DNA of 50,972 nt from a virus (Duplodnaviria; Caudoviricetes). Both the position numbers and the translations under genes were made by a program. The notes beneath the pieces were generated by a model. That model was not told where the DNA came from and searched no databases. It was given only the letters and a program-made list of their open reading frames with translations. The stretch's first letter is position 1. Each line of letters starts with the position of its first letter. Location: positions 1-50,972 of IMG/VR virus record IMGVR_UViG_3300033076_000745; one strand, written 5' to 3'. Below, piece by piece: positions 1 to 50,972 of this stretch.

Positions 1-6
1 AAATAA

Positions 7-1134
7 ATGGAAAAGTTACGTAAAGGTGTATTCCCCTTCATTATCGCATTATCAGCATTATCAGTTAGCTTATCGGCAGCCTTTTATTCAGTATCAGGTC
101 TCGGTAAGCTTTTTGCTGGTGCATCTACTCAAGTAATTATTATGGCTTCTTCTTTAGAGGTCTCTAAGTTAGTAATTGCTTCTCTTTTATACCAGTATTG
201 GGATAGTTTGAATAAGGTATTAAGAGCTTATCTATCTGTTGCCACTGTAATCCTTATGTTAATTACATCGATGGGTATTTACGGATTCTTATCTGGAGCA
301 TATCAAGAGACTGCTAATAGAGCAGGAACAGTTGATGCCCAGGTTGCTTTACTAGAAACTAAAAAAGCTAACTACGTAAGTCAAAGAGATTTGCTTACAA
401 AAGAGAAAGAAGGGTTAGTTACAAGTATGACAAGTTTACAGTCTGGATTAGCTAACAATAAGACTAGCTATGTAGATAAAAAAGGTAACCTAATACAATC
501 TAGTAGTTCAGCAGATAGACGATCTTTAGAAAAGCAATTAGATGCTTCTACAAGCAGACAGGAAAACCTTAATGCAAAATTAGATGATGTCAACAATAAG
601 ATCTTTGAACTAGATAATCAAATTGTAGAAGCTAAAACCGGTAGTGATATTGCTGCAGAATTAGGACCTCTTAAGTATATTTCCGGACTTACAGGAACTC
701 CAATGGACCAAATTGTTAACTACCTCCTATTGATTATAATCTTTGTATTTGATCCTTTAGCTATTTCATTAGTAATTGCTGCAAACTTTGCATTCGCTCA
801 ATTAAAACCAAAAGAAACTCTATACGAAGAGAAAGCGTACCATAATGAGTTTAAAGAGTGGGAAGAAGCAACAATACAAGACGGTTTAGAAGAAGAGAAA
901 CCTGCAGAGCCACAAGAAGAACCTATCAGATTAGAAGAAGAAAAGGTATTAGAAGAAGATTGGAAAATTGTAGATGAATCCGGAAAAGAAATTAAGGAAG
1001 TACCAGAGCAATTAAGAATAGTTAAGATACTACAGAAGACTCCTTCTAGAATGAGAGTAAAATACTCTAATGGACAAGAAGGTTGGGTAAGTAAGTCTGC
1101 TAAACCGGACGATAATTCTATCAGATATTTGTAA
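7..1134 (+). CDS. Membrane protein: N-terminal TM helices, long coiled coil, further TM helix, acidic linker, possible SH3b-like C-terminus
   Basis: Hydrophobic segments in aa ~10-95 and ~238-263, heptad-rich middle, C-terminal RVKYSNGQEGWVS. Confidence 0.6.
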   Translation: MEKLRKGVFPFIIALSALSVSLSAAFYSVSGLGKLFAGASTQVIIMASSLEVSKLVIASLLYQYWDSLNKVLRAYLSVATVILMLITSMGIYGFLSGAYQETANRAGTVDAQVALLETKKANYVSQRDLLTKEKEGLVTSMTSLQSGLANNKTSYVDKKGNLIQSSSSADRRSLEKQLDASTSRQENLNAKLDDVNNKIFELDNQIVEAKTGSDIAAELGPLKYISGLTGTPMDQIVNYLLLIIIFVFDPLAISLVIAANFAFAQLKPKETLYEEKAYHNEFKEWEEATIQDGLEEEKPAEPQEEPIRLEEEKVLEEDWKIVDESGKEIKEVPEQLRIVKILQKTPSRMRVKYSNGQEGWVSKSAKPDDNSIRYL

Positions 1135-1159
1135 GTCTGCGTTTTTTTTCATATCTTTA
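1129..1159 (+). promoter_or_regulatory. Bacteroidota-type -33/-7 promoter
   Basis: TTG-N20-TATCTTTA; CCGGA 47 nt upstream of the -7 TA. Confidence 0.7.
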
Positions 1160-1182
1160 AAGAATACATAAAAGTTATAATA

Positions 1183-1401
1183 ATGAGCAAAATAGAAGAG
1201 GCTATTGCCAAGAGGTTAATAGAAAGAGCTGATGTAGGCTTTCGGAAGTACGGTGTAACTATGGAGAGAGATGATCTCAACTTTTTAGACTGGTTAACAC
1301 ATTTACAGGAAGAATTATTAGATGCTGCGGTTTACGTAGAAAAATTAAAAGGTTATGCCCAAGAAAATACCACAACTAGTCAAGCTAGTACAGGAGAGTA
1401 A
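1183..1401 (+). CDS. Small all-alpha NTP pyrophosphohydrolase-like (MazG-fold) phage protein
   Basis: G..KYGVTM.RDDL...WL.HLQEELLDAAVY (EExxD) pattern. Confidence 0.5.
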   Translation: MSKIEEAIAKRLIERADVGFRKYGVTMERDDLNFLDWLTHLQEELLDAAVYVEKLKGYAQENTTTSQASTGE

Positions 1402-2287
1402 GATTAAACAAACTAGGGCTAATAAGCATATTTCATATAGTCAATTATCGAGTTTTGAAACATGTCCAAAGCAATGGTACTTGACTTATGTAAAGAACCT
1501 AGCTCCTTACAAACCTTCAATACATGCTGTCTTCGGTACAGCAATGCATGAAACTATACAGTCCTGGTTAGATGTTCTTTATAACGATACTATAAAGAAG
1601 GCTAATGAAATGGATTTACATAGCTTACTTCAAGAGAATATGGTGAAAGCCTATAAAGCTCAGAAAGTAATGTATAGTCATGAACACTTTTCAGATCAAA
1701 ACGAAATGAACTTATTCTATTTAGACGGAGTTCATATTCTAGATTTTTTAAAGAAAAAAAGAGTTCTTTATTTTTCTAATAAGAATACATACCTAGCAGG
1801 TATTGAAACCTTATTATATCAAGAATTAAGACCTGGTGTATTTTTTAAAGGATTGATTGATATTGTGCTCTACAACGAGACAGTAGATAAGTGGTATATT
1901 ATAGATTTAAAAACATCTACTTCAGGTTGGTCCGATTATGTAAAAAAGGATAATACCAAAATTGCTCAAGTACTTTTATACAAAGAGTTTTTTGCTAAGC
2001 AATTTAATATCGATATTGATAAAATCGAAGTAATTTATTATATCCTAAAAAGAAAAGTACCTGTAGAAGCTGAATTTGCTTCTATGCAGAGACGTATACA
2101 GGAATTTAAACCACCATCCGGAAAGGTAAAGAGAGGTGAAGCAGTATCGATGATGAATAAGTTTGTAAAAGAGACTTTAGACGAAGCAGGAAACTTTTTT
2201 GATAAAGATTTTCAAGCTACTCCATCTGAAAGTAGTTGTAGATTTTGCGTTTTTAGAAATAATCCTATTTGCCCACAAGGTGTTTAG
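1355..2287 (+). CDS. PD-(D/E)XK / Cas4-like (RecB-family) nuclease
   Basis: SYSQL..CP, GTAMHE, GLIDIV, IIDLKT, Q..LY motifs and C-terminal CRFC...C (4-Cys Fe-S pattern). Confidence 0.85.
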   Translation: MPKKIPQLVKLVQESKIKQTRANKHISYSQLSSFETCPKQWYLTYVKNLAPYKPSIHAVFGTAMHETIQSWLDVLYNDTIKKANEMDLHSLLQENMVKAYKAQKVMYSHEHFSDQNEMNLFYLDGVHILDFLKKKRVLYFSNKNTYLAGIETLLYQELRPGVFFKGLIDIVLYNETVDKWYIIDLKTSTSGWSDYVKKDNTKIAQVLLYKEFFAKQFNIDIDKIEVIYYILKRKVPVEAEFASMQRRIQEFKPPSGKVKRGEAVSMMNKFVKETLDEAGNFFDKDFQATPSESSCRFCVFRNNPICPQGV

Positions 2288-2299
2288 GTATTTTCTATA

Positions 2300-2307
2300 T
2301 ATTTATA
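2300..2307 (+). promoter_or_regulatory. TATTTAT(A) motif, candidate phage late promoter
   Basis: Intergenic, ~24 nt before ATG 2330; recurs before several other genes. Confidence 0.4.
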
Positions 2308-2329
2308 TATGTATATAATATTATAAGTT

Positions 2330-2518
2330 ATGAGTAATGGTTCAAAAAAACTAACAACAGTACAGTTGGAAGAAGATTTACTACAGCAGTTTAAATTTAC
2401 CTGTGTAAAATACAAATTTTCTTTTCAAAAGCTTGCTTCACGAGCGATTTTTCTTTATATTACAGATAAGGAGTTTCGAGATAAAATTCACGATCAAACA
2501 GAAACAAAAGTTAAATAA
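2330..2518 (+). CDS. Small ribbon-helix-helix-like DNA-binding protein
   Basis: KLTTVQL strand followed by two predicted helices, 62 aa. Confidence 0.45.
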   Translation: MSNGSKKLTTVQLEEDLLQQFKFTCVKYKFSFQKLASRAIFLYITDKEFRDKIHDQTETKVK

Positions 2519-2523
2519 GTTAC

Positions 2524-3978
2524 ATGCAAGAAAGAATTGGTTATTTAAAAAAAGAAGAGCGTAAGAAGATCTTACTTTTATGCGACGACATTAGAGTACA
2601 TTCAGGAGTTGGTACAATGGCAAAAGAGATTGTATTAGCTACTGCCCATCGTTACAACTGGGTAAATTTAGGAGCTGCAGTAGTTCATAAAGAAGAGGGT
2701 ACTATTATAGATTTGTCTGAAGATACTAGCAAAGAGACGGGTGTAGAAGATGCATCTGTTAAGATTTACCCAAGTACAGGGTATGGAGATCCTTTCAAGC
2801 TTCGTAAGTTATTAAAAGAAGAAAAGCCTGATGCTATTTTTATCTTTACAGACCCGAGATACTGGGTTTGGTTATTTGATATGGAACGAGAGATTAGATC
2901 TAAGATTCCAATCTTCTACTTAAACATCTGGGATAACTTCCCAGCTCCGATGTACAACAAACCTTACTATGAATCAGTAGACTTATTAATGGCAATCTCT
3001 AAACAAACTAAGTTAATTAATGAACTAGTATTAGGGGAGAAGGCTGAAGATAAGGTAATAAAGTATGTACCTCATGGAGTTAATGAAAAGTACTTTTTTC
3101 CTATCGACGAAAACTACGAAGATTGGAGTAAGTTTGTAGAGTTTAAGAAAGAAGTCTTTAAAGGTAAAGAGATTAACTACGTAGTCTTTTTTAATTCACG
3201 AAATATACATAGAAAGAAAGTAGAAGATTTAATCTTAGCTTATAGATTCTTCTGTGATAGTATTGGGGAAGAAGCCGCTAAAAAATGTGCTTTAGTTATG
3301 CATACTCAGGTAGTAGATCAGAACGGTACAGATTTAGCAGCAGTAAAAGAAGCTTTATGCGACCCTTCCTACGTAAATGTATTCTTCTCAGCTGACAGGT
3401 TAAACACAGCTCAAATGAATTTACTATACAATCTAGCAGACGTTACAGTACTACCTTCAGCTAACGAAGGATGGGGATTATCATTAACAGAATCTATGAT
3501 GGCTGGTACGATGATTATTGCTAACGTAACTGGAGGTATGCAAGATCAAATGAGATTCTCAAAAGACGGTAAATGGGTTGAACTTAGTAAAGATTTTCCT
3601 TCTAACCATAGAGGTACTGTTAAAGAATGTGGAGAGTGGGCTGTACCTGTATTCCCATCTAACTTATCCATTGTAGGATCTCCACAAACACCTTACATAT
3701 TTGATGATAGATGTTCACCTGAAGATTTATCACAGGCTATAGAAAAAGTCTATAACATGTCTCCTGAAGAAAGAGAGAAAAGAGGAGCATCAGGACGTGA
3801 GTGGGTTCTATCAGAAGAAGCGATGATGACATCTACTAATATGGGTAAAAATGTAATTACAGCAATAGACGAAACTTTTGAGAAGTTTAAACCTAGAGGT
3901 AAGTACGATATTATCCGAGTAGATAAATTAGATAAAAATTACATTCAACATAAATTAAGTAAATATAGTTATGAGTAA
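2524..3978 (+). CDS. GT-B glycosyltransferase (GT4-like)
   Basis: SGVG, YVPHGVN, RNIHRKK, YNLADV..LPSANEGWGLSLTESM motifs. Confidence 0.9.
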   Translation: MQERIGYLKKEERKKILLLCDDIRVHSGVGTMAKEIVLATAHRYNWVNLGAAVVHKEEGTIIDLSEDTSKETGVEDASVKIYPSTGYGDPFKLRKLLKEEKPDAIFIFTDPRYWVWLFDMEREIRSKIPIFYLNIWDNFPAPMYNKPYYESVDLLMAISKQTKLINELVLGEKAEDKVIKYVPHGVNEKYFFPIDENYEDWSKFVEFKKEVFKGKEINYVVFFNSRNIHRKKVEDLILAYRFFCDSIGEEAAKKCALVMHTQVVDQNGTDLAAVKEALCDPSYVNVFFSADRLNTAQMNLLYNLADVTVLPSANEGWGLSLTESMMAGTMIIANVTGGMQDQMRFSKDGKWVELSKDFPSNHRGTVKECGEWAVPVFPSNLSIVGSPQTPYIFDDRCSPEDLSQAIEKVYNMSPEEREKRGASGREWVLSEEAMMTSTNMGKNVITAIDETFEKFKPRGKYDIIRVDKLDKNYIQHKLSKYSYE

Positions 3979-5248
3979 GATAAAAGTCGTAGTTAGTTGC
4001 CCAGTTGATACTTATTCTGGGTATGGAGCTAGAGCAAGAGATTTTGTACAAGCCTTACTAGCAATAGAGAAATACGATGTACGTATCTTATCGCAACGAT
4101 GGGGCAATACTAGACAAGGTTATTTAGATGATCATCAGAGAGATGATTTATCAAGCTTAATCATACCACAGTTAACTTATGAACCAGACGTTTGGATTCA
4201 AATCACAGTACCTAATGAATTTCAAAGAGTAGGTAAGTATAACATTGGAGTAACTGCAGGTATAGAAACTACACTAGCTTCTCCTCAATGGGTTATGGGG
4301 TGTAATGTAATGGACTTAGTACTTACATCTTCTAAACATTCTAAGTTAGTATTTCAAGAAAGTAAGTACGATATGACAGATACTGCAAAAGGTATTACTC
4401 AGAAGATTGAAGTAAATAAACCAATTGAAGTTCTATTTGAAGGAGTGGATACAAATAAGTACCGTCCTTTAGAGCTGCCTGCAAAATTTAATATTAAAGA
4501 AGACGTTCCTGAGAATTTCTGCTTCTTAGCAGTAGGTCATTGGCTTCCGGGAGCTTTAGGACACGATAGAAAAAATATAGGACTCCTTGTAAGACTTTTC
4601 TTAGAAGCATTCAAGAACAAACCTAATCCACCTGCTCTTATTTTAAAAGTAAGTATGGTTACATCCTCAATTATTGATAGAAATAAGATCTTAAGTAACA
4701 TAGAAAAGATTAGAAGCGACGTTAAAGGTACGTTACCTAATATTTACCTACTTCATGGAGATTTGACAGATGAAGAGATGAACGAGCTTTATAATAATTC
4801 TAAAGTTAAAGCTATGGTTAGTTTAACAAAAGGAGAAGGATTTGGCAGACCTTTATTAGAATTCAGTGTAGTAAATAAACCTATTATAGCATCAGCTTGG
4901 TCTGGCCATATCGATTTCTTAGATAAAGATTTATCGATACTAGTAGGAGGTGAGTTAAAACCTTTGCATAAGAGTTCTATAGCAGAAGAAGTATTAGTAG
5001 AAGGTAGTAGCTGGTTCTTTCCTTATGATAACCATGCAATCACTGCAATGAAAGAGTTACATAAAAATTATGACAAGTATAGAGTTAATGCTAGAAAGTT
5101 AGGATATAAAAATAGAACTAACTTTAGCTTTGAGAAGATGGTAGAAACTCTAGATAACCTTTTATTAAAATACTTACCAGAGTTTCCTAAGCAAATAGAA
5201 CTTAAATTACCTAAATTAAATTTACCTAAATTAGAAAAAATAGATTAA
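3971..5248 (+). CDS. GT-B glycosyltransferase (GT4-like)
   Basis: SGYG, RKNIG, TKGEGFGRPLLE, WSGHIDFL motifs. Confidence 0.9.
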   Translation: MSKIKVVVSCPVDTYSGYGARARDFVQALLAIEKYDVRILSQRWGNTRQGYLDDHQRDDLSSLIIPQLTYEPDVWIQITVPNEFQRVGKYNIGVTAGIETTLASPQWVMGCNVMDLVLTSSKHSKLVFQESKYDMTDTAKGITQKIEVNKPIEVLFEGVDTNKYRPLELPAKFNIKEDVPENFCFLAVGHWLPGALGHDRKNIGLLVRLFLEAFKNKPNPPALILKVSMVTSSIIDRNKILSNIEKIRSDVKGTLPNIYLLHGDLTDEEMNELYNNSKVKAMVSLTKGEGFGRPLLEFSVVNKPIIASAWSGHIDFLDKDLSILVGGELKPLHKSSIAEEVLVEGSSWFFPYDNHAITAMKELHKNYDKYRVNARKLGYKNRTNFSFEKMVETLDNLLLKYLPEFPKQIELKLPKLNLPKLEKID

Positions 5249-5249
5249 T

Positions 5250-5699
5250 ATGGATACGTTAACAACTTGTAAAAGATGTGGTGGCAATGCTTGTTATGAA
5301 CAGCATATAGACGATAACACAAAGACATGGTTATGTATGGCTTGCGGATTTACTACTTCAACAGTAATGCAAGAAAGTGGAGCAGTAGTAAAAACAGCTG
5401 TAGAGTCTTCACCAGAGTTATATAAAGAGCTTAAATTTGTAGATGATACAAACCTAGCATGGCTTCCAGCAACGATTACTATCCCAGAAAAAGGAATGGT
5501 TTTCTTAGACGGTACCTCAAGTAAAGATTGGGTATGGGCAGGAGTACGAGCTATTAAGTTAACTCAAGAAGAGATTGATAGTAAGAAGTACCCTGAAGGT
5601 CATAACTTTAAGATGGATATGCAAAACTTAAAGAAGTTCGGACAAAGAGACTTTATGGATGCATTAGAGTATATTGGATTTTTTCAAGTAGAAATGTAG
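5250..5699 (+). CDS. Zn-ribbon protein
   Basis: CKRC...CMACGF. Confidence 0.55.
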   Translation: MDTLTTCKRCGGNACYEQHIDDNTKTWLCMACGFTTSTVMQESGAVVKTAVESSPELYKELKFVDDTNLAWLPATITIPEKGMVFLDGTSSKDWVWAGVRAIKLTQEEIDSKKYPEGHNFKMDMQNLKKFGQRDFMDALEYIGFFQVEM

Positions 5700-5700
5700 T

Positions 5701-6327
5701 ATGAAGATTAGTTACGCCATAACCGTTTGTAATGAGTATGAAGAGATTCAAAAACTCGTTACTTTTCTAAAAGAAAATAAGAGAGTACAAGATGAAGTAG
5801 TAATACTTTATGACCAGAAAAACGGTGATGAGCGAGTAGCCGAATGGCTGACTAAAATGAACATTTATCCTAATATTCAATTTTGGAGAGGGTTAGATTT
5901 TGATGGTCATTTTGCAAATTGGAAAAATAAACTAACAGAATATTGCTCTGGCGATTATATCTTTCAGATTGACGCTGATGAAATCCCTCATAAGTACTTA
6001 CTAGATAATCTTCCAAGTATATTAGAAGGAAATGATGATCTTGAAGTACTCTTAGTACCTAGAGTAAACACTGTAGAAGGTCTTACAATGGAGCATGTTA
6101 AGAAATGGGGATGGAAAGTTGACGTAGGTGGAAGAGTAAACTTCCCAGACTATCAATGGAGAGTTTGGAAGAATAAACCTGAGATTAAATGGGTTAATAA
6201 AGTACATGAAAGATTAGAAGGGTTTAAAACTTATGCAACTTTACCAGCATACGATAGTATGGCACTCTATCATCCAAAAGATATAGCTCGTCAAGAGAGA
6301 CAAAATAGTTATTACGAAACTTTATAG
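5701..6327 (+). CDS. GT2 glycosyltransferase
   Basis: ISYAITVCNE, FQIDADE, PDYQWR, VHE motifs. Confidence 0.9.
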   Translation: MKISYAITVCNEYEEIQKLVTFLKENKRVQDEVVILYDQKNGDERVAEWLTKMNIYPNIQFWRGLDFDGHFANWKNKLTEYCSGDYIFQIDADEIPHKYLLDNLPSILEGNDDLEVLLVPRVNTVEGLTMEHVKKWGWKVDVGGRVNFPDYQWRVWKNKPEIKWVNKVHERLEGFKTYATLPAYDSMALYHPKDIARQERQNSYYETL

Positions 6328-6329
6328 TT

Positions 6330-6632
6330 ATGAATATATACGTAGATATCGACGAAACGATATGTTATTACGAAGGAGAAAGAGAATACCAGTATGCAAT
6401 TGGTATTCCAGAGAACATAGAAAAAATTAATAAACTTTACGATGAAGGAAATACTATTACGTATTGGACCGCTAGAGGTACTGTACATAGAGATAGAATT
6501 CCGGAATACGAAGATTTAACTCTCTATCAACTAACTGCATGGGGTGCTAAATTCCACCACTTAATTGTAGGAGAAAAACCTGCTTACGATTTAATTATTT
6601 GTGATAAAAGTAGGAGAATTGAAGAAATTTAA
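6330..6632 (+). CDS. Minimal cap-less HAD phosphatase
   Basis: DIDET motif I, WTAR motif II, KP..D..ICDK motifs III/IV. Confidence 0.8.
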   Translation: MNIYVDIDETICYYEGEREYQYAIGIPENIEKINKLYDEGNTITYWTARGTVHRDRIPEYEDLTLYQLTAWGAKFHHLIVGEKPAYDLIICDKSRRIEEI

Positions 6633-6645
6633 TTACATTTAATAT

Positions 6646-7497
6646 ATGAAAAAGACTTACATCATTGCCGAGATTGGAATTAATCATAACGGTGATCTTA
6701 AAAACGCATTAAGACTTATTGATATTGCAGCCGCAGCAGGTTGTGATGCAGTTAAGTTTCAGAAAAGAAACCCAGACGTATGTGTACCAGAGCATCAGAA
6801 AAATGTAATGAGAGATACTCCATGGGGTCAGATGACTTACTTAGACTACAAGTATAAAGTAGAGTTTGAAAAAGCTGAATATGATGTGATTGATGCACAT
6901 TGTAAAGCTCATGGTATAGAATGGTCTGCATCACCTTGGGATATGGATTCTTTAGAGTTCTTAAATCAATACGATGTACCTTTCTTAAAAATACCATCAG
7001 CTATGTTGACAAATGATGAGTTATTAGAAGGATGTGTAGCATCTGGTAAACGAGTTATTTTCTCAACAGGTATGTCTACAAAAGAAGAGATTGATCATGC
7101 AGTAGGAGTATTACGTAGAGCTAAACTAGTTCATAAGAACCCTCATACAATTGGTCTACTACATTGTAATTCCACATATCCAGCTCCAATTAATGAATTA
7201 AATCTTTCTGGGATTAAGACATTAACTTATGAGTACCCTGATTTTGAAATCGGATATTCAGGTCATGAATTTAGATTAGGAACTACAGTAGCAGCTGTTT
7301 ATTTAGGAGCTTCTATCATCGAACGACATATTACTTTAGATAGACAAATGTGGGGTTCTGATCATTTAGCATCGGTAGAACCACAAGGACTTTTTAAACT
7401 TGTAAGTGGTATTAGAGAATTAGAAGAAGCTTTCGGCGACGGTGTTATACAAGTTACAGAATCAGAAAAACCAGTACGAGCTAAATTAAGAGGGTAA
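6646..7497 (+). CDS. neuB: N-acetylneuraminate/nonulosonate synthase (NeuB family), lacking the C-terminal antifreeze-like domain
   Basis: IIAEIGINHNG, DAVKFQKR, LLHCNSTYP, GYSGHE, IERHITLD..MWGSDH. Confidence 0.95.
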   Translation: MKKTYIIAEIGINHNGDLKNALRLIDIAAAAGCDAVKFQKRNPDVCVPEHQKNVMRDTPWGQMTYLDYKYKVEFEKAEYDVIDAHCKAHGIEWSASPWDMDSLEFLNQYDVPFLKIPSAMLTNDELLEGCVASGKRVIFSTGMSTKEEIDHAVGVLRRAKLVHKNPHTIGLLHCNSTYPAPINELNLSGIKTLTYEYPDFEIGYSGHEFRLGTTVAAVYLGASIIERHITLDRQMWGSDHLASVEPQGLFKLVSGIRELEEAFGDGVIQVTESEKPVRAKLRG

Positions 7498-8213
7498 TGT
7501 ATAAAGTAATTACAGACTTTCCAGTAGCAGTAGATTCACCAGATCATATATACCCACAGGGTACTAAGAATATATTAGGAGGACCTTACTATGAATGGGC
7601 AGATGGGTATAATCCGTTTGTAGATGAAGTTGTAGACTACTTTAAGAAACCTAAATTGAAAGTTTTAGATTTAGGAGCAGCTAGTGGTTACCTAGTATCT
7701 GATTTTTTAAGCAGAGGATGTCAGACAGTTGGACTAGAAGGAAGCGACTGGCCTATTGTAAACCTGGTAGAAAATTGGAATAACCTACATAATAAGAATT
7801 TATTTACTTGTGATATTAGTAAACCGTTTCAAATTTTAGAATCAGAAGAACAAGCTAAATTTGATCTGATAAACGCATGGGAAGTTATTGAACATATAGC
7901 TCCAGAGAATTTATCTACATTTGCAGATAATGTTTATAAGCATTTATCAGACGACGGTATTTTTGTATTTAGCTTATCTCCCTGGTTTGAACCTTCCAAA
8001 GTAGATAAGAAAACAAACCTACATCTTTCCCATGAAATAAAGTTAAAATCACAATGGAAAGAGATTTTTAAGAATTTTGAATTTGTTGGACCTTTATCTG
8101 AGAAATATGATAGTGGATACCATTATGTATTTAACCATAGATATAGAGGAAAAGTTAGACAGGAAGAAGGTGCTAACCATACTTTCTGGAGTACGTTGAA
8201 AAAAAGAAAATAA
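7497..8213 (+). CDS. Class I SAM-dependent methyltransferase
   Basis: VLDLGAASG motif I, FDLINAWEVIEHI. Confidence 0.85.
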   Translation: MYKVITDFPVAVDSPDHIYPQGTKNILGGPYYEWADGYNPFVDEVVDYFKKPKLKVLDLGAASGYLVSDFLSRGCQTVGLEGSDWPIVNLVENWNNLHNKNLFTCDISKPFQILESEEQAKFDLINAWEVIEHIAPENLSTFADNVYKHLSDDGIFVFSLSPWFEPSKVDKKTNLHLSHEIKLKSQWKEIFKNFEFVGPLSEKYDSGYHYVFNHRYRGKVRQEEGANHTFWSTLKKRK

Positions 8214-8902
8214 TGTTTGAAAAGTATAAAGGTAAGAACATATTGATCTTAGGAGGAGGTCAGTCTACTTTAGATACAAAGTGGGAAAACCTTCCGTACG
8301 ATTATTTATGGACTTGTAACGATTTTTATTTAGAACCTAGAGTATTAAACCAAGAGATTGATTTATATGTTCTAGCTTATACGACACCTTTGAAAGAAGA
8401 GAGGTTAATTAATAAACTAAAAGGAAGTAATACTACAGTACTATATGAGACTTCTCATTACAGACTTAAACAAACTACTTCTGGATTTCGAGATTTTAAA
8501 AATCAAATCGGAATCCCTGTTCATGAAACAGAACTTCAGTTTTTTAAAGAGACAACCCGACCAGCTTATAAATCTGGAGCCGCTTTTAGGTTAATACAGC
8601 TTGCTTTATCGACAGAAGCGAAGACAATCTACTTTGCAGGTTTTGATGGATTTAATAGAGAGTTTAGCAACATACATGCATTTACTAAACATAAAGGATT
8701 GAAACCAACAGATACCCGTCGAGATTTTGAAGGACATCCAATGTCTTATTTAAGTATATTTACAGATGCCTTCAACGTACTGAAAGGAGTAAAAGGTTAC
8801 GAACGATTACAGAATTTAGGAGAAGGTTTTGATTATAATTTAGGAACCCCTATCAGTAGAGAATTTTTCCCATTGACAGAAGAAACAAAACAGTTAATAT
8901 GA
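8213..8902 (+). CDS. Sialyltransferase-like protein (CstII/GT42-like)
   Basis: ILILGGGQS...WTCNDFY.E and KSG...ALS..AKTIYFAGFD parallel the CstII motifs IIAGNGPS, FRCNQFYFE and TSG...GYKEIYLSGID as recalled. Confidence 0.65.
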   Translation: MFEKYKGKNILILGGGQSTLDTKWENLPYDYLWTCNDFYLEPRVLNQEIDLYVLAYTTPLKEERLINKLKGSNTTVLYETSHYRLKQTTSGFRDFKNQIGIPVHETELQFFKETTRPAYKSGAAFRLIQLALSTEAKTIYFAGFDGFNREFSNIHAFTKHKGLKPTDTRRDFEGHPMSYLSIFTDAFNVLKGVKGYERLQNLGEGFDYNLGTPISREFFPLTEETKQLI

Positions 8903-9606
8903 AGGATATATCCGAAGTTGCATTCGTAGTACAAGCAAGACTTAATAGCCAAAGAGTACCACGTAAAATGGTAAAGCCATTTGCAAATACAAACTTGTTT
9001 GAATTGATTTTAGACAAGTTAACTCAATCTGACATTATACCTAGGAACAATATAGTAGCTTCGGTATATGAAGAAGAGCTGTCAGATATAGCAGCTCAAA
9101 AAGGAGTTTACGTATTTGGTAGAAGTTATGAATCAGCTAACAATGATAATAGTTTACAGAAGATTTATGAATGGCATAATAAATTACCACCTTGGTACAA
9201 GTATGTAGTCCTTATTTCTGGATGTAATCCACTACTCACCACACACACTATTGATTCTTTTGTCAGACAGTTTTTAGTTCAAGAAGAAGAAAATCTTTTT
9301 GCAGTTATAGAAAAGAAACAATATTACTGGAATAAAGAAGGAGCTTTAGTTACACCATGGCCTGAAGATCAGACTATTATGAATACTAAGGCAGTAGAAC
9401 CAACCTACGAAGCAGCTCACGTGTTGTATGCTTCTAGATTAGATCTTATCGCTGAAGATAGATTTATGGGAGATTTTCAAGCACCTGGTGGTATTAAGTT
9501 ATTTACAATGCCAGAATTAGAAGCATTTGATATTGATTATGACTGGCAATTTAAAGTAGGAGAAGTTTTATATAATGAATTCAGCAACACCAAGCATTTT
9601 AGCTAA
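8899..9606 (+). CDS. neuA: CMP-nonulosonate synthetase (acylneuraminate cytidylyltransferase)
   Basis: QARLNSQRVPRKM, CNPLL, FDIDYDWQF. Confidence 0.9.
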   Translation: MKDISEVAFVVQARLNSQRVPRKMVKPFANTNLFELILDKLTQSDIIPRNNIVASVYEEELSDIAAQKGVYVFGRSYESANNDNSLQKIYEWHNKLPPWYKYVVLISGCNPLLTTHTIDSFVRQFLVQEEENLFAVIEKKQYYWNKEGALVTPWPEDQTIMNTKAVEPTYEAAHVLYASRLDLIAEDRFMGDFQAPGGIKLFTMPELEAFDIDYDWQFKVGEVLYNEFSNTKHFS

Positions 9607-10375
9607 AATAAGATCCCAAGAAGATTCATTCGAAAGGATACAGCTTTTAAAAGACGCATATAAAGGAGAGACTGCATACTTAGTTACATGCGGTCCTTCT
9701 CTTTTATCTCACGATAGAGATACCTTAGTAGAAAAGTTAGAAGGTAAGTTAGTAATTGCTTGTAAGCAATCTTACGAGTATATAAAAGAAGTTGTAGATT
9801 TTCATTTACTCTCTGTATACAACTACCAGCCATATGAATACTTTTCCGAGAATACAATAAGACATTGGCAGCTGACTGCTATGAATGTTCAAGGAGAGTT
9901 AGACCGTATTCAACAGTGGGGACAACGTATAGATTTAGCTATACCGGTTTATTCAACACCGTGGATTACTAAAGATCAGACTACTGCCTATACTAGAAAT
10001 TTCGATAATTGGAAACTTTACGGTGAAGGTAAGCTGGTATGGGGACCAGGTATCATGTATGAATCAGGTTTTCCTTTAGCATTACATTTAGGTTGTAGAG
10101 ATATTGTTACGGTTGGATGGGATATTGGTGACTTAAGTAAATACCCTTCTAAGAACTTAATGGCAGTTGATACTAATTGGATAGATCAGCATGCTAAAGA
10201 TCTATATAAGGTTGACGTAGGTGGAGGACCGGAATATGAAGAGTTGTTACACACAATTGAATGTACGGATAAAATGTACGATTGGTTCTTGGAAAATCAA
10301 ATAAAAGTTCGTATATTGTCGGATAATAATCCTGCAGATAAAAGATTTGAACGCATAACTTTAGAGCAATTATGA
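9575..10375 (+). CDS. Maf/DUF115-like putative nonulosonate transferase
   Basis: AYLVTCGPSL, VIACK, LALHLGCRDIVTVGWD. Confidence 0.65.
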   Translation: MNSATPSILAKIRSQEDSFERIQLLKDAYKGETAYLVTCGPSLLSHDRDTLVEKLEGKLVIACKQSYEYIKEVVDFHLLSVYNYQPYEYFSENTIRHWQLTAMNVQGELDRIQQWGQRIDLAIPVYSTPWITKDQTTAYTRNFDNWKLYGEGKLVWGPGIMYESGFPLALHLGCRDIVTVGWDIGDLSKYPSKNLMAVDTNWIDQHAKDLYKVDVGGGPEYEELLHTIECTDKMYDWFLENQIKVRILSDNNPADKRFERITLEQL

Positions 10376-11265
10376 TATTATTCCAAATGCATATAATGTG
10401 GTACGAGTCAGAGATGGTTAATGAAACTCTGGATTCTATACAAGCAGCTTTGGAACAAGCACCCGGATTAGATGTACGTTTAAAGTTCTGTATCAACAAG
10501 CAAACCTATTTAGAACAGCCACAAGAAGGAACTGTGGAAGAGATGGTATCTAAATTTATAGACCATCCGTTGATGAGTAGAGTTGAAATCTGGGAAAAAG
10601 ATAACAGATCAGCTTTTTATAATATAGCTGACTGGAGACGAGAAATATACAATCCAGCAGCTAAGTATACGGTTTGGGGAGAATCAGATACATTACTCCC
10701 AGTAGATTTTTTCTACATACTACAGCAGACTGAGATAGATACTCCTCATCTTCTAACTTTTGCTTCTAGACCGATGTGGGATAATAGCTGGGATATAGTA
10801 ACACATAATAACCTACAGGGATATAGTAAACCATGTAAATGCGAAACCGAACATAGACCAGACTGTATAGAGTTATTAAGGTCGCCATTGAAGTATAAAG
10901 ACGTAATAACACAAGAACAATTAGACGAGTTTAATCAACAGAGCGATATAGAGTTACAGCAAGTACCGTTAAAGATAGATGGTTCTCTTCTTTGTATTTC
11001 AAAAGGAGTTCCATACCCGTGGATACCTGCTGATATGCACTTTGTAAGAGAGGATACTTGTGCGGAGAATTTCTTTAAAGCTAAATTAATTCCTCAAATC
11101 TGTGTTACTACAAGATTAAAAGGACATAATTACTGGCATCCGAAGAAAAGAGTAAACACATCAGCTACTAGAAATGATGAGCTGTTTAAACAGTATGCAA
11201 AACAAAGTGAAGAAGCAATGGTAAAATTCTTAAGAGAAGTATATGAATCTAGTAACAATATATAG
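10372..11265 (+). CDS. Putative GT-A fold glycosyltransferase
   Basis: WGESD (DxD-like), EDT motif, operon context. Confidence 0.5.
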   Translation: MILFQMHIMWYESEMVNETLDSIQAALEQAPGLDVRLKFCINKQTYLEQPQEGTVEEMVSKFIDHPLMSRVEIWEKDNRSAFYNIADWRREIYNPAAKYTVWGESDTLLPVDFFYILQQTEIDTPHLLTFASRPMWDNSWDIVTHNNLQGYSKPCKCETEHRPDCIELLRSPLKYKDVITQEQLDEFNQQSDIELQQVPLKIDGSLLCISKGVPYPWIPADMHFVREDTCAENFFKAKLIPQICVTTRLKGHNYWHPKKRVNTSATRNDELFKQYAKQSEEAMVKFLREVYESSNNI

Positions 11266-12022
11266 AATTAGCGACTACAGTAATCCAGAGAAAGTAAAAC
11301 CTGATTACGCAAGCAAAGAAGACTGTCTGAGAGTCTATGTAAGGGAATTTACAAATAGTAACCTAATTGTACTGTGTGATAATGTATCACAGCAGACTTT
11401 GAAGATGGTACAAAAGTACGCAGATAAAGATAATGTGTATGTAACTAACAATGGAAATACCGGTTCGTTTTTAGCTAGTTTGGATATAGCAAATAGAATT
11501 GCAGTAGAGAAAGGATTGTTAGACGATACTATTTTTTATTTTCTAGAAGATGATTATCTTCATAGAAGAGGAGCACGTAAGATAATGTTCGAAGCGTTTG
11601 AAGATTTAAAAGCAGATTACGTAACATTATACGATCATCCAGATAAGTATCAAAACCTAAAAGACCCTAGATACGTTTGGGGACATGGGAGAGTAGATAT
11701 AGAAGAAGACGGTATTAGAAAACCGGGTATAATCTACAACGTAGGGAAACAAGATACGGTTTATGTAAGTAAATCAACACACTGGAGAACAGTAGAAAGC
11801 ACCACTATGACTTGGGCTACTACAGCTAAGAATGTTGTAGAAGATTTTCAAGATCTCTGGAGCCTTCACGAAGGACAGCCTTTACCAATGGGTGGAGCTA
11901 CTTTTAGAATGTTGGCTGAAAAAGGAAAGAAATTATATAGTCCATTAACTGCTTACTCAACACATGCCGAAGAAAAATGGATGGCTTATTTTGTTGATTG
12001 GAAAAAAGAATCATTATGTTAA
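11243..12022 (+). CDS. GT2-like glycosyltransferase
   Basis: IVLCDN, GNTGSF, YFLEDDYLH, YDHPDKY. Confidence 0.75.
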   Translation: MNLVTIYRISDYSNPEKVKPDYASKEDCLRVYVREFTNSNLIVLCDNVSQQTLKMVQKYADKDNVYVTNNGNTGSFLASLDIANRIAVEKGLLDDTIFYFLEDDYLHRRGARKIMFEAFEDLKADYVTLYDHPDKYQNLKDPRYVWGHGRVDIEEDGIRKPGIIYNVGKQDTVYVSKSTHWRTVESTTMTWATTAKNVVEDFQDLWSLHEGQPLPMGGATFRMLAEKGKKLYSPLTAYSTHAEEKWMAYFVDWKKESLC

Positions 12023-12846
12023 CACATTGTATTAGTACTTACAACAACCTACCTTATTTAAAGTTAGCAGTAGAGTCTGTTCGAAAGAATAGCTACTTCA
12101 AAGACGCTCCATTTATTATTCATGCTGAGAACTGTACAGACGGTACTTACCAATGGTTAGCAGATAATGGTGTAAAATATAACTTAACAGTTTATATAAA
12201 AGATTTAGAACCTTCCGGACTGGGGCAGGGCATGAACTTCATAGCAGAGAAATGCGAAACTGAATATATTAATTTTCTACATTCAGATTTTTACGTTACA
12301 AAGAACTGGGATCTAGAATTATTAAAAGTACATGAGGCTAATCCTGAAAAGAAGTTATGGGTTAATTCTTTTAGAATCGAACCTAATATGTTTAATTCTC
12401 CAGAACGCCCAGGTACTTTATTAGTACGGCCTGAAGATTTCGGAGCCTATCCTAATGATTTTGATACAGAGAAGCTAGAAAAGTATGCTGAACTTTTTGC
12501 AATAATGAATGAGTTTGAAATACCAAAAGGAGAAGGAGTTTCAGGATTAGTTAAGAAGACGGTTTGGGATGAAGTAGGAGGTAATGATCCTTTATTTGCT
12601 CCAACTAGTTGGGATGATATGGATTTATTCCTACGAATGAGACAAGCAGGAGTAGAGTTTGTAATGCCGTCTAAGTCTATTGTTTGGCATTTTGGAGCTA
12701 GAGGTAGTCACCGTCTTGAAGAGAATGGAGGACAGTCTTCTGAAAGACAGAAAAGAGCAGAAGCTGAAAATATCGGTAAATTTTTTAATAAGTGGAAAGG
12801 ATTACCAACCTTCGATGCTTATGGAATGATAAACGGAGTAAAATAA
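12016..12846 (+). CDS. GT2 glycosyltransferase (start moved to ATG 12016)
   Basis: ISTYNN, NCTDGT, FLHSDF, WDEVGGND, WDDMDLFLR. Confidence 0.9.
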   Translation: MLTHCISTYNNLPYLKLAVESVRKNSYFKDAPFIIHAENCTDGTYQWLADNGVKYNLTVYIKDLEPSGLGQGMNFIAEKCETEYINFLHSDFYVTKNWDLELLKVHEANPEKKLWVNSFRIEPNMFNSPERPGTLLVRPEDFGAYPNDFDTEKLEKYAELFAIMNEFEIPKGEGVSGLVKKTVWDEVGGNDPLFAPTSWDDMDLFLRMRQAGVEFVMPSKSIVWHFGARGSHRLEENGGQSSERQKRAEAENIGKFFNKWKGLPTFDAYGMINGVK

Positions 12847-14051
12847 TGGATAAAATAACATTTTGTATTCCTAGTAAGAACAACTTAAGGTACTTAAAAA
12901 CCTGTGTTAAGTCTATTAGAGAAAATGCATACCGAAAAGACCATAACATTATTATATTTGTAGATTCAGATAATGACGGAACAGTAAAGTGGTTAGAAGA
13001 GAATGCAAAACAGTACAACTTAGAGTATTATGTAAATCCTAAATTAGGTAAAGAACTCTTTGGTATCGGAATGGCATATGATTTTTGTATTAGTGAAAGC
13101 GATACAGATGTTTTTATGATCTTTCATGCTGATATGATCTTAGGTAAAGATGCAGATTATAATGCATATAACCAACTACAGGAAAAGACTGTAGTATGTT
13201 CTACTCGAATTGAACCTCCCCTACATCCTAATGCCGGAGAAAAGATCTTAATGGACTTTGGGGTATGGCCTGAAGAGTTTAAAGAAGAAGCATTTAATGC
13301 TTTTGTAGAAAGAGAAAATAAAACTGCTGAAGTAACAGAAGGTATTTTTGCTCCTTGGATGATGTATAAAAAAGACTATGCTACATTAGGCGGACACGAC
13401 CCTATTTTAAAATCAGCTAGAGAAGACTCAGATATTTTTAATAGAATGTTACTAGCCGGCTTTAACTTTATACAACCTTGGTCTAGCCTTGTTTACCATT
13501 TTACAGGTAGAGGTGGACAATTCCAGCATGGAAGTGTAGGAGAGAAGAAAGATGAAGAATGGCAACAGCTTATGAATAATTCTACTAGAGAGTTTATTCG
13601 TAAATGGGGTTCTAACGTTAAACACACGTCTCTAATGAAACCAATTGTTACGCCTAAGTACAATATAGGTTTTGCAGTTAAACATTGTAATTTACAGTTA
13701 TTAGATGCTTTAGAACCTTGGTGTGATAGGATTTATATTGATGACGAGATGGGAGTATTATTTGCATCTTATTACGAATATGAACATAAAAGAACTAGTT
13801 ACGATTTAAGAAAGAGAGTACTGACTCTAGGTTATCAAAATCCTCATGAATACGATGATATTGTAGTTGAGATAGACGGCAAGCAATTTACTAATCAGGA
13901 TTTTCAAGTATTACAGCAATTACCTGATATACTACAAGAACAAGGACAACCTGGCAAGTTTAAACTAGGTAATATGACTATTACAGTCCATCGTTTAGAA
14001 GAGTCCCAAAATTCTCTAATACATGTAACAACAAGCTATTTATTTACATAA
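12846..14051 (+). CDS. GT2 glycosyltransferase with C-terminal extension (start moved to ATG 12846)
   Basis: FCIPSKNN, DSDNDGT, FHADM, LGGHD, REDSD, VYHF. Confidence 0.9.
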   Translation: MDKITFCIPSKNNLRYLKTCVKSIRENAYRKDHNIIIFVDSDNDGTVKWLEENAKQYNLEYYVNPKLGKELFGIGMAYDFCISESDTDVFMIFHADMILGKDADYNAYNQLQEKTVVCSTRIEPPLHPNAGEKILMDFGVWPEEFKEEAFNAFVERENKTAEVTEGIFAPWMMYKKDYATLGGHDPILKSAREDSDIFNRMLLAGFNFIQPWSSLVYHFTGRGGQFQHGSVGEKKDEEWQQLMNNSTREFIRKWGSNVKHTSLMKPIVTPKYNIGFAVKHCNLQLLDALEPWCDRIYIDDEMGVLFASYYEYEHKRTSYDLRKRVLTLGYQNPHEYDDIVVEIDGKQFTNQDFQVLQQLPDILQEQGQPGKFKLGNMTITVHRLEESQNSLIHVTTSYLFT

Positions 14052-14071
14052 TTGAAAACATTTCAGACACT

Positions 14072-14458
14072 ATGAGCTATATTAACGAGATTAAACAAGT
14101 ACTTAAAGAAGCAGCAAAAGTAAATTTTGCAGGACATTCTTTTATACTAAAGGTAGATGTAAACGAGGATCCTCAAAAGAAGGGTATCAAAGTTCAATTC
14201 CTTCCAACTGAGTTTGGTGCAATTACACCAACAGAACAGAATGATATTGCTATTGAATTAGAGCAAAGACTTGAGAAAGGTTTAGCAGAATTTGGTATGA
14301 GAGTAGAGAGAGACCGTAACTTAAAAGATAAAACTATTGTAGGTTTCTTTATCTACATAGAGTATATTGACAAGATTGTACGTCAAGCTTTATCAGGACA
14401 AAACCCAGGTGCTACTCCAGAAAAAGAAGAAGCACCAGAGGATAAGCTAACAGCTTAA
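14072..14458 (+). CDS. Hypothetical protein
   Basis: 128-aa ORF preceded by TATTTAT at 14037-14043. Confidence 0.6.
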   Translation: MSYINEIKQVLKEAAKVNFAGHSFILKVDVNEDPQKKGIKVQFLPTEFGAITPTEQNDIAIELEQRLEKGLAEFGMRVERDRNLKDKTIVGFFIYIEYIDKIVRQALSGQNPGATPEKEEAPEDKLTA

Positions 14459-14498
14459 TAGTAGGTAATTAGAATAAGTTACTTTAAATTGATTACAT

Positions 14499-14912
14499 AT
14501 GAATGAAAAAACTGCGATAAGATCAATTGTAAAGAACTATTTAAAGGTTAATTTTAAGCTCAAGCTTAAAGAACAAGATAGAAGTCTTATGAATAAGAAG
14601 CTGTTTATGGAAACCTTGACTATTTTAAGAGAAATAGAAGATAGGAGAGATTTTATGGAGGAGGAAATTGGATTAGATCCAACAGTGTATGAAGAGAAAT
14701 TCATACAAGTAATAGAAAATCTCTTTAGAATGATATTTAATAAACAGCAACTAACCTTAATAAACCTGTATCTTTACGATTTAGTACACGATAAAGAATG
14801 GGACGGTAAATTGCAGTTAGACTTAAAGATAGGAAGCGGAGAAGTCCAGCATCAAGTTTTTGATTTTAGAACTCCGGAAGAGGTTTGGAATGTAATAGAA
14901 CTTCTTAAATAA
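14499..14912 (+). CDS. Hypothetical protein
   Basis: 137-aa ORF. Confidence 0.6.
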   Translation: MNEKTAIRSIVKNYLKVNFKLKLKEQDRSLMNKKLFMETLTILREIEDRRDFMEEEIGLDPTVYEEKFIQVIENLFRMIFNKQQLTLINLYLYDLVHDKEWDGKLQLDLKIGSGEVQHQVFDFRTPEEVWNVIELLK

Positions 14913-15042
14913 CTTCTTTATCTAGAGATAGAGGAGAGTTATGTTGTCTATGTTTTTTGATTACAGTAACTGGGTTAGTCTTAGCAATTGCGTAACCAAA
15001 TGATGAACAGACAACAAAAATAGAGATTAGTAAATTTATCAT
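14905..15042 (-). CDS. Small minus-strand ORF (45 aa, MINLLISIFVVCSSFGYAIAK...), hydrophobic N-terminus
   Basis: Read by hand; fills the intergenic gap and has its own minus-strand promoter-like motif. Confidence 0.45.
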   Translation of the reverse strand: MINLLISIFVVCSSFGYAIAKTNPVTVIKKHRQHNSPLSLDKEVI

Positions 15043-15060
15043 ATTATAATTATTTTAATA

Positions 15061-15091
15061 TAACTATAAGAAAAAATCCATTAAATAACAA
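15061..15091 (-). promoter_or_regulatory. Minus-strand -33/-7 promoter-like motif
   Basis: Minus strand reads TTG-N20-TATAGTTA, ending 18 nt before the ATG at 15042. Confidence 0.4.
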
Positions 15092-15144
15092 AAAAGTATA
15101 AGATTCTTTAGACCTTAATACAAGTTCTGTAAATTTTAATAAAA

Positions 15145-15336
15145 ATGATTTCCCTAGATTTAAAAAAGTATAAATCAATTGACCACGCCTTAAAGGTGTA
15201 TAAGCAAAAACACAATAAATTAGGTATTGTAAAAGAGTTAAGAGAGCGTCAAGAGTTTGTAAAACCTTCTGTTAAGAAGAGAGCTCAAAAACTAAAAGCA
15301 CAGTATATCCAGAAGAAGTTTGGATCTACTAATTAG
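15145..15336 (+). CDS. rpsU: Phage-encoded 30S ribosomal protein bS21
   Basis: SIDHALK.YK.K...GIVKELRERQEFVKPSVKKR...KAQY, the Bacteroidota-type S21 pattern. Confidence 0.9.
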   Translation: MISLDLKKYKSIDHALKVYKQKHNKLGIVKELRERQEFVKPSVKKRAQKLKAQYIQKKFGSTN

Positions 15337-15358
15337 GGAAACTTTTTTTAAAAAGAAG

Positions 15359-15389
15359 TGGCTTTTTGTATTACTTTTTCATATCTTTA
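15359..15389 (+). promoter_or_regulatory. -33/-7 promoter
   Basis: TGG-N20-TATCTTTA; AGGGA 47 nt upstream of TA. Confidence 0.7.
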
Positions 15390-15417
15390 TGAACTATTAA
15401 TTTAAAACGGTTATAAT

Positions 15418-15831
15418 ATGCAATTAGAAATGATTAACTGCACAAAGTGCAATTCCCCAATGCCTAAGTTGAGAAAAGAGAAATACGGATATTCTTTCTG
15501 TGTTAACTGCTCTACTGAAAAACCTTTAATGGCACGAACTATTACTTTCGGTACTGGAGACGATATCTGGACAGATACAGAAATTATTACACAAGACCAA
15601 GCTCAAAGAATTTTAGAGTTAGAAGCAAATGCTTTAGGAAGAAAAGTAGTAGGTGAGATCGAAGTATTAGATTTCGATACAGATGAAAGCCCAGTATCAC
15701 AATCAGCAACTCCTATTGTAAAACGTTTAATAGACGAAGAAGAGATGGATGACCAATCTGCTTTCGTTTACGATGCGGATTACGACTCTGTAGAAGAGGA
15801 GGAAGATGATGAAGATATTCTAGACGACTAA
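15418..15831 (+). CDS. DksA/TraR-type C4 zinc-finger protein with acidic tail
   Basis: CTKC..PMPKLR.......CVNC matches CxxC-x2-(I/M)PxxR-x7-CxxC; D/E-rich C-terminus. Confidence 0.6.
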   Translation: MQLEMINCTKCNSPMPKLRKEKYGYSFCVNCSTEKPLMARTITFGTGDDIWTDTEIITQDQAQRILELEANALGRKVVGEIEVLDFDTDESPVSQSATPIVKRLIDEEEMDDQSAFVYDADYDSVEEEEDDEDILDD

Positions 15832-15833
15832 AT

Positions 15834-16472
15834 ATGGCAAGACCGTCAAAGATATTATCCAAAGATGATGTACTACGTGCAATAAAGATGACTCGATCAA
15901 ATCGAGCAGCTGCCAGGTACCTTCATGTCTCTTATAATCATTACAAAAAGTATGCAAAGCTTTATAAAGATGAAGCAACAGGTCTAACTTTGTTAGAGAC
16001 TCACTTAAATCAATCAGGAAAAGGTATACCTAAATTTTTAGGTAACGGAGGTAAAGAACCACCTTTGATGGATCTGATAGAAGGACGTATTCCTGTAGAG
16101 CATTTTGATGCTAAGAAGATTAAGCAAAGGATTATCTTTGAAGCCTTGATTGAAGAGAAATGTAACAAATGTGACTTTAATGAACGAAGGGTTATAGATA
16201 ATAAGATCCCTTTAATACTTAATCACAAAGACGGAAACCAGAGAAACTATCATTTAGATAATTTAGAGTTCCTATGCTACAATTGCTCTTTCCTATATGC
16301 TGCTTCACCGATTACAGACGCTCAGGTAGACGGTATGGAAGATTACGTACCTTCTAAAGAAGAGTTTGGATGGGAATTAGATGAATATCATTTAGAGCAT
16401 TTAAAATCTCTAGGTCTATATAAAGAGGAAGAAGAAAAACCAATAGGGCATGAGTATATAACTCGTCAGTAA
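15834..16472 (+). CDS. HTH + HNH endonuclease-like protein
   Basis: SNRAAARYLHVSY helix-turn-helix; CNKC...HKDGN..N...NL..LCYNC. Confidence 0.8.
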   Translation: MARPSKILSKDDVLRAIKMTRSNRAAARYLHVSYNHYKKYAKLYKDEATGLTLLETHLNQSGKGIPKFLGNGGKEPPLMDLIEGRIPVEHFDAKKIKQRIIFEALIEEKCNKCDFNERRVIDNKIPLILNHKDGNQRNYHLDNLEFLCYNCSFLYAASPITDAQVDGMEDYVPSKEEFGWELDEYHLEHLKSLGLYKEEEEKPIGHEYITRQ

Positions 16473-16483
16473 TATTTATGTGT

Positions 16484-16639
16484 ATGGAAGATAAGTCAAA
16501 AAAAGGAAAACCTAAATTGAAAGGTAAGAGACCGAAGTCATTAGAAAGAAAAGTGGCTGATGATTTAATCAAGTTACATGAACGTAATGAGAAGTTACGA
16601 GAAAAGCAAATTAAGACGGACTTTTTTAAGCTATTCTAG
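16484..16639 (+). CDS. Small basic protein (51 aa)
   Basis: Hand-translated MEDKSKKGKPKLKGKRPK...; TATTTAT at 16473. Confidence 0.5.
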   Translation: MEDKSKKGKPKLKGKRPKSLERKVADDLIKLHERNEKLREKQIKTDFFKLF

Positions 16640-16670
16640 TTGGATTTAAGTAGAAAAGTTCGTACATTTA
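16640..16670 (+). promoter_or_regulatory. -33/-7 promoter
   Basis: TTG-N20-TACATTTA; ACGGA 47 nt upstream. Confidence 0.65.
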
Positions 16671-16689
16671 TTAACTAATCAGAATAATT

Positions 16690-17244
16690 ATGATATACAA
16701 GTTCAACAAAAATTCCTTAAATTTTGAGAAAACAAGTAAACTCAAATTATTAGCACGCCCTATTCTTGCTACAGCTATCATAACAGGTATATTTGGATAT
16801 ACTGTTAAACAAGAAGCAAAGATTCCAGAAGAACAGAAATTGATTGTTTTACAGGAAATAAATCAATTTTCAGAAGACAGGTTAGTAGAAGAGATCGCAG
16901 GTTTAAATTTTAGATTTCCACATATTGTATTAGCTCAAGCTAAATTAGAATCGAATAATTTCCGTTCATACTTATTTAAAGAAAATAACAATATGTTTGG
17001 GATGAAGCTTCCAAGTTCTAGATTAACTTTAGCAAGAGGAGAAGAACATGGGTATGCTTCTTATGAGAACTGGACAGAATCTTTAATGGATTATGCTTTG
17101 TACTATTCGAGCTACTTAAAGAATATTAGAACAGAAAGAGAGTATTATCAATTCTTATCAAAGTTTTATGCAGAAGATGTTGCATATGTTGAGAAAGTAC
17201 AAAATTTAATTAAAAACGAACAACTTAGATCTAAATTCAACTAA
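16690..17244 (+). CDS. GH73 glucosaminidase-like peptidoglycan hydrolase with N-terminal membrane anchor
   Basis: IVLAQAKLES, NNMFGMK, YASYENW.ES..DY, YAED..Y. Confidence 0.85.
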   Translation: MIYKFNKNSLNFEKTSKLKLLARPILATAIITGIFGYTVKQEAKIPEEQKLIVLQEINQFSEDRLVEEIAGLNFRFPHIVLAQAKLESNNFRSYLFKENNNMFGMKLPSSRLTLARGEEHGYASYENWTESLMDYALYYSSYLKNIRTEREYYQFLSKFYAEDVAYVEKVQNLIKNEQLRSKFN

Positions 17245-17260
17245 ATAAAAAACAAAGGTT

Positions 17261-17632
17261 ATGATGCAAATTTTTAAAACAATTGAAAACTTTTTTAAGA
17301 GAAAACCACAGTTCAACGACAAGGAAGCTAAGCTCATAGAGGTAGTGACTAAAATGGTAACAAGCCCAGATATTGATCTAGTTTGTAATCCAATGAACAA
17401 TGTGTATTACATTTCTAATGAGAAGCTTCACTATTACATGAAGGTTACAGACTTTGAAATTACTATTACAAATACAAAGTTCAACTACAACTACGTTTAT
17501 ACAAGTGCTCTTGGAACAGAAATACTTTCAATAGTTAGAAACACTATCAATCAGCAAGTTGAAGAGTTTGATAGAAAGGTTTTTGTTAACGAAGTAAACT
17601 TATTAACTAATATAGAAAAATCCATCCGATAA
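17261..17632 (+). CDS. Hypothetical protein
   Basis: ORF with AAAGGTT-ATG start context. Confidence 0.6.
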   Translation: MMQIFKTIENFFKRKPQFNDKEAKLIEVVTKMVTSPDIDLVCNPMNNVYYISNEKLHYYMKVTDFEITITNTKFNYNYVYTSALGTEILSIVRNTINQQVEEFDRKVFVNEVNLLTNIEKSIR

Positions 17633-17633
17633 G

Positions 17634-17963
17634 ATGCTAGAAATAAACGTACAGGACCATAGTGAGTTAGATGAAATCTTTAACCCAAATAATGTAGAGT
17701 TGATAGAGCAGATGTATAAAGCTGTTTCTGAAGCTCATAAAGAAGGTAAAACTTCAGCAGATGTATTTAGAATCACAGTAGGTGAATCAGATTATTGTTA
17801 CGAAGTAAGTATACCTCAAGCAGAATGGAATAACGTTTTAGATACGGTCCTTTCGTTTTTTCATAAAGAAGAGAGAACAGATGAATGTATTGATGTTTGG
17901 CAACTTCAAGAGGGAATTAAAGCAGGAAAAGTTGTAAAGAAAAAAGTTGCATCTAAAAAATAA
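17634..17963 (+). CDS. Hypothetical protein
   Basis: 109-aa ORF. Confidence 0.6.
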   Translation: MLEINVQDHSELDEIFNPNNVELIEQMYKAVSEAHKEGKTSADVFRITVGESDYCYEVSIPQAEWNNVLDTVLSFFHKEERTDECIDVWQLQEGIKAGKVVKKKVASKK

Positions 17964-17977
17964 TAATCGTATATTAA
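17947..17977 (+). promoter_or_regulatory. -33/-7 promoter
   Basis: TTG-N20-TATATTAA; CAGGA 47 nt upstream. Confidence 0.6.
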
Positions 17978-18005
17978 ATTATATAATCAATTAAACAGTT
18001 ATAAG

Positions 18006-18257
18006 ATGAATTACACACAAAAGATCTCAAAGATCGCAAGCAAGCGCCGTAACGGTGATGTACCACGTATTAGTGAAGTATTAGAGAACAACTACAGCAC
18101 TTCTCACATCACAAATGTATTAAATGGAGTTCGTTTCAACGACCGTATCGTTAATGCAGCTTATCGCTTGTTGTATCGTAGAGAAAGTAATGCTACTAAG
18201 ATTAGCAAATTGACAACAAAGTTATCAACAACTCAGTCAATGATCGCTGCTAAGTAA
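18006..18257 (+). CDS. Small basic HTH-like DNA-binding protein
   Basis: GDVPRISE....YSTSHITNVLNG resembles an HTH; has its own promoter and terminator. Confidence 0.5.
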   Translation: MNYTQKISKIASKRRNGDVPRISEVLENNYSTSHITNVLNGVRFNDRIVNAAYRLLYRRESNATKISKLTTKLSTTQSMIAAK

Positions 18258-18273
18258 GCAGATTAGAATGTAG

Positions 18274-18304
18274 AAAGAGGCCTCCTTTTAGGAGGTCTTT
18301 TTTT
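18274..18304 (+). terminator. Intrinsic terminator
   Basis: GAGGCCTCCT-TTT-AGGAGGTCTT hairpin followed by a T run. Confidence 0.85.
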
Positions 18305-18335
18305 GTTCTTTCCGGAAAAAAAGTTTAGTGAGTAG

Positions 18336-18366
18336 TGGCTTTTCTGCGTAATAGTCCGTATCTTTA
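18336..18366 (+). promoter_or_regulatory. -33/-7 promoter
   Basis: TGG-N20-TATCTTTA; CCGGA 47 nt upstream. Confidence 0.75.
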
Positions 18367-18400
18367 TGGAGTAAAGAAAGATAATTAAATAATAAAGGTT

Positions 18401-18631
18401 ATGAATAACAAATTAAGTTTCGAAAAATTAGAAAAAGTAAAAGAAGAGTTCGGTAATTTTGAAATCGGACAGGTTATGGGAGGTGCTAATGATATCTACT
18501 TCCGTTTTGGATATTGGCGTAGAGTTGATGAAGCAAAGCTTCAAGAGATTCTTGGAAGTACTTTTAAAGTAGTCGAAGATGATATCGACGATGATGATTG
18601 TGGTACTTTATATTCATATAAAATAAAATAA
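18401..18631 (+). CDS. Hypothetical protein
   Basis: ORF with AAAGGTT-ATG. Confidence 0.6.
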   Translation: MNNKLSFEKLEKVKEEFGNFEIGQVMGGANDIYFRFGYWRRVDEAKLQEILGSTFKVVEDDIDDDDCGTLYSYKIK

Positions 18632-18632
18632 G

Positions 18633-18974
18633 ATGTCAGAGAAAAGAGGACTTACAGTTAAGATTGAATACCCATTTAATACAGCAGGAGTATTAGAATG
18701 CTACTATCCAGATTCAGATAGCTGGTATAGAACAACAGCTTCTGAGTTTAGATCCTTTGACGGGAAGAGACGTATTACCCAGCCGGAATATGTTTCTAGA
18801 GCTAATACAAATATTCCTATGATTACAGAAGAATATTACGGACCAGTTTACCACCTCCATACAAACACAGTAGTACCAAGTAAGGGGTTAAATATGATTA
18901 TAGGAGGAACAAAGTGGCATGAAATATTCAACCCTCCTTCCGGAAAGAAACAGAAAAAAAAGTCAGTGAATTAG
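18633..18974 (+). CDS. Hypothetical protein
   Basis: 113-aa ORF (WYRTT..EFRSFDG.RRI). Confidence 0.6.
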   Translation: MSEKRGLTVKIEYPFNTAGVLECYYPDSDSWYRTTASEFRSFDGKRRITQPEYVSRANTNIPMITEEYYGPVYHLHTNTVVPSKGLNMIIGGTKWHEIFNPPSGKKQKKKSVN

Positions 18975-19005
18975 TGGCTTTTCAGTAACAAAGTTCATAT
19001 CTTAA
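18975..19005 (+). promoter_or_regulatory. -33/-7 promoter
   Basis: TGG-N20-TATCTTAA. Confidence 0.75.
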
Positions 19006-19047
19006 GGTATAATAAGAAATCAATTAAACAATTTAAAAATAAAGGTT

Positions 19048-19884
19048 ATGCTACAAACATTCAACAAATCTCTCGACAATTTCTTAACAAAAGAAGAACT
19101 TAACAAAGTATGCCCTTTGGCATTTGCTTCAGCTCCTACTAACCCTAAGGTAAGTGGAAAGTATTTACATGTCAATACTGAGACTATTATTGACGACTTA
19201 GCTAAGTTAAACTGGTTTCCAGTTACAGCTTCTCAAAGAAAAGCTCGTAAGAATAAGTCTAACACGATTTTCTCAAAACACATGATCTCTTTTCAAAACC
19301 CTGATATTATGATCAAGGGTGCTGACGGAGACGATGCTTTTCCTCGAATCATTTTAACTAACTCTCACGACGGTTTCAACTCATTTCAGTTTGCAGTTGG
19401 TATCTTCCGATTAGTATGCTCTAATGGATTAGTTGTTGCAGATGAGCAATTTGCTGATTTTCGTATCCGTCACTCAGGGTATACTTTCGAAGAGTTACGT
19501 GGAGTAGTTTCTAAAGCAGTTAATGACTTACCTAATAAAGTAGAAGTCCTTAATAAGATGAAACAACGTACCTTGACAGATGAAGAGAAAATGGAATTAG
19601 CTCTTAAAGCTATGACTATCCGTTCTGGTAAACTTCCAGAAGGAACTGTAGTTGGGTACGATGACGAAACACTTCGTGATATGTTGACTCCAAAGCGTAA
19701 AGCTGATGAAGGAGACGATCTTTGGAAAGTGTTTAATATAATCCAAGAGAAAGTTACTCAAGGAGGCTTTAGCGCTGCTCTTCGTGGAGCTAAGGTTCGT
19801 AAGGTACGTAAGATTAAATCTTTTGAAAAGGATTTGAAAGTTAATAAAGAGTTGTTCAAGTTAGCAACTGCAATGCTTAACTAG
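19048..19884 (+). CDS. DUF932/DUF945 family protein
   Basis: ILTNSHDG...F..GIFRLVCSNGLV, LWKVFN.IQE. Confidence 0.9.
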   Translation: MLQTFNKSLDNFLTKEELNKVCPLAFASAPTNPKVSGKYLHVNTETIIDDLAKLNWFPVTASQRKARKNKSNTIFSKHMISFQNPDIMIKGADGDDAFPRIILTNSHDGFNSFQFAVGIFRLVCSNGLVVADEQFADFRIRHSGYTFEELRGVVSKAVNDLPNKVEVLNKMKQRTLTDEEKMELALKAMTIRSGKLPEGTVVGYDDETLRDMLTPKRKADEGDDLWKVFNIIQEKVTQGGFSAALRGAKVRKVRKIKSFEKDLKVNKELFKLATAMLN

Positions 19885-19895
19885 TTAGTAAATAT

Positions 19896-19929
19896 AAAGG
19901 GAGCCGGACTCACCTCCGGCTCTTTTTTT
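19896..19929 (+). terminator. Intrinsic terminator
   Basis: GAGCCGGA-CTCACC-TCCGGCTC followed by T7. Confidence 0.9.
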
Positions 19930-20032
19930 AATTGTTGTTTATGCACGAAATTTTACATATATTAGGATTATGTGGTGAGAAGCATCTGAGCTTTCTTGCT
20001 TTATTTACAGATCCGACTTTAACACTTGAATT

Positions 20033-20236
20033 ATGGAAAATGAGATTTTATTTTGGAAGGATGGAGACTATACTGCAAAGGGTGGCTATTTCGTTAGGAA
20101 TAATTTAAAAGACTTTCTACAGACTTTAAAAGATTCTGGAGTAGAACCAGTAGGTATTAAGGTAGATATGGATAGTTATAATCTTGAAGTAATCGTAAAA
20201 GCATCAGATGAAGATAATCAGAACACTATGGGGTAG
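20033..20236 (+). CDS. Hypothetical protein
   Basis: 67-aa ORF. Confidence 0.5.
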   Translation: MENEILFWKDGDYTAKGGYFVRNNLKDFLQTLKDSGVEPVGIKVDMDSYNLEVIVKASDEDNQNTMG

Positions 20237-20990
20237 AGATGATCATCATTTTTTTGATAATAAGCTAAAGTTCTACCATGATGAATGTAGACTAGCTAAA
20301 GAAGTGGATGACAAGTATAAGGTAAGGAACCAACTAGTGATCGTTTGGGATGAACCTAATAGACTCCTTATGGAAGAATTAGGATACCCTTATCACTATA
20401 TGGGTGAAAGCACATTTAATTTCCAGACGAACTTCCTATACAAGATTTTAGCTCTAAAAGAAGCTATGACTATGTTTGATGAAGTGTTGTTTCTAGACTG
20501 GGACTGCTTTGCTCAGAAACCTTTAGATTGGAAGTTTTATGAGAAGTTAAGAGAAAAAGGACCTATACAGATACCTTTGTACTTCTATCCAGATAGTATA
20601 TTAAAAGACTATCATACAATTTCTCCATATGTAAATGAAGGACAACATTATTTTAATATGTTTTTCTATAATGTATTAAGAATAGGAAAATGGAAATTCG
20701 GAGGAGGGCTAGTTATACCTAATGCAGGTTTTATATACTGTAGAGATAAAAACTTCTTTGACCATTTACATAAGATCCAAATTGATAATGGGTTTACGTC
20801 TAACGTAGAAGAGCTCTGTGCTCTTATGTACTTTAGTAGTTCCATTAATACTGCAGATGAGTATTTAGAAAAGATTGAACCTATTGTAGTTTTAGGTAAG
20901 GATGATTTAGAGATGAGGGAGAGGCAAGTAATACTAAATAAGTACTCAATTGAAAAATTGAATAAAGATATATACTTTATACATGAGTAA
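20208..20990 (+). CDS. Putative nucleotide-diphospho-sugar transferase (GT-A fold)
   Basis: YKILAL...VLFLDWD (DxD), PNAGFIY, EE motif. Confidence 0.6.
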   Translation: MKIIRTLWGRDDHHFFDNKLKFYHDECRLAKEVDDKYKVRNQLVIVWDEPNRLLMEELGYPYHYMGESTFNFQTNFLYKILALKEAMTMFDEVLFLDWDCFAQKPLDWKFYEKLREKGPIQIPLYFYPDSILKDYHTISPYVNEGQHYFNMFFYNVLRIGKWKFGGGLVIPNAGFIYCRDKNFFDHLHKIQIDNGFTSNVEELCALMYFSSSINTADEYLEKIEPIVVLGKDDLEMRERQVILNKYSIEKLNKDIYFIHE

Positions 20991-21936
20991 TTTTAAAATC
21001 ATATATGTAAACTGGACTAAGCCTTATTTTAGTAAAAATAATTTTACAGGAATAAAAAGCTACTTAAAAGATGCAAGCGAACCTTCTTTAGAGTATAAAT
21101 TGGAGGACTATGAAAAACTTATGCAAATTTACAGTTTTACCTCTGCTAAAAGACATACAGGTGCTCCTATAAAAATGTACACAGATACAGCTGGATACGA
21201 GTATTACCGTAAGGAGAATATGCTACAGTACTTTGATGAAATTGATGTAGATTTTCTTAATTCTATAAATGAAGACCCTACTATAAACCCTACTCAGTTT
21301 TGGACAAGCGGAAAGATTCTAAGTATCTGTAACGAAGAACCTCCATTCCTATTCCTAGATACAGACTTCTTTCTTTTAGAAAAAATACCAGATTGGGTTT
21401 TTGAAAAAGATGTAACTCATGCTCATTGGGAGTTACTAAGAGCATGGCTGTATTTAACAGAAGGTAGAGTTAAGGAGTTCGGACTTGATATTCCAGAATT
21501 TTCAGAAACTATGCTTATACCTAATACTTGCTTTCTATTTATGAATGATAATCGGTTAGTAAGAGATCTTCAAAAGAGGTATAGAGAGTTACATTTAGAA
21601 ATAGTTACAAAGAAGTATAATTATGTTCCTGACGAACTGTGGCTAATGACTGATCAAAATATATTAGGTTACCTATTACGAGATAGAAATGCTAATGTAG
21701 GTCACGCTAAGAATAAGGTATACATACAATTTTCAGACAGAAGTACTACACATAAAGTGGGTAATACTCCAGAATGGACCCATCTCGATAACTTAGAAAA
21801 AAATCTTCCGGAAGTTGCTTACCATCATGTATGGTTTCAAAAAATATATATGCATAGAGACCTAGAGCTTAGAGAAGGTATTATGAAAGATTGGCAACTA
21901 TTAATAGATCAAAATTTAAAAATACTTAACAAATGA
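20983..21936 (+). CDS. Putative DxD transferase (DUF6734-like)
   Basis: MYTD..G, FWTSGKI, PFLFLDTD, PNTCF, DQ motif. Confidence 0.6.
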   Translation: MSNFKIIYVNWTKPYFSKNNFTGIKSYLKDASEPSLEYKLEDYEKLMQIYSFTSAKRHTGAPIKMYTDTAGYEYYRKENMLQYFDEIDVDFLNSINEDPTINPTQFWTSGKILSICNEEPPFLFLDTDFFLLEKIPDWVFEKDVTHAHWELLRAWLYLTEGRVKEFGLDIPEFSETMLIPNTCFLFMNDNRLVRDLQKRYRELHLEIVTKKYNYVPDELWLMTDQNILGYLLRDRNANVGHAKNKVYIQFSDRSTTHKVGNTPEWTHLDNLEKNLPEVAYHHVWFQKIYMHRDLELREGIMKDWQLLIDQNLKILNK

Positions 21937-22370
21937 TATACTGGTTTACAGGACAGCCTGGAGCAGGCAAAACAACATTAGCTTATATGCTATCTACTCA
22001 TCTATTCCCTAAATCAATTAATGTTGATGGAGATGATTTGAGAGAGCTTTTCGATAATAAAGACTATTCCGAAGCCGGAAGAAGAAAGAATATAGAGTTA
22101 GCTCAGAATCTAGCTCATTTTTTACATAAAAAAGATTATAATGTTTTTGTATCTTTAGTATCTCCCTATAGAGATCAAAGAGAGAGTTTTAAACAATTAA
22201 TAGGAGAAGGAATAGTAGAGATATATGTACATGCTTTTGAAGATAGAGGACGTACACAATACCATGTAAGTAACTATGAACCTCCTGTAGAAAATTTTAT
22301 CGATATTGATACAACCAACGATACTCCATTTCAGTCTTATATGAAGATTAAAGAGAAGTTGGATCTTTAA
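21933..22370 (+). CDS. cysC: Adenylyl-sulfate (APS) kinase
   Basis: WFTGQPGAGKTT, VDGDDLR, DYS..GR..NI, SLVSPYR, YEPP. Confidence 0.9.
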   Translation: MIYWFTGQPGAGKTTLAYMLSTHLFPKSINVDGDDLRELFDNKDYSEAGRRKNIELAQNLAHFLHKKDYNVFVSLVSPYRDQRESFKQLIGEGIVEIYVHAFEDRGRTQYHVSNYEPPVENFIDIDTTNDTPFQSYMKIKEKLDL

Positions 22371-22389
22371 AAATAAGTTCATATCTTAA
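22359..22389 (+). promoter_or_regulatory. -33/-7 promoter (possibly near-leaderless transcript)
   Basis: TTG-N20-TATCTTAA immediately before ATG 22393. Confidence 0.6.
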
Positions 22390-22392
22390 AGT

Positions 22393-22794
22393 ATGAGTAG
22401 TAAATATTTAGCAACAGCTGCCTTTCAATCTTCATCTAACAAGGTGAAGTATTCTATGTTTATAGGCAGATGGCAACCTTGGCATGCTGGGCATCGCTGG
22501 TTGATAGATCAAAGGTTAAAAGACGGTAAGAAAGTTCTACTAGCTATTAGAGATGTAGAACCTGATGAAAAGAATCCATGGACTCCACAAGAGGTTTTAA
22601 GCAACCTTACTAACGAATTATTAGATTTAATCGAAGAAGGTAAGTTAAAAATTATCATCATTCCAGATATCGAATCTATTAATATTGGTAGAGGAGTTGG
22701 ATATGATGTTATTGAGCATGTTCCACCAGATGACATCAGAGACATATCAGCAACCGGTATCCGTAATCAAATGAAAGAGGAGGGTAGGTTATGA
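22393..22794 (+). CDS. Minimal HIGH-motif nucleotidyltransferase (cytidyltransferase-like)
   Basis: FIGRWQPWHAGH, KNP, GR, ISATGIR. Confidence 0.85.
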   Translation: MSSKYLATAAFQSSSNKVKYSMFIGRWQPWHAGHRWLIDQRLKDGKKVLLAIRDVEPDEKNPWTPQEVLSNLTNELLDLIEEGKLKIIIIPDIESINIGRGVGYDVIEHVPPDDIRDISATGIRNQMKEEGRL

Positions 22795-23009
22795 TTGTAG
22801 AAAAGAAACGACATATAGCTAAGACAATCTCTTACCGAGTAGTTAGTACTGCTATAGGGTTTATTACTATGTGGGCAGTAACCGGTTCTGTTAAATTTGG
22901 AGCAGCTTTTGGAATTGCAGAACTACTTTGGAAACCAATTCAGTACTATATTCATGAACGTATCTGGTATAAGTGGATTAAGTATGGGTTAAGAAAAGAT
23001 AAGGTATGA
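22791..23009 (+). CDS. DUF2061-like small membrane protein
   Basis: RHIAKTISYR...YYIHERIW. Confidence 0.8.
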   Translation: MIVEKKRHIAKTISYRVVSTAIGFITMWAVTGSVKFGAAFGIAELLWKPIQYYIHERIWYKWIKYGLRKDKV

Positions 23010-23338
23010 TTTATATAGCAGTGTTTTTAGTATTCCTTGTAACACTTTACGGGGCAATAGGGTATACTAAGATTTTTAGGAAATATAGAATGTATACAAC
23101 TAAAGAGTACTGGACTGATTATAATATTATAGAATTAGCTGCTTGGATGTCTAAAGCAGCTATTATCATACCAGGGTTGGTTTTTGGCATAGAGTTGTGG
23201 TATTTTCATTTTCTTACTTTAGCTACATCGAGTTTACTTATATGGGCTAGTATGAAAAAAAGTCTACCTACCTTAATACTCTTTAATACGATCTGGATTT
23301 GTATCTCTCTTACAATTATAATACGAAACTTACTATAA
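23006..23338 (+). CDS. Small integral membrane protein
   Basis: About four hydrophobic segments. Confidence 0.65.
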   Translation: MIYIAVFLVFLVTLYGAIGYTKIFRKYRMYTTKEYWTDYNIIELAAWMSKAAIIIPGLVFGIELWYFHFLTLATSSLLIWASMKKSLPTLILFNTIWICISLTIIIRNLL

Positions 23339-23908
23339 ATGTATACAAACTTTGTAGAAAACTTTTTGACTGTAGATGAATGTAATTCTATTGTAGAGTT
23401 AGGAAAAGCTACTGGCTTGGAAAAAATGACATCTGCTAAATTTGTAAATGGAGTTTACACAGAAGTGTCATTGAACGAAGAGACTAACAAAAGAAAAGGA
23501 TGTTACTTTGTTGACGATACTCTACAGAACGGCTTGATAAAGTCTATAACAGAAAGAACCCTGCAGTTAGTAAACCAATTAAAGGTATTTAACGGAGTAG
23601 AATACATAGGAGTACCTAAATATTCGTTTAATGAATATAACTCAGGTGATTTTCTAACTTGGCATTCTGACTCTCATGAGATAATGTATGGAGCTTCTTT
23701 AACCGTAATTTTCCAACTAAACGAAGATTATAAAGAAGGAGATATAATGTATACAGTAGAAGGATTAGAATATTCAGTACCAAAAAAAGTAGGAAGTCTA
23801 TTTATATTTGATTCTAACATACTACATTCAGTAAAAGAGATTAAAGGTGGAACTAGGTATTCGTTAAATGTCTGGCCATCAAGTAAAATTAAGAGATCGG
23901 TTATATGA
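23339..23908 (+). CDS. 2OG-Fe(II) oxygenase (prolyl-hydroxylase-like)
   Basis: FLT.DEC, WHSD, LNEDY.EG, LHSV, GTRYSL.VW. Confidence 0.9.
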   Translation: MYTNFVENFLTVDECNSIVELGKATGLEKMTSAKFVNGVYTEVSLNEETNKRKGCYFVDDTLQNGLIKSITERTLQLVNQLKVFNGVEYIGVPKYSFNEYNSGDFLTWHSDSHEIMYGASLTVIFQLNEDYKEGDIMYTVEGLEYSVPKKVGSLFIFDSNILHSVKEIKGGTRYSLNVWPSSKIKRSVI

Positions 23909-25149
23909 AAGACATAGTAATTATCGGAGGAGGGACTGCAGGATGGCTTACAGCTCTTTACATGAAAAAAAGATACAAAGAGTATAGGATAACTTTAGTA
24001 GAAAGTACTAAGTTAGGTATACTTGGAGCTGGGGAAGGTGGTACTCCAAATTTAAGAGGAATGTTGTTAGGTGAGTTTGGTTTTGATGAAGCTGAGTTTT
24101 TATCAGAAGTTAATGGCACTAAGAAGTATGGTATTCTTTTTGATAAATGGAATATCGACCCTACCCATTCTTTCGTACATGGTTTTGGTTTAGATGCTTT
24201 AGAAGACCCTACAGAGTATTCCTATCATTTTGATGCAAGACTATTTGCTAAGTTCCTACAAAAGAAAGGAATGGAATTTGGAGTGCATCATTTAGATAAG
24301 GAAGCTCAAGTCTTTCTTAAAACTGGATCACAAATCTCTACTATTATCTGCGAAGACGGTTCAGAAATACCTGTAGATTTTTTGATTGATTGTTCTGGTT
24401 TTCGTCGATTAGTAATTGGAGAGGTTTATAAAAGCTCTTGGAAATCATACGAAGATCATTTGAAAGTAAATACAGCAATACCTTTCTTTATCAATAAACC
24501 TAATCAAGACCTTTACCAAAGAACTATTGCCGAAGCAGCTAACTACGGGTGGGTTTGGAAAATACCTTTACAGAACAGATGGGGGTGTGGTTATATCTAT
24601 GATAGTAGTCTTGTAGATGAAGATGAAATAAAAGAAGAAATTCTAAAACTACATCCTTCAGAAGACATACAGTTTAATAAAAAGATAAGTTTTAATGCTG
24701 GATGTTACGAAAAGGTATGGATTGAAAACTGTATTGCTATAGGACTATCAGGAGGCTTTCTTGAACCTTTAGAAGCTACTTCTATTATGACAACAATCTT
24801 TCAGTTAAAATTCTTACCTGATGATTTGTTTGACTATTCTAAGAGAGAGGTTTACAATCACCTTACAGAAAGAATTAATTTTCAAAATATGTCGTTCATT
24901 AGACATCATTATAATTGTAGCAGGGAAGATACTACATTCTGGAAAGAGTATAGAACTCGAAAACTACCTACAGAGTTAGAAGATATCTATTCTGAAATGA
25001 AACAACCAGTAGGAGCTAAAACACCTCTTTCTTCAATTTTTAAGTTAGAAAAAAGTATTATGAAAGACTATGGTATATCTTTTGGCATGACCCAATATAA
25101 ACATGTACAGGTTCATAACTTTATGAAAAAACAAAAAACTTTAATATGA
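23905..25149 (+). CDS. Flavin-dependent halogenase (tryptophan halogenase family)
   Basis: GGGTAGW, GAGEG, TKKYGI.F (catalytic Lys position), DCSGF, WVWKIPLQ (WxWxIP), FLEPLEATSI. Confidence 0.9.
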   Translation: MKDIVIIGGGTAGWLTALYMKKRYKEYRITLVESTKLGILGAGEGGTPNLRGMLLGEFGFDEAEFLSEVNGTKKYGILFDKWNIDPTHSFVHGFGLDALEDPTEYSYHFDARLFAKFLQKKGMEFGVHHLDKEAQVFLKTGSQISTIICEDGSEIPVDFLIDCSGFRRLVIGEVYKSSWKSYEDHLKVNTAIPFFINKPNQDLYQRTIAEAANYGWVWKIPLQNRWGCGYIYDSSLVDEDEIKEEILKLHPSEDIQFNKKISFNAGCYEKVWIENCIAIGLSGGFLEPLEATSIMTTIFQLKFLPDDLFDYSKREVYNHLTERINFQNMSFIRHHYNCSREDTTFWKEYRTRKLPTELEDIYSEMKQPVGAKTPLSSIFKLEKSIMKDYGISFGMTQYKHVQVHNFMKKQKTLI

Positions 25150-25784
25150 TAGAAAAGTTAGTTTTTGGGAAGTCGACAGTAATATACCGAAAGAAGTTAA
25201 GAGAATTAATTCCTTATAAAGAAGAGTTATTAAAGAAGTGTGAAAAAGTTATACAAAGTCAGCCAGATGTGAAATCTGATGGGTATGCGTACTTAAGGTT
25301 TAGAGATGTACTAGAGTTTACCGGTAAGTTAGAACATACAAATGTGATGGATAAAGTAGTACAAGCTGGAATTGATTACTGTAAGGAGCTTTACACGGAT
25401 GCTGATTACAATATGATAGATACAGACGCTTGGGTTAATGTAGTAAGAGCTAAGAATCCTGTTCAACCGAATTTTTATGATGAGAAACAGAAGTTTCATA
25501 TTCATACAGATATTAATGAAATGAATGGACAGTTTAAACCTACATATACTTACGTTTATTATATACAGATGCCAGATAACTTAGAAGGAGAAGATGGTGT
25601 TTTGTATTTTTTAGATGAGGATAAAAAAGAACATTACATCTTACCAGAAGAAGGAGACCTTATCATTATGAAAGCAGACTTACCTCACGCACCTAACAGT
25701 GCATTAAAGTCAACAGTCGATAGAATGGTATTAGCAGGTAATGTAGGATTCCAGAATGTTAAAAAATTAAAGAGCTTAATATAG
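25146..25784 (+). CDS. Putative 2OG-Fe(II) oxygenase
   Basis: AWVN, HIH, YVYYIQMP, PEEGDLII...PH, R.VLAGN. Confidence 0.75.
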   Translation: MIEKLVFGKSTVIYRKKLRELIPYKEELLKKCEKVIQSQPDVKSDGYAYLRFRDVLEFTGKLEHTNVMDKVVQAGIDYCKELYTDADYNMIDTDAWVNVVRAKNPVQPNFYDEKQKFHIHTDINEMNGQFKPTYTYVYYIQMPDNLEGEDGVLYFLDEDKKEHYILPEEGDLIIMKADLPHAPNSALKSTVDRMVLAGNVGFQNVKKLKSLI

Positions 25785-26563
25785 TGTTAGTAGATAATAG
25801 ATTTATATTTCTCAGCTTACCTAGATGTGCATCAACTTCTCTAGAGTATTCTTTTATATTAAGCGGATTTGACGTACAGCATGTAAATCCTTTTACTGCA
25901 GAGAAGAACTCTAAAATAGATTTCAAACAGGTACCACCAGCTGATATAATGAATTATATAGAGCATGGTCATGAATCGTTGGTAGAACTAGAAGAAAAAT
26001 TTGGGAGTACATATCCTATTATCGCTATAAAAAGAGACAGTAGAGCTAGGTTCTTTTCCTTATATCAACATATTCTTTACGATTTAAGAAGAGTAGGAGA
26101 AGTTGAGCTTTACGAGCATTTTAAAAACCTAACAGCTGAAGAGCTATTCTTTTTTTCTAAAGAAGATTTAGTAACTAAAGCAAGTAGATGGAATGTTCTA
26201 AATGATTACTTAGTTAAGAATAAACTAAAACCCAAAGCTATTAATCTAGACTTAACAAAAAGCAATCTAATCTCTTCAGAGAACAAAATGGAAGGTTACT
26301 ATATGAATATCCTAGATATATTAATAACACCTTTATCTTTTTGGCACAATCATGATAGTAGAATTAAATGGTTTAACATTCAGAATTTAGGAGAAATGGA
26401 AAGCTGGATTAAAAATGCAACCGGAAAAGCTTTTACTTTAGAAAAGGTTAATTCAAATATAGGAGAGGAATCTAAAGTACAACTTAACGACGCTTTTATA
26501 CAGGCTTACAGTAACGTATACGACTATTACGATAAACCTAAGAGCATTAAGACATTAATTTAA
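25784..26563 (+). CDS. Sulfotransferase (family 2-like), GTG start
   Basis: FLSLPRCASTS PAPS-binding loop; RD...RFFSLY 3'-PB motif. Confidence 0.75.
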   Translation: MLVDNRFIFLSLPRCASTSLEYSFILSGFDVQHVNPFTAEKNSKIDFKQVPPADIMNYIEHGHESLVELEEKFGSTYPIIAIKRDSRARFFSLYQHILYDLRRVGEVELYEHFKNLTAEELFFFSKEDLVTKASRWNVLNDYLVKNKLKPKAINLDLTKSNLISSENKMEGYYMNILDILITPLSFWHNHDSRIKWFNIQNLGEMESWIKNATGKAFTLEKVNSNIGEESKVQLNDAFIQAYSNVYDYYDKPKSIKTLI

Positions 26564-26859
26564 TGATAAAAGAAATAGATTATAGAGAGATTTTTGATGC
26601 CTGGTTGATTTCTTTTAAACCAACTAAACAGCAAAGTAGTTTAGCGGAAGAAAGACTTGAAGTATGTAAGTCGTGTGTTAACCGGAAAGAATTACTAAAG
26701 AATAATAGATGGTCTGCTTATTGCGGCTTATGTAATTGCCCACTGAGTAAGAAAGTATTTTCCAGAATGTACAATCCCTGTCCTGCAGACAAGTGGGAAT
26801 CTATTGACATAAAGTATATGGAGAAGCAAGAAACGAAGAAAGACTCTTCTATAATCTAG
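26563..26859 (+). CDS. Cys-rich small metal-binding protein (DUF6171-like)
   Basis: R..VCKSC...CGLCNCPL..K...CP..KW. Confidence 0.7.
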   Translation: MIKEIDYREIFDAWLISFKPTKQQSSLAEERLEVCKSCVNRKELLKNNRWSAYCGLCNCPLSKKVFSRMYNPCPADKWESIDIKYMEKQETKKDSSII

Positions 26860-26869
26860 AAGTTCAAAC

Positions 26870-26876
26870 TATTTAT
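26870..26876 (+). promoter_or_regulatory. TATTTAT motif upstream of the ATP-grasp/Hint fusion
   Basis: Intergenic, ~27 nt before ATG 26903. Confidence 0.4.
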
Positions 26877-26902
26877 TAAATATAAAATATAGCTAATAGT
26901 AT

Positions 26903-28393
26903 ATGAAAGCAACCATTATAGGTAGTGATTTATTAGAAAGAAACGGAGACGTTACGTTTTTAGAGATAAACACAAACACAACAATTTACAATCAAGGAGC
27001 TGACTTACTGGACTATACTGCTCTCTTTGCAATGTTACAGGAGAATAGTATAACAGAATTTCATTTCATCTGGACGGAACTTGATTCATACACTCCTCAT
27101 TTTGAGAGATTTAGGTTTAAAGACATCTTAGAAGAGAAGTGCCAAGAAGTAGGTATTTCGTTCCACGACTATAGTGTACCTAAAAACTCAATCACAGTAC
27201 CTTATGTTGAGGATGCAGCTCATAAGTTTATATTAAGACAGTCTTTTGATACAACTGCTTTAGTAGACGAAACCTATTGTGCAGATAAGTTTGAATTTTT
27301 TAACCTACTGAGTGGATCAACTTACACACCTGATACTTACTTTACTGACTTAACTTTAAATCTAGATACCTTTAATACTTTGGATACTACTGCTACCGGT
27401 GTACCAAACGTTCTTATTAAGTCTAGAATACCTGGATACAACTTAGATGAGTATCCTGCAATGTATAGATTAGATACAGTAGAGGAGTTGCAAGACCTAA
27501 AGCAAAACCTACCAGCCGGAACGTTAGTACAGGAATTTATTTATTCTGAAGATAATTTAGTAGATGGAAGATATGCTGTTATTAGAAGTATAGATATTAT
27601 ATATGGTGGAAATCTAGATGTTATTAACTTAGGAGGGTATAAACAGACAACAATAATACCAGTAGCATTCTGTGCTGACGAATTCGTTGCAGGTACTAAA
27701 AAATTAAATCAGAAAAGTAGATTTAAGTACTTAACAAAAGCAATTGGAGGAGGTAAAGCAGTTAACTACCATACTGATGATGACTCTGTCATAGTAGACT
27801 ATACGGGAGCATTAAAAGATGTAGATACTATCCAATTAGGAGATTATATAAGATCTATAAATTTCCAAGACAACCACGGTAACCCAGCAGCAAGCTTTGA
27901 CCAAACGTTAATGGAGACTTACGGATGGGACGGAACATTAGCACAAGCTAATGCAACCCTTACTCCAATGTCTTCTAGTCTTAATTCAATGGTTTCTGCA
28001 TCAGTAGAGACTATTTACATACGAATTACATTAGAAGACGGTAAGACCTGGACTGATTCTCCGTCATGTACTTATTTCTTTGAAGAGTCTGGATCGTTAA
28101 ATACTAGATGGGATAAAGTAAATAAAATGGTAGTAGGAGATAAGATAGTAGTAACAGATGTTAATACAAATAGTTTAACAACATTAGCTATTACTTCTCT
28201 AGAAATGGAATTTGCTACAAAAGTAATTTACTCTCTAGATTTTGAACCATCCGATTTATTCTTAGTAGATGTTGGAGACGGTTTATTTAGTGTAATGCAC
28301 AATACTTGCTGGTGCCCATGGAACTATTGCGGACACTGGTGTAATAGTTGGTACTGCCCTTCTTGTAGCGGTGGAGGTTTCGAAAAAGTATAA
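26903..28393 (+). CDS. Fusion: circularly permuted ATP-grasp domain + Hint domain + C-terminal Cys/Trp-rich peptide
   Basis: N-terminal GSDLL....FLEINTN, later ADK..F, VLIKS, LVQEFI; Hint-like S.I...G..K.V..IQLGD ... VIYSLDFE..DLFLV...VMHN; then TCWCPWNYCGHWCNSWYCPSCSGGGFEKV. Confidence 0.75.
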   Translation: MKATIIGSDLLERNGDVTFLEINTNTTIYNQGADLLDYTALFAMLQENSITEFHFIWTELDSYTPHFERFRFKDILEEKCQEVGISFHDYSVPKNSITVPYVEDAAHKFILRQSFDTTALVDETYCADKFEFFNLLSGSTYTPDTYFTDLTLNLDTFNTLDTTATGVPNVLIKSRIPGYNLDEYPAMYRLDTVEELQDLKQNLPAGTLVQEFIYSEDNLVDGRYAVIRSIDIIYGGNLDVINLGGYKQTTIIPVAFCADEFVAGTKKLNQKSRFKYLTKAIGGGKAVNYHTDDDSVIVDYTGALKDVDTIQLGDYIRSINFQDNHGNPAASFDQTLMETYGWDGTLAQANATLTPMSSSLNSMVSASVETIYIRITLEDGKTWTDSPSCTYFFEESGSLNTRWDKVNKMVVGDKIVVTDVNTNSLTTLAITSLEMEFATKVIYSLDFEPSDLFLVDVGDGLFSVMHNTCWCPWNYCGHWCNSWYCPSCSGGGFEKV

Positions 28394-28405
28394 AATAAAG
28401 AACAT

Positions 28406-28558
28406 ATGTCACAAACAAACGGAAATATTAAAAGAATAGAACGCCCAGATAGCGTTATTAAGACTAATGTAGTACCTTTAACAACTGAATTAAAGACCAA
28501 AGTGTCAACAGCATTTCAGTTTGTAGTAAATAAGATTAAAGAGAAGCATTTGTCTTAG
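28406..28558 (+). CDS. Small protein (50 aa), probably co-transcribed with the fusion gene
   Basis: Hand-translated MSQTNGNIKRIERPDSVIKTNVVPLTTELKTKVSTAFQFVVNKIKEKHLS. Confidence 0.6.
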   Translation: MSQTNGNIKRIERPDSVIKTNVVPLTTELKTKVSTAFQFVVNKIKEKHLS

Positions 28559-28577
28559 AAAGTAGCTTTAGTGTTAG

Positions 28578-28606
28578 AAAGCATGGTAGAAGTATCATGC
28601 TTTTTT
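28578..28606 (+). terminator. Intrinsic terminator
   Basis: GCATGGTA-GAAG-TATCATGC followed by T6. Confidence 0.8.
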
Positions 28607-28620
28607 AATTTAAGAGTAAA

Positions 28621-29124
28621 ATGAAGTATACAATCAATAAAGTTTTAACAGAACAAGAATGTGCTGAAGCTTTAGAAATCTGTATGAAAGATGGAGAAAA
28701 GTTTTACTATACAAAAGAAGAAGTAAATAGCTGGGACTGTAGGAGAATATACAATCAGGATTTTAAAAACTACATACTCCAGAAATTAGAAGTAATACAT
28801 GATCTGGATAGTTTATACATTAAAGATGTAATTATTAGTTTAACTAGGTACTACGATTCCCGCCGTCTAGATTTACATTTAGATAGAAATTCTAACTACA
28901 CAACAGTAATACCTCTTACAGACAATTATACAGACGGAAGGTTTGTTTTATCTGAAATACACTGTCCCTTACCTGATGCAGAAGTAAAAGTAAGTTTGGA
29001 TAAAGGAGAAGGTATAACGTTCGAAGGTAACAGGATATACCACGGAGTAATGCCGGTACATAGTGGAGTTAGAAGTGCTCTAAACATATGGGTAGATGGG
29101 ATTAATAAAAATAAGTTATTATGA
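28621..29124 (+). CDS. 2OG-Fe(II) oxygenase
   Basis: LT.QEC, LHLD, YHGV.PV.SG.RSAL.IW. Confidence 0.85.
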   Translation: MKYTINKVLTEQECAEALEICMKDGEKFYYTKEEVNSWDCRRIYNQDFKNYILQKLEVIHDLDSLYIKDVIISLTRYYDSRRLDLHLDRNSNYTTVIPLTDNYTDGRFVLSEIHCPLPDAEVKVSLDKGEGITFEGNRIYHGVMPVHSGVRSALNIWVDGINKNKLL

Positions 29125-29768
29125 GAATTGCAATACTAACAAGCGCTAGAAGCGGCTCTACAAGTCTATACCATATTATAGAAAAACAACTCCTTACAAG
29201 GAAGTATTATTGTATATCTGAACCGTTCAACAAAGGATGGAGAGAACCAGCAGGATTGAATACATACGATATAGATTATTTTGAAGACAAGCAAGATATT
29301 TTTATTAAAACATTTGTGAGTAGTGGACAAAAACCAACAACCTTTGTCGATGATGAACATGGTTATTGGAAATGGTTCTTTGACTATTTCGAAAAAGTAA
29401 TTATTTTAGATAGAAAAGACAAGCAACTTCAAAGCGAAAGTATAACGTATCACCTTAAGAAAGCAGATCCTTATAGCTGGCAAAAACGACAGTATTACAA
29501 CTTAGATAAGATTTCACAAGAAGATATTAAGAAAAGCAAAGAGGTTTTATTTAGAGATTCAAGAATGATGCATTACTTTGCAAATAAGGGGTATCCTTTG
29601 TTCTACTTTGAAGATCTTTTCATTGAGAAAAATAGAGAAAAAGCTGAAAAGCTTTTTGAATACCTAGAGTTACCTTTGATAGAGAAAGATTATGAAGAGT
29701 TTATCAAATCAGATACCTATAAGATAAGATTGACAAAAGAAGAAGCTCGATTTAAAAGTATTATATGA
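29121..29768 (+). CDS. Sulfotransferase (Stf0-like)
   Basis: TSARSGSTSL, SEPFN, I.LDRKD...Q.ES, YFEDLF. Confidence 0.75.
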   Translation: MRIAILTSARSGSTSLYHIIEKQLLTRKYYCISEPFNKGWREPAGLNTYDIDYFEDKQDIFIKTFVSSGQKPTTFVDDEHGYWKWFFDYFEKVIILDRKDKQLQSESITYHLKKADPYSWQKRQYYNLDKISQEDIKKSKEVLFRDSRMMHYFANKGYPLFYFEDLFIEKNREKAEKLFEYLELPLIEKDYEEFIKSDTYKIRLTKEEARFKSII

Positions 29769-30445
29769 TATCAAGATCAGTTGTAAAAGTATTAGGGCCA
29801 TCCGCAACTCCTTTTGTAGAAAATTTCTTAACTAGAAATGAAAACTTTCTAGAAGAAAAGACCTTATCTACAAAGCTAACTGTAATAGGGAATTATATAA
29901 CTCTTTTACATAAAGAAGATTATAGTAAGTTAATAGATATAGATCCAGAGCAACTACTAAGCACGTACGACTCTTTTATTAATAACTATAAAGATAAGTA
30001 TACTACAGATAACTACAAAGAAGAGAATAAAGTTATATTAGATCACAGAGTAAATGGAGTTGGGTTTTACTGGGTAGACTTACAGAGAGAGTTTTCGATA
30101 GAATCTATGGTTAGATTAAAACACTGCGGTAGAGCTAATTACGGAAATACTTTACTAGAATTAAGAGAACAGGTACTAGGGGGAAACTTAAGCCATCTTG
30201 TTATAGTTTACGAAACAAGAACAGGTATTATTAGACAGGTAAAAGGAAAGTATAATTCTAAACCAGTTGAGAAATACTATAATCTTTTTTATGATTTTTT
30301 GATAAATACAGACTATAAGGTAACCAAGTACGTCCCTACATATAAGCCTGAAAATGATCTAAAAGTAGAAGAACTACCAATGACTATGCAACTGAACATC
30401 TACAAAAAATTTCCAAAATTAAACAAAAAAGGGAACCTTCTGTGA
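29765..30445 (+). CDS. Hypothetical protein with PcfJ-like C-terminal motif
   Basis: HCG...LRE...SH....IRQVKGKYNSKP. Confidence 0.5.
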   Translation: MISRSVVKVLGPSATPFVENFLTRNENFLEEKTLSTKLTVIGNYITLLHKEDYSKLIDIDPEQLLSTYDSFINNYKDKYTTDNYKEENKVILDHRVNGVGFYWVDLQREFSIESMVRLKHCGRANYGNTLLELREQVLGGNLSHLVIVYETRTGIIRQVKGKYNSKPVEKYYNLFYDFLINTDYKVTKYVPTYKPENDLKVEELPMTMQLNIYKKFPKLNKKGNLL

Positions 30446-30487
30446 GAATAACCGGTAGTAATTCCGGAAAGATGAATAGTAAAAAGC

Positions 30488-30518
30488 TTGCTTATTAGCG
30501 TAATTATTCGTATCTTAA
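30488..30518 (+). promoter_or_regulatory. -33/-7 promoter
   Basis: TTG-N20-TATCTTAA; CCGGA 47 nt upstream. Confidence 0.75.
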
Positions 30519-30522
30519 GTAT

Positions 30523-30630
30523 ATGGAAAATCAAGGAAAAAGACCTGATCAAATTAAATTCTCAGAAGACGCTACATTCTGGGCAATTGTAGGATTAATA
30601 ATTGTACTTCTGTACACAATAGTAAACTAG
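30523..30630 (+). CDS. Small membrane peptide (35 aa)
   Basis: Hand-translated MENQGKRPDQ...IVGLIIVLLYTIVN. Confidence 0.5.
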   Translation: MENQGKRPDQIKFSEDATFWAIVGLIIVLLYTIVN

Positions 30631-30631
30631 T

Positions 30632-31183
30632 ATGGAGATTAAATTTGCAGATAGCTTTTACGATAGTTTAAAGACGTTAGCTAGACAAAATACTTGGTGG
30701 TATAAGACTTATAAATTTTTACGATGGGATATTAAAAACTTTGTAAAAAATATATGGACCTTTCGTAAAGAACTTTGGGAGCATAGATGGTGGGACTATA
30801 GGTTTACTTTGAATATGTTTGAACGTTCTTTAGGAGTTTTAGAAAAAGGAATGAGTACTCAAGGGTATGAGGTTCCGGAAAGTAGAGACCCTAAAGTGAA
30901 AGCAATGCGTAGAGTATTAGAGCTTTTAAAGAATAATAGAGAAGATAACTACATCGACCGAGCAGAAGAAGAACTAGGACGACTACAAAATTTAGGAGGC
31001 TTTCTTGAAGGCATAAACGATACTCCAGAACAAGATGCACACAATAGAAAAGTTTTTGTTAGAGCTAGAGAAATAGAACAAGCGGAATGGAAAGAGCTTT
31101 GGAGTATTTTAGAAGGAACTAAGTACTCTAAGGTAACTGGTAAGAAGTACGATGGATCAGATATGAGAGGTTGGTGGGATTAA
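30632..31183 (+). CDS. Hypothetical phage protein
   Basis: Trp-rich; WWD motif internally and at the C-terminus. Confidence 0.65.
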   Translation: MEIKFADSFYDSLKTLARQNTWWYKTYKFLRWDIKNFVKNIWTFRKELWEHRWWDYRFTLNMFERSLGVLEKGMSTQGYEVPESRDPKVKAMRRVLELLKNNREDNYIDRAEEELGRLQNLGGFLEGINDTPEQDAHNRKVFVRAREIEQAEWKELWSILEGTKYSKVTGKKYDGSDMRGWWD

Positions 31184-31194
31184 AAATTAAATAT

Positions 31195-31833
31195 ATGAAT
31201 AATAAAGTAGAGTTATTAGGGTATTACGGAGATGATAAAGTACACGCACAATCAGCATGGACTTCAACAAGTAGAGATTTAACTCCAGAAAAGCTAGAAA
31301 GAATACCAAAACTTCTTAACATGTTAGCCTCAGAAGGACATGAGACTCCTTTTGAAAAAAGTTCACTTCACTTCCTTGTAACAGTAGACCAAGCAACACA
31401 CATACATTTACTTAAGCATCGTATTGGTGTTAGTATTAATGGGGAGTCTGCTCGATATAAAGAATTAAAAGAAGATAAGACATACTTACCTAGAGACTGG
31501 AATGGAATAGGGGATGAAAATGATACTTGGCTGTCTAGATTACAGACGTTTACTGAAGAAGGAAACAGATTATACCATAAAGCTTTAGAAGAGTTGACAC
31601 CGGTATTAGGAAGAAAGAGAGCTAAAGAATCTGCTAGGTTTTTTAAAACTTTTAACTCACAGATTGATATGGATATTATGTTTAACTTCCGATCATTTGT
31701 ACATTTTCAGAGACTACGAAATAGCGAACATGCTCAAAGAGAAGTAAGAGAGTTAGCTCAAGAGATGTTAGAGATAGTTAAGAATATAGAAGGAAATCCT
31801 TTTGAACATACAATTAAAGCATTTAACTTATAA
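31195..31833 (+). CDS. thyX: FAD-dependent thymidylate synthase ThyX (start moved to ATG 31195)
   Basis: GHETPFE, KHR...S.NGESARY, R...HAQREVR. Confidence 0.93.
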   Translation: MNNKVELLGYYGDDKVHAQSAWTSTSRDLTPEKLERIPKLLNMLASEGHETPFEKSSLHFLVTVDQATHIHLLKHRIGVSINGESARYKELKEDKTYLPRDWNGIGDENDTWLSRLQTFTEEGNRLYHKALEELTPVLGRKRAKESARFFKTFNSQIDMDIMFNFRSFVHFQRLRNSEHAQREVRELAQEMLEIVKNIEGNPFEHTIKAFNL

Positions 31834-31838
31834 CTAAT

Positions 31839-32000
31839 ATGGAATATTTACTAGTGTTTGGCATTATGTTTGTAGTAGTTGCATTACTCTCCTGGAGATG
31901 GGTACAAGGAATTGACTATATGCATAGGAATCATCCAGATTATAAAGGAGATGATCTATTCGGACCTTTTGATGAAGATGATAAAGATCACGTTCTCTAG
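31839..32000 (+). CDS. Small membrane protein (53 aa)
   Basis: Hand-translated; TM segment then GIDYM...HPDYKG. Confidence 0.55.
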   Translation: MEYLLVFGIMFVVVALLSWRWVQGIDYMHRNHPDYKGDDLFGPFDEDDKDHVL

Positions 32001-32013
32001 GGAAATTTTATAG

Positions 32014-32044
32014 TTGGATCTTATAATATAAGTTCGTATCTTTA
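32014..32044 (+). promoter_or_regulatory. -33/-7 promoter
   Basis: TTG-N20-TATCTTTA. Confidence 0.7.
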
Positions 32045-32058
32045 TAAAAAGAAAGTAA

Positions 32059-32199
32059 ATGATAGCAGTAGCAATTGGTGCTTTGGTTTCTCTAATTTGG
32101 ATAGTAGTTGAATACCATACCGCACCCACATTAGATCAAACCGGAAAAGTAATTAAAGAAGGTAAAAAGTTAAAAGACATTTTAAAACGTAAAAAATGA
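32059..32199 (+). CDS. Small membrane protein (46 aa)
   Basis: Hand-translated; TM segment plus basic tail. Confidence 0.5.
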   Translation: MIAVAIGALVSLIWIVVEYHTAPTLDQTGKVIKEGKKLKDILKRKK

Positions 32200-32447
32200 G
32201 AAATACTATAGTAGTAATTATTGGAGTTGTTATCTTATGTTTTTGGGCTATATCTACTAGGAATAAGTCTATAGAGTATAAGAAGCAAGTAGAAGCTTTA
32301 ACTCAAACTAAGGATAGTTTAGCAGCAGAGAACTTCATATTAAAAACTCAGGTAGGAAAATATGAGTTGACATTGGACTACTTACAAGGAGTAAACCCAA
32401 AAGCAGCTCTTCAGGCTAATAACTATATGAATCATGAAACCGAATAG
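32196..32447 (+). CDS. Membrane-anchored coiled-coil protein
   Basis: N-terminal TM; shares DSL and YE...YL...P.A with the next ORF. Confidence 0.6.
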   Translation: MRNTIVVIIGVVILCFWAISTRNKSIEYKKQVEALTQTKDSLAAENFILKTQVGKYELTLDYLQGVNPKAALQANNYMNHETE

Positions 32448-32805
32448 ATTGTTTGATATCATTGGAATTGTTTCTATAGTTGTATTAGTAATCGTTATTG
32501 TATCAAAATGTACTAGCGATGTTATTGTAGAACCTATACAAACAGCTAACAGCAGTAAGGTTGATTCTTTGCAGACTATTATAGATTCACTTCAAGCTGA
32601 AATTGAGTTTCAAAGTGAAGGATTTGATGATAAAGAACATCGTTACGAAGATGTTATTTCAGAGTATGAATTTGGGATTGAATATTTAGAAAAATACCAT
32701 CCAGAAGCTTATAGAGACTTTCATAGAATAATCGGCTTTAAAGAACGCTTCAGAAGATCTGACGAACGAGAAAATAAAAAAAGGTTACATGTCGAAAAAT
32801 ATTAA
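32434..32805 (+). CDS. Membrane-anchored or lipoprotein-like coiled-coil protein
   Basis: TM ending VSKC; DSL repeats. Confidence 0.6.
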   Translation: MKPNRLFDIIGIVSIVVLVIVIVSKCTSDVIVEPIQTANSSKVDSLQTIIDSLQAEIEFQSEGFDDKEHRYEDVISEYEFGIEYLEKYHPEAYRDFHRIIGFKERFRRSDERENKKRLHVEKY

Positions 32806-33175
32806 ACCCATACATAAATTTAACGGAGGAAGAGGAGCTACTCTTTGCCATAAATGCCGTAAAATTATTTCAGTAGGAATGACTGATGACTTGTACTGTG
32901 AAGAACACGGAGGTAAACAGCCTAAGTACAAGCTTATTCGCTCTAGAGATAATATGACCGTATCAGGAGATAGGGTACTTTGGATAGAGTGGAATGAAAA
33001 CGGAACCTTTAAACAAGAATATGAGACTCCAAGGATAGGAGCTAGTTTAGTAGTAGATCCTAGCTACGGAACCTATACTTGGTTAACTACCGTAGTAGAG
33101 TCTTTCACAGAAAAAGAAGGAGTTATTACTTTTAATACGACTAACAGCACATATAAACTTATCATAAATGGCTAA
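32789..33175 (+). CDS. Hypothetical protein with N-terminal Zn-binding motif
   Basis: HKFNGG.GATLCHKC...CEEH. Confidence 0.6.
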   Translation: MSKNIKPIHKFNGGRGATLCHKCRKIISVGMTDDLYCEEHGGKQPKYKLIRSRDNMTVSGDRVLWIEWNENGTFKQEYETPRIGASLVVDPSYGTYTWLTTVVESFTEKEGVITFNTTNSTYKLIING

Positions 33176-33413
33176 AGCAATATTAGAATTTAATCTAGAT
33201 GAATTCGAAGATGAATCTGCTCATATGAGATGTGTTAAAGCAAAAGACATGGCTTTAGCATTATGGGATCTAGATCAGCATTTAAGAGCACAGACTAAGT
33301 ATGCCCCAGATTCAATGCCTGGTGAAGTATATGATGCATTACAAGAAACAAGAGATAAGTTATATGAGATAATGAACTCGTATAATATTGATTTAGACGA
33401 ATTATTAAAATAG
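33168..33413 (+). CDS. Hypothetical phage protein
   Basis: MAKAILEFNL start, 81 aa. Confidence 0.6.
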   Translation: MAKAILEFNLDEFEDESAHMRCVKAKDMALALWDLDQHLRAQTKYAPDSMPGEVYDALQETRDKLYEIMNSYNIDLDELLK

Positions 33414-33419
33414 AAAGTT

Positions 33420-33677
33420 ATGCCAACATTTTACGCAGACGATATCGACATCGATGTTGATGAATTTATTAGCAGCTGTAGTAGCAGCGAAATTGACGAG
33501 TTAATTGATTGCCTAGTAGAAGGGGGTTATATCAATCCAAGTAGGCTTATTCAAGAAAAAGGAATGAGCGTAGGAGAGACTTTTTACGTAGAAGCTATCG
33601 AAAAGTTAGCTGACAAATACCATATGCTTACTCGAGAAGAAGAGGAGCTTATTATTAAATTATCAAAAAGGTTTTAA
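33420..33677 (+). CDS. Hypothetical acidic protein
   Basis: 85-aa ORF. Confidence 0.6.
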   Translation: MPTFYADDIDIDVDEFISSCSSSEIDELIDCLVEGGYINPSRLIQEKGMSVGETFYVEAIEKLADKYHMLTREEEELIIKLSKRF

Positions 33678-33678
33678 T

Positions 33679-33864
33679 ATGAAAAACATTTTAAAGTCGG
33701 TAGAACCGATCTTAGTAGCTGTAGGTGTTTTATTGACATTAAACGAGCTAGTCTTCCCCGCATTAACAGCCGCAGATACTTTATTAAACTACTCAGCTAG
33801 TTTCTTAATAGTAGCTATGGGGTTATTTTTATTCACATATATTCACTCAAAACTAAACAAGTAA
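33679..33864 (+). CDS. Small two-TM protein
   Basis: Hydrophobic; directly upstream of the SPFH gene. Confidence 0.55.
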   Translation: MKNILKSVEPILVAVGVLLTLNELVFPALTAADTLLNYSASFLIVAMGLFLFTYIHSKLNK

Positions 33865-33867
33865 GTT

Positions 33868-34779
33868 ATGGCATTTTACGATTCAGATTATCAAGCACAA
33901 AGACAAAAAGAGCAAGAAGAGTACAAATTAAATCAACAATTAAAAATTAAAAAAGTGGTAAAAACAGTTATCAGTTCAGTAGTAGGTTTTATCTTACTAA
34001 TCGTTTTATTTAAATCATGCGAGCGTATTGATGCCGGGCATGTAGGTGTTAAGGTAAATCAGTATGGAGACAACAAAGGCGTAGATGATGTTGTAGCAGT
34101 AACAGGTATGGTATTCTACAATCCGTTTACAACTACTGTTTATGAGTTCCCTACATTTATTCAACATAAAGAATATAAAGGAGAAAATTCATTCGTAGTG
34201 AATAGTAAAGACGGATCTGAATTTAACGTATCACCTATTATGAACTACTCAGTACAGCGAGAGAAAGTACCGTCGATCTTTTCTAAGTACCGTAGACCAT
34301 TAGAGGATATTGAAGAAGGTTTCTTGAAAACAGCAGTATATGACGCATTCAGATTAGCAACTAACAAGTACACAGCTGATGAGTTAATTAGCAATAGAGC
34401 AGTATTTGAAATTGAAGTTCGTAGATTATTAGACGGTCAGTTATTAAAAGAAGGATTTGTAATCAACCAGTTTACTTCTAACTTAATCTACCCAGAGACG
34501 TTTAAAAAGTCTATCGAAGCTAAGAACAATGCAGTACAGGCAGCATTAAGAGCTGAGAATGAGGTTAAGACAGCAGAAGCACAAGCTAAGATTAAGGTAG
34601 CTACTGCAGAAGGTAATGCTCAAGCTATGCTTACACAAGCTAAGGCAGAAGCAGAAGCAAATAGAATGAAGCAACAAACATTGACTCCATTGTTATTACA
34701 ATTAGAGTATATTAATAAATGGGACGGTAAGTTACCAGTTTACGGTACAGTTCCACAGATGTTTAAAAACATTAACTAG
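33868..34779 (+). CDS. SPFH/band-7/prohibitin domain protein
   Basis: IDAGHVGVKV, SKDG, Ala/Glu coiled coil, YI.KWDGKLP. Confidence 0.92.
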   Translation: MAFYDSDYQAQRQKEQEEYKLNQQLKIKKVVKTVISSVVGFILLIVLFKSCERIDAGHVGVKVNQYGDNKGVDDVVAVTGMVFYNPFTTTVYEFPTFIQHKEYKGENSFVVNSKDGSEFNVSPIMNYSVQREKVPSIFSKYRRPLEDIEEGFLKTAVYDAFRLATNKYTADELISNRAVFEIEVRRLLDGQLLKEGFVINQFTSNLIYPETFKKSIEAKNNAVQAALRAENEVKTAEAQAKIKVATAEGNAQAMLTQAKAEAEANRMKQQTLTPLLLQLEYINKWDGKLPVYGTVPQMFKNIN

Positions 34780-34780
34780 A

Positions 34781-35002
34781 ATGTCAGAAGATATTCAAAA
34801 GTCAGAAAATCCAATCAACCCAGGACACTACCTGGAGTTGATGGATAGACTGGCAGTACAGACAGATGTTTTACATGATCACGTCTACGAACATCCTCTT
34901 ACAGAGGTGTTACCAGAAGTAAAAGCTAAGATAGAGGTTGCATTAACTAACTTATATGAAGCTTATCAAATAGTAGGAAGTTTAGACTCTGATATAAATT
35001 AA
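34781..35002 (+). CDS. Hypothetical protein
   Basis: 73-aa ORF. Confidence 0.55.
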   Translation: MSEDIQKSENPINPGHYLELMDRLAVQTDVLHDHVYEHPLTEVLPEVKAKIEVALTNLYEAYQIVGSLDSDIN

Positions 35003-35009
35003 ATTTAAT

Positions 35010-35327
35010 ATGAAAAAGTTACTAACAATTCTAAGTTTTTTTTTACTAAGCAATGCTGTAGGTCAAACTCAAAGCTTTAAAGATAAAGTTGAAGAGATTG
35101 TTATAGGTCATAATAAGTATAAAATTGCAGTAAAGTATACTCATTCCGGACACCGTATCTATATTCCTATGAGAAAGGTATTTAACGGTAAGATATTACG
35201 TGAGTGGGTTTATAGTGACTTTATTTTTAATACCCGTTCTGGAGCTTTGGAAGTAATCAAAGAGTGGAAAGAAGAGGAAGAGCAAGCTAGAAAGTTAAAG
35301 CGAGTGGAATATATCTACATCAAATAG
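35010..35327 (+). CDS. Hypothetical protein with signal-peptide-like N-terminus
   Basis: MKKLLTILSFFLLSNAVG-Q. Confidence 0.6.
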   Translation: MKKLLTILSFFLLSNAVGQTQSFKDKVEEIVIGHNKYKIAVKYTHSGHRIYIPMRKVFNGKILREWVYSDFIFNTRSGALEVIKEWKEEEEQARKLKRVEYIYIK

Positions 35328-35328
35328 T

Positions 35329-35359
35329 TTGTAGAGAAGCTAAGATTCCTTATATTTAT
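35329..35359 (+). promoter_or_regulatory. Promoter-like motif
   Basis: TTG-N19-TATATTTA, overlapping a TATTTAT. Confidence 0.5.
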
Positions 35360-35376
35360 TAATATAATCTTAGTTT

Positions 35377-35979
35377 ATGTTAAATGATCCAAACGTTCAA
35401 GCATTTCTCCAGCACGTTAAAACAGAGTGTAAGAAACATAAAATAACACTTCAATTAAGACCAGTTAAGTACTTACTACTTACAGGAAATATTAAATGTG
35501 GTGGATACTTTGACTCAGAAGAGAGAAAGTTAGTAGTAGCTACAAAGAACGAAGATGCCTGGTTAGGTTTACTAGTTCACGAATACGGACATTTAACTCA
35601 ATGGGCAGAAGGATGTAAAGAATGGGTAGAGGGATGTGAAGGAATTGGCCATCTAGAAGATTGGTTAGCCGGTAAGAGGAAGAAGAATATAAAGCAGCAT
35701 ATAGATAGAAGTAGAGACCTTGAATTAGACAATGAGAAACGCTCAGTTAAACTGATAAAGCAATGGAACTTACCTATCGACATAAAAGATTATATTAAAA
35801 GAGCAAATGCATATGTTCAGTTTTATAACTGGATGTATTATTCCAGAAGATGGAGTAAGCCAGGTAACTCTCCATATAGAAACCAAGCAATTTATGATGC
35901 TATGCCAGATACGTTTAGAATGAATTACAAACAAATGGCTAAGAAGTATCAGAAATTATATCAAGAACAAAATATATAA
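35377..35979 (+). CDS. HEXXH zinc-metallopeptidase-like protein
   Basis: GGYFD...LVHEYGH..QW, distal ELDNE. Confidence 0.7.
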   Translation: MLNDPNVQAFLQHVKTECKKHKITLQLRPVKYLLLTGNIKCGGYFDSEERKLVVATKNEDAWLGLLVHEYGHLTQWAEGCKEWVEGCEGIGHLEDWLAGKRKKNIKQHIDRSRDLELDNEKRSVKLIKQWNLPIDIKDYIKRANAYVQFYNWMYYSRRWSKPGNSPYRNQAIYDAMPDTFRMNYKQMAKKYQKLYQEQNI

Positions 35980-35996
35980 ACCAACCAACAAATGTT

Positions 35997-36188
35997 ATGA
36001 AGACAAAAAGTTATTACGTAGCTTCGACTAGAATCTCACCTAAGATCGCAGATCTAGTACAATACGGACATCATATTGTAATTGAAGATATTACATATGA
36101 ATTATTAAAATCAGCTCCAAGAGGACGATCAATTAAGAGACGCCTTCAAAATACAGAAACAGAAGAACAGCTTATAATCTTTAACTAA
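35997..36188 (+). CDS. Hypothetical protein
   Basis: 63-aa ORF. Confidence 0.5.
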   Translation: MKTKSYYVASTRISPKIADLVQYGHHIVIEDITYELLKSAPRGRSIKRRLQNTETEEQLIIFN

Positions 36189-36189
36189 T

Positions 36190-36423
36190 ATGAATAAGAT
36201 CTTTGAAATAGTAGAAGCCTGGTCAACAGCTATGAACCCTTCCCCTATTCGAAAAAGATTGGCAGAGATTAGATATGGAGTATGTTCTAATTGTGAGTTT
36301 AGAGGAACAAATGCTGTAAACATAGAAGTATGTAATGCATGTGGATGCCCTCTCAAAGCAAAGATATTCACATCAGCTACCCCTGCACAGAATAACTGTC
36401 CAAAAGGAAAATGGCCAGCTTAA
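36190..36423 (+). CDS. Cys-rich small protein, paralogue of 26563..26859
   Basis: EI.EAW....P....LAE.R..VC..C...C..CGCPL..K.F...CP.GKW. Confidence 0.7.
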   Translation: MNKIFEIVEAWSTAMNPSPIRKRLAEIRYGVCSNCEFRGTNAVNIEVCNACGCPLKAKIFTSATPAQNNCPKGKWPA

Positions 36424-36434
36424 ACTTTTAATAC

Positions 36435-36623
36435 ATGGAACAATACTTAATTATATACTATCTCTGTTTAGGAATGGTATGGGGTGCTTGGTTAGAGTGG
36501 TTTACAACTAGTAGAGAAATAGGACCACCTTGGGATCTAGGAGACAGAATGAGAAATGTTTTCTTATGGCCTGTAATAGTAGCAGTATTCTTATACTACT
36601 TCTTTAACGAAGATGAAGAATAG
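36435..36623 (+). CDS. Small two-TM protein
   Basis: Hydrophobic, LWP motif. Confidence 0.55.
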   Translation: MEQYLIIYYLCLGMVWGAWLEWFTTSREIGPPWDLGDRMRNVFLWPVIVAVFLYYFFNEDEE

Positions 36624-36649
36624 TTCCGGAAAAGTATTTACTAAGTTAG

Positions 36650-36680
36650 TTGCCTCTGAAAGATATAGTTCGTATCTTAA
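36650..36680 (+). promoter_or_regulatory. -33/-7 promoter
   Basis: TTG-N20-TATCTTAA; CCGGA 47 nt upstream. Confidence 0.8.
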
Positions 36681-36703
36681 GGTATAATTAAAAGATAAAG
36701 GTT

Positions 36704-37120
36704 ATGATGATTACAAAAAGTTATATTAATCGCTACAGCGATAGAATTGTCTTCCAACAGAATGGAGATTCTATTTTAATGTCTGGGTACTCTCCAGAAT
36801 ATTGCCGTTTTGGATGGCCTAATGACTATACCAAAGCTTATCAAGCTTATTGTGACGTAATCTATGAACAACCAGACGGTATTCCAATGTCCTTAGATAG
36901 GTTTAAAGAAGTAGTTCATGACTATAGAGAAGGTACTAATTGGATTATAAAGTTATTCGGTCCACTAGTTGAATCTGATAAATCAACTTATAGTATGTTT
37001 GATCCTTCAGGAGGTCCTTATATCGGATTGGGATTAGATATGAAATGTTTTGGATTAGAAGGAATTGTAGATCGTATTGAGTTAACAGAAGATAAAGTAT
37101 TACTAACAGTTAAAAAATAA
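36704..37120 (+). CDS. Hypothetical protein
   Basis: NRY.D...DPSGGPYI motif. Confidence 0.6.
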   Translation: MMITKSYINRYSDRIVFQQNGDSILMSGYSPEYCRFGWPNDYTKAYQAYCDVIYEQPDGIPMSLDRFKEVVHDYREGTNWIIKLFGPLVESDKSTYSMFDPSGGPYIGLGLDMKCFGLEGIVDRIELTEDKVLLTVKK

Positions 37121-37125
37121 AGGTT

Positions 37126-37338
37126 ATGAGCAACGAGAAAAAGACAGCTGCATTTATGAAAGTCTATAAGACTATTCAGTCATTAAATAACATTCTTCAG
37201 TTTGAAGCTTGTGAGAAAATGATAGAAATCTATACTAAGTTTGAAGTTGGATTAGGTACAGATCCTAATATCGCATTGGAAAAACAAGCGATTTTGAAGG
37301 AATTCTATAATGCAAAACAAGCAGAATTTGCTGCATAA
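37126..37338 (+). CDS. Hypothetical protein
   Basis: AAAGGTT-ATG start. Confidence 0.55.
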   Translation: MSNEKKTAAFMKVYKTIQSLNNILQFEACEKMIEIYTKFEVGLGTDPNIALEKQAILKEFYNAKQAEFAA

Positions 37339-37353
37339 CTCATTGATTTTCAA
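37335..37353. repeat. 19-bp repeat copy 1, containing an IHF consensus on the minus strand
   Basis: ATAACTCATTGATTTTCAA; the reverse complement contains AATCAATGAGTTA = WATCAANNNNTTR. Confidence 0.65.
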
Positions 37354-37392
37354 TAAAAGTTAAAAAAATCCGGAAAATAATTGGTGAAAAAG

Positions 37393-37423
37393 TTGCTAGT
37401 CTGCTTTATTCTTCGTAATTTAA
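37393..37423 (+). promoter_or_regulatory. -33/-7 promoter
   Basis: TTG-N20-TAATTTAA; CCGGA 46 nt upstream. Confidence 0.75.
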
Positions 37424-37478
37424 GGTATGTTAGAGAGATAGATACTTTAACGATACTTAAACAATAAAAATAAAGGTT

Positions 37479-37892
37479 ATGAGCAACATCATCAATGTAA
37501 CAGGAGTTAACACAGTAGAATTTATTAAAGGACGTAAAGGTACTTTTAGAGCAGTGGTTAAATGTAAGGCTGGATTCTTTACAGTAGTAGATTTAGAAGG
37601 TCGTCACGAGACTGGTGCTCAAGTATTAAACAGCTTTAAAAAAGGTGCTTTACAGACAGTAGAATTTAAAGCAGAAGGATCTAAGTACTGGGTCACAGTA
37701 TTTGCTTTAAAAGGTAAGAAAGTAGTCTTAATTGATAGCGAGATCTTAGCTGATTTAGAAGTAGGAACTATTAACTGTTACTTCTTAAAGACTAACTTAT
37801 ACAGTCAAGCACAGTATGCAGCTGTTAAAGCAACGACTTGGGCAAGTAAGGCCTTTGTAATGAATGAACCAAAAGAGATTGTACTAGCTTAA
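37479..37892 (+). CDS. Hypothetical protein
   Basis: 137-aa ORF, AAAGGTT-ATG. Confidence 0.6.
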   Translation: MSNIINVTGVNTVEFIKGRKGTFRAVVKCKAGFFTVVDLEGRHETGAQVLNSFKKGALQTVEFKAEGSKYWVTVFALKGKKVVLIDSEILADLEVGTINCYFLKTNLYSQAQYAAVKATTWASKAFVMNEPKEIVLA

Positions 37893-37915
37893 TTAACCAC
37901 TAAATATTTATAGAT

Positions 37916-38098
37916 ATGAAACAGAGAATTTTATACTTTATCGGATCTTTACTTGCCTTTACTTGGGCAGGATTGTTAATTACAGGAAATACTGGTTTAA
38001 AAATTGAACCATTAAATGAAGCATTTTGCTTTTCAATTTCAGGTATGTTAGGCTTTATGATGTTATTCGGAGCTTTAACAAACACTAATAAAAAATAA
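37916..38098 (+). CDS. Small two-TM protein
   Basis: Hydrophobic. Confidence 0.55.
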   Translation: MKQRILYFIGSLLAFTWAGLLITGNTGLKIEPLNEAFCFSISGMLGFMMLFGALTNTNKK

Positions 38099-38099
38099 T

Positions 38100-38267
38100 A
38101 TGGCTAAATTACTAGGGTTATTGATTGGAGCTGCAATCGTTTTTTTATTTGAGTTATGTTTAATAAAATGGGCAGTATCATTATTCTACCCAATAACTTG
38201 GACTCAGGCATTTGGTATCTCGTTGATCTTATCGATCATAGGAGCTGCTTTTAGAAGCAGGAAATAA
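38100..38267 (+). CDS. Small two-TM protein (55 aa)
   Basis: Hand-translated MAKLLGLLIGAAIV...ITWTQAFGI. Confidence 0.55.
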   Translation: MAKLLGLLIGAAIVFLFELCLIKWAVSLFYPITWTQAFGISLILSIIGAAFRSRK

Positions 38268-38274
38268 TAACAAC

Positions 38275-38379
38275 GCTCAGGTAGTGTAACGGCAACATAC
38301 CACCCTCCCAGGTTGAGATAACAGCTAATGGCACTCTGAATGATAAAGGTGATACAGGTTCGACTCCTGTCCTGAAGCA
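38275..38379 (+). ncRNA. tRNA-like element with expanded anticodon/variable region
   Basis: GCTCAGG...CCTGA(A)GC acceptor stem, D arm TA-GTGT-AACGGCA-ACAT, perfect T arm ACAGG-TTCGACT-CCTGT; ~30 extra nt; no encoded CCA. Confidence 0.6.
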
Positions 38380-38395
38380 CAAAAATAAAAAGGTT

Positions 38396-38626
38396 ATGAG
38401 AATTAAAATGGAAAAAAGAAAGGGCGGAATCTACGCTCAATGGTATGTAGTTATTGGAATTAATCCTTCCGGAAGAACGTGTAACTACCTAATCTACTCT
38501 CATCAAGCTAACACTTACGCAAAAGCTGTGCAGTTTTTTAAAGAGGCTTGGGGGAGTAAAGGTCATATCGGATTAGAATTACGAAACGCAGAACCGTTTG
38601 ATAATAGTTTATGTTTAGCTTGTTAA
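38396..38626 (+). CDS. Hypothetical protein
   Basis: AAAGGTT-ATG start. Confidence 0.55.
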   Translation: MRIKMEKRKGGIYAQWYVVIGINPSGRTCNYLIYSHQANTYAKAVQFFKEAWGSKGHIGLELRNAEPFDNSLCLAC

Positions 38627-38636
38627 AGAGAAAGTT

Positions 38637-39305
38637 ATGAGAATCACATTAGAGAAAGATCAGAAGCTTTTCTTTACTTCTGACACGCATTATAATCATA
38701 AGAATATCTGTAGAGGAGTCACCAATTGGAGAACTGCTGATGGTGAAATACCTATCGACCAGACTAGAGACTTTCCAAACTTAGAGAAGATGAATGCTAC
38801 AATTGTTAATAACATTAACGAGGTAGTAGGTCAAGATGATATCTTAATTCACTTAGGTGATTGGTCATTTGGTGGTTTTGAATCAATCAAAGAGTTTAGA
38901 GATAGAATCGTATGTAAGAATATTTACTTAGCATACGGCAACCATGATCACCACATTCAGAATAACAGAGAAGGTATTCAAGGGATTTTTAGAAAGACAT
39001 TCCAGTATGAAGTATTAACTGTTTACAACCATAAAGGAGAAAATAAGATAGAGTTTGTAATAGACCATTACCCTTTATGTAGCTGGCATGATATGAACAG
39101 AGGAAGGTTTCACTTGTTTGGACACGTTCATTTACCTTCAGATAAGAAGCTAATGGGAGGTCGTTCGATGGATGTTGGAATGGATGGAAATAATCTAACA
39201 CCTTACTTAATGGAGGATGTAGTTAGAATGCTTTCCGGAAGACCAGTACAGGCAAATAGACTACCTCAAGACCACCATGAAGAAAGATTAAAAGGAGAGC
39301 AATAA
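38637..39305 (+). CDS. Calcineurin-like metallophosphoesterase
   Basis: SDTH, HLGD, GNHD, HYP, GHVH, DVGMD. Confidence 0.92.
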   Translation: MRITLEKDQKLFFTSDTHYNHKNICRGVTNWRTADGEIPIDQTRDFPNLEKMNATIVNNINEVVGQDDILIHLGDWSFGGFESIKEFRDRIVCKNIYLAYGNHDHHIQNNREGIQGIFRKTFQYEVLTVYNHKGENKIEFVIDHYPLCSWHDMNRGRFHLFGHVHLPSDKKLMGGRSMDVGMDGNNLTPYLMEDVVRMLSGRPVQANRLPQDHHEERLKGEQ

Positions 39306-39775
39306 TGAAAAAGTTAAATATATACTTAGACGATGTACGCACTCCTACAGAAGGAGATTGGGTTGTAGTAAGAAGCTATGATCAGTTTGTGAGTAATGTA
39401 ATGTACATTGGCTTAGAGAACATAGAAGTGATCTCTTTAGACCATGACTTAGGAGATAGTGCTATGTTAGAATACTATAATAATGTTAAAGATAACTACA
39501 AGCTAGATTACAGTAATATTAAAGAGAAGACAGGTTATGACTGCTGTAAGTATTTAGTTAACTTAAGTATGGATTCTGGAATACCTCTACCACAAGTCTA
39601 TGTACATTCGGCTAATCCAATTGGATCAGGTAATATGATGGGGTATATTAATAACTACCTAATGAATAAGAGACTACCACAGACTTGTGTTAGAGTTCAA
39701 ATACCTCATACAATAGAAGAAGAGTTTATTTTATCACCAGAAGCTAGAGAACAAAAATGGAAAAGAAAGAATTAA
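39305..39775 (+). CDS. Cyclic-phosphate-processing receiver-like domain protein
   Basis: YLDDVR, ISLDHDLG, TGYD, VHSANPIG. Confidence 0.8.
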   Translation: MKKLNIYLDDVRTPTEGDWVVVRSYDQFVSNVMYIGLENIEVISLDHDLGDSAMLEYYNNVKDNYKLDYSNIKEKTGYDCCKYLVNLSMDSGIPLPQVYVHSANPIGSGNMMGYINNYLMNKRLPQTCVRVQIPHTIEEEFILSPEAREQKWKRKN

Positions 39776-40173
39776 TATTACTAAGAGGGTTACCTGGAAG
39801 CGGTAAGTCAACATTAGCAAATATGATTACAAACGAATTTTCAGTTTGTGAAGCAGATAAGTTCTTTTATGATAAAGAAGGTAACTATAATTTTGACCCT
39901 AGTAGATTAAAAGCAGCTCATGAATGGTGTAGGTTTCATGTTGAAACTCGAATGAAAGATAATCAAGCTAATCCACAATTTTATCCAACGATTGTAGTAT
40001 CTAATACATTTACTCAAGAATGGGAAATGGATAATTATTTTGAATTAGCTAAGAAGTATGGATATAGAGTTCATACATTAGTAGTAGAGAACAGACACGG
40101 TGGAGTAAACCAACATGGAGTACCAGCTGATAAGTTAGAGCAAATGAAAAATAGATTTGAAATAAAACTATAA
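39757..40173 (+). CDS. P-loop polynucleotide-kinase-like protein (AAA_33)
   Basis: LLRGLPGSGKST, EAD, VVSNTF...WE, HGVP. Confidence 0.85.
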   Translation: MEKKELILLRGLPGSGKSTLANMITNEFSVCEADKFFYDKEGNYNFDPSRLKAAHEWCRFHVETRMKDNQANPQFYPTIVVSNTFTQEWEMDNYFELAKKYGYRVHTLVVENRHGGVNQHGVPADKLEQMKNRFEIKL

Positions 40174-40300
40174 TATGAAAGATAGAAAATGGGATGCTTT
40201 AGTAGACATTATACTAATATGTTCAATAGTATATCTAGCAGTAAATAATAAAGAGGGGTGGGGCTGGTTAATGCTCCTCCTCTTTTTAAAAAACTAAGTT

Positions 40301-40930
40301 ATGATAAACAATATAGATAAAATAAAACCCTTACTTAACTTCGAAAATGAAGGTGATTTTTATATGCTTTATGTATTTAAGCGTAAGAAAGATCAACCAG
40401 AAGGAGAAAGAGATAACCATCAGTCGGTAAGAACAATTAGGTCTTATTGTATTAAGAGCATCGAGCAATTAGAGAAGCGTTATGATGAGATTACCATGAT
40501 GTGTGAAATGTATAAAGCAAGAGCTTATATTCATATTCAAAAACAAAATCATAAAGACGTTGCTCTAGAGATGATGATGGCTTTAGCTCAAAGAATAAAA
40601 GATGGGCAGTTTGAACAACAAAATTTATTTGACTCAGTTGTAGGTCAGTTAAAGACTTACGAAAAGAGATGGATTGTAGATGTTGATACTCATGACTTAC
40701 ACGCCATAGGTAAAATATCTCAGCTTATTACCTTATGTAAACCTGAAGGAAATAAGTTAGAGGCTATGATACCGACACCTAATGGAGTACATTTAATTAC
40801 TAAACGATTCGATGTAATGACGTTTACTAAAATGATGAACCTACAAGGCGATGTTCCGGATATTCAGAAGAAGAATCCTACGTTACTTTATTTTCCGGAA
40901 AGTTTAGAAAAAGTTGTAACCCCGGAGTAA
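40301..40930 (+). CDS. Putative AEP/PrimPol-fold protein
   Basis: RKKD, RAY, WIVDVD (DxD), PTPNGVHLI. Confidence 0.55.
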   Translation: MINNIDKIKPLLNFENEGDFYMLYVFKRKKDQPEGERDNHQSVRTIRSYCIKSIEQLEKRYDEITMMCEMYKARAYIHIQKQNHKDVALEMMMALAQRIKDGQFEQQNLFDSVVGQLKTYEKRWIVDVDTHDLHAIGKISQLITLCKPEGNKLEAMIPTPNGVHLITKRFDVMTFTKMMNLQGDVPDIQKKNPTLLYFPESLEKVVTPE

Positions 40931-40944
40931 TTTTCGTATCTTTA
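40914..40944 (+). promoter_or_regulatory. -33/-7 promoter
   Basis: TTG-N20-TATCTTTA. Confidence 0.7.
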
Positions 40945-40965
40945 GTTATATAAAAAGAAGCAGTT

Positions 40966-41820
40966 ATGATATTAAATTTAGCAGATGCAGGTAAGTCAGA
41001 AGTAGAATATAAAATCTCTACATTTCCTGACGGACAGCAGTCATTAGAAATTATTCTTCCTTTATTTTTTTCAAATAAAATAGTACAGATCAAATCAAGA
41101 CTAAATTCATTTAAGGATTTAGAATTAATTATATGTGCTAATCAAGCCTTGAAAAATCTAGGATGTAAAGAGGTATGGTTATTTGTTCCTTATTTCCTAG
41201 GAGCTAGAAGTGATAGACGATTCACAGATGGAGGTGTTAACTACTTGAAGCAAGTAATCTGCCCTATAATCAATAGCCAGGACTTTAGTAAAGTAGAAGT
41301 ACTAGACCCTCATAGTGACGTATTAGAAGCATGTTTAAATAACTTCGTAAAGAAAGATAATACAGAGTTAGCTAGATTTGCTTTAACTAAGATTGATAAT
41401 AGAGATGGTGCTCAACATAGAACAGCATTTATCTCTCCAGATGCAGGTGCTTTAAAGAAGATATTCGATTTAGCAAAGACCTTTGGAGTAGAGAATGTAA
41501 TAACTGCTTCTAAAGTTAGAGATATTCAAACAGGTAATATTATAAAGACTGAATTACCGGTCATGAATTTAGACGGTATCGAGCAGTTTGTTATTATAGA
41601 TGATATCTGTGACGGTGGTAGAACATTTATTGAATTAGCTAAAGTAATTAAGCAGCAAACAGATAAACCAGTTTACTTAATCGTAACACATGGAGTATTT
41701 AGTGCTGGCTTTAAAGTATTATTTGAATACTTCGAAGGTATCTTCTGTACTAATTCAATCGATAATATAGACTCAACTTCATTTGCTGGGGAGAAAGTAA
41801 AACAACAAAACATATTCTAA
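40966..41820 (+). CDS. Ribose-phosphate pyrophosphokinase-like protein (probable Adps of NARP1)
   Basis: FPDG, PYFLGARSDR, LDPHS, SPDAGA, IIDDICDGGRTF, VTHG. Confidence 0.9.
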   Translation: MILNLADAGKSEVEYKISTFPDGQQSLEIILPLFFSNKIVQIKSRLNSFKDLELIICANQALKNLGCKEVWLFVPYFLGARSDRRFTDGGVNYLKQVICPIINSQDFSKVEVLDPHSDVLEACLNNFVKKDNTELARFALTKIDNRDGAQHRTAFISPDAGALKKIFDLAKTFGVENVITASKVRDIQTGNIIKTELPVMNLDGIEQFVIIDDICDGGRTFIELAKVIKQQTDKPVYLIVTHGVFSAGFKVLFEYFEGIFCTNSIDNIDSTSFAGEKVKQQNIF

Positions 41821-41821
41821 T

Positions 41822-43336
41822 ATGAATCCATTATTATTAACTGACGGTTATAAAACAGGACATCACCAACAGTACCCAGAAGGAACAACGTTGGTATATT
41901 CAAACTTTACTCCTCGTAGTAACAAGTATGCACCTAAAGGATGTGAACAAGTAGTATCATTTGGACAGCAGATGATTATGCGCCGTATTCATGAAGCATT
42001 TCAAAATGAGTTCTTCTCTAAACCTAAAGAAGAAGTTTGCGGAGAGATGAAGAGAGAGTTATCAATGTACTTAAATACCGATTACGATGTAAGCCATTTC
42101 GAAGCATTACACGACTTAGGGTACTTACCTATTGTAGTAAAAGCTATTGAAGAAGGTACATTAGTTCCTATTAAGGTTCCTGTATTAACAGTATATAATA
42201 CTCATCCAGATTTCTACTGGGTAACAAACTATTTAGAGACAATTATCTCTAACTTGTTATGGAAGCCAATGACATCTGCTAGTATTGCTTATACTTATAG
42301 AAAGTTATTAACTAAATGGCAAGAGAAAACTGATGCAGAAAAGAGCTGGTTTGTTGATTGGCAAGCACATGACTTCTCTATGAGAGGAATGGATGCAGTT
42401 GACGCTACAGTTAGTTCTGGATTAGGACATTTAACTTCATTTAGTGGAACAGATTCATTACCTGCTTTAGATGGAGCTAGACGTTACTATGATGAGACAG
42501 GCTTTGTAGGAGGATCAGTTAATGCAACAGAACACTCAGTAATGTGTGCTGGTTCTAAAGAGGATGAAGTTGGTACATTTAGACGTCTATTACAGACATA
42601 TCCAACAGGTATCTTATCTATTGTATCTGATACTTGGGACTTATGGAAGGTATGTACAGAGCATGTAGTTACTTTGAAAGAAGAGATTTTAGCTCGTGAT
42701 GGTAAAGTAGTTATTAGACCTGACTCTGGTGATCCGGTAGATATTATTTGCGGTATCGACGATTATAAGCAAGATGAAGACGGTACTATGTACAAAGCTC
42801 ATTACACAAGTGGAATGTTTAGAGACAGAGGAAGAAAGATTTCATCAGCAGAACAGAAAGGTGTTATTGAGTTACTTTGGGATGTGTTTGGAGGTACAGT
42901 AAATGAACAAGGATATAAGGTATTAGATAGCCATATCGGAGCAATCTATGGTGATTCAATTACATTAGATCGAGCAGAAGAGATCTGTGAAAGGTTAGCT
43001 GAAAAAGGCTTTGCATCTACTAACATAGTATTCGGAGTAGGATCATTTACATACCAGTACAATACTAGAGATACATTTGGCTTTGCAATGAAAGCAACCT
43101 ATGTTGAAGTAGAAGGTAAAGGTAGAGAAATCTTTAAAGATCCAATCACAGATGATGGAACTAAGAAATCAGCAACCGGTTTGTTGTGGGTAGATAAAAA
43201 TACTGACGGCGAGTATATCTTATTCGATAAAGTAACTTGGGAAGGTGAAAATAAAGGCTACTTAAAGACCATTTATAAAGATGGAAAATACTTTAACGAA
43301 ACAACGTTAACTAATATTAGAGAGAAATTAAAATAA
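41822..43336 (+). CDS. Nicotinamide phosphoribosyltransferase-like protein (probable Namat of NARP1)
   Basis: TDGYK.GH..QYP, HDFSMRG, ATEHSVM, SIVSDTWD, IRPDSGDP, IYGDSI, KDPITDDG.KKSA.G. Confidence 0.92.
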   Translation: MNPLLLTDGYKTGHHQQYPEGTTLVYSNFTPRSNKYAPKGCEQVVSFGQQMIMRRIHEAFQNEFFSKPKEEVCGEMKRELSMYLNTDYDVSHFEALHDLGYLPIVVKAIEEGTLVPIKVPVLTVYNTHPDFYWVTNYLETIISNLLWKPMTSASIAYTYRKLLTKWQEKTDAEKSWFVDWQAHDFSMRGMDAVDATVSSGLGHLTSFSGTDSLPALDGARRYYDETGFVGGSVNATEHSVMCAGSKEDEVGTFRRLLQTYPTGILSIVSDTWDLWKVCTEHVVTLKEEILARDGKVVIRPDSGDPVDIICGIDDYKQDEDGTMYKAHYTSGMFRDRGRKISSAEQKGVIELLWDVFGGTVNEQGYKVLDSHIGAIYGDSITLDRAEEICERLAEKGFASTNIVFGVGSFTYQYNTRDTFGFAMKATYVEVEGKGREIFKDPITDDGTKKSATGLLWVDKNTDGEYILFDKVTWEGENKGYLKTIYKDGKYFNETTLTNIREKLK

Positions 43337-44448
43337 TGAAATACGATTTAGACATATTAAAGAAGTATATGGAAGACGGGTTGGTTGTCAAACAAGACCA
43401 CCCTACCCTTCCTTTATCTGTCTACAACTATTCTCGTACTTGTCAGTATGAGAGCAAGTGGGATGAGATTACTTTAGCATGTCGCGGTCTTATCTTAGAT
43501 AATGAAGGTAACGTTGTAGCTAGTTCTTTTGCCAAGTTTTTTAACTACGAAGAAGTAATATGGACTAACCAAATACCGGAGAAAGGAGACTATGTTTATG
43601 TTCAAGAGAAGGTAGATGGTTCTCTAGGTACTTTATTCTACTACAACGATGAATGGCATTTAGCTACTAAAGGATCATTTACTTCAGAACAAGCTGTTAA
43701 GGGAATGGAGATAATCAAATCGAAGTACAACTTAGGAGCGTTTATGACTGATATGGTCTACATATGCGAGATCATCTATCCTGAAAATAGAATCGTAGTA
43801 GATTATAATGGTGAAGAGAAGGTAGTCTTCTTAAGCGTAACATCTCAAGGAGAGGAACTACACTGGACTACTGCTAAAGCAGTCTTTCATGCTTCCGGAA
43901 TATCAGAAGAAGATTTAGTTAAGACTGAGCAGCATTTTGCTTTTGGTCCAGAATTGTATAGGAGTTTGAAAGATAAGAACGAAGCAAACAAGGAAGGTTT
44001 TATCTTAAGATTCCAACCAGGTAATTTTAGGATGAAGATTAAGTTTGAAGACTATGTTCGTTTACATAGAATATTAACTGGATTCTCATCTAAAGACATT
44101 TGGGAGTTGTTAATGAATGGAGAAGATATGGAACCATTCTTAGAAAGAGTACCAGACGAATTTGATAAATGGGTAAGAAGTCAAATATCTAGTTTTCACT
44201 ATGGATTGTATCGAATAAGAGAAGATTGTGGTAAGATACATGACTATTTTAGATATGGAAAGTATAATGATGTAGATCCAGAACCAACTAAGAAGGACTT
44301 TGCATTACATTTAGAAAGATGTGGAACTAATCCTGGTTACCGTTCGGTATGCTTTGCAATATGGGATGGTAAGCCTTATGAACATATAATTTGGAAGTTA
44401 TTGAAACCTAAATATGAAAAACCGTTCTGGAATGAAAGTGAAAGTTAA
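43336..44448 (+). CDS. T4 Rnl1-like RNA ligase
   Basis: CRGLI, KFFN, EKVDGSLG (motif I), ATKGSF, E.IYPENRIVV.Y, EGFI, MKIK. Confidence 0.9.
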   Translation: MKYDLDILKKYMEDGLVVKQDHPTLPLSVYNYSRTCQYESKWDEITLACRGLILDNEGNVVASSFAKFFNYEEVIWTNQIPEKGDYVYVQEKVDGSLGTLFYYNDEWHLATKGSFTSEQAVKGMEIIKSKYNLGAFMTDMVYICEIIYPENRIVVDYNGEEKVVFLSVTSQGEELHWTTAKAVFHASGISEEDLVKTEQHFAFGPELYRSLKDKNEANKEGFILRFQPGNFRMKIKFEDYVRLHRILTGFSSKDIWELLMNGEDMEPFLERVPDEFDKWVRSQISSFHYGLYRIREDCGKIHDYFRYGKYNDVDPEPTKKDFALHLERCGTNPGYRSVCFAIWDGKPYEHIIWKLLKPKYEKPFWNESES

Positions 44449-44737
44449 AAAAATAGTAAAGGAGTATAAAGATGCTACCTATAAAGAGATTTGGGAAGCA
44501 GCTAGAGATAATTTTACCTTTGGCTTTCTTGGCGCAACTTTAGTAGTATTTATAGCAACTAAAACAGACCTAGCAGTGTTAGGAGGTTATATTGCTTACT
44601 ACTACTTTATGGGAAGGATAGTAAATAGGCCGAAATATGTAACAGATTTAGGACAGATGATTATGTTTCCTCTTCCTTCTGCCTTCGGAGCTTTTACCGG
44701 ATATAAGCTTTCTTACTACATTTTAGGGCTTTTATAA
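44432..44737 (+). CDS. Small membrane protein (start probably ATG 44432)
   Basis: Three hydrophobic segments. Confidence 0.55.
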   Translation: MKVKVKKIVKEYKDATYKEIWEAARDNFTFGFLGATLVVFIATKTDLAVLGGYIAYYYFMGRIVNRPKYVTDLGQMIMFPLPSAFGAFTGYKLSYYILGLL

Positions 44738-44777
44738 CTCATTGATTCTCAACATAGTATAACTCATTGATTCTCAA
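44734..44777. repeat. Tandem 19-bp direct repeats (copies 2 and 3) with IHF consensus
   Basis: ATAACTCATTGATTCTCAA at 44734-44752 and 44759-44777. Confidence 0.75.
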
Positions 44778-44819
44778 TCAAGAATCTTTGGGTTTTCTGT
44801 ATTTTTTTATGTAAAATAG

Positions 44820-44850
44820 TTGCTAGCCTGCGTATATCTCCGTATCTTAA
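44820..44850 (+). promoter_or_regulatory. -33/-7 promoter
   Basis: TTG-N20-TATCTTAA. Confidence 0.8.
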
Positions 44851-44873
44851 GGTATAATAAAAAGATAGATATT

Positions 44874-44990
44874 ATGACAGCTTTACAAGAATTATTAATC
44901 GAAATTGCAATTTTTACACCATTTGTAATCGGATTCTTTGTTTATTTAGGCTTAAAAAACCCGGAAAATAAACATGAAAAAAGTTGCTAG
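44874..44990 (+). CDS. Small membrane peptide (38 aa)
   Basis: Hand-translated; lies between two near-identical promoters. Confidence 0.45.
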   Translation: MTALQELLIEIAIFTPFVIGFFVYLGLKNPENKHEKSC

Positions 44991-45014
44991 TCTGCGTACT
45001 ATTTCGTATCTTAA
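44984..45014 (+). promoter_or_regulatory. -33/-7 promoter
   Basis: TTG-N20-TATCTTAA; CCGGA 46 nt upstream. Confidence 0.8.
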
Positions 45015-45047
45015 GGTATATTAGAAAAACATATAAAAACAACGGTT

Positions 45048-45848
45048 ATGAGAAATTTAGACATCATCAATTCAGAAATTGTTTCTTTAGAAGCTCAGTT
45101 AGAAACAGCTAAAACTGCTCTTTATGCAGTACAAGACAATCACAATACTCTAATCAGAGAGATCTGGACTAGCATGTTAGGTAGTATCTTACAAGAAGAA
45201 GATATCGTATCTAATAGCTACGATAGCGGAATCAGAGTAACTCGAATCCAAGTTAGAACTGATAGATCTGGAAAAGAGTATAACTACAACCAAGAGATTT
45301 ATTCTATCTCTAGATCATCTTACGGAAGTAAAGAAGGTATGCCTTTCCAGTTAAGCACTTACTCTACTACAGTAGATAATGACTTCGAATTCGATCGTTT
45401 GATCAGCGTAGGTAAGGTTGCAGCGTTTATTAAGAATAACCAAGCTCCTTTATTGGAAGCATTCAGAATCGCTTCACCTTGGAACTCTGCAGAGCAGAAA
45501 GAAGTCTACAGATTAGGTAACGAGTTAGGTATTTTACGTAATGAGAAATCTCAGATCGAAAACGATACCCGTTTAGCTAAGCTTGAAACTGAAGGTCTTG
45601 AGTTTACTGCCGATAAGTACAGTAACTTACCTAGTTTAGATGTACGCTTTGACTGGACGGTTAGAAATATCTTCAAAATTAAAGTTGTTAAGAAGACTGC
45701 CTCTGGTAAATCAGCTGACTTAGAGATCGTTACTCGTCATAAGACTTGGGAAGGCGATATCGTAGATAATACTACGACAGTACAGAAAGTTAGAATGGAT
45801 AAAGTAGAAAGCTTACTTTCTTACTACAGAGAATCAATCGTTGCTTAA
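45048..45848 (+). CDS. Hypothetical protein with N-terminal coiled coil
   Basis: 266-aa ORF following a promoter. Confidence 0.65.
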   Translation: MRNLDIINSEIVSLEAQLETAKTALYAVQDNHNTLIREIWTSMLGSILQEEDIVSNSYDSGIRVTRIQVRTDRSGKEYNYNQEIYSISRSSYGSKEGMPFQLSTYSTTVDNDFEFDRLISVGKVAAFIKNNQAPLLEAFRIASPWNSAEQKEVYRLGNELGILRNEKSQIENDTRLAKLETEGLEFTADKYSNLPSLDVRFDWTVRNIFKIKVVKKTASGKSADLEIVTRHKTWEGDIVDNTTTVQKVRMDKVESLLSYYRESIVA

Positions 45849-45878
45849 TTAAATTATAAAAATATAAAATAAAAGGTT

Positions 45879-46097
45879 ATGAAAAGTTACACAAAGTTTA
45901 AAATTGAAAAAGAAGTAAAGTGGGATGCTAATAGCATGACTATGGAAACTAAATACTTCGTCTGGGCAGGAAATAATTGTCTTGCATTAAAGCGTACAGA
46001 AGAAGAAGCTTTAGAAGCTTATGAAGCTATTAAGCAAAGCTACGTTCAAGGAGGTACCTTTATCATTAAGGAAGAGGAGGTAGAGTATGAGTCATAA
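45879..46097 (+). CDS. Hypothetical protein
   Basis: AAAGGTT-ATG start. Confidence 0.55.
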   Translation: MKSYTKFKIEKEVKWDANSMTMETKYFVWAGNNCLALKRTEEEALEAYEAIKQSYVQGGTFIIKEEEVEYES

Positions 46098-46209
46098 TGC
46101 AAACCAAGTATTCTTAGAACATTATTACGAAGTTGGCCTAGCAATGGGCTTATCAGAAGATGAAGCAATTGAATATGCAAAAGAAAAATTCGACGACTGT
46201 AGTAAATGA
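46087..46209 (+). CDS. Small hypothetical protein (40 aa)
   Basis: Hand-translated MSHNANQVFLEHYYE... Confidence 0.4.
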   Translation: MSHNANQVFLEHYYEVGLAMGLSEDEAIEYAKEKFDDCSK

Positions 46210-46459
46210 TCCTAGAAAGTTTCAACATGAGTATAAAGACTCGGATGGAACAATCTCAATCTGGAAGTATAACTTAGATAAGTTTGCTAGAGGCCCAATA
46301 GAGGTAGAGGTAATTTACCCTAAAGACTATTTAACTCCAGAACAAGAGCTTAAGAAAGCTAATAAGAAGCTTCCTAAGTCTAAGCAACAATTCTTAAATC
46401 CTGCCAACGGAAAAATGATTGGCTATTATAGAGCTAAGACTCTAGGACTAGTAAAATAA
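46160..46459 (+). CDS. Hypothetical protein (start uncertain, possibly 46175)
   Basis: WKYNLDKF..GPIEVE motif. Confidence 0.55.
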   Translation: MKQLNMQKKNSTTVVNDPRKFQHEYKDSDGTISIWKYNLDKFARGPIEVEVIYPKDYLTPEQELKKANKKLPKSKQQFLNPANGKMIGYYRAKTLGLVK

Positions 46460-46464
46460 CTTAT

Positions 46465-46977
46465 ATGAGAACAGAACTTTACATTGACCCGATTACTGAA
46501 ATTAGATGTATCGAATCGGTAGCTGAAGCCTTAACTAAGGCTGGATATAATGCAAGTAATAGTATAGTGGTCACTGTATCGACTGACTACTCCTCTATTG
46601 CCGGACAGATTATACGACATAAACTTACTTATGGAGGAGAGATAGCAGATGGCTTTGGAGTAGATGTTCCATATCCGGATCAAGAATGGGATACTAGGTT
46701 CGTTAATGAAGCCTGTTCTATGTTCTTACTTCACAAGAATGCTATAGGAGTTAAGAATGTTATATTAGTAGAGGCAGGAGTAATCAGAGGAAGTAACTAT
46801 AAGTCTCTCATAAGCTTGATGAGAACTTCTCTAGAAATGGATAATCCGATCGTAACTACCTCTCTTTATGAGAATAAACACTCAGCTTTTAAATGTGATC
46901 ATATAGCAGAGTACTATGATGACGAAACTCAAGATCTAACTTTCTGGTGGGAGGAAGAGAATAACCACTGGAAGTAG
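46465..46977 (+). CDS. Type I phosphoribosyltransferase-fold protein
   Basis: VILVEAGVIRGSN PRPP-loop-like motif; FWWE near the C-terminus. Confidence 0.55.
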   Translation: MRTELYIDPITEIRCIESVAEALTKAGYNASNSIVVTVSTDYSSIAGQIIRHKLTYGGEIADGFGVDVPYPDQEWDTRFVNEACSMFLLHKNAIGVKNVILVEAGVIRGSNYKSLISLMRTSLEMDNPIVTTSLYENKHSAFKCDHIAEYYDDETQDLTFWWEEENNHWK

Positions 46978-47008
46978 TTGCGTATATGCGTAGTTTTTCG
47001 TATATTTA
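46978..47008 (+). promoter_or_regulatory. -33/-7 promoter
   Basis: TTG-N20-TATATTTA. Confidence 0.7.
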
Positions 47009-47031
47009 ATAAATTAAAACAAATAAAGGTT

Positions 47032-47322
47032 ATGAAGACATTCAACGATTTACAATTCGAAACATTATCAGACCCGTTTATGTCAGGTAAAATAAGCCGT
47101 ATCATGTTTGATAACGGATGGGGAGCCTCTGTAGTAAGTCATACATTTTCTTATGGCGGTAAAGACGGTAAGTACGAGTTAGCAGTATTAGACTCTAATG
47201 GAGAGTTACATTACGACAATCCAGTAGCTGGAGGAGATGTACAAGGGTATTTAGACGAAGACGAGGTAACTTACTTATTAGCAGCAATTCAAGAGTATGA
47301 GCGATTCAATCAAGAAGTATAA
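47032..47322 (+). CDS. Phage hypothetical protein (start moved to ATG 47032)
   Basis: FDNGWGASVV...SYGG..G.YELAVL...DV.GYL. Confidence 0.7.
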   Translation: MKTFNDLQFETLSDPFMSGKISRIMFDNGWGASVVSHTFSYGGKDGKYELAVLDSNGELHYDNPVAGGDVQGYLDEDEVTYLLAAIQEYERFNQEV

Positions 47323-47665
47323 GGAGATGTTAGAGGATGGTCTTATTGAACCGTCTAATCCTTTAGAAGAAAACTACGTATTACAGCAAAAAAATAAAAA
47401 TAAAGTTATGAATAGAGAGACACATCATGAGAAATGTTTAAAGGTAGCAGAAGAGTTTTTGAAAGGATGGGGAGTAGATGATCCGACTGCAATCCGAATG
47501 GTAGCTAGTATTATGATGCATAGGGATGGTAATTGGCAAGGCGGAGGCTTTGTAGAGGCTGTTTGTGAGAATGATTTATATGCTGCTATTACAAGAGCAG
47601 ATAATACCTCTCTTAAATACTTAAAGTTATATACAATCGCTAAACGAAACTGTTTTACACGATAA
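47297..47665 (+). CDS. Hypothetical protein (alternative start at 47408)
   Basis: GGGFVEAV..NDL..A..RAD motif. Confidence 0.6.
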   Translation: MSDSIKKYKEMLEDGLIEPSNPLEENYVLQQKNKNKVMNRETHHEKCLKVAEEFLKGWGVDDPTAIRMVASIMMHRDGNWQGGGFVEAVCENDLYAAITRADNTSLKYLKLYTIAKRNCFTR

Positions 47666-47668
47666 AGT

Positions 47669-48841
47669 ATGAAAGTAGTACATAGTTACGTGCCTACAAG
47701 CTTTAACGGAAGTAAGATCTATCCAATAGTTTGGAAAGAGTTAATGTATGGGCAGTTACTGAGTGTGTTATTAGCAAAAAGAGAGTTTGGTAATATAAGT
47801 CTTTATACAAATAAAGATATAGCTAAACAGGTCAGAGATATAGGGGTACCTTATGATGAAATAGATACTACTCTACTCGACAATGTAAGAAGTAGTTGTT
47901 ATACGTACCCTAAAATGCTCTACTTTAGCCAGATATCTGAACCGTGTATTCACATAGACACAGATACCTATATCTTTAATAAGATAGACTTTAGTACCGC
48001 TAAGACAGATACAATGTATGCGCATGCAGACCAGCCGTTTAATATGGGGTATGCTAATGATACTAGAATGTTGAGTGAGTTTATTAATAATGTTACAGAG
48101 GTATATACTGCTTTAGCTACTTTACATGAAGAACAGCTTAAAGAGATTAATCCTTTGGGAGCAGACCTTATGAAGATACCTAACGGTAACATAACCTATA
48201 TTAAAAACCCGGATATCTTTAGACAAGCTACTAACCTAGCTCTGGAGTACTACTACAAGAACCAAGACGTGATAGATGGCTTAAAGTATGGAGGAGTATA
48301 TGTAGAGCAGATGATAATACACCTGTATTTAATAAAACTAGATCCGGAGTATAAAGCAGCAGTCGAGAAAGGAGAGCATTTACTTTGTATGGACAGGTTT
48401 ATGACTATAGGAGGTGAGTACTTTGATAAAGAGACCAAAAAGACTAAGTATGACTTTCCATTTAAGTTTAAAATTAACCTTATTAAGGATGAATTTAGAC
48501 CAGAGATCTTATTTCTTAAAAATGAATTAAATAAAAAAGGCTACACTGTAGCTCAGGATATATCTAAGGAAGTTTTGATAGAAGATAAGAAAGCACTCGT
48601 AGATTATTTCAATTTTGATTTCTACGGAATACACCACCCTAGTTTTAATAAATGGGATCCTATCTTCGAATGTCTTACAATAGGGTATATAGCAGAAAAC
48701 TTCGGCACAGAGTGGTTAGAGAAAGTACATAGGTCTTTTACTAAATCTTACTTAAGTTATAAACTACCTGCTCTATCTAGAGGTGAACAATTATATGAAG
48801 AACTAACAGGATATAAATTTAAACCATCAACTATTATCTAA
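47669..48841 (+). CDS. Putative DxD transferase (DUF6734-like), related to 20983..21936
   Basis: LSVLLAK, LYTN, YPK, PCIHIDTD, IPN, VEQ; C-terminus KPSTII. Confidence 0.65.
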   Translation: MKVVHSYVPTSFNGSKIYPIVWKELMYGQLLSVLLAKREFGNISLYTNKDIAKQVRDIGVPYDEIDTTLLDNVRSSCYTYPKMLYFSQISEPCIHIDTDTYIFNKIDFSTAKTDTMYAHADQPFNMGYANDTRMLSEFINNVTEVYTALATLHEEQLKEINPLGADLMKIPNGNITYIKNPDIFRQATNLALEYYYKNQDVIDGLKYGGVYVEQMIIHLYLIKLDPEYKAAVEKGEHLLCMDRFMTIGGEYFDKETKKTKYDFPFKFKINLIKDEFRPEILFLKNELNKKGYTVAQDISKEVLIEDKKALVDYFNFDFYGIHHPSFNKWDPIFECLTIGYIAENFGTEWLEKVHRSFTKSYLSYKLPALSRGEQLYEELTGYKFKPSTII

Positions 48842-49086
48842 TGGAAGAACAAGGATTAATATTAGAATCAGCTAGCTTTAAATTTAGTCAAGATGCTAAC
48901 TGTGTAGATGATAGCGAATATGAATTCTTAGAGATTAGAATGGAGTCTTCGTTAGGTATTGACAGAGATAGAGGAGCATTTTATGTTTTAAAGACTGATG
49001 GATGGTCTATAAACGGAGTTGAAGACTTACAAGCAATTTTTGATAGACTAAATAAAATATTACCAAATGAAACTAGGACTATTTGA
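48841..49086 (+). CDS. Hypothetical protein
   Basis: 81-aa ORF. Confidence 0.55.
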   Translation: MEEQGLILESASFKFSQDANCVDDSEYEFLEIRMESSLGIDRDRGAFYVLKTDGWSINGVEDLQAIFDRLNKILPNETRTI

Positions 49087-49270
49087 TCTAATGGATCAAG
49101 GTATAGCATCTGAATTAGGAGTAGATGTAAAAACTTATATTGAAATTATAGATCATAAATGTACAGAAGAGGAATGTCAGCAGATTATAATGGCAGTTCT
49201 TTCTGATGATGTAGATAAATTAGCAGAGGCAAAGATATTATTTAACTCGTACTTAGATGGCAAGCAATAA
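49067..49270 (+). CDS. Hypothetical protein
   Basis: 67-aa ORF. Confidence 0.55.
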   Translation: MKLGLFDLMDQGIASELGVDVKTYIEIIDHKCTEEECQQIIMAVLSDDVDKLAEAKILFNSYLDGKQ

Positions 49271-49439
49271 ACTAAAACAACGACTGAAGAAAGCTCAACA
49301 TGAGCTCGAAGAATGGGAAGAGAGAGTACCTGTAAACAATATGGGTAAGTGGGCTAAGTCTGTAGCAGTAAAGAGTAAACAGAGAACAGTTAATAAGCTT
49401 AAGAGAGATATCGAAAGAGCTGAAAGACAAAAACCATAA
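49257..49439 (+). CDS. Hypothetical basic helical protein
   Basis: 60-aa ORF. Confidence 0.5.
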   Translation: MASNKLKQRLKKAQHELEEWEERVPVNNMGKWAKSVAVKSKQRTVNKLKRDIERAERQKP

Positions 49440-49440
49440 T

Positions 49441-49809
49441 ATGAAGACATATAGAAAGACAGCCACAGTACAGGCTAAGTTATTTGAAGAAGGAGATGAA
49501 GACGGCTTTGTAAGCCGTTACTATAATGATGAAGATGTAGATGAAGACGGGTGTATACGTACTTCCGGTTTTATAGGCGAGCATGAGATCAAAGTACCCT
49601 ATGTAAGTACCTTAGAAAATCAACAACATTTAAGCCATGGCTTTGGAAGAGATTACATCTGTGTCGGTATTGAAGGAGAAAGATGGCTTGTAGAGAAGAA
49701 TATATTCGAAGCAACCTATAAAGAAGTTACCGATGAAGATATCTCAGCATATGAAGAAGGCTGGAAGGATGGTTACGACGAAGGGTTGTATGATGGACTT
49801 TATAAATAA
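49441..49809 (+). CDS. Hypothetical phage protein (PGDYG-like)
   Basis: YRKTA.VQA...TLE...DYI..G.EGERW.V...IFEATY. Confidence 0.6.
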   Translation: MKTYRKTATVQAKLFEEGDEDGFVSRYYNDEDVDEDGCIRTSGFIGEHEIKVPYVSTLENQQHLSHGFGRDYICVGIEGERWLVEKNIFEATYKEVTDEDISAYEEGWKDGYDEGLYDGLYK

Positions 49810-49816
49810 TTAAACT

Positions 49817-50086
49817 ATGATAATAGGAGTATTTGTATATGGAATAGGCTTTATGTTAACATTAACATACCTTATTCTATTTGGAAAGAAAGTACATAAG
49901 ATAGACTACGATGATAGATCTATTAGTTATTGGCAAGATGATTTCACATCAAATGCATCAGCTTATGTAGCATGGTCACTCGCCTGGTTTATATTAGTAC
50001 CGGTGGCTGCAGTGTATAAATCCTATTGCGGTGTGGTATGGATAGTTGAACAGCTAGTAAAATTGACAGATGAGCGAAAGTACTAA
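49817..50086 (+). CDS. Small membrane protein
   Basis: Two TM segments. Confidence 0.55.
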   Translation: MIIGVFVYGIGFMLTLTYLILFGKKVHKIDYDDRSISYWQDDFTSNASAYVAWSLAWFILVPVAAVYKSYCGVVWIVEQLVKLTDERKY

Positions 50087-50246
50087 TACAATCAAATGTG
50101 AATGCTGTCAGAGTATAGTAGACTTAGATAAGACCGATTGGTGTGATAAATGCGATAGGTCTATCTTTGATGATAGTCCATGTAAGGTAACAGATAAGTC
50201 AAGTGACTATATGTACAACTGGATTAGAGAGAAGTCCGGGAAGTAG
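50070..50246 (+). CDS. Small Zn-ribbon protein (58 aa)
   Basis: Hand-translated CECC...CDKC. Confidence 0.5.
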   Translation: MSESTNTIKCECCQSIVDLDKTDWCDKCDRSIFDDSPCKVTDKSSDYMYNWIREKSGK

Positions 50247-50308
50247 GCGAGTGTGGGGGCGCCTTTCTCTCTCCCACGAAGTGGCCACGCGCAAATTTAA
50301 CAAGTGTT

Positions 50309-50884
50309 ATGAGTAATCTATATTTCTACCCCAATTTAACCCCAAGAGAGGTTATAAAGAGAGGAGCCTTTGGAGGCTGTTACTTCGGATATCCTATCGA
50401 AGAATATACTAACTTCAATTATCAAGGACTCTTTGACTATCATTTTAAAGACTTAGATATAAATCTTTACTTAGGAGAGGTGTATAAGCCTAAATTGAAT
50501 AAGTTTAAGATTAGATCCGGCATGGACTATCAGTATTGGAAGGATATGAATTGGATGCATGAGAGAGATCCTTATGGATGGTTTGAATGGTGGTGTAAAT
50601 ACGATATGGGTATAAGAGGAGAGGATGATGATAGGCAGATAAGTAGATGGCAGGACTTTTGCGGACTATCCGGAAGATGGCGTCATAGAATTTATAACAT
50701 GATACATGAGACAGGAGATTGGTCTATATCACCTCGTATCCAGCAATCATTATTACATTGGGGTTATGAAGTTAATAAGGAAGACTATCTACAATGGTGT
50801 TCAAGCAACTATAAGACATTAGAAGATGATGAATGGTGTCATTATGGAGGATTACCTTCACCTAAAGCCTATATAACACAATGA
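50309..50884 (+). CDS. Uncharacterised Trp-rich protein
   Basis: PNLTP....GAFGG.YF, DPYGWFEWWC, DD.RQI.RW, Q.LLHW motifs. Confidence 0.7.
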   Translation: MSNLYFYPNLTPREVIKRGAFGGCYFGYPIEEYTNFNYQGLFDYHFKDLDINLYLGEVYKPKLNKFKIRSGMDYQYWKDMNWMHERDPYGWFEWWCKYDMGIRGEDDDRQISRWQDFCGLSGRWRHRIYNMIHETGDWSISPRIQQSLLHWGYEVNKEDYLQWCSSNYKTLEDDEWCHYGGLPSPKAYITQ

Positions 50885-50972
50885 GTAAATACAATATAGA
50901 TCCTAACATATATGAAGTAAAGACCTTTCATGGTAGTGAATCGGCCTTCTTTAAGACCTATGAAAACTGCTT

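Follow-up and report, generated by a model that had tools for sequence, protein, structure and literature searches.

The analysed window was the whole of a 50,972-nt virus record, estimated to be 28% complete. Its main gene is a 496-aa open reading frame on the plus strand, which the first-pass annotation had read as a circularly permuted ATP-grasp domain, a Hint domain and a Cys- and Trp-rich peptide in one polypeptide; the frame and the motifs were found at the positions reported there, and the observation is confirmed as genuine and not due to chance. The protein (P0001) and its profiles were assigned to no family by sequence searches of Pfam, PHROGs and PDB. The features of the locus are listed in Table 1.

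Table 1. Features of the main gene and its surroundings in the window (tagged, carrying the C-terminal end-tag described in the text).
Feature	Position	Strand	Remarks
APS kinase, CTP_transf_like and DUF2061 genes	21933..23009	+	untagged, often linked
110-aa hydrophobic cassette protein	23006..23338	+	Leu-Leu end; tag weak in its family (4/9)
2OG-Fe(II) oxygenase	23339..23908	+	tagged
Trp_halogenase-family flavoenzyme	23905..25149	+	E 1e-89; tagged
2OG-Fe(II) oxygenase	25146..25784	+	tagged
Sulfotransferase-like protein	25784..26563	+	weak match, phrog_3347 E 0.0026; tagged
98-aa CxxC protein, DUF6171-like	26563..26859	+	weak match, E 0.0056; tagged; adjoins main gene upstream in 71/76 loci
TATTTAT motif, candidate promoter for main and clamp genes	26870..26876	+	
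Main gene	26903..28393	+	496 aa: permuted ATP-grasp, Hint0, Cys/Trp tail
ATP-grasp domain, circularly permuted	26903..27751	+	aa 1-283; D9/E21/N23 N-terminal, K129, K173, E211, R228
Hint0	27770..28303	+	aa ~290-467; position 1 without Cys/Ser, block B without His; His466-Asn467 at the end
Payload	28304..28390	+	29 aa, 6 Cys, 4 Trp; Lys495 (nt 28385-28387) conserved
50-aa partner, predicted clamp on back of ATP-grasp sheet and on Hint0	28406..28558	+	untagged
2OG-Fe(II) oxygenase	28621..29124	+	tagged
Conserved cassette protein	29121..29768	+	no family match; tagged
Variable cassette protein, family unassigned	29765..30445	+	tagged

The APS kinase, CTP_transf_like and DUF2061 genes likely provide the sulfate-donor supply, and the conserved cassette protein without a family match may be sulfotransferase-like, judging by a motif. 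Elsewhere in the window, a block of glycosyltransferase, NeuB, cytidylyltransferase and methyltransferase genes (2524-14051) represents a sialic-acid-like sugar pathway, untagged except for 8213-8902. PRPP synthetase-like, NAMPT-like and RNA ligase genes at 40966-44448, together with metallophosphoesterase and cREC genes at 38637-39775, may be read as an NAD-salvage and RNA-repair counter-defence set. The label T4-like was withheld: gp23 was not found in the record, of which only an estimated 28% is present, and the control of that search likewise gave no signal.

A homologue search yielded 636 matches, the best 120 of which (60-97% identity) were aligned with the main protein, giving a set of 121 close relatives. 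A ligase-domain profile search gave 399 clusters at 50% identity; the best 150 of them, minus 18 under 440 aa, made up 132 long representatives, whose payloads included 85 with canonical Hints, 8 with S74 and 36 plain ones. A sister clade (276 matches, reached via a longer relative) aligns end to end through the His-Asn (hhalign 99.9%); there, Gly is the first residue of Hint0, and one to three canonical Hints come after it, behind a spacer of 0-8 residues. The contigs bearing the family reach 333 kb. A search of GTDB genomes with sequence patterns of the close clade gave no relative, and cultured phages gave no ligase-Hint gene, the matches there being ordinary inteins aligned to the extra Hint. 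The family is widespread in uncultured large phages and falls outside every family tested.

The AF2 model of residues 1-287 (pLDDT 92, pTM 0.86; 72-sequence alignment) had as its top Foldseek matches YjfC (7uk6, E 2e-6), YgiC, GspS and the yeast and human glutathione synthetases, which we take to be the circularly permuted ATP-grasp class, and the unpermuted Ddl, ArgX and PurK ranked below them. The TM-scores by query to the YjfC/YgiC/GspS-type matches were modest (0.40-0.46). The metal-binding D..ExN strands sit N-terminally, with the motif at aa 7-23, and the permutation proposed earlier from the motif order is borne out by the model. Residues D9, E21, N23, T24, D104, R112, D122, Y125, K173, and R228 were invariant among 72 sequences of 19-70% identity; D9, E21, N23, K173, and R228 presumably have ATP-, metal- and phosphate-related roles. 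Against the GspS/YgiC/GshA Pfam families, P0001 gave no match, and the best matches (E 0.014-0.18, in 2/72 members per family) fell short of the curated cut-off. The Atlas leads for both ATP-grasp and Hint agreed with the AF2/Foldseek matches.

In the full-length AF2 model (pLDDT 80; tail residues 470-496 below 50), the part at about 290-467 matched the hedgehog Hint domain 1at0 (E 1.7e-7, TM by target 0.77), the Clostridium thermocellum BIL 2lwy (TM by target 0.80), BUBL BIL2 and the Mtu RecA intein in Foldseek, with overall E-values of about 1e-7 and TM by target of 0.75-0.80, so that the Hint fold aligned by eye in the first-pass annotation was recovered. Canonical inteins carry Cys or Ser at position 1, TxxH in block B and Cys, Ser or Thr at +1, and many have His in block F. 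In Hint0, position 1 is H290 or Y289 (two possible registers) and not Cys/Ser, with Gly in the sister clade; block B has no His, the place of the block-F His is taken by Asp451, which is invariant, and the +1 residue is variable. The domain closes with His-Asn in 129/132 long representatives, with varying residues on its flanks and the penultimate His missing in 3/132. Both H466 and N467 were kept in 121/121 close relatives, and both synonymous codons were used for conserved residues; a Hint domain devoid of the position-1 nucleophile and ending in His-Asn, as described before, is thus what the close clade encodes. The +1 residue was any of 15 amino acids, Pro included, in the 132 representatives, and S (78), T (19), A (14), G (7), P (2), or D (1) in the 121 close relatives, and a role for a Thr N-terminus is unsupported. 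According to the available text of PMC5874633, the His-Asn is needed for C-terminal cleavage by Hint/BIL domains, and A-type BIL and PT-HINT domains undergo such cleavage. Hint0 has the terminal His-Asn of A-type BILs with no fixed +1 nucleophile (129/132) and lacks a thioester-capable N-terminal Cys. Judging from these residues, Hint0 is predicted to be unable to splice canonically and to keep what C-terminal cleavage requires. Since Cys1 and the block-B and block-F His are all absent, it would also be unable to activate an acyl group itself.

The composition given earlier for the tail (29 aa with 6 Cys, 4 Trp, and 2 Tyr) was correct, and its average mass in the reduced state is 3361.8 Da. 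The six Cys were kept in 121/121 close relatives with mixed synonymous codons, and 109 different tails occurred among these 121 proteins. The Cys pattern, which the first-pass annotation had proposed to follow in homologues, did not extend across the family, where 34 plain payloads of at most 90 aa contained 0 (12 payloads), 6 (16), 8 (2), 10 (3), or 1 (one, a truncated Hint) Cys in 17 different spacings; the smallest payload was a single Lys. The maximal 19-aa hydropathy of 1.0 indicated no hydrophobic export segment. The Cys tail was found only directly behind the His-Asn of Hint0 (70/70 loci), and its origin as a shuffled tail-fibre tip was unsupported for this reason. Its origin as a collapsed Hint array was dropped as well, as seven representatives carry a Cys-rich core followed by a canonical Hint and then by Lys.

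Three features of the system were absent from the first-pass annotation: a near-terminal Lys in the payload, a gene of about 50 codons for the clamp, and an end-tag on the enzymes. The Lys was within the last four residues of 121/121 close relatives, with S74 forms cut at their Ser, and within the last five residues of 32/34 plain payloads versus 660/1128 background ORFs (p 4e-6, for clusters that are not fully independent). Where a second self-cleaving module is present, the Lys lies at the junction. S74, a tail-fibre chaperone, was preceded by it as K-S-D in 6/6 S74-bearing close relatives, whose S74 matches were weak (E 3e-4 to 0.07, with scores that miss the curated Pfam cut-off), and in 6/7 parsed distant forms. 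Among 120 parsed sister-clade proteins, 106 end in Hint-His-Asn-Lys(-X) and 14 in a Hint without His-Asn; several of these 14 payloads have no Lys, and it is likewise absent from one S74 form (P0364) and from P0383. A mobile Hint cassette at the end of unrelated phage proteins mostly has Lys at +1, so that the conservation of the Lys may be partly cassette-derived. However, sister-clade proteins also have P-K-L-type ends several residues past the Hint, and the Cys tails finish in the same way, so the Lys is more than the +1 residue of the cassette. The proposal that every sister-clade inter-Hint peptide is a product was weakened, as the same Hint-Lys cassette ends unrelated proteins.

These payload data bear on the free, diffusible RiPP suggested by the first-pass annotation, which Hint0 would release and the cis ligase would cyclise head to tail or acylate at the new N-terminus with a small acid, as reportedly occurs in pheganomycin. 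The conserved release residues, the hypervariable payloads with even Cys counts resembling RiPP cores, and the S74 or extra Hints that could trim the far end are compatible with such a product. We nevertheless consider it unlikely, given that the +1 residue may be any of 15, Pro included, that head-to-tail closure is impossible for a one-residue payload and has no need of the conserved Lys, and that 77/121 tails lack an acid side chain. The same lack of Asp and Glu in 77/121 close-relative tails makes graspetide-type side-chain cyclisation by the cis ATP-grasp, one form of the cyclisation considered in the first-pass annotation, unlikely.

A gene of 35-70 codons lies directly 3' of the main gene in 139/140 loci with a full main gene. 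Complex prediction for residues 1-467 and the 50-aa protein of the window gave an ipSAE of 0.82 (0.81, 0.84, and 0.82 in the runs) versus 0.00 for the best of three controls; the 0.82 mark was reached by 116/157 solved and 2/215 mismatched pairs, counts that are only rough for alignments made here. The pLDDT of the partner was 75-80, and at least 80% of the contacts were common to the runs. In the predicted complex, the clamp helix packs against the side of the ligase sheet that faces away from the catalytic residues, while the N-terminal part of the clamp touches Hint0. The prediction supports binding between the two proteins; on this model, the 50-aa protein would cover the ligase sheet on its non-catalytic side and strap Hint0 to the ligase. 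A LysW-like active-site carrier was not favoured for it, because the predicted contacts omit D9, E21, N23, K173, and R228, residues other than these being uncertain.

The clamp is also relevant to the possibility that nothing is released. Hint0 would then be a structural relic, and a multi-turnover, LysW/carrier-like ligase would use the tail as a swinging Lys arm or to bind metal while making a small modified metabolite. The predicted contact of the clamp with Hint0 would suit this, as would the replaced block-F His, the lone-Lys payload resembling an arm and the sister-clade inter-Hint peptides resembling linkers. It appears very unlikely, however, in view of the His-Asn retained in 129/132 representatives amid variable neighbours, and of the large, varied Cys-rich payloads for which an arm has no need.

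The gene order of the cassette was conserved in 79 loci. Among unique core-cassette proteins, 436/454 terminate in an aliphatic pair that generally follows Lys and Ser/Thr; this end-tag was present in 117/548 other ORFs (peripheral cassette genes included), 0/61 main proteins, and 0/43 clamps. In the window, 9/9 cassette genes were tagged versus 3/77 others, and sister-clade cassettes were also tagged. The end-tag was found in 0/24 cluster genes of the ligase-free cultured phages HTVC008M, S-RIM44, and S-H38; seven of these genes are direct homologues. In addition, a DUF6734 protein at 47669-48841, 17 kb from the cassette, has a full tag-like end and is possibly a remote client.

With at least 6 kb available on each side, a halogenase was within reach in 28/28 close-clade versus 1/33 sister-clade loci, and an APS kinase was present in 19/28 wide loci. 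Tight linkage to halogenase, 2OG and sulfotransferase-like genes, for which the first-pass annotation had proposed a search, was observed in the close clade. In the sister clade (66 of 109 unique proteins, namely those whose payload was parsed and whose contig extends 6 kb or more downstream), a halogenase accompanied 3/6 Trp payloads versus 0/60 without Trp; the three loci with both form one sub-lineage, so that kinship confounds the co-occurrence of halogenase and payload Trp, and three Trp payloads have no halogenase. A halogenase-centred locus scan gave matches on the query's own contig only. As in RiPP systems generally, a ribosomal, variable core is encoded together with tailoring enzymes.

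The tag could alternatively be the acyl donor of the ligase, the C-termini of the enzymes being joined to the payload Lys in a ubiquitin/Pup-like manner to assemble, package or mark them. The closest ligases do act on peptide C-termini, and the tag, a neighbour of the ligase, extends precisely to the carboxylate. Even so, this seems quite unlikely: a single-use precursor could carry only one of the nine tagged enzymes, and a halogenase that tracks Trp payloads fits the payload as an enzyme substrate.

For halogenase/2OG arrays of phages, metabolite, capsule or tail-protein substrates have been proposed, and the available text of the two sources (PMC2938197, PMC7824862) describes no ligase-Hint precursor. 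The arrays of cyanophages and pelagiphages (Syn9, S-RIM44, and HTVC008M) contain the same enzyme families in tandem as the cassette but differ in that no ligase-Hint gene was found in cultured phages and no end-tag in the 24 genes of three records. Such clusters in ligase-free phages, as the available text of PMC2938197 and PMC7824862 presents them, and the sugar-modifying genes nearby in the window, are what would be expected if the ligase and tailoring enzymes made a non-ribosomal metabolite or capsule decoration, with the tail as an unrelated passenger cassette. This is highly improbable, since the Cys tail occurs only behind Hint0 (70/70), the end-tag is absent from the ligase-free clusters examined, and the halogenase follows the payload Trp.

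The motif TATTTAT stands no more than 70 nt before the main gene in 41/46 and 36/41 unique upstream regions, compared with 3.9 and 2.8 expected from shuffles and 114/1680 for other genes. A stricter form precedes 50/61 main genes and few enzymes; a separate promoter-like motif of the main gene that is rare before the enzymes would fit a stoichiometric product. Read on the opposite strand, TATTTAT corresponds to the T4 late element. Upstream enrichment of the T4 late promoter TATAAATA was not seen (6/46 and 0/41), scans for sigma-70 promoters and terminators were at chance level, and no tie of TATTTAT to structural genes was found. The motif also stands just upstream of further window genes at 2300, 16473, 35353, 37905, and 44547 and is a candidate phage promoter.

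The constants of the family are the ligase, the His-Asn of Hint0, the clamp and the distal Lys, and everything between them varies. The reading that we prefer, at somewhat below an even chance, is that the main protein is a single-use 'ligate-and-release' precursor, the tail of which would be modified, bonded through its Lys to an acceptor carboxylate and freed after Asn467; we infer its chemistry throughout. Within this reading, it is highly probable that the ligase would be active and form acyl-phosphates, and probable that Hint0 would cut after Asn467 by Asn cyclisation and could not splice. It is fairly likely that the complex of precursor and clamp would be the docking site of the tagged enzymes, which would act on the tail while it is tethered, by halogenation, hydroxylation or sulfation, a reversal of the leader logic of RiPPs. 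The ε-amine of the tail Lys would, with slightly better than an even chance, be the amine of the ligase, as spermidine is for YgiC/YjfC, and the ATP-grasp domain would take over the activation job of Cys1 in an ordinary intein. Both suggestions draw on the YgiC/YjfC-type ligases, which join peptide C-termini to spermidine according to the available text of PMC11762307, and on BUBL BIL2, whose Hint reaction ends in a Lys-ε isopeptide according to that of PMC8616854. The acceptor is proposed more tentatively to be the C-terminus of another protein, perhaps at the virion surface, where a variable peptide, modified and rich in disulfides, would in that case be exposed; the surface is a guess prompted by S74, the even Cys counts and the lack of a hydrophobic export segment. 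Release of a peptide with a free Thr followed by graspetide-like cyclisation is less likely than ligate-and-release.

The ligate-and-release reading can be extended to protein conjugation, an 'ATP-powered trans-splicing' proposed about as tentatively as the acceptor: the ligase would activate the C-terminus of a target, the tail Lys would attack it, the half-disabled intein would drop the ligase, and the hypervariable disulfide peptide, halogenated or hydroxylated, would stay on the target. The interchangeable tailoring enzymes would have been plugged in via their common four-residue end-tag and not by recognition of a leader.

With YgiC/YjfC, the synthetase domain of GspS and eukaryotic glutathione synthetase, the main protein has the permuted fold and the set of catalytic residues in common, and likely also the joining of an alkyl amine to the carboxylate of a peptide as an amide. 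It differs from these ligases in its identity of about 10%, the absence of a Pfam match, the fused Hint and payload, and the predicted separate clamp. A-type BILs, PT-HINT domains and BUBL BIL2 share with Hint0 the Hint fold and a terminal His-Asn with no fixed +1 nucleophile; unlike these domains, Hint0 has neither Cys1 nor the block-B/F His and is paired with an ATP-dependent ligase instead. Graspetides of the microviridin type are made by an ATP-grasp enzyme acting on a leader-bearing ribosomal peptide, with Lys/Ser/Thr donors and Asp/Glu acceptors. The main protein likewise combines an ATP-grasp domain with a Lys-bearing ribosomal peptide, but its ligase is permuted and fused to the precursor, there is no leader, and most cores have no Asp/Glu (77/121). 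Fused borosins of the OphMA type have the modifying enzyme and a variable core in one polypeptide (available text of PMC11395268), as does the main protein; its N-terminal domain, however, is an ATP-grasp ligase and not a backbone N-methyltransferase, release is predicted to be self-cleaving and built in instead of depending on a separate peptidase, the tailoring enzymes share a tag, and the system is phage-encoded. The main protein would operate as fused RiPP precursors do, with a release of the BIL type, and it is a member of neither class. Full-text searches of open-access papers found no published description of the architecture or its logic, in agreement with the first-pass annotation, which named no described system of this kind.

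If the ligate-and-release reading is true, the locus would represent a phage ribosomal-peptide pathway with a built-in release domain, an ATP ligase that replaces the intein Cys, and enzymes that carry their own address in an end-tag. The halogenase/2OG-oxygenase/sulfotransferase arrays of large phages, which have long lacked an explanation, would for the first time have a concrete candidate substrate, and a portable tag and a self-releasing cassette for any payload could serve peptide engineering.

Several observations were made on remote relatives and on unrelated proteins with Hint domains. The canonical Hints of the sister clade are, by eye, mostly followed by Lys/Arg at +1/+2 and not by Cys/Ser/Thr, with amine-based splicing as a possibility. 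Unrelated large phage proteins (L147:37-2517, L148:7202-10462, and L149:7586-10450) end in a canonical Hint and a single Lys, with PKD/InlB-B repeats in one of them, and these ends in L147-L150 appear as a mobile C-terminal activation cassette. A remote relative (L140:6293-9067) has Ser at position 1 of Hint0, a second Hint and a Gly-rich repeat payload of about 310 aa; it adjoins genes for a C39 peptidase and a sulfotransferase, and its next gene encodes 270 aa, not about 50 aa. Finally, the protein at L151:9869-11035 comprises a Cys-rich N-terminal peptide, a Gly linker, a canonical Hint, and a second Cys-rich part; this protein and its neighbours end in Arg/Lys runs, possibly another end-tag system.
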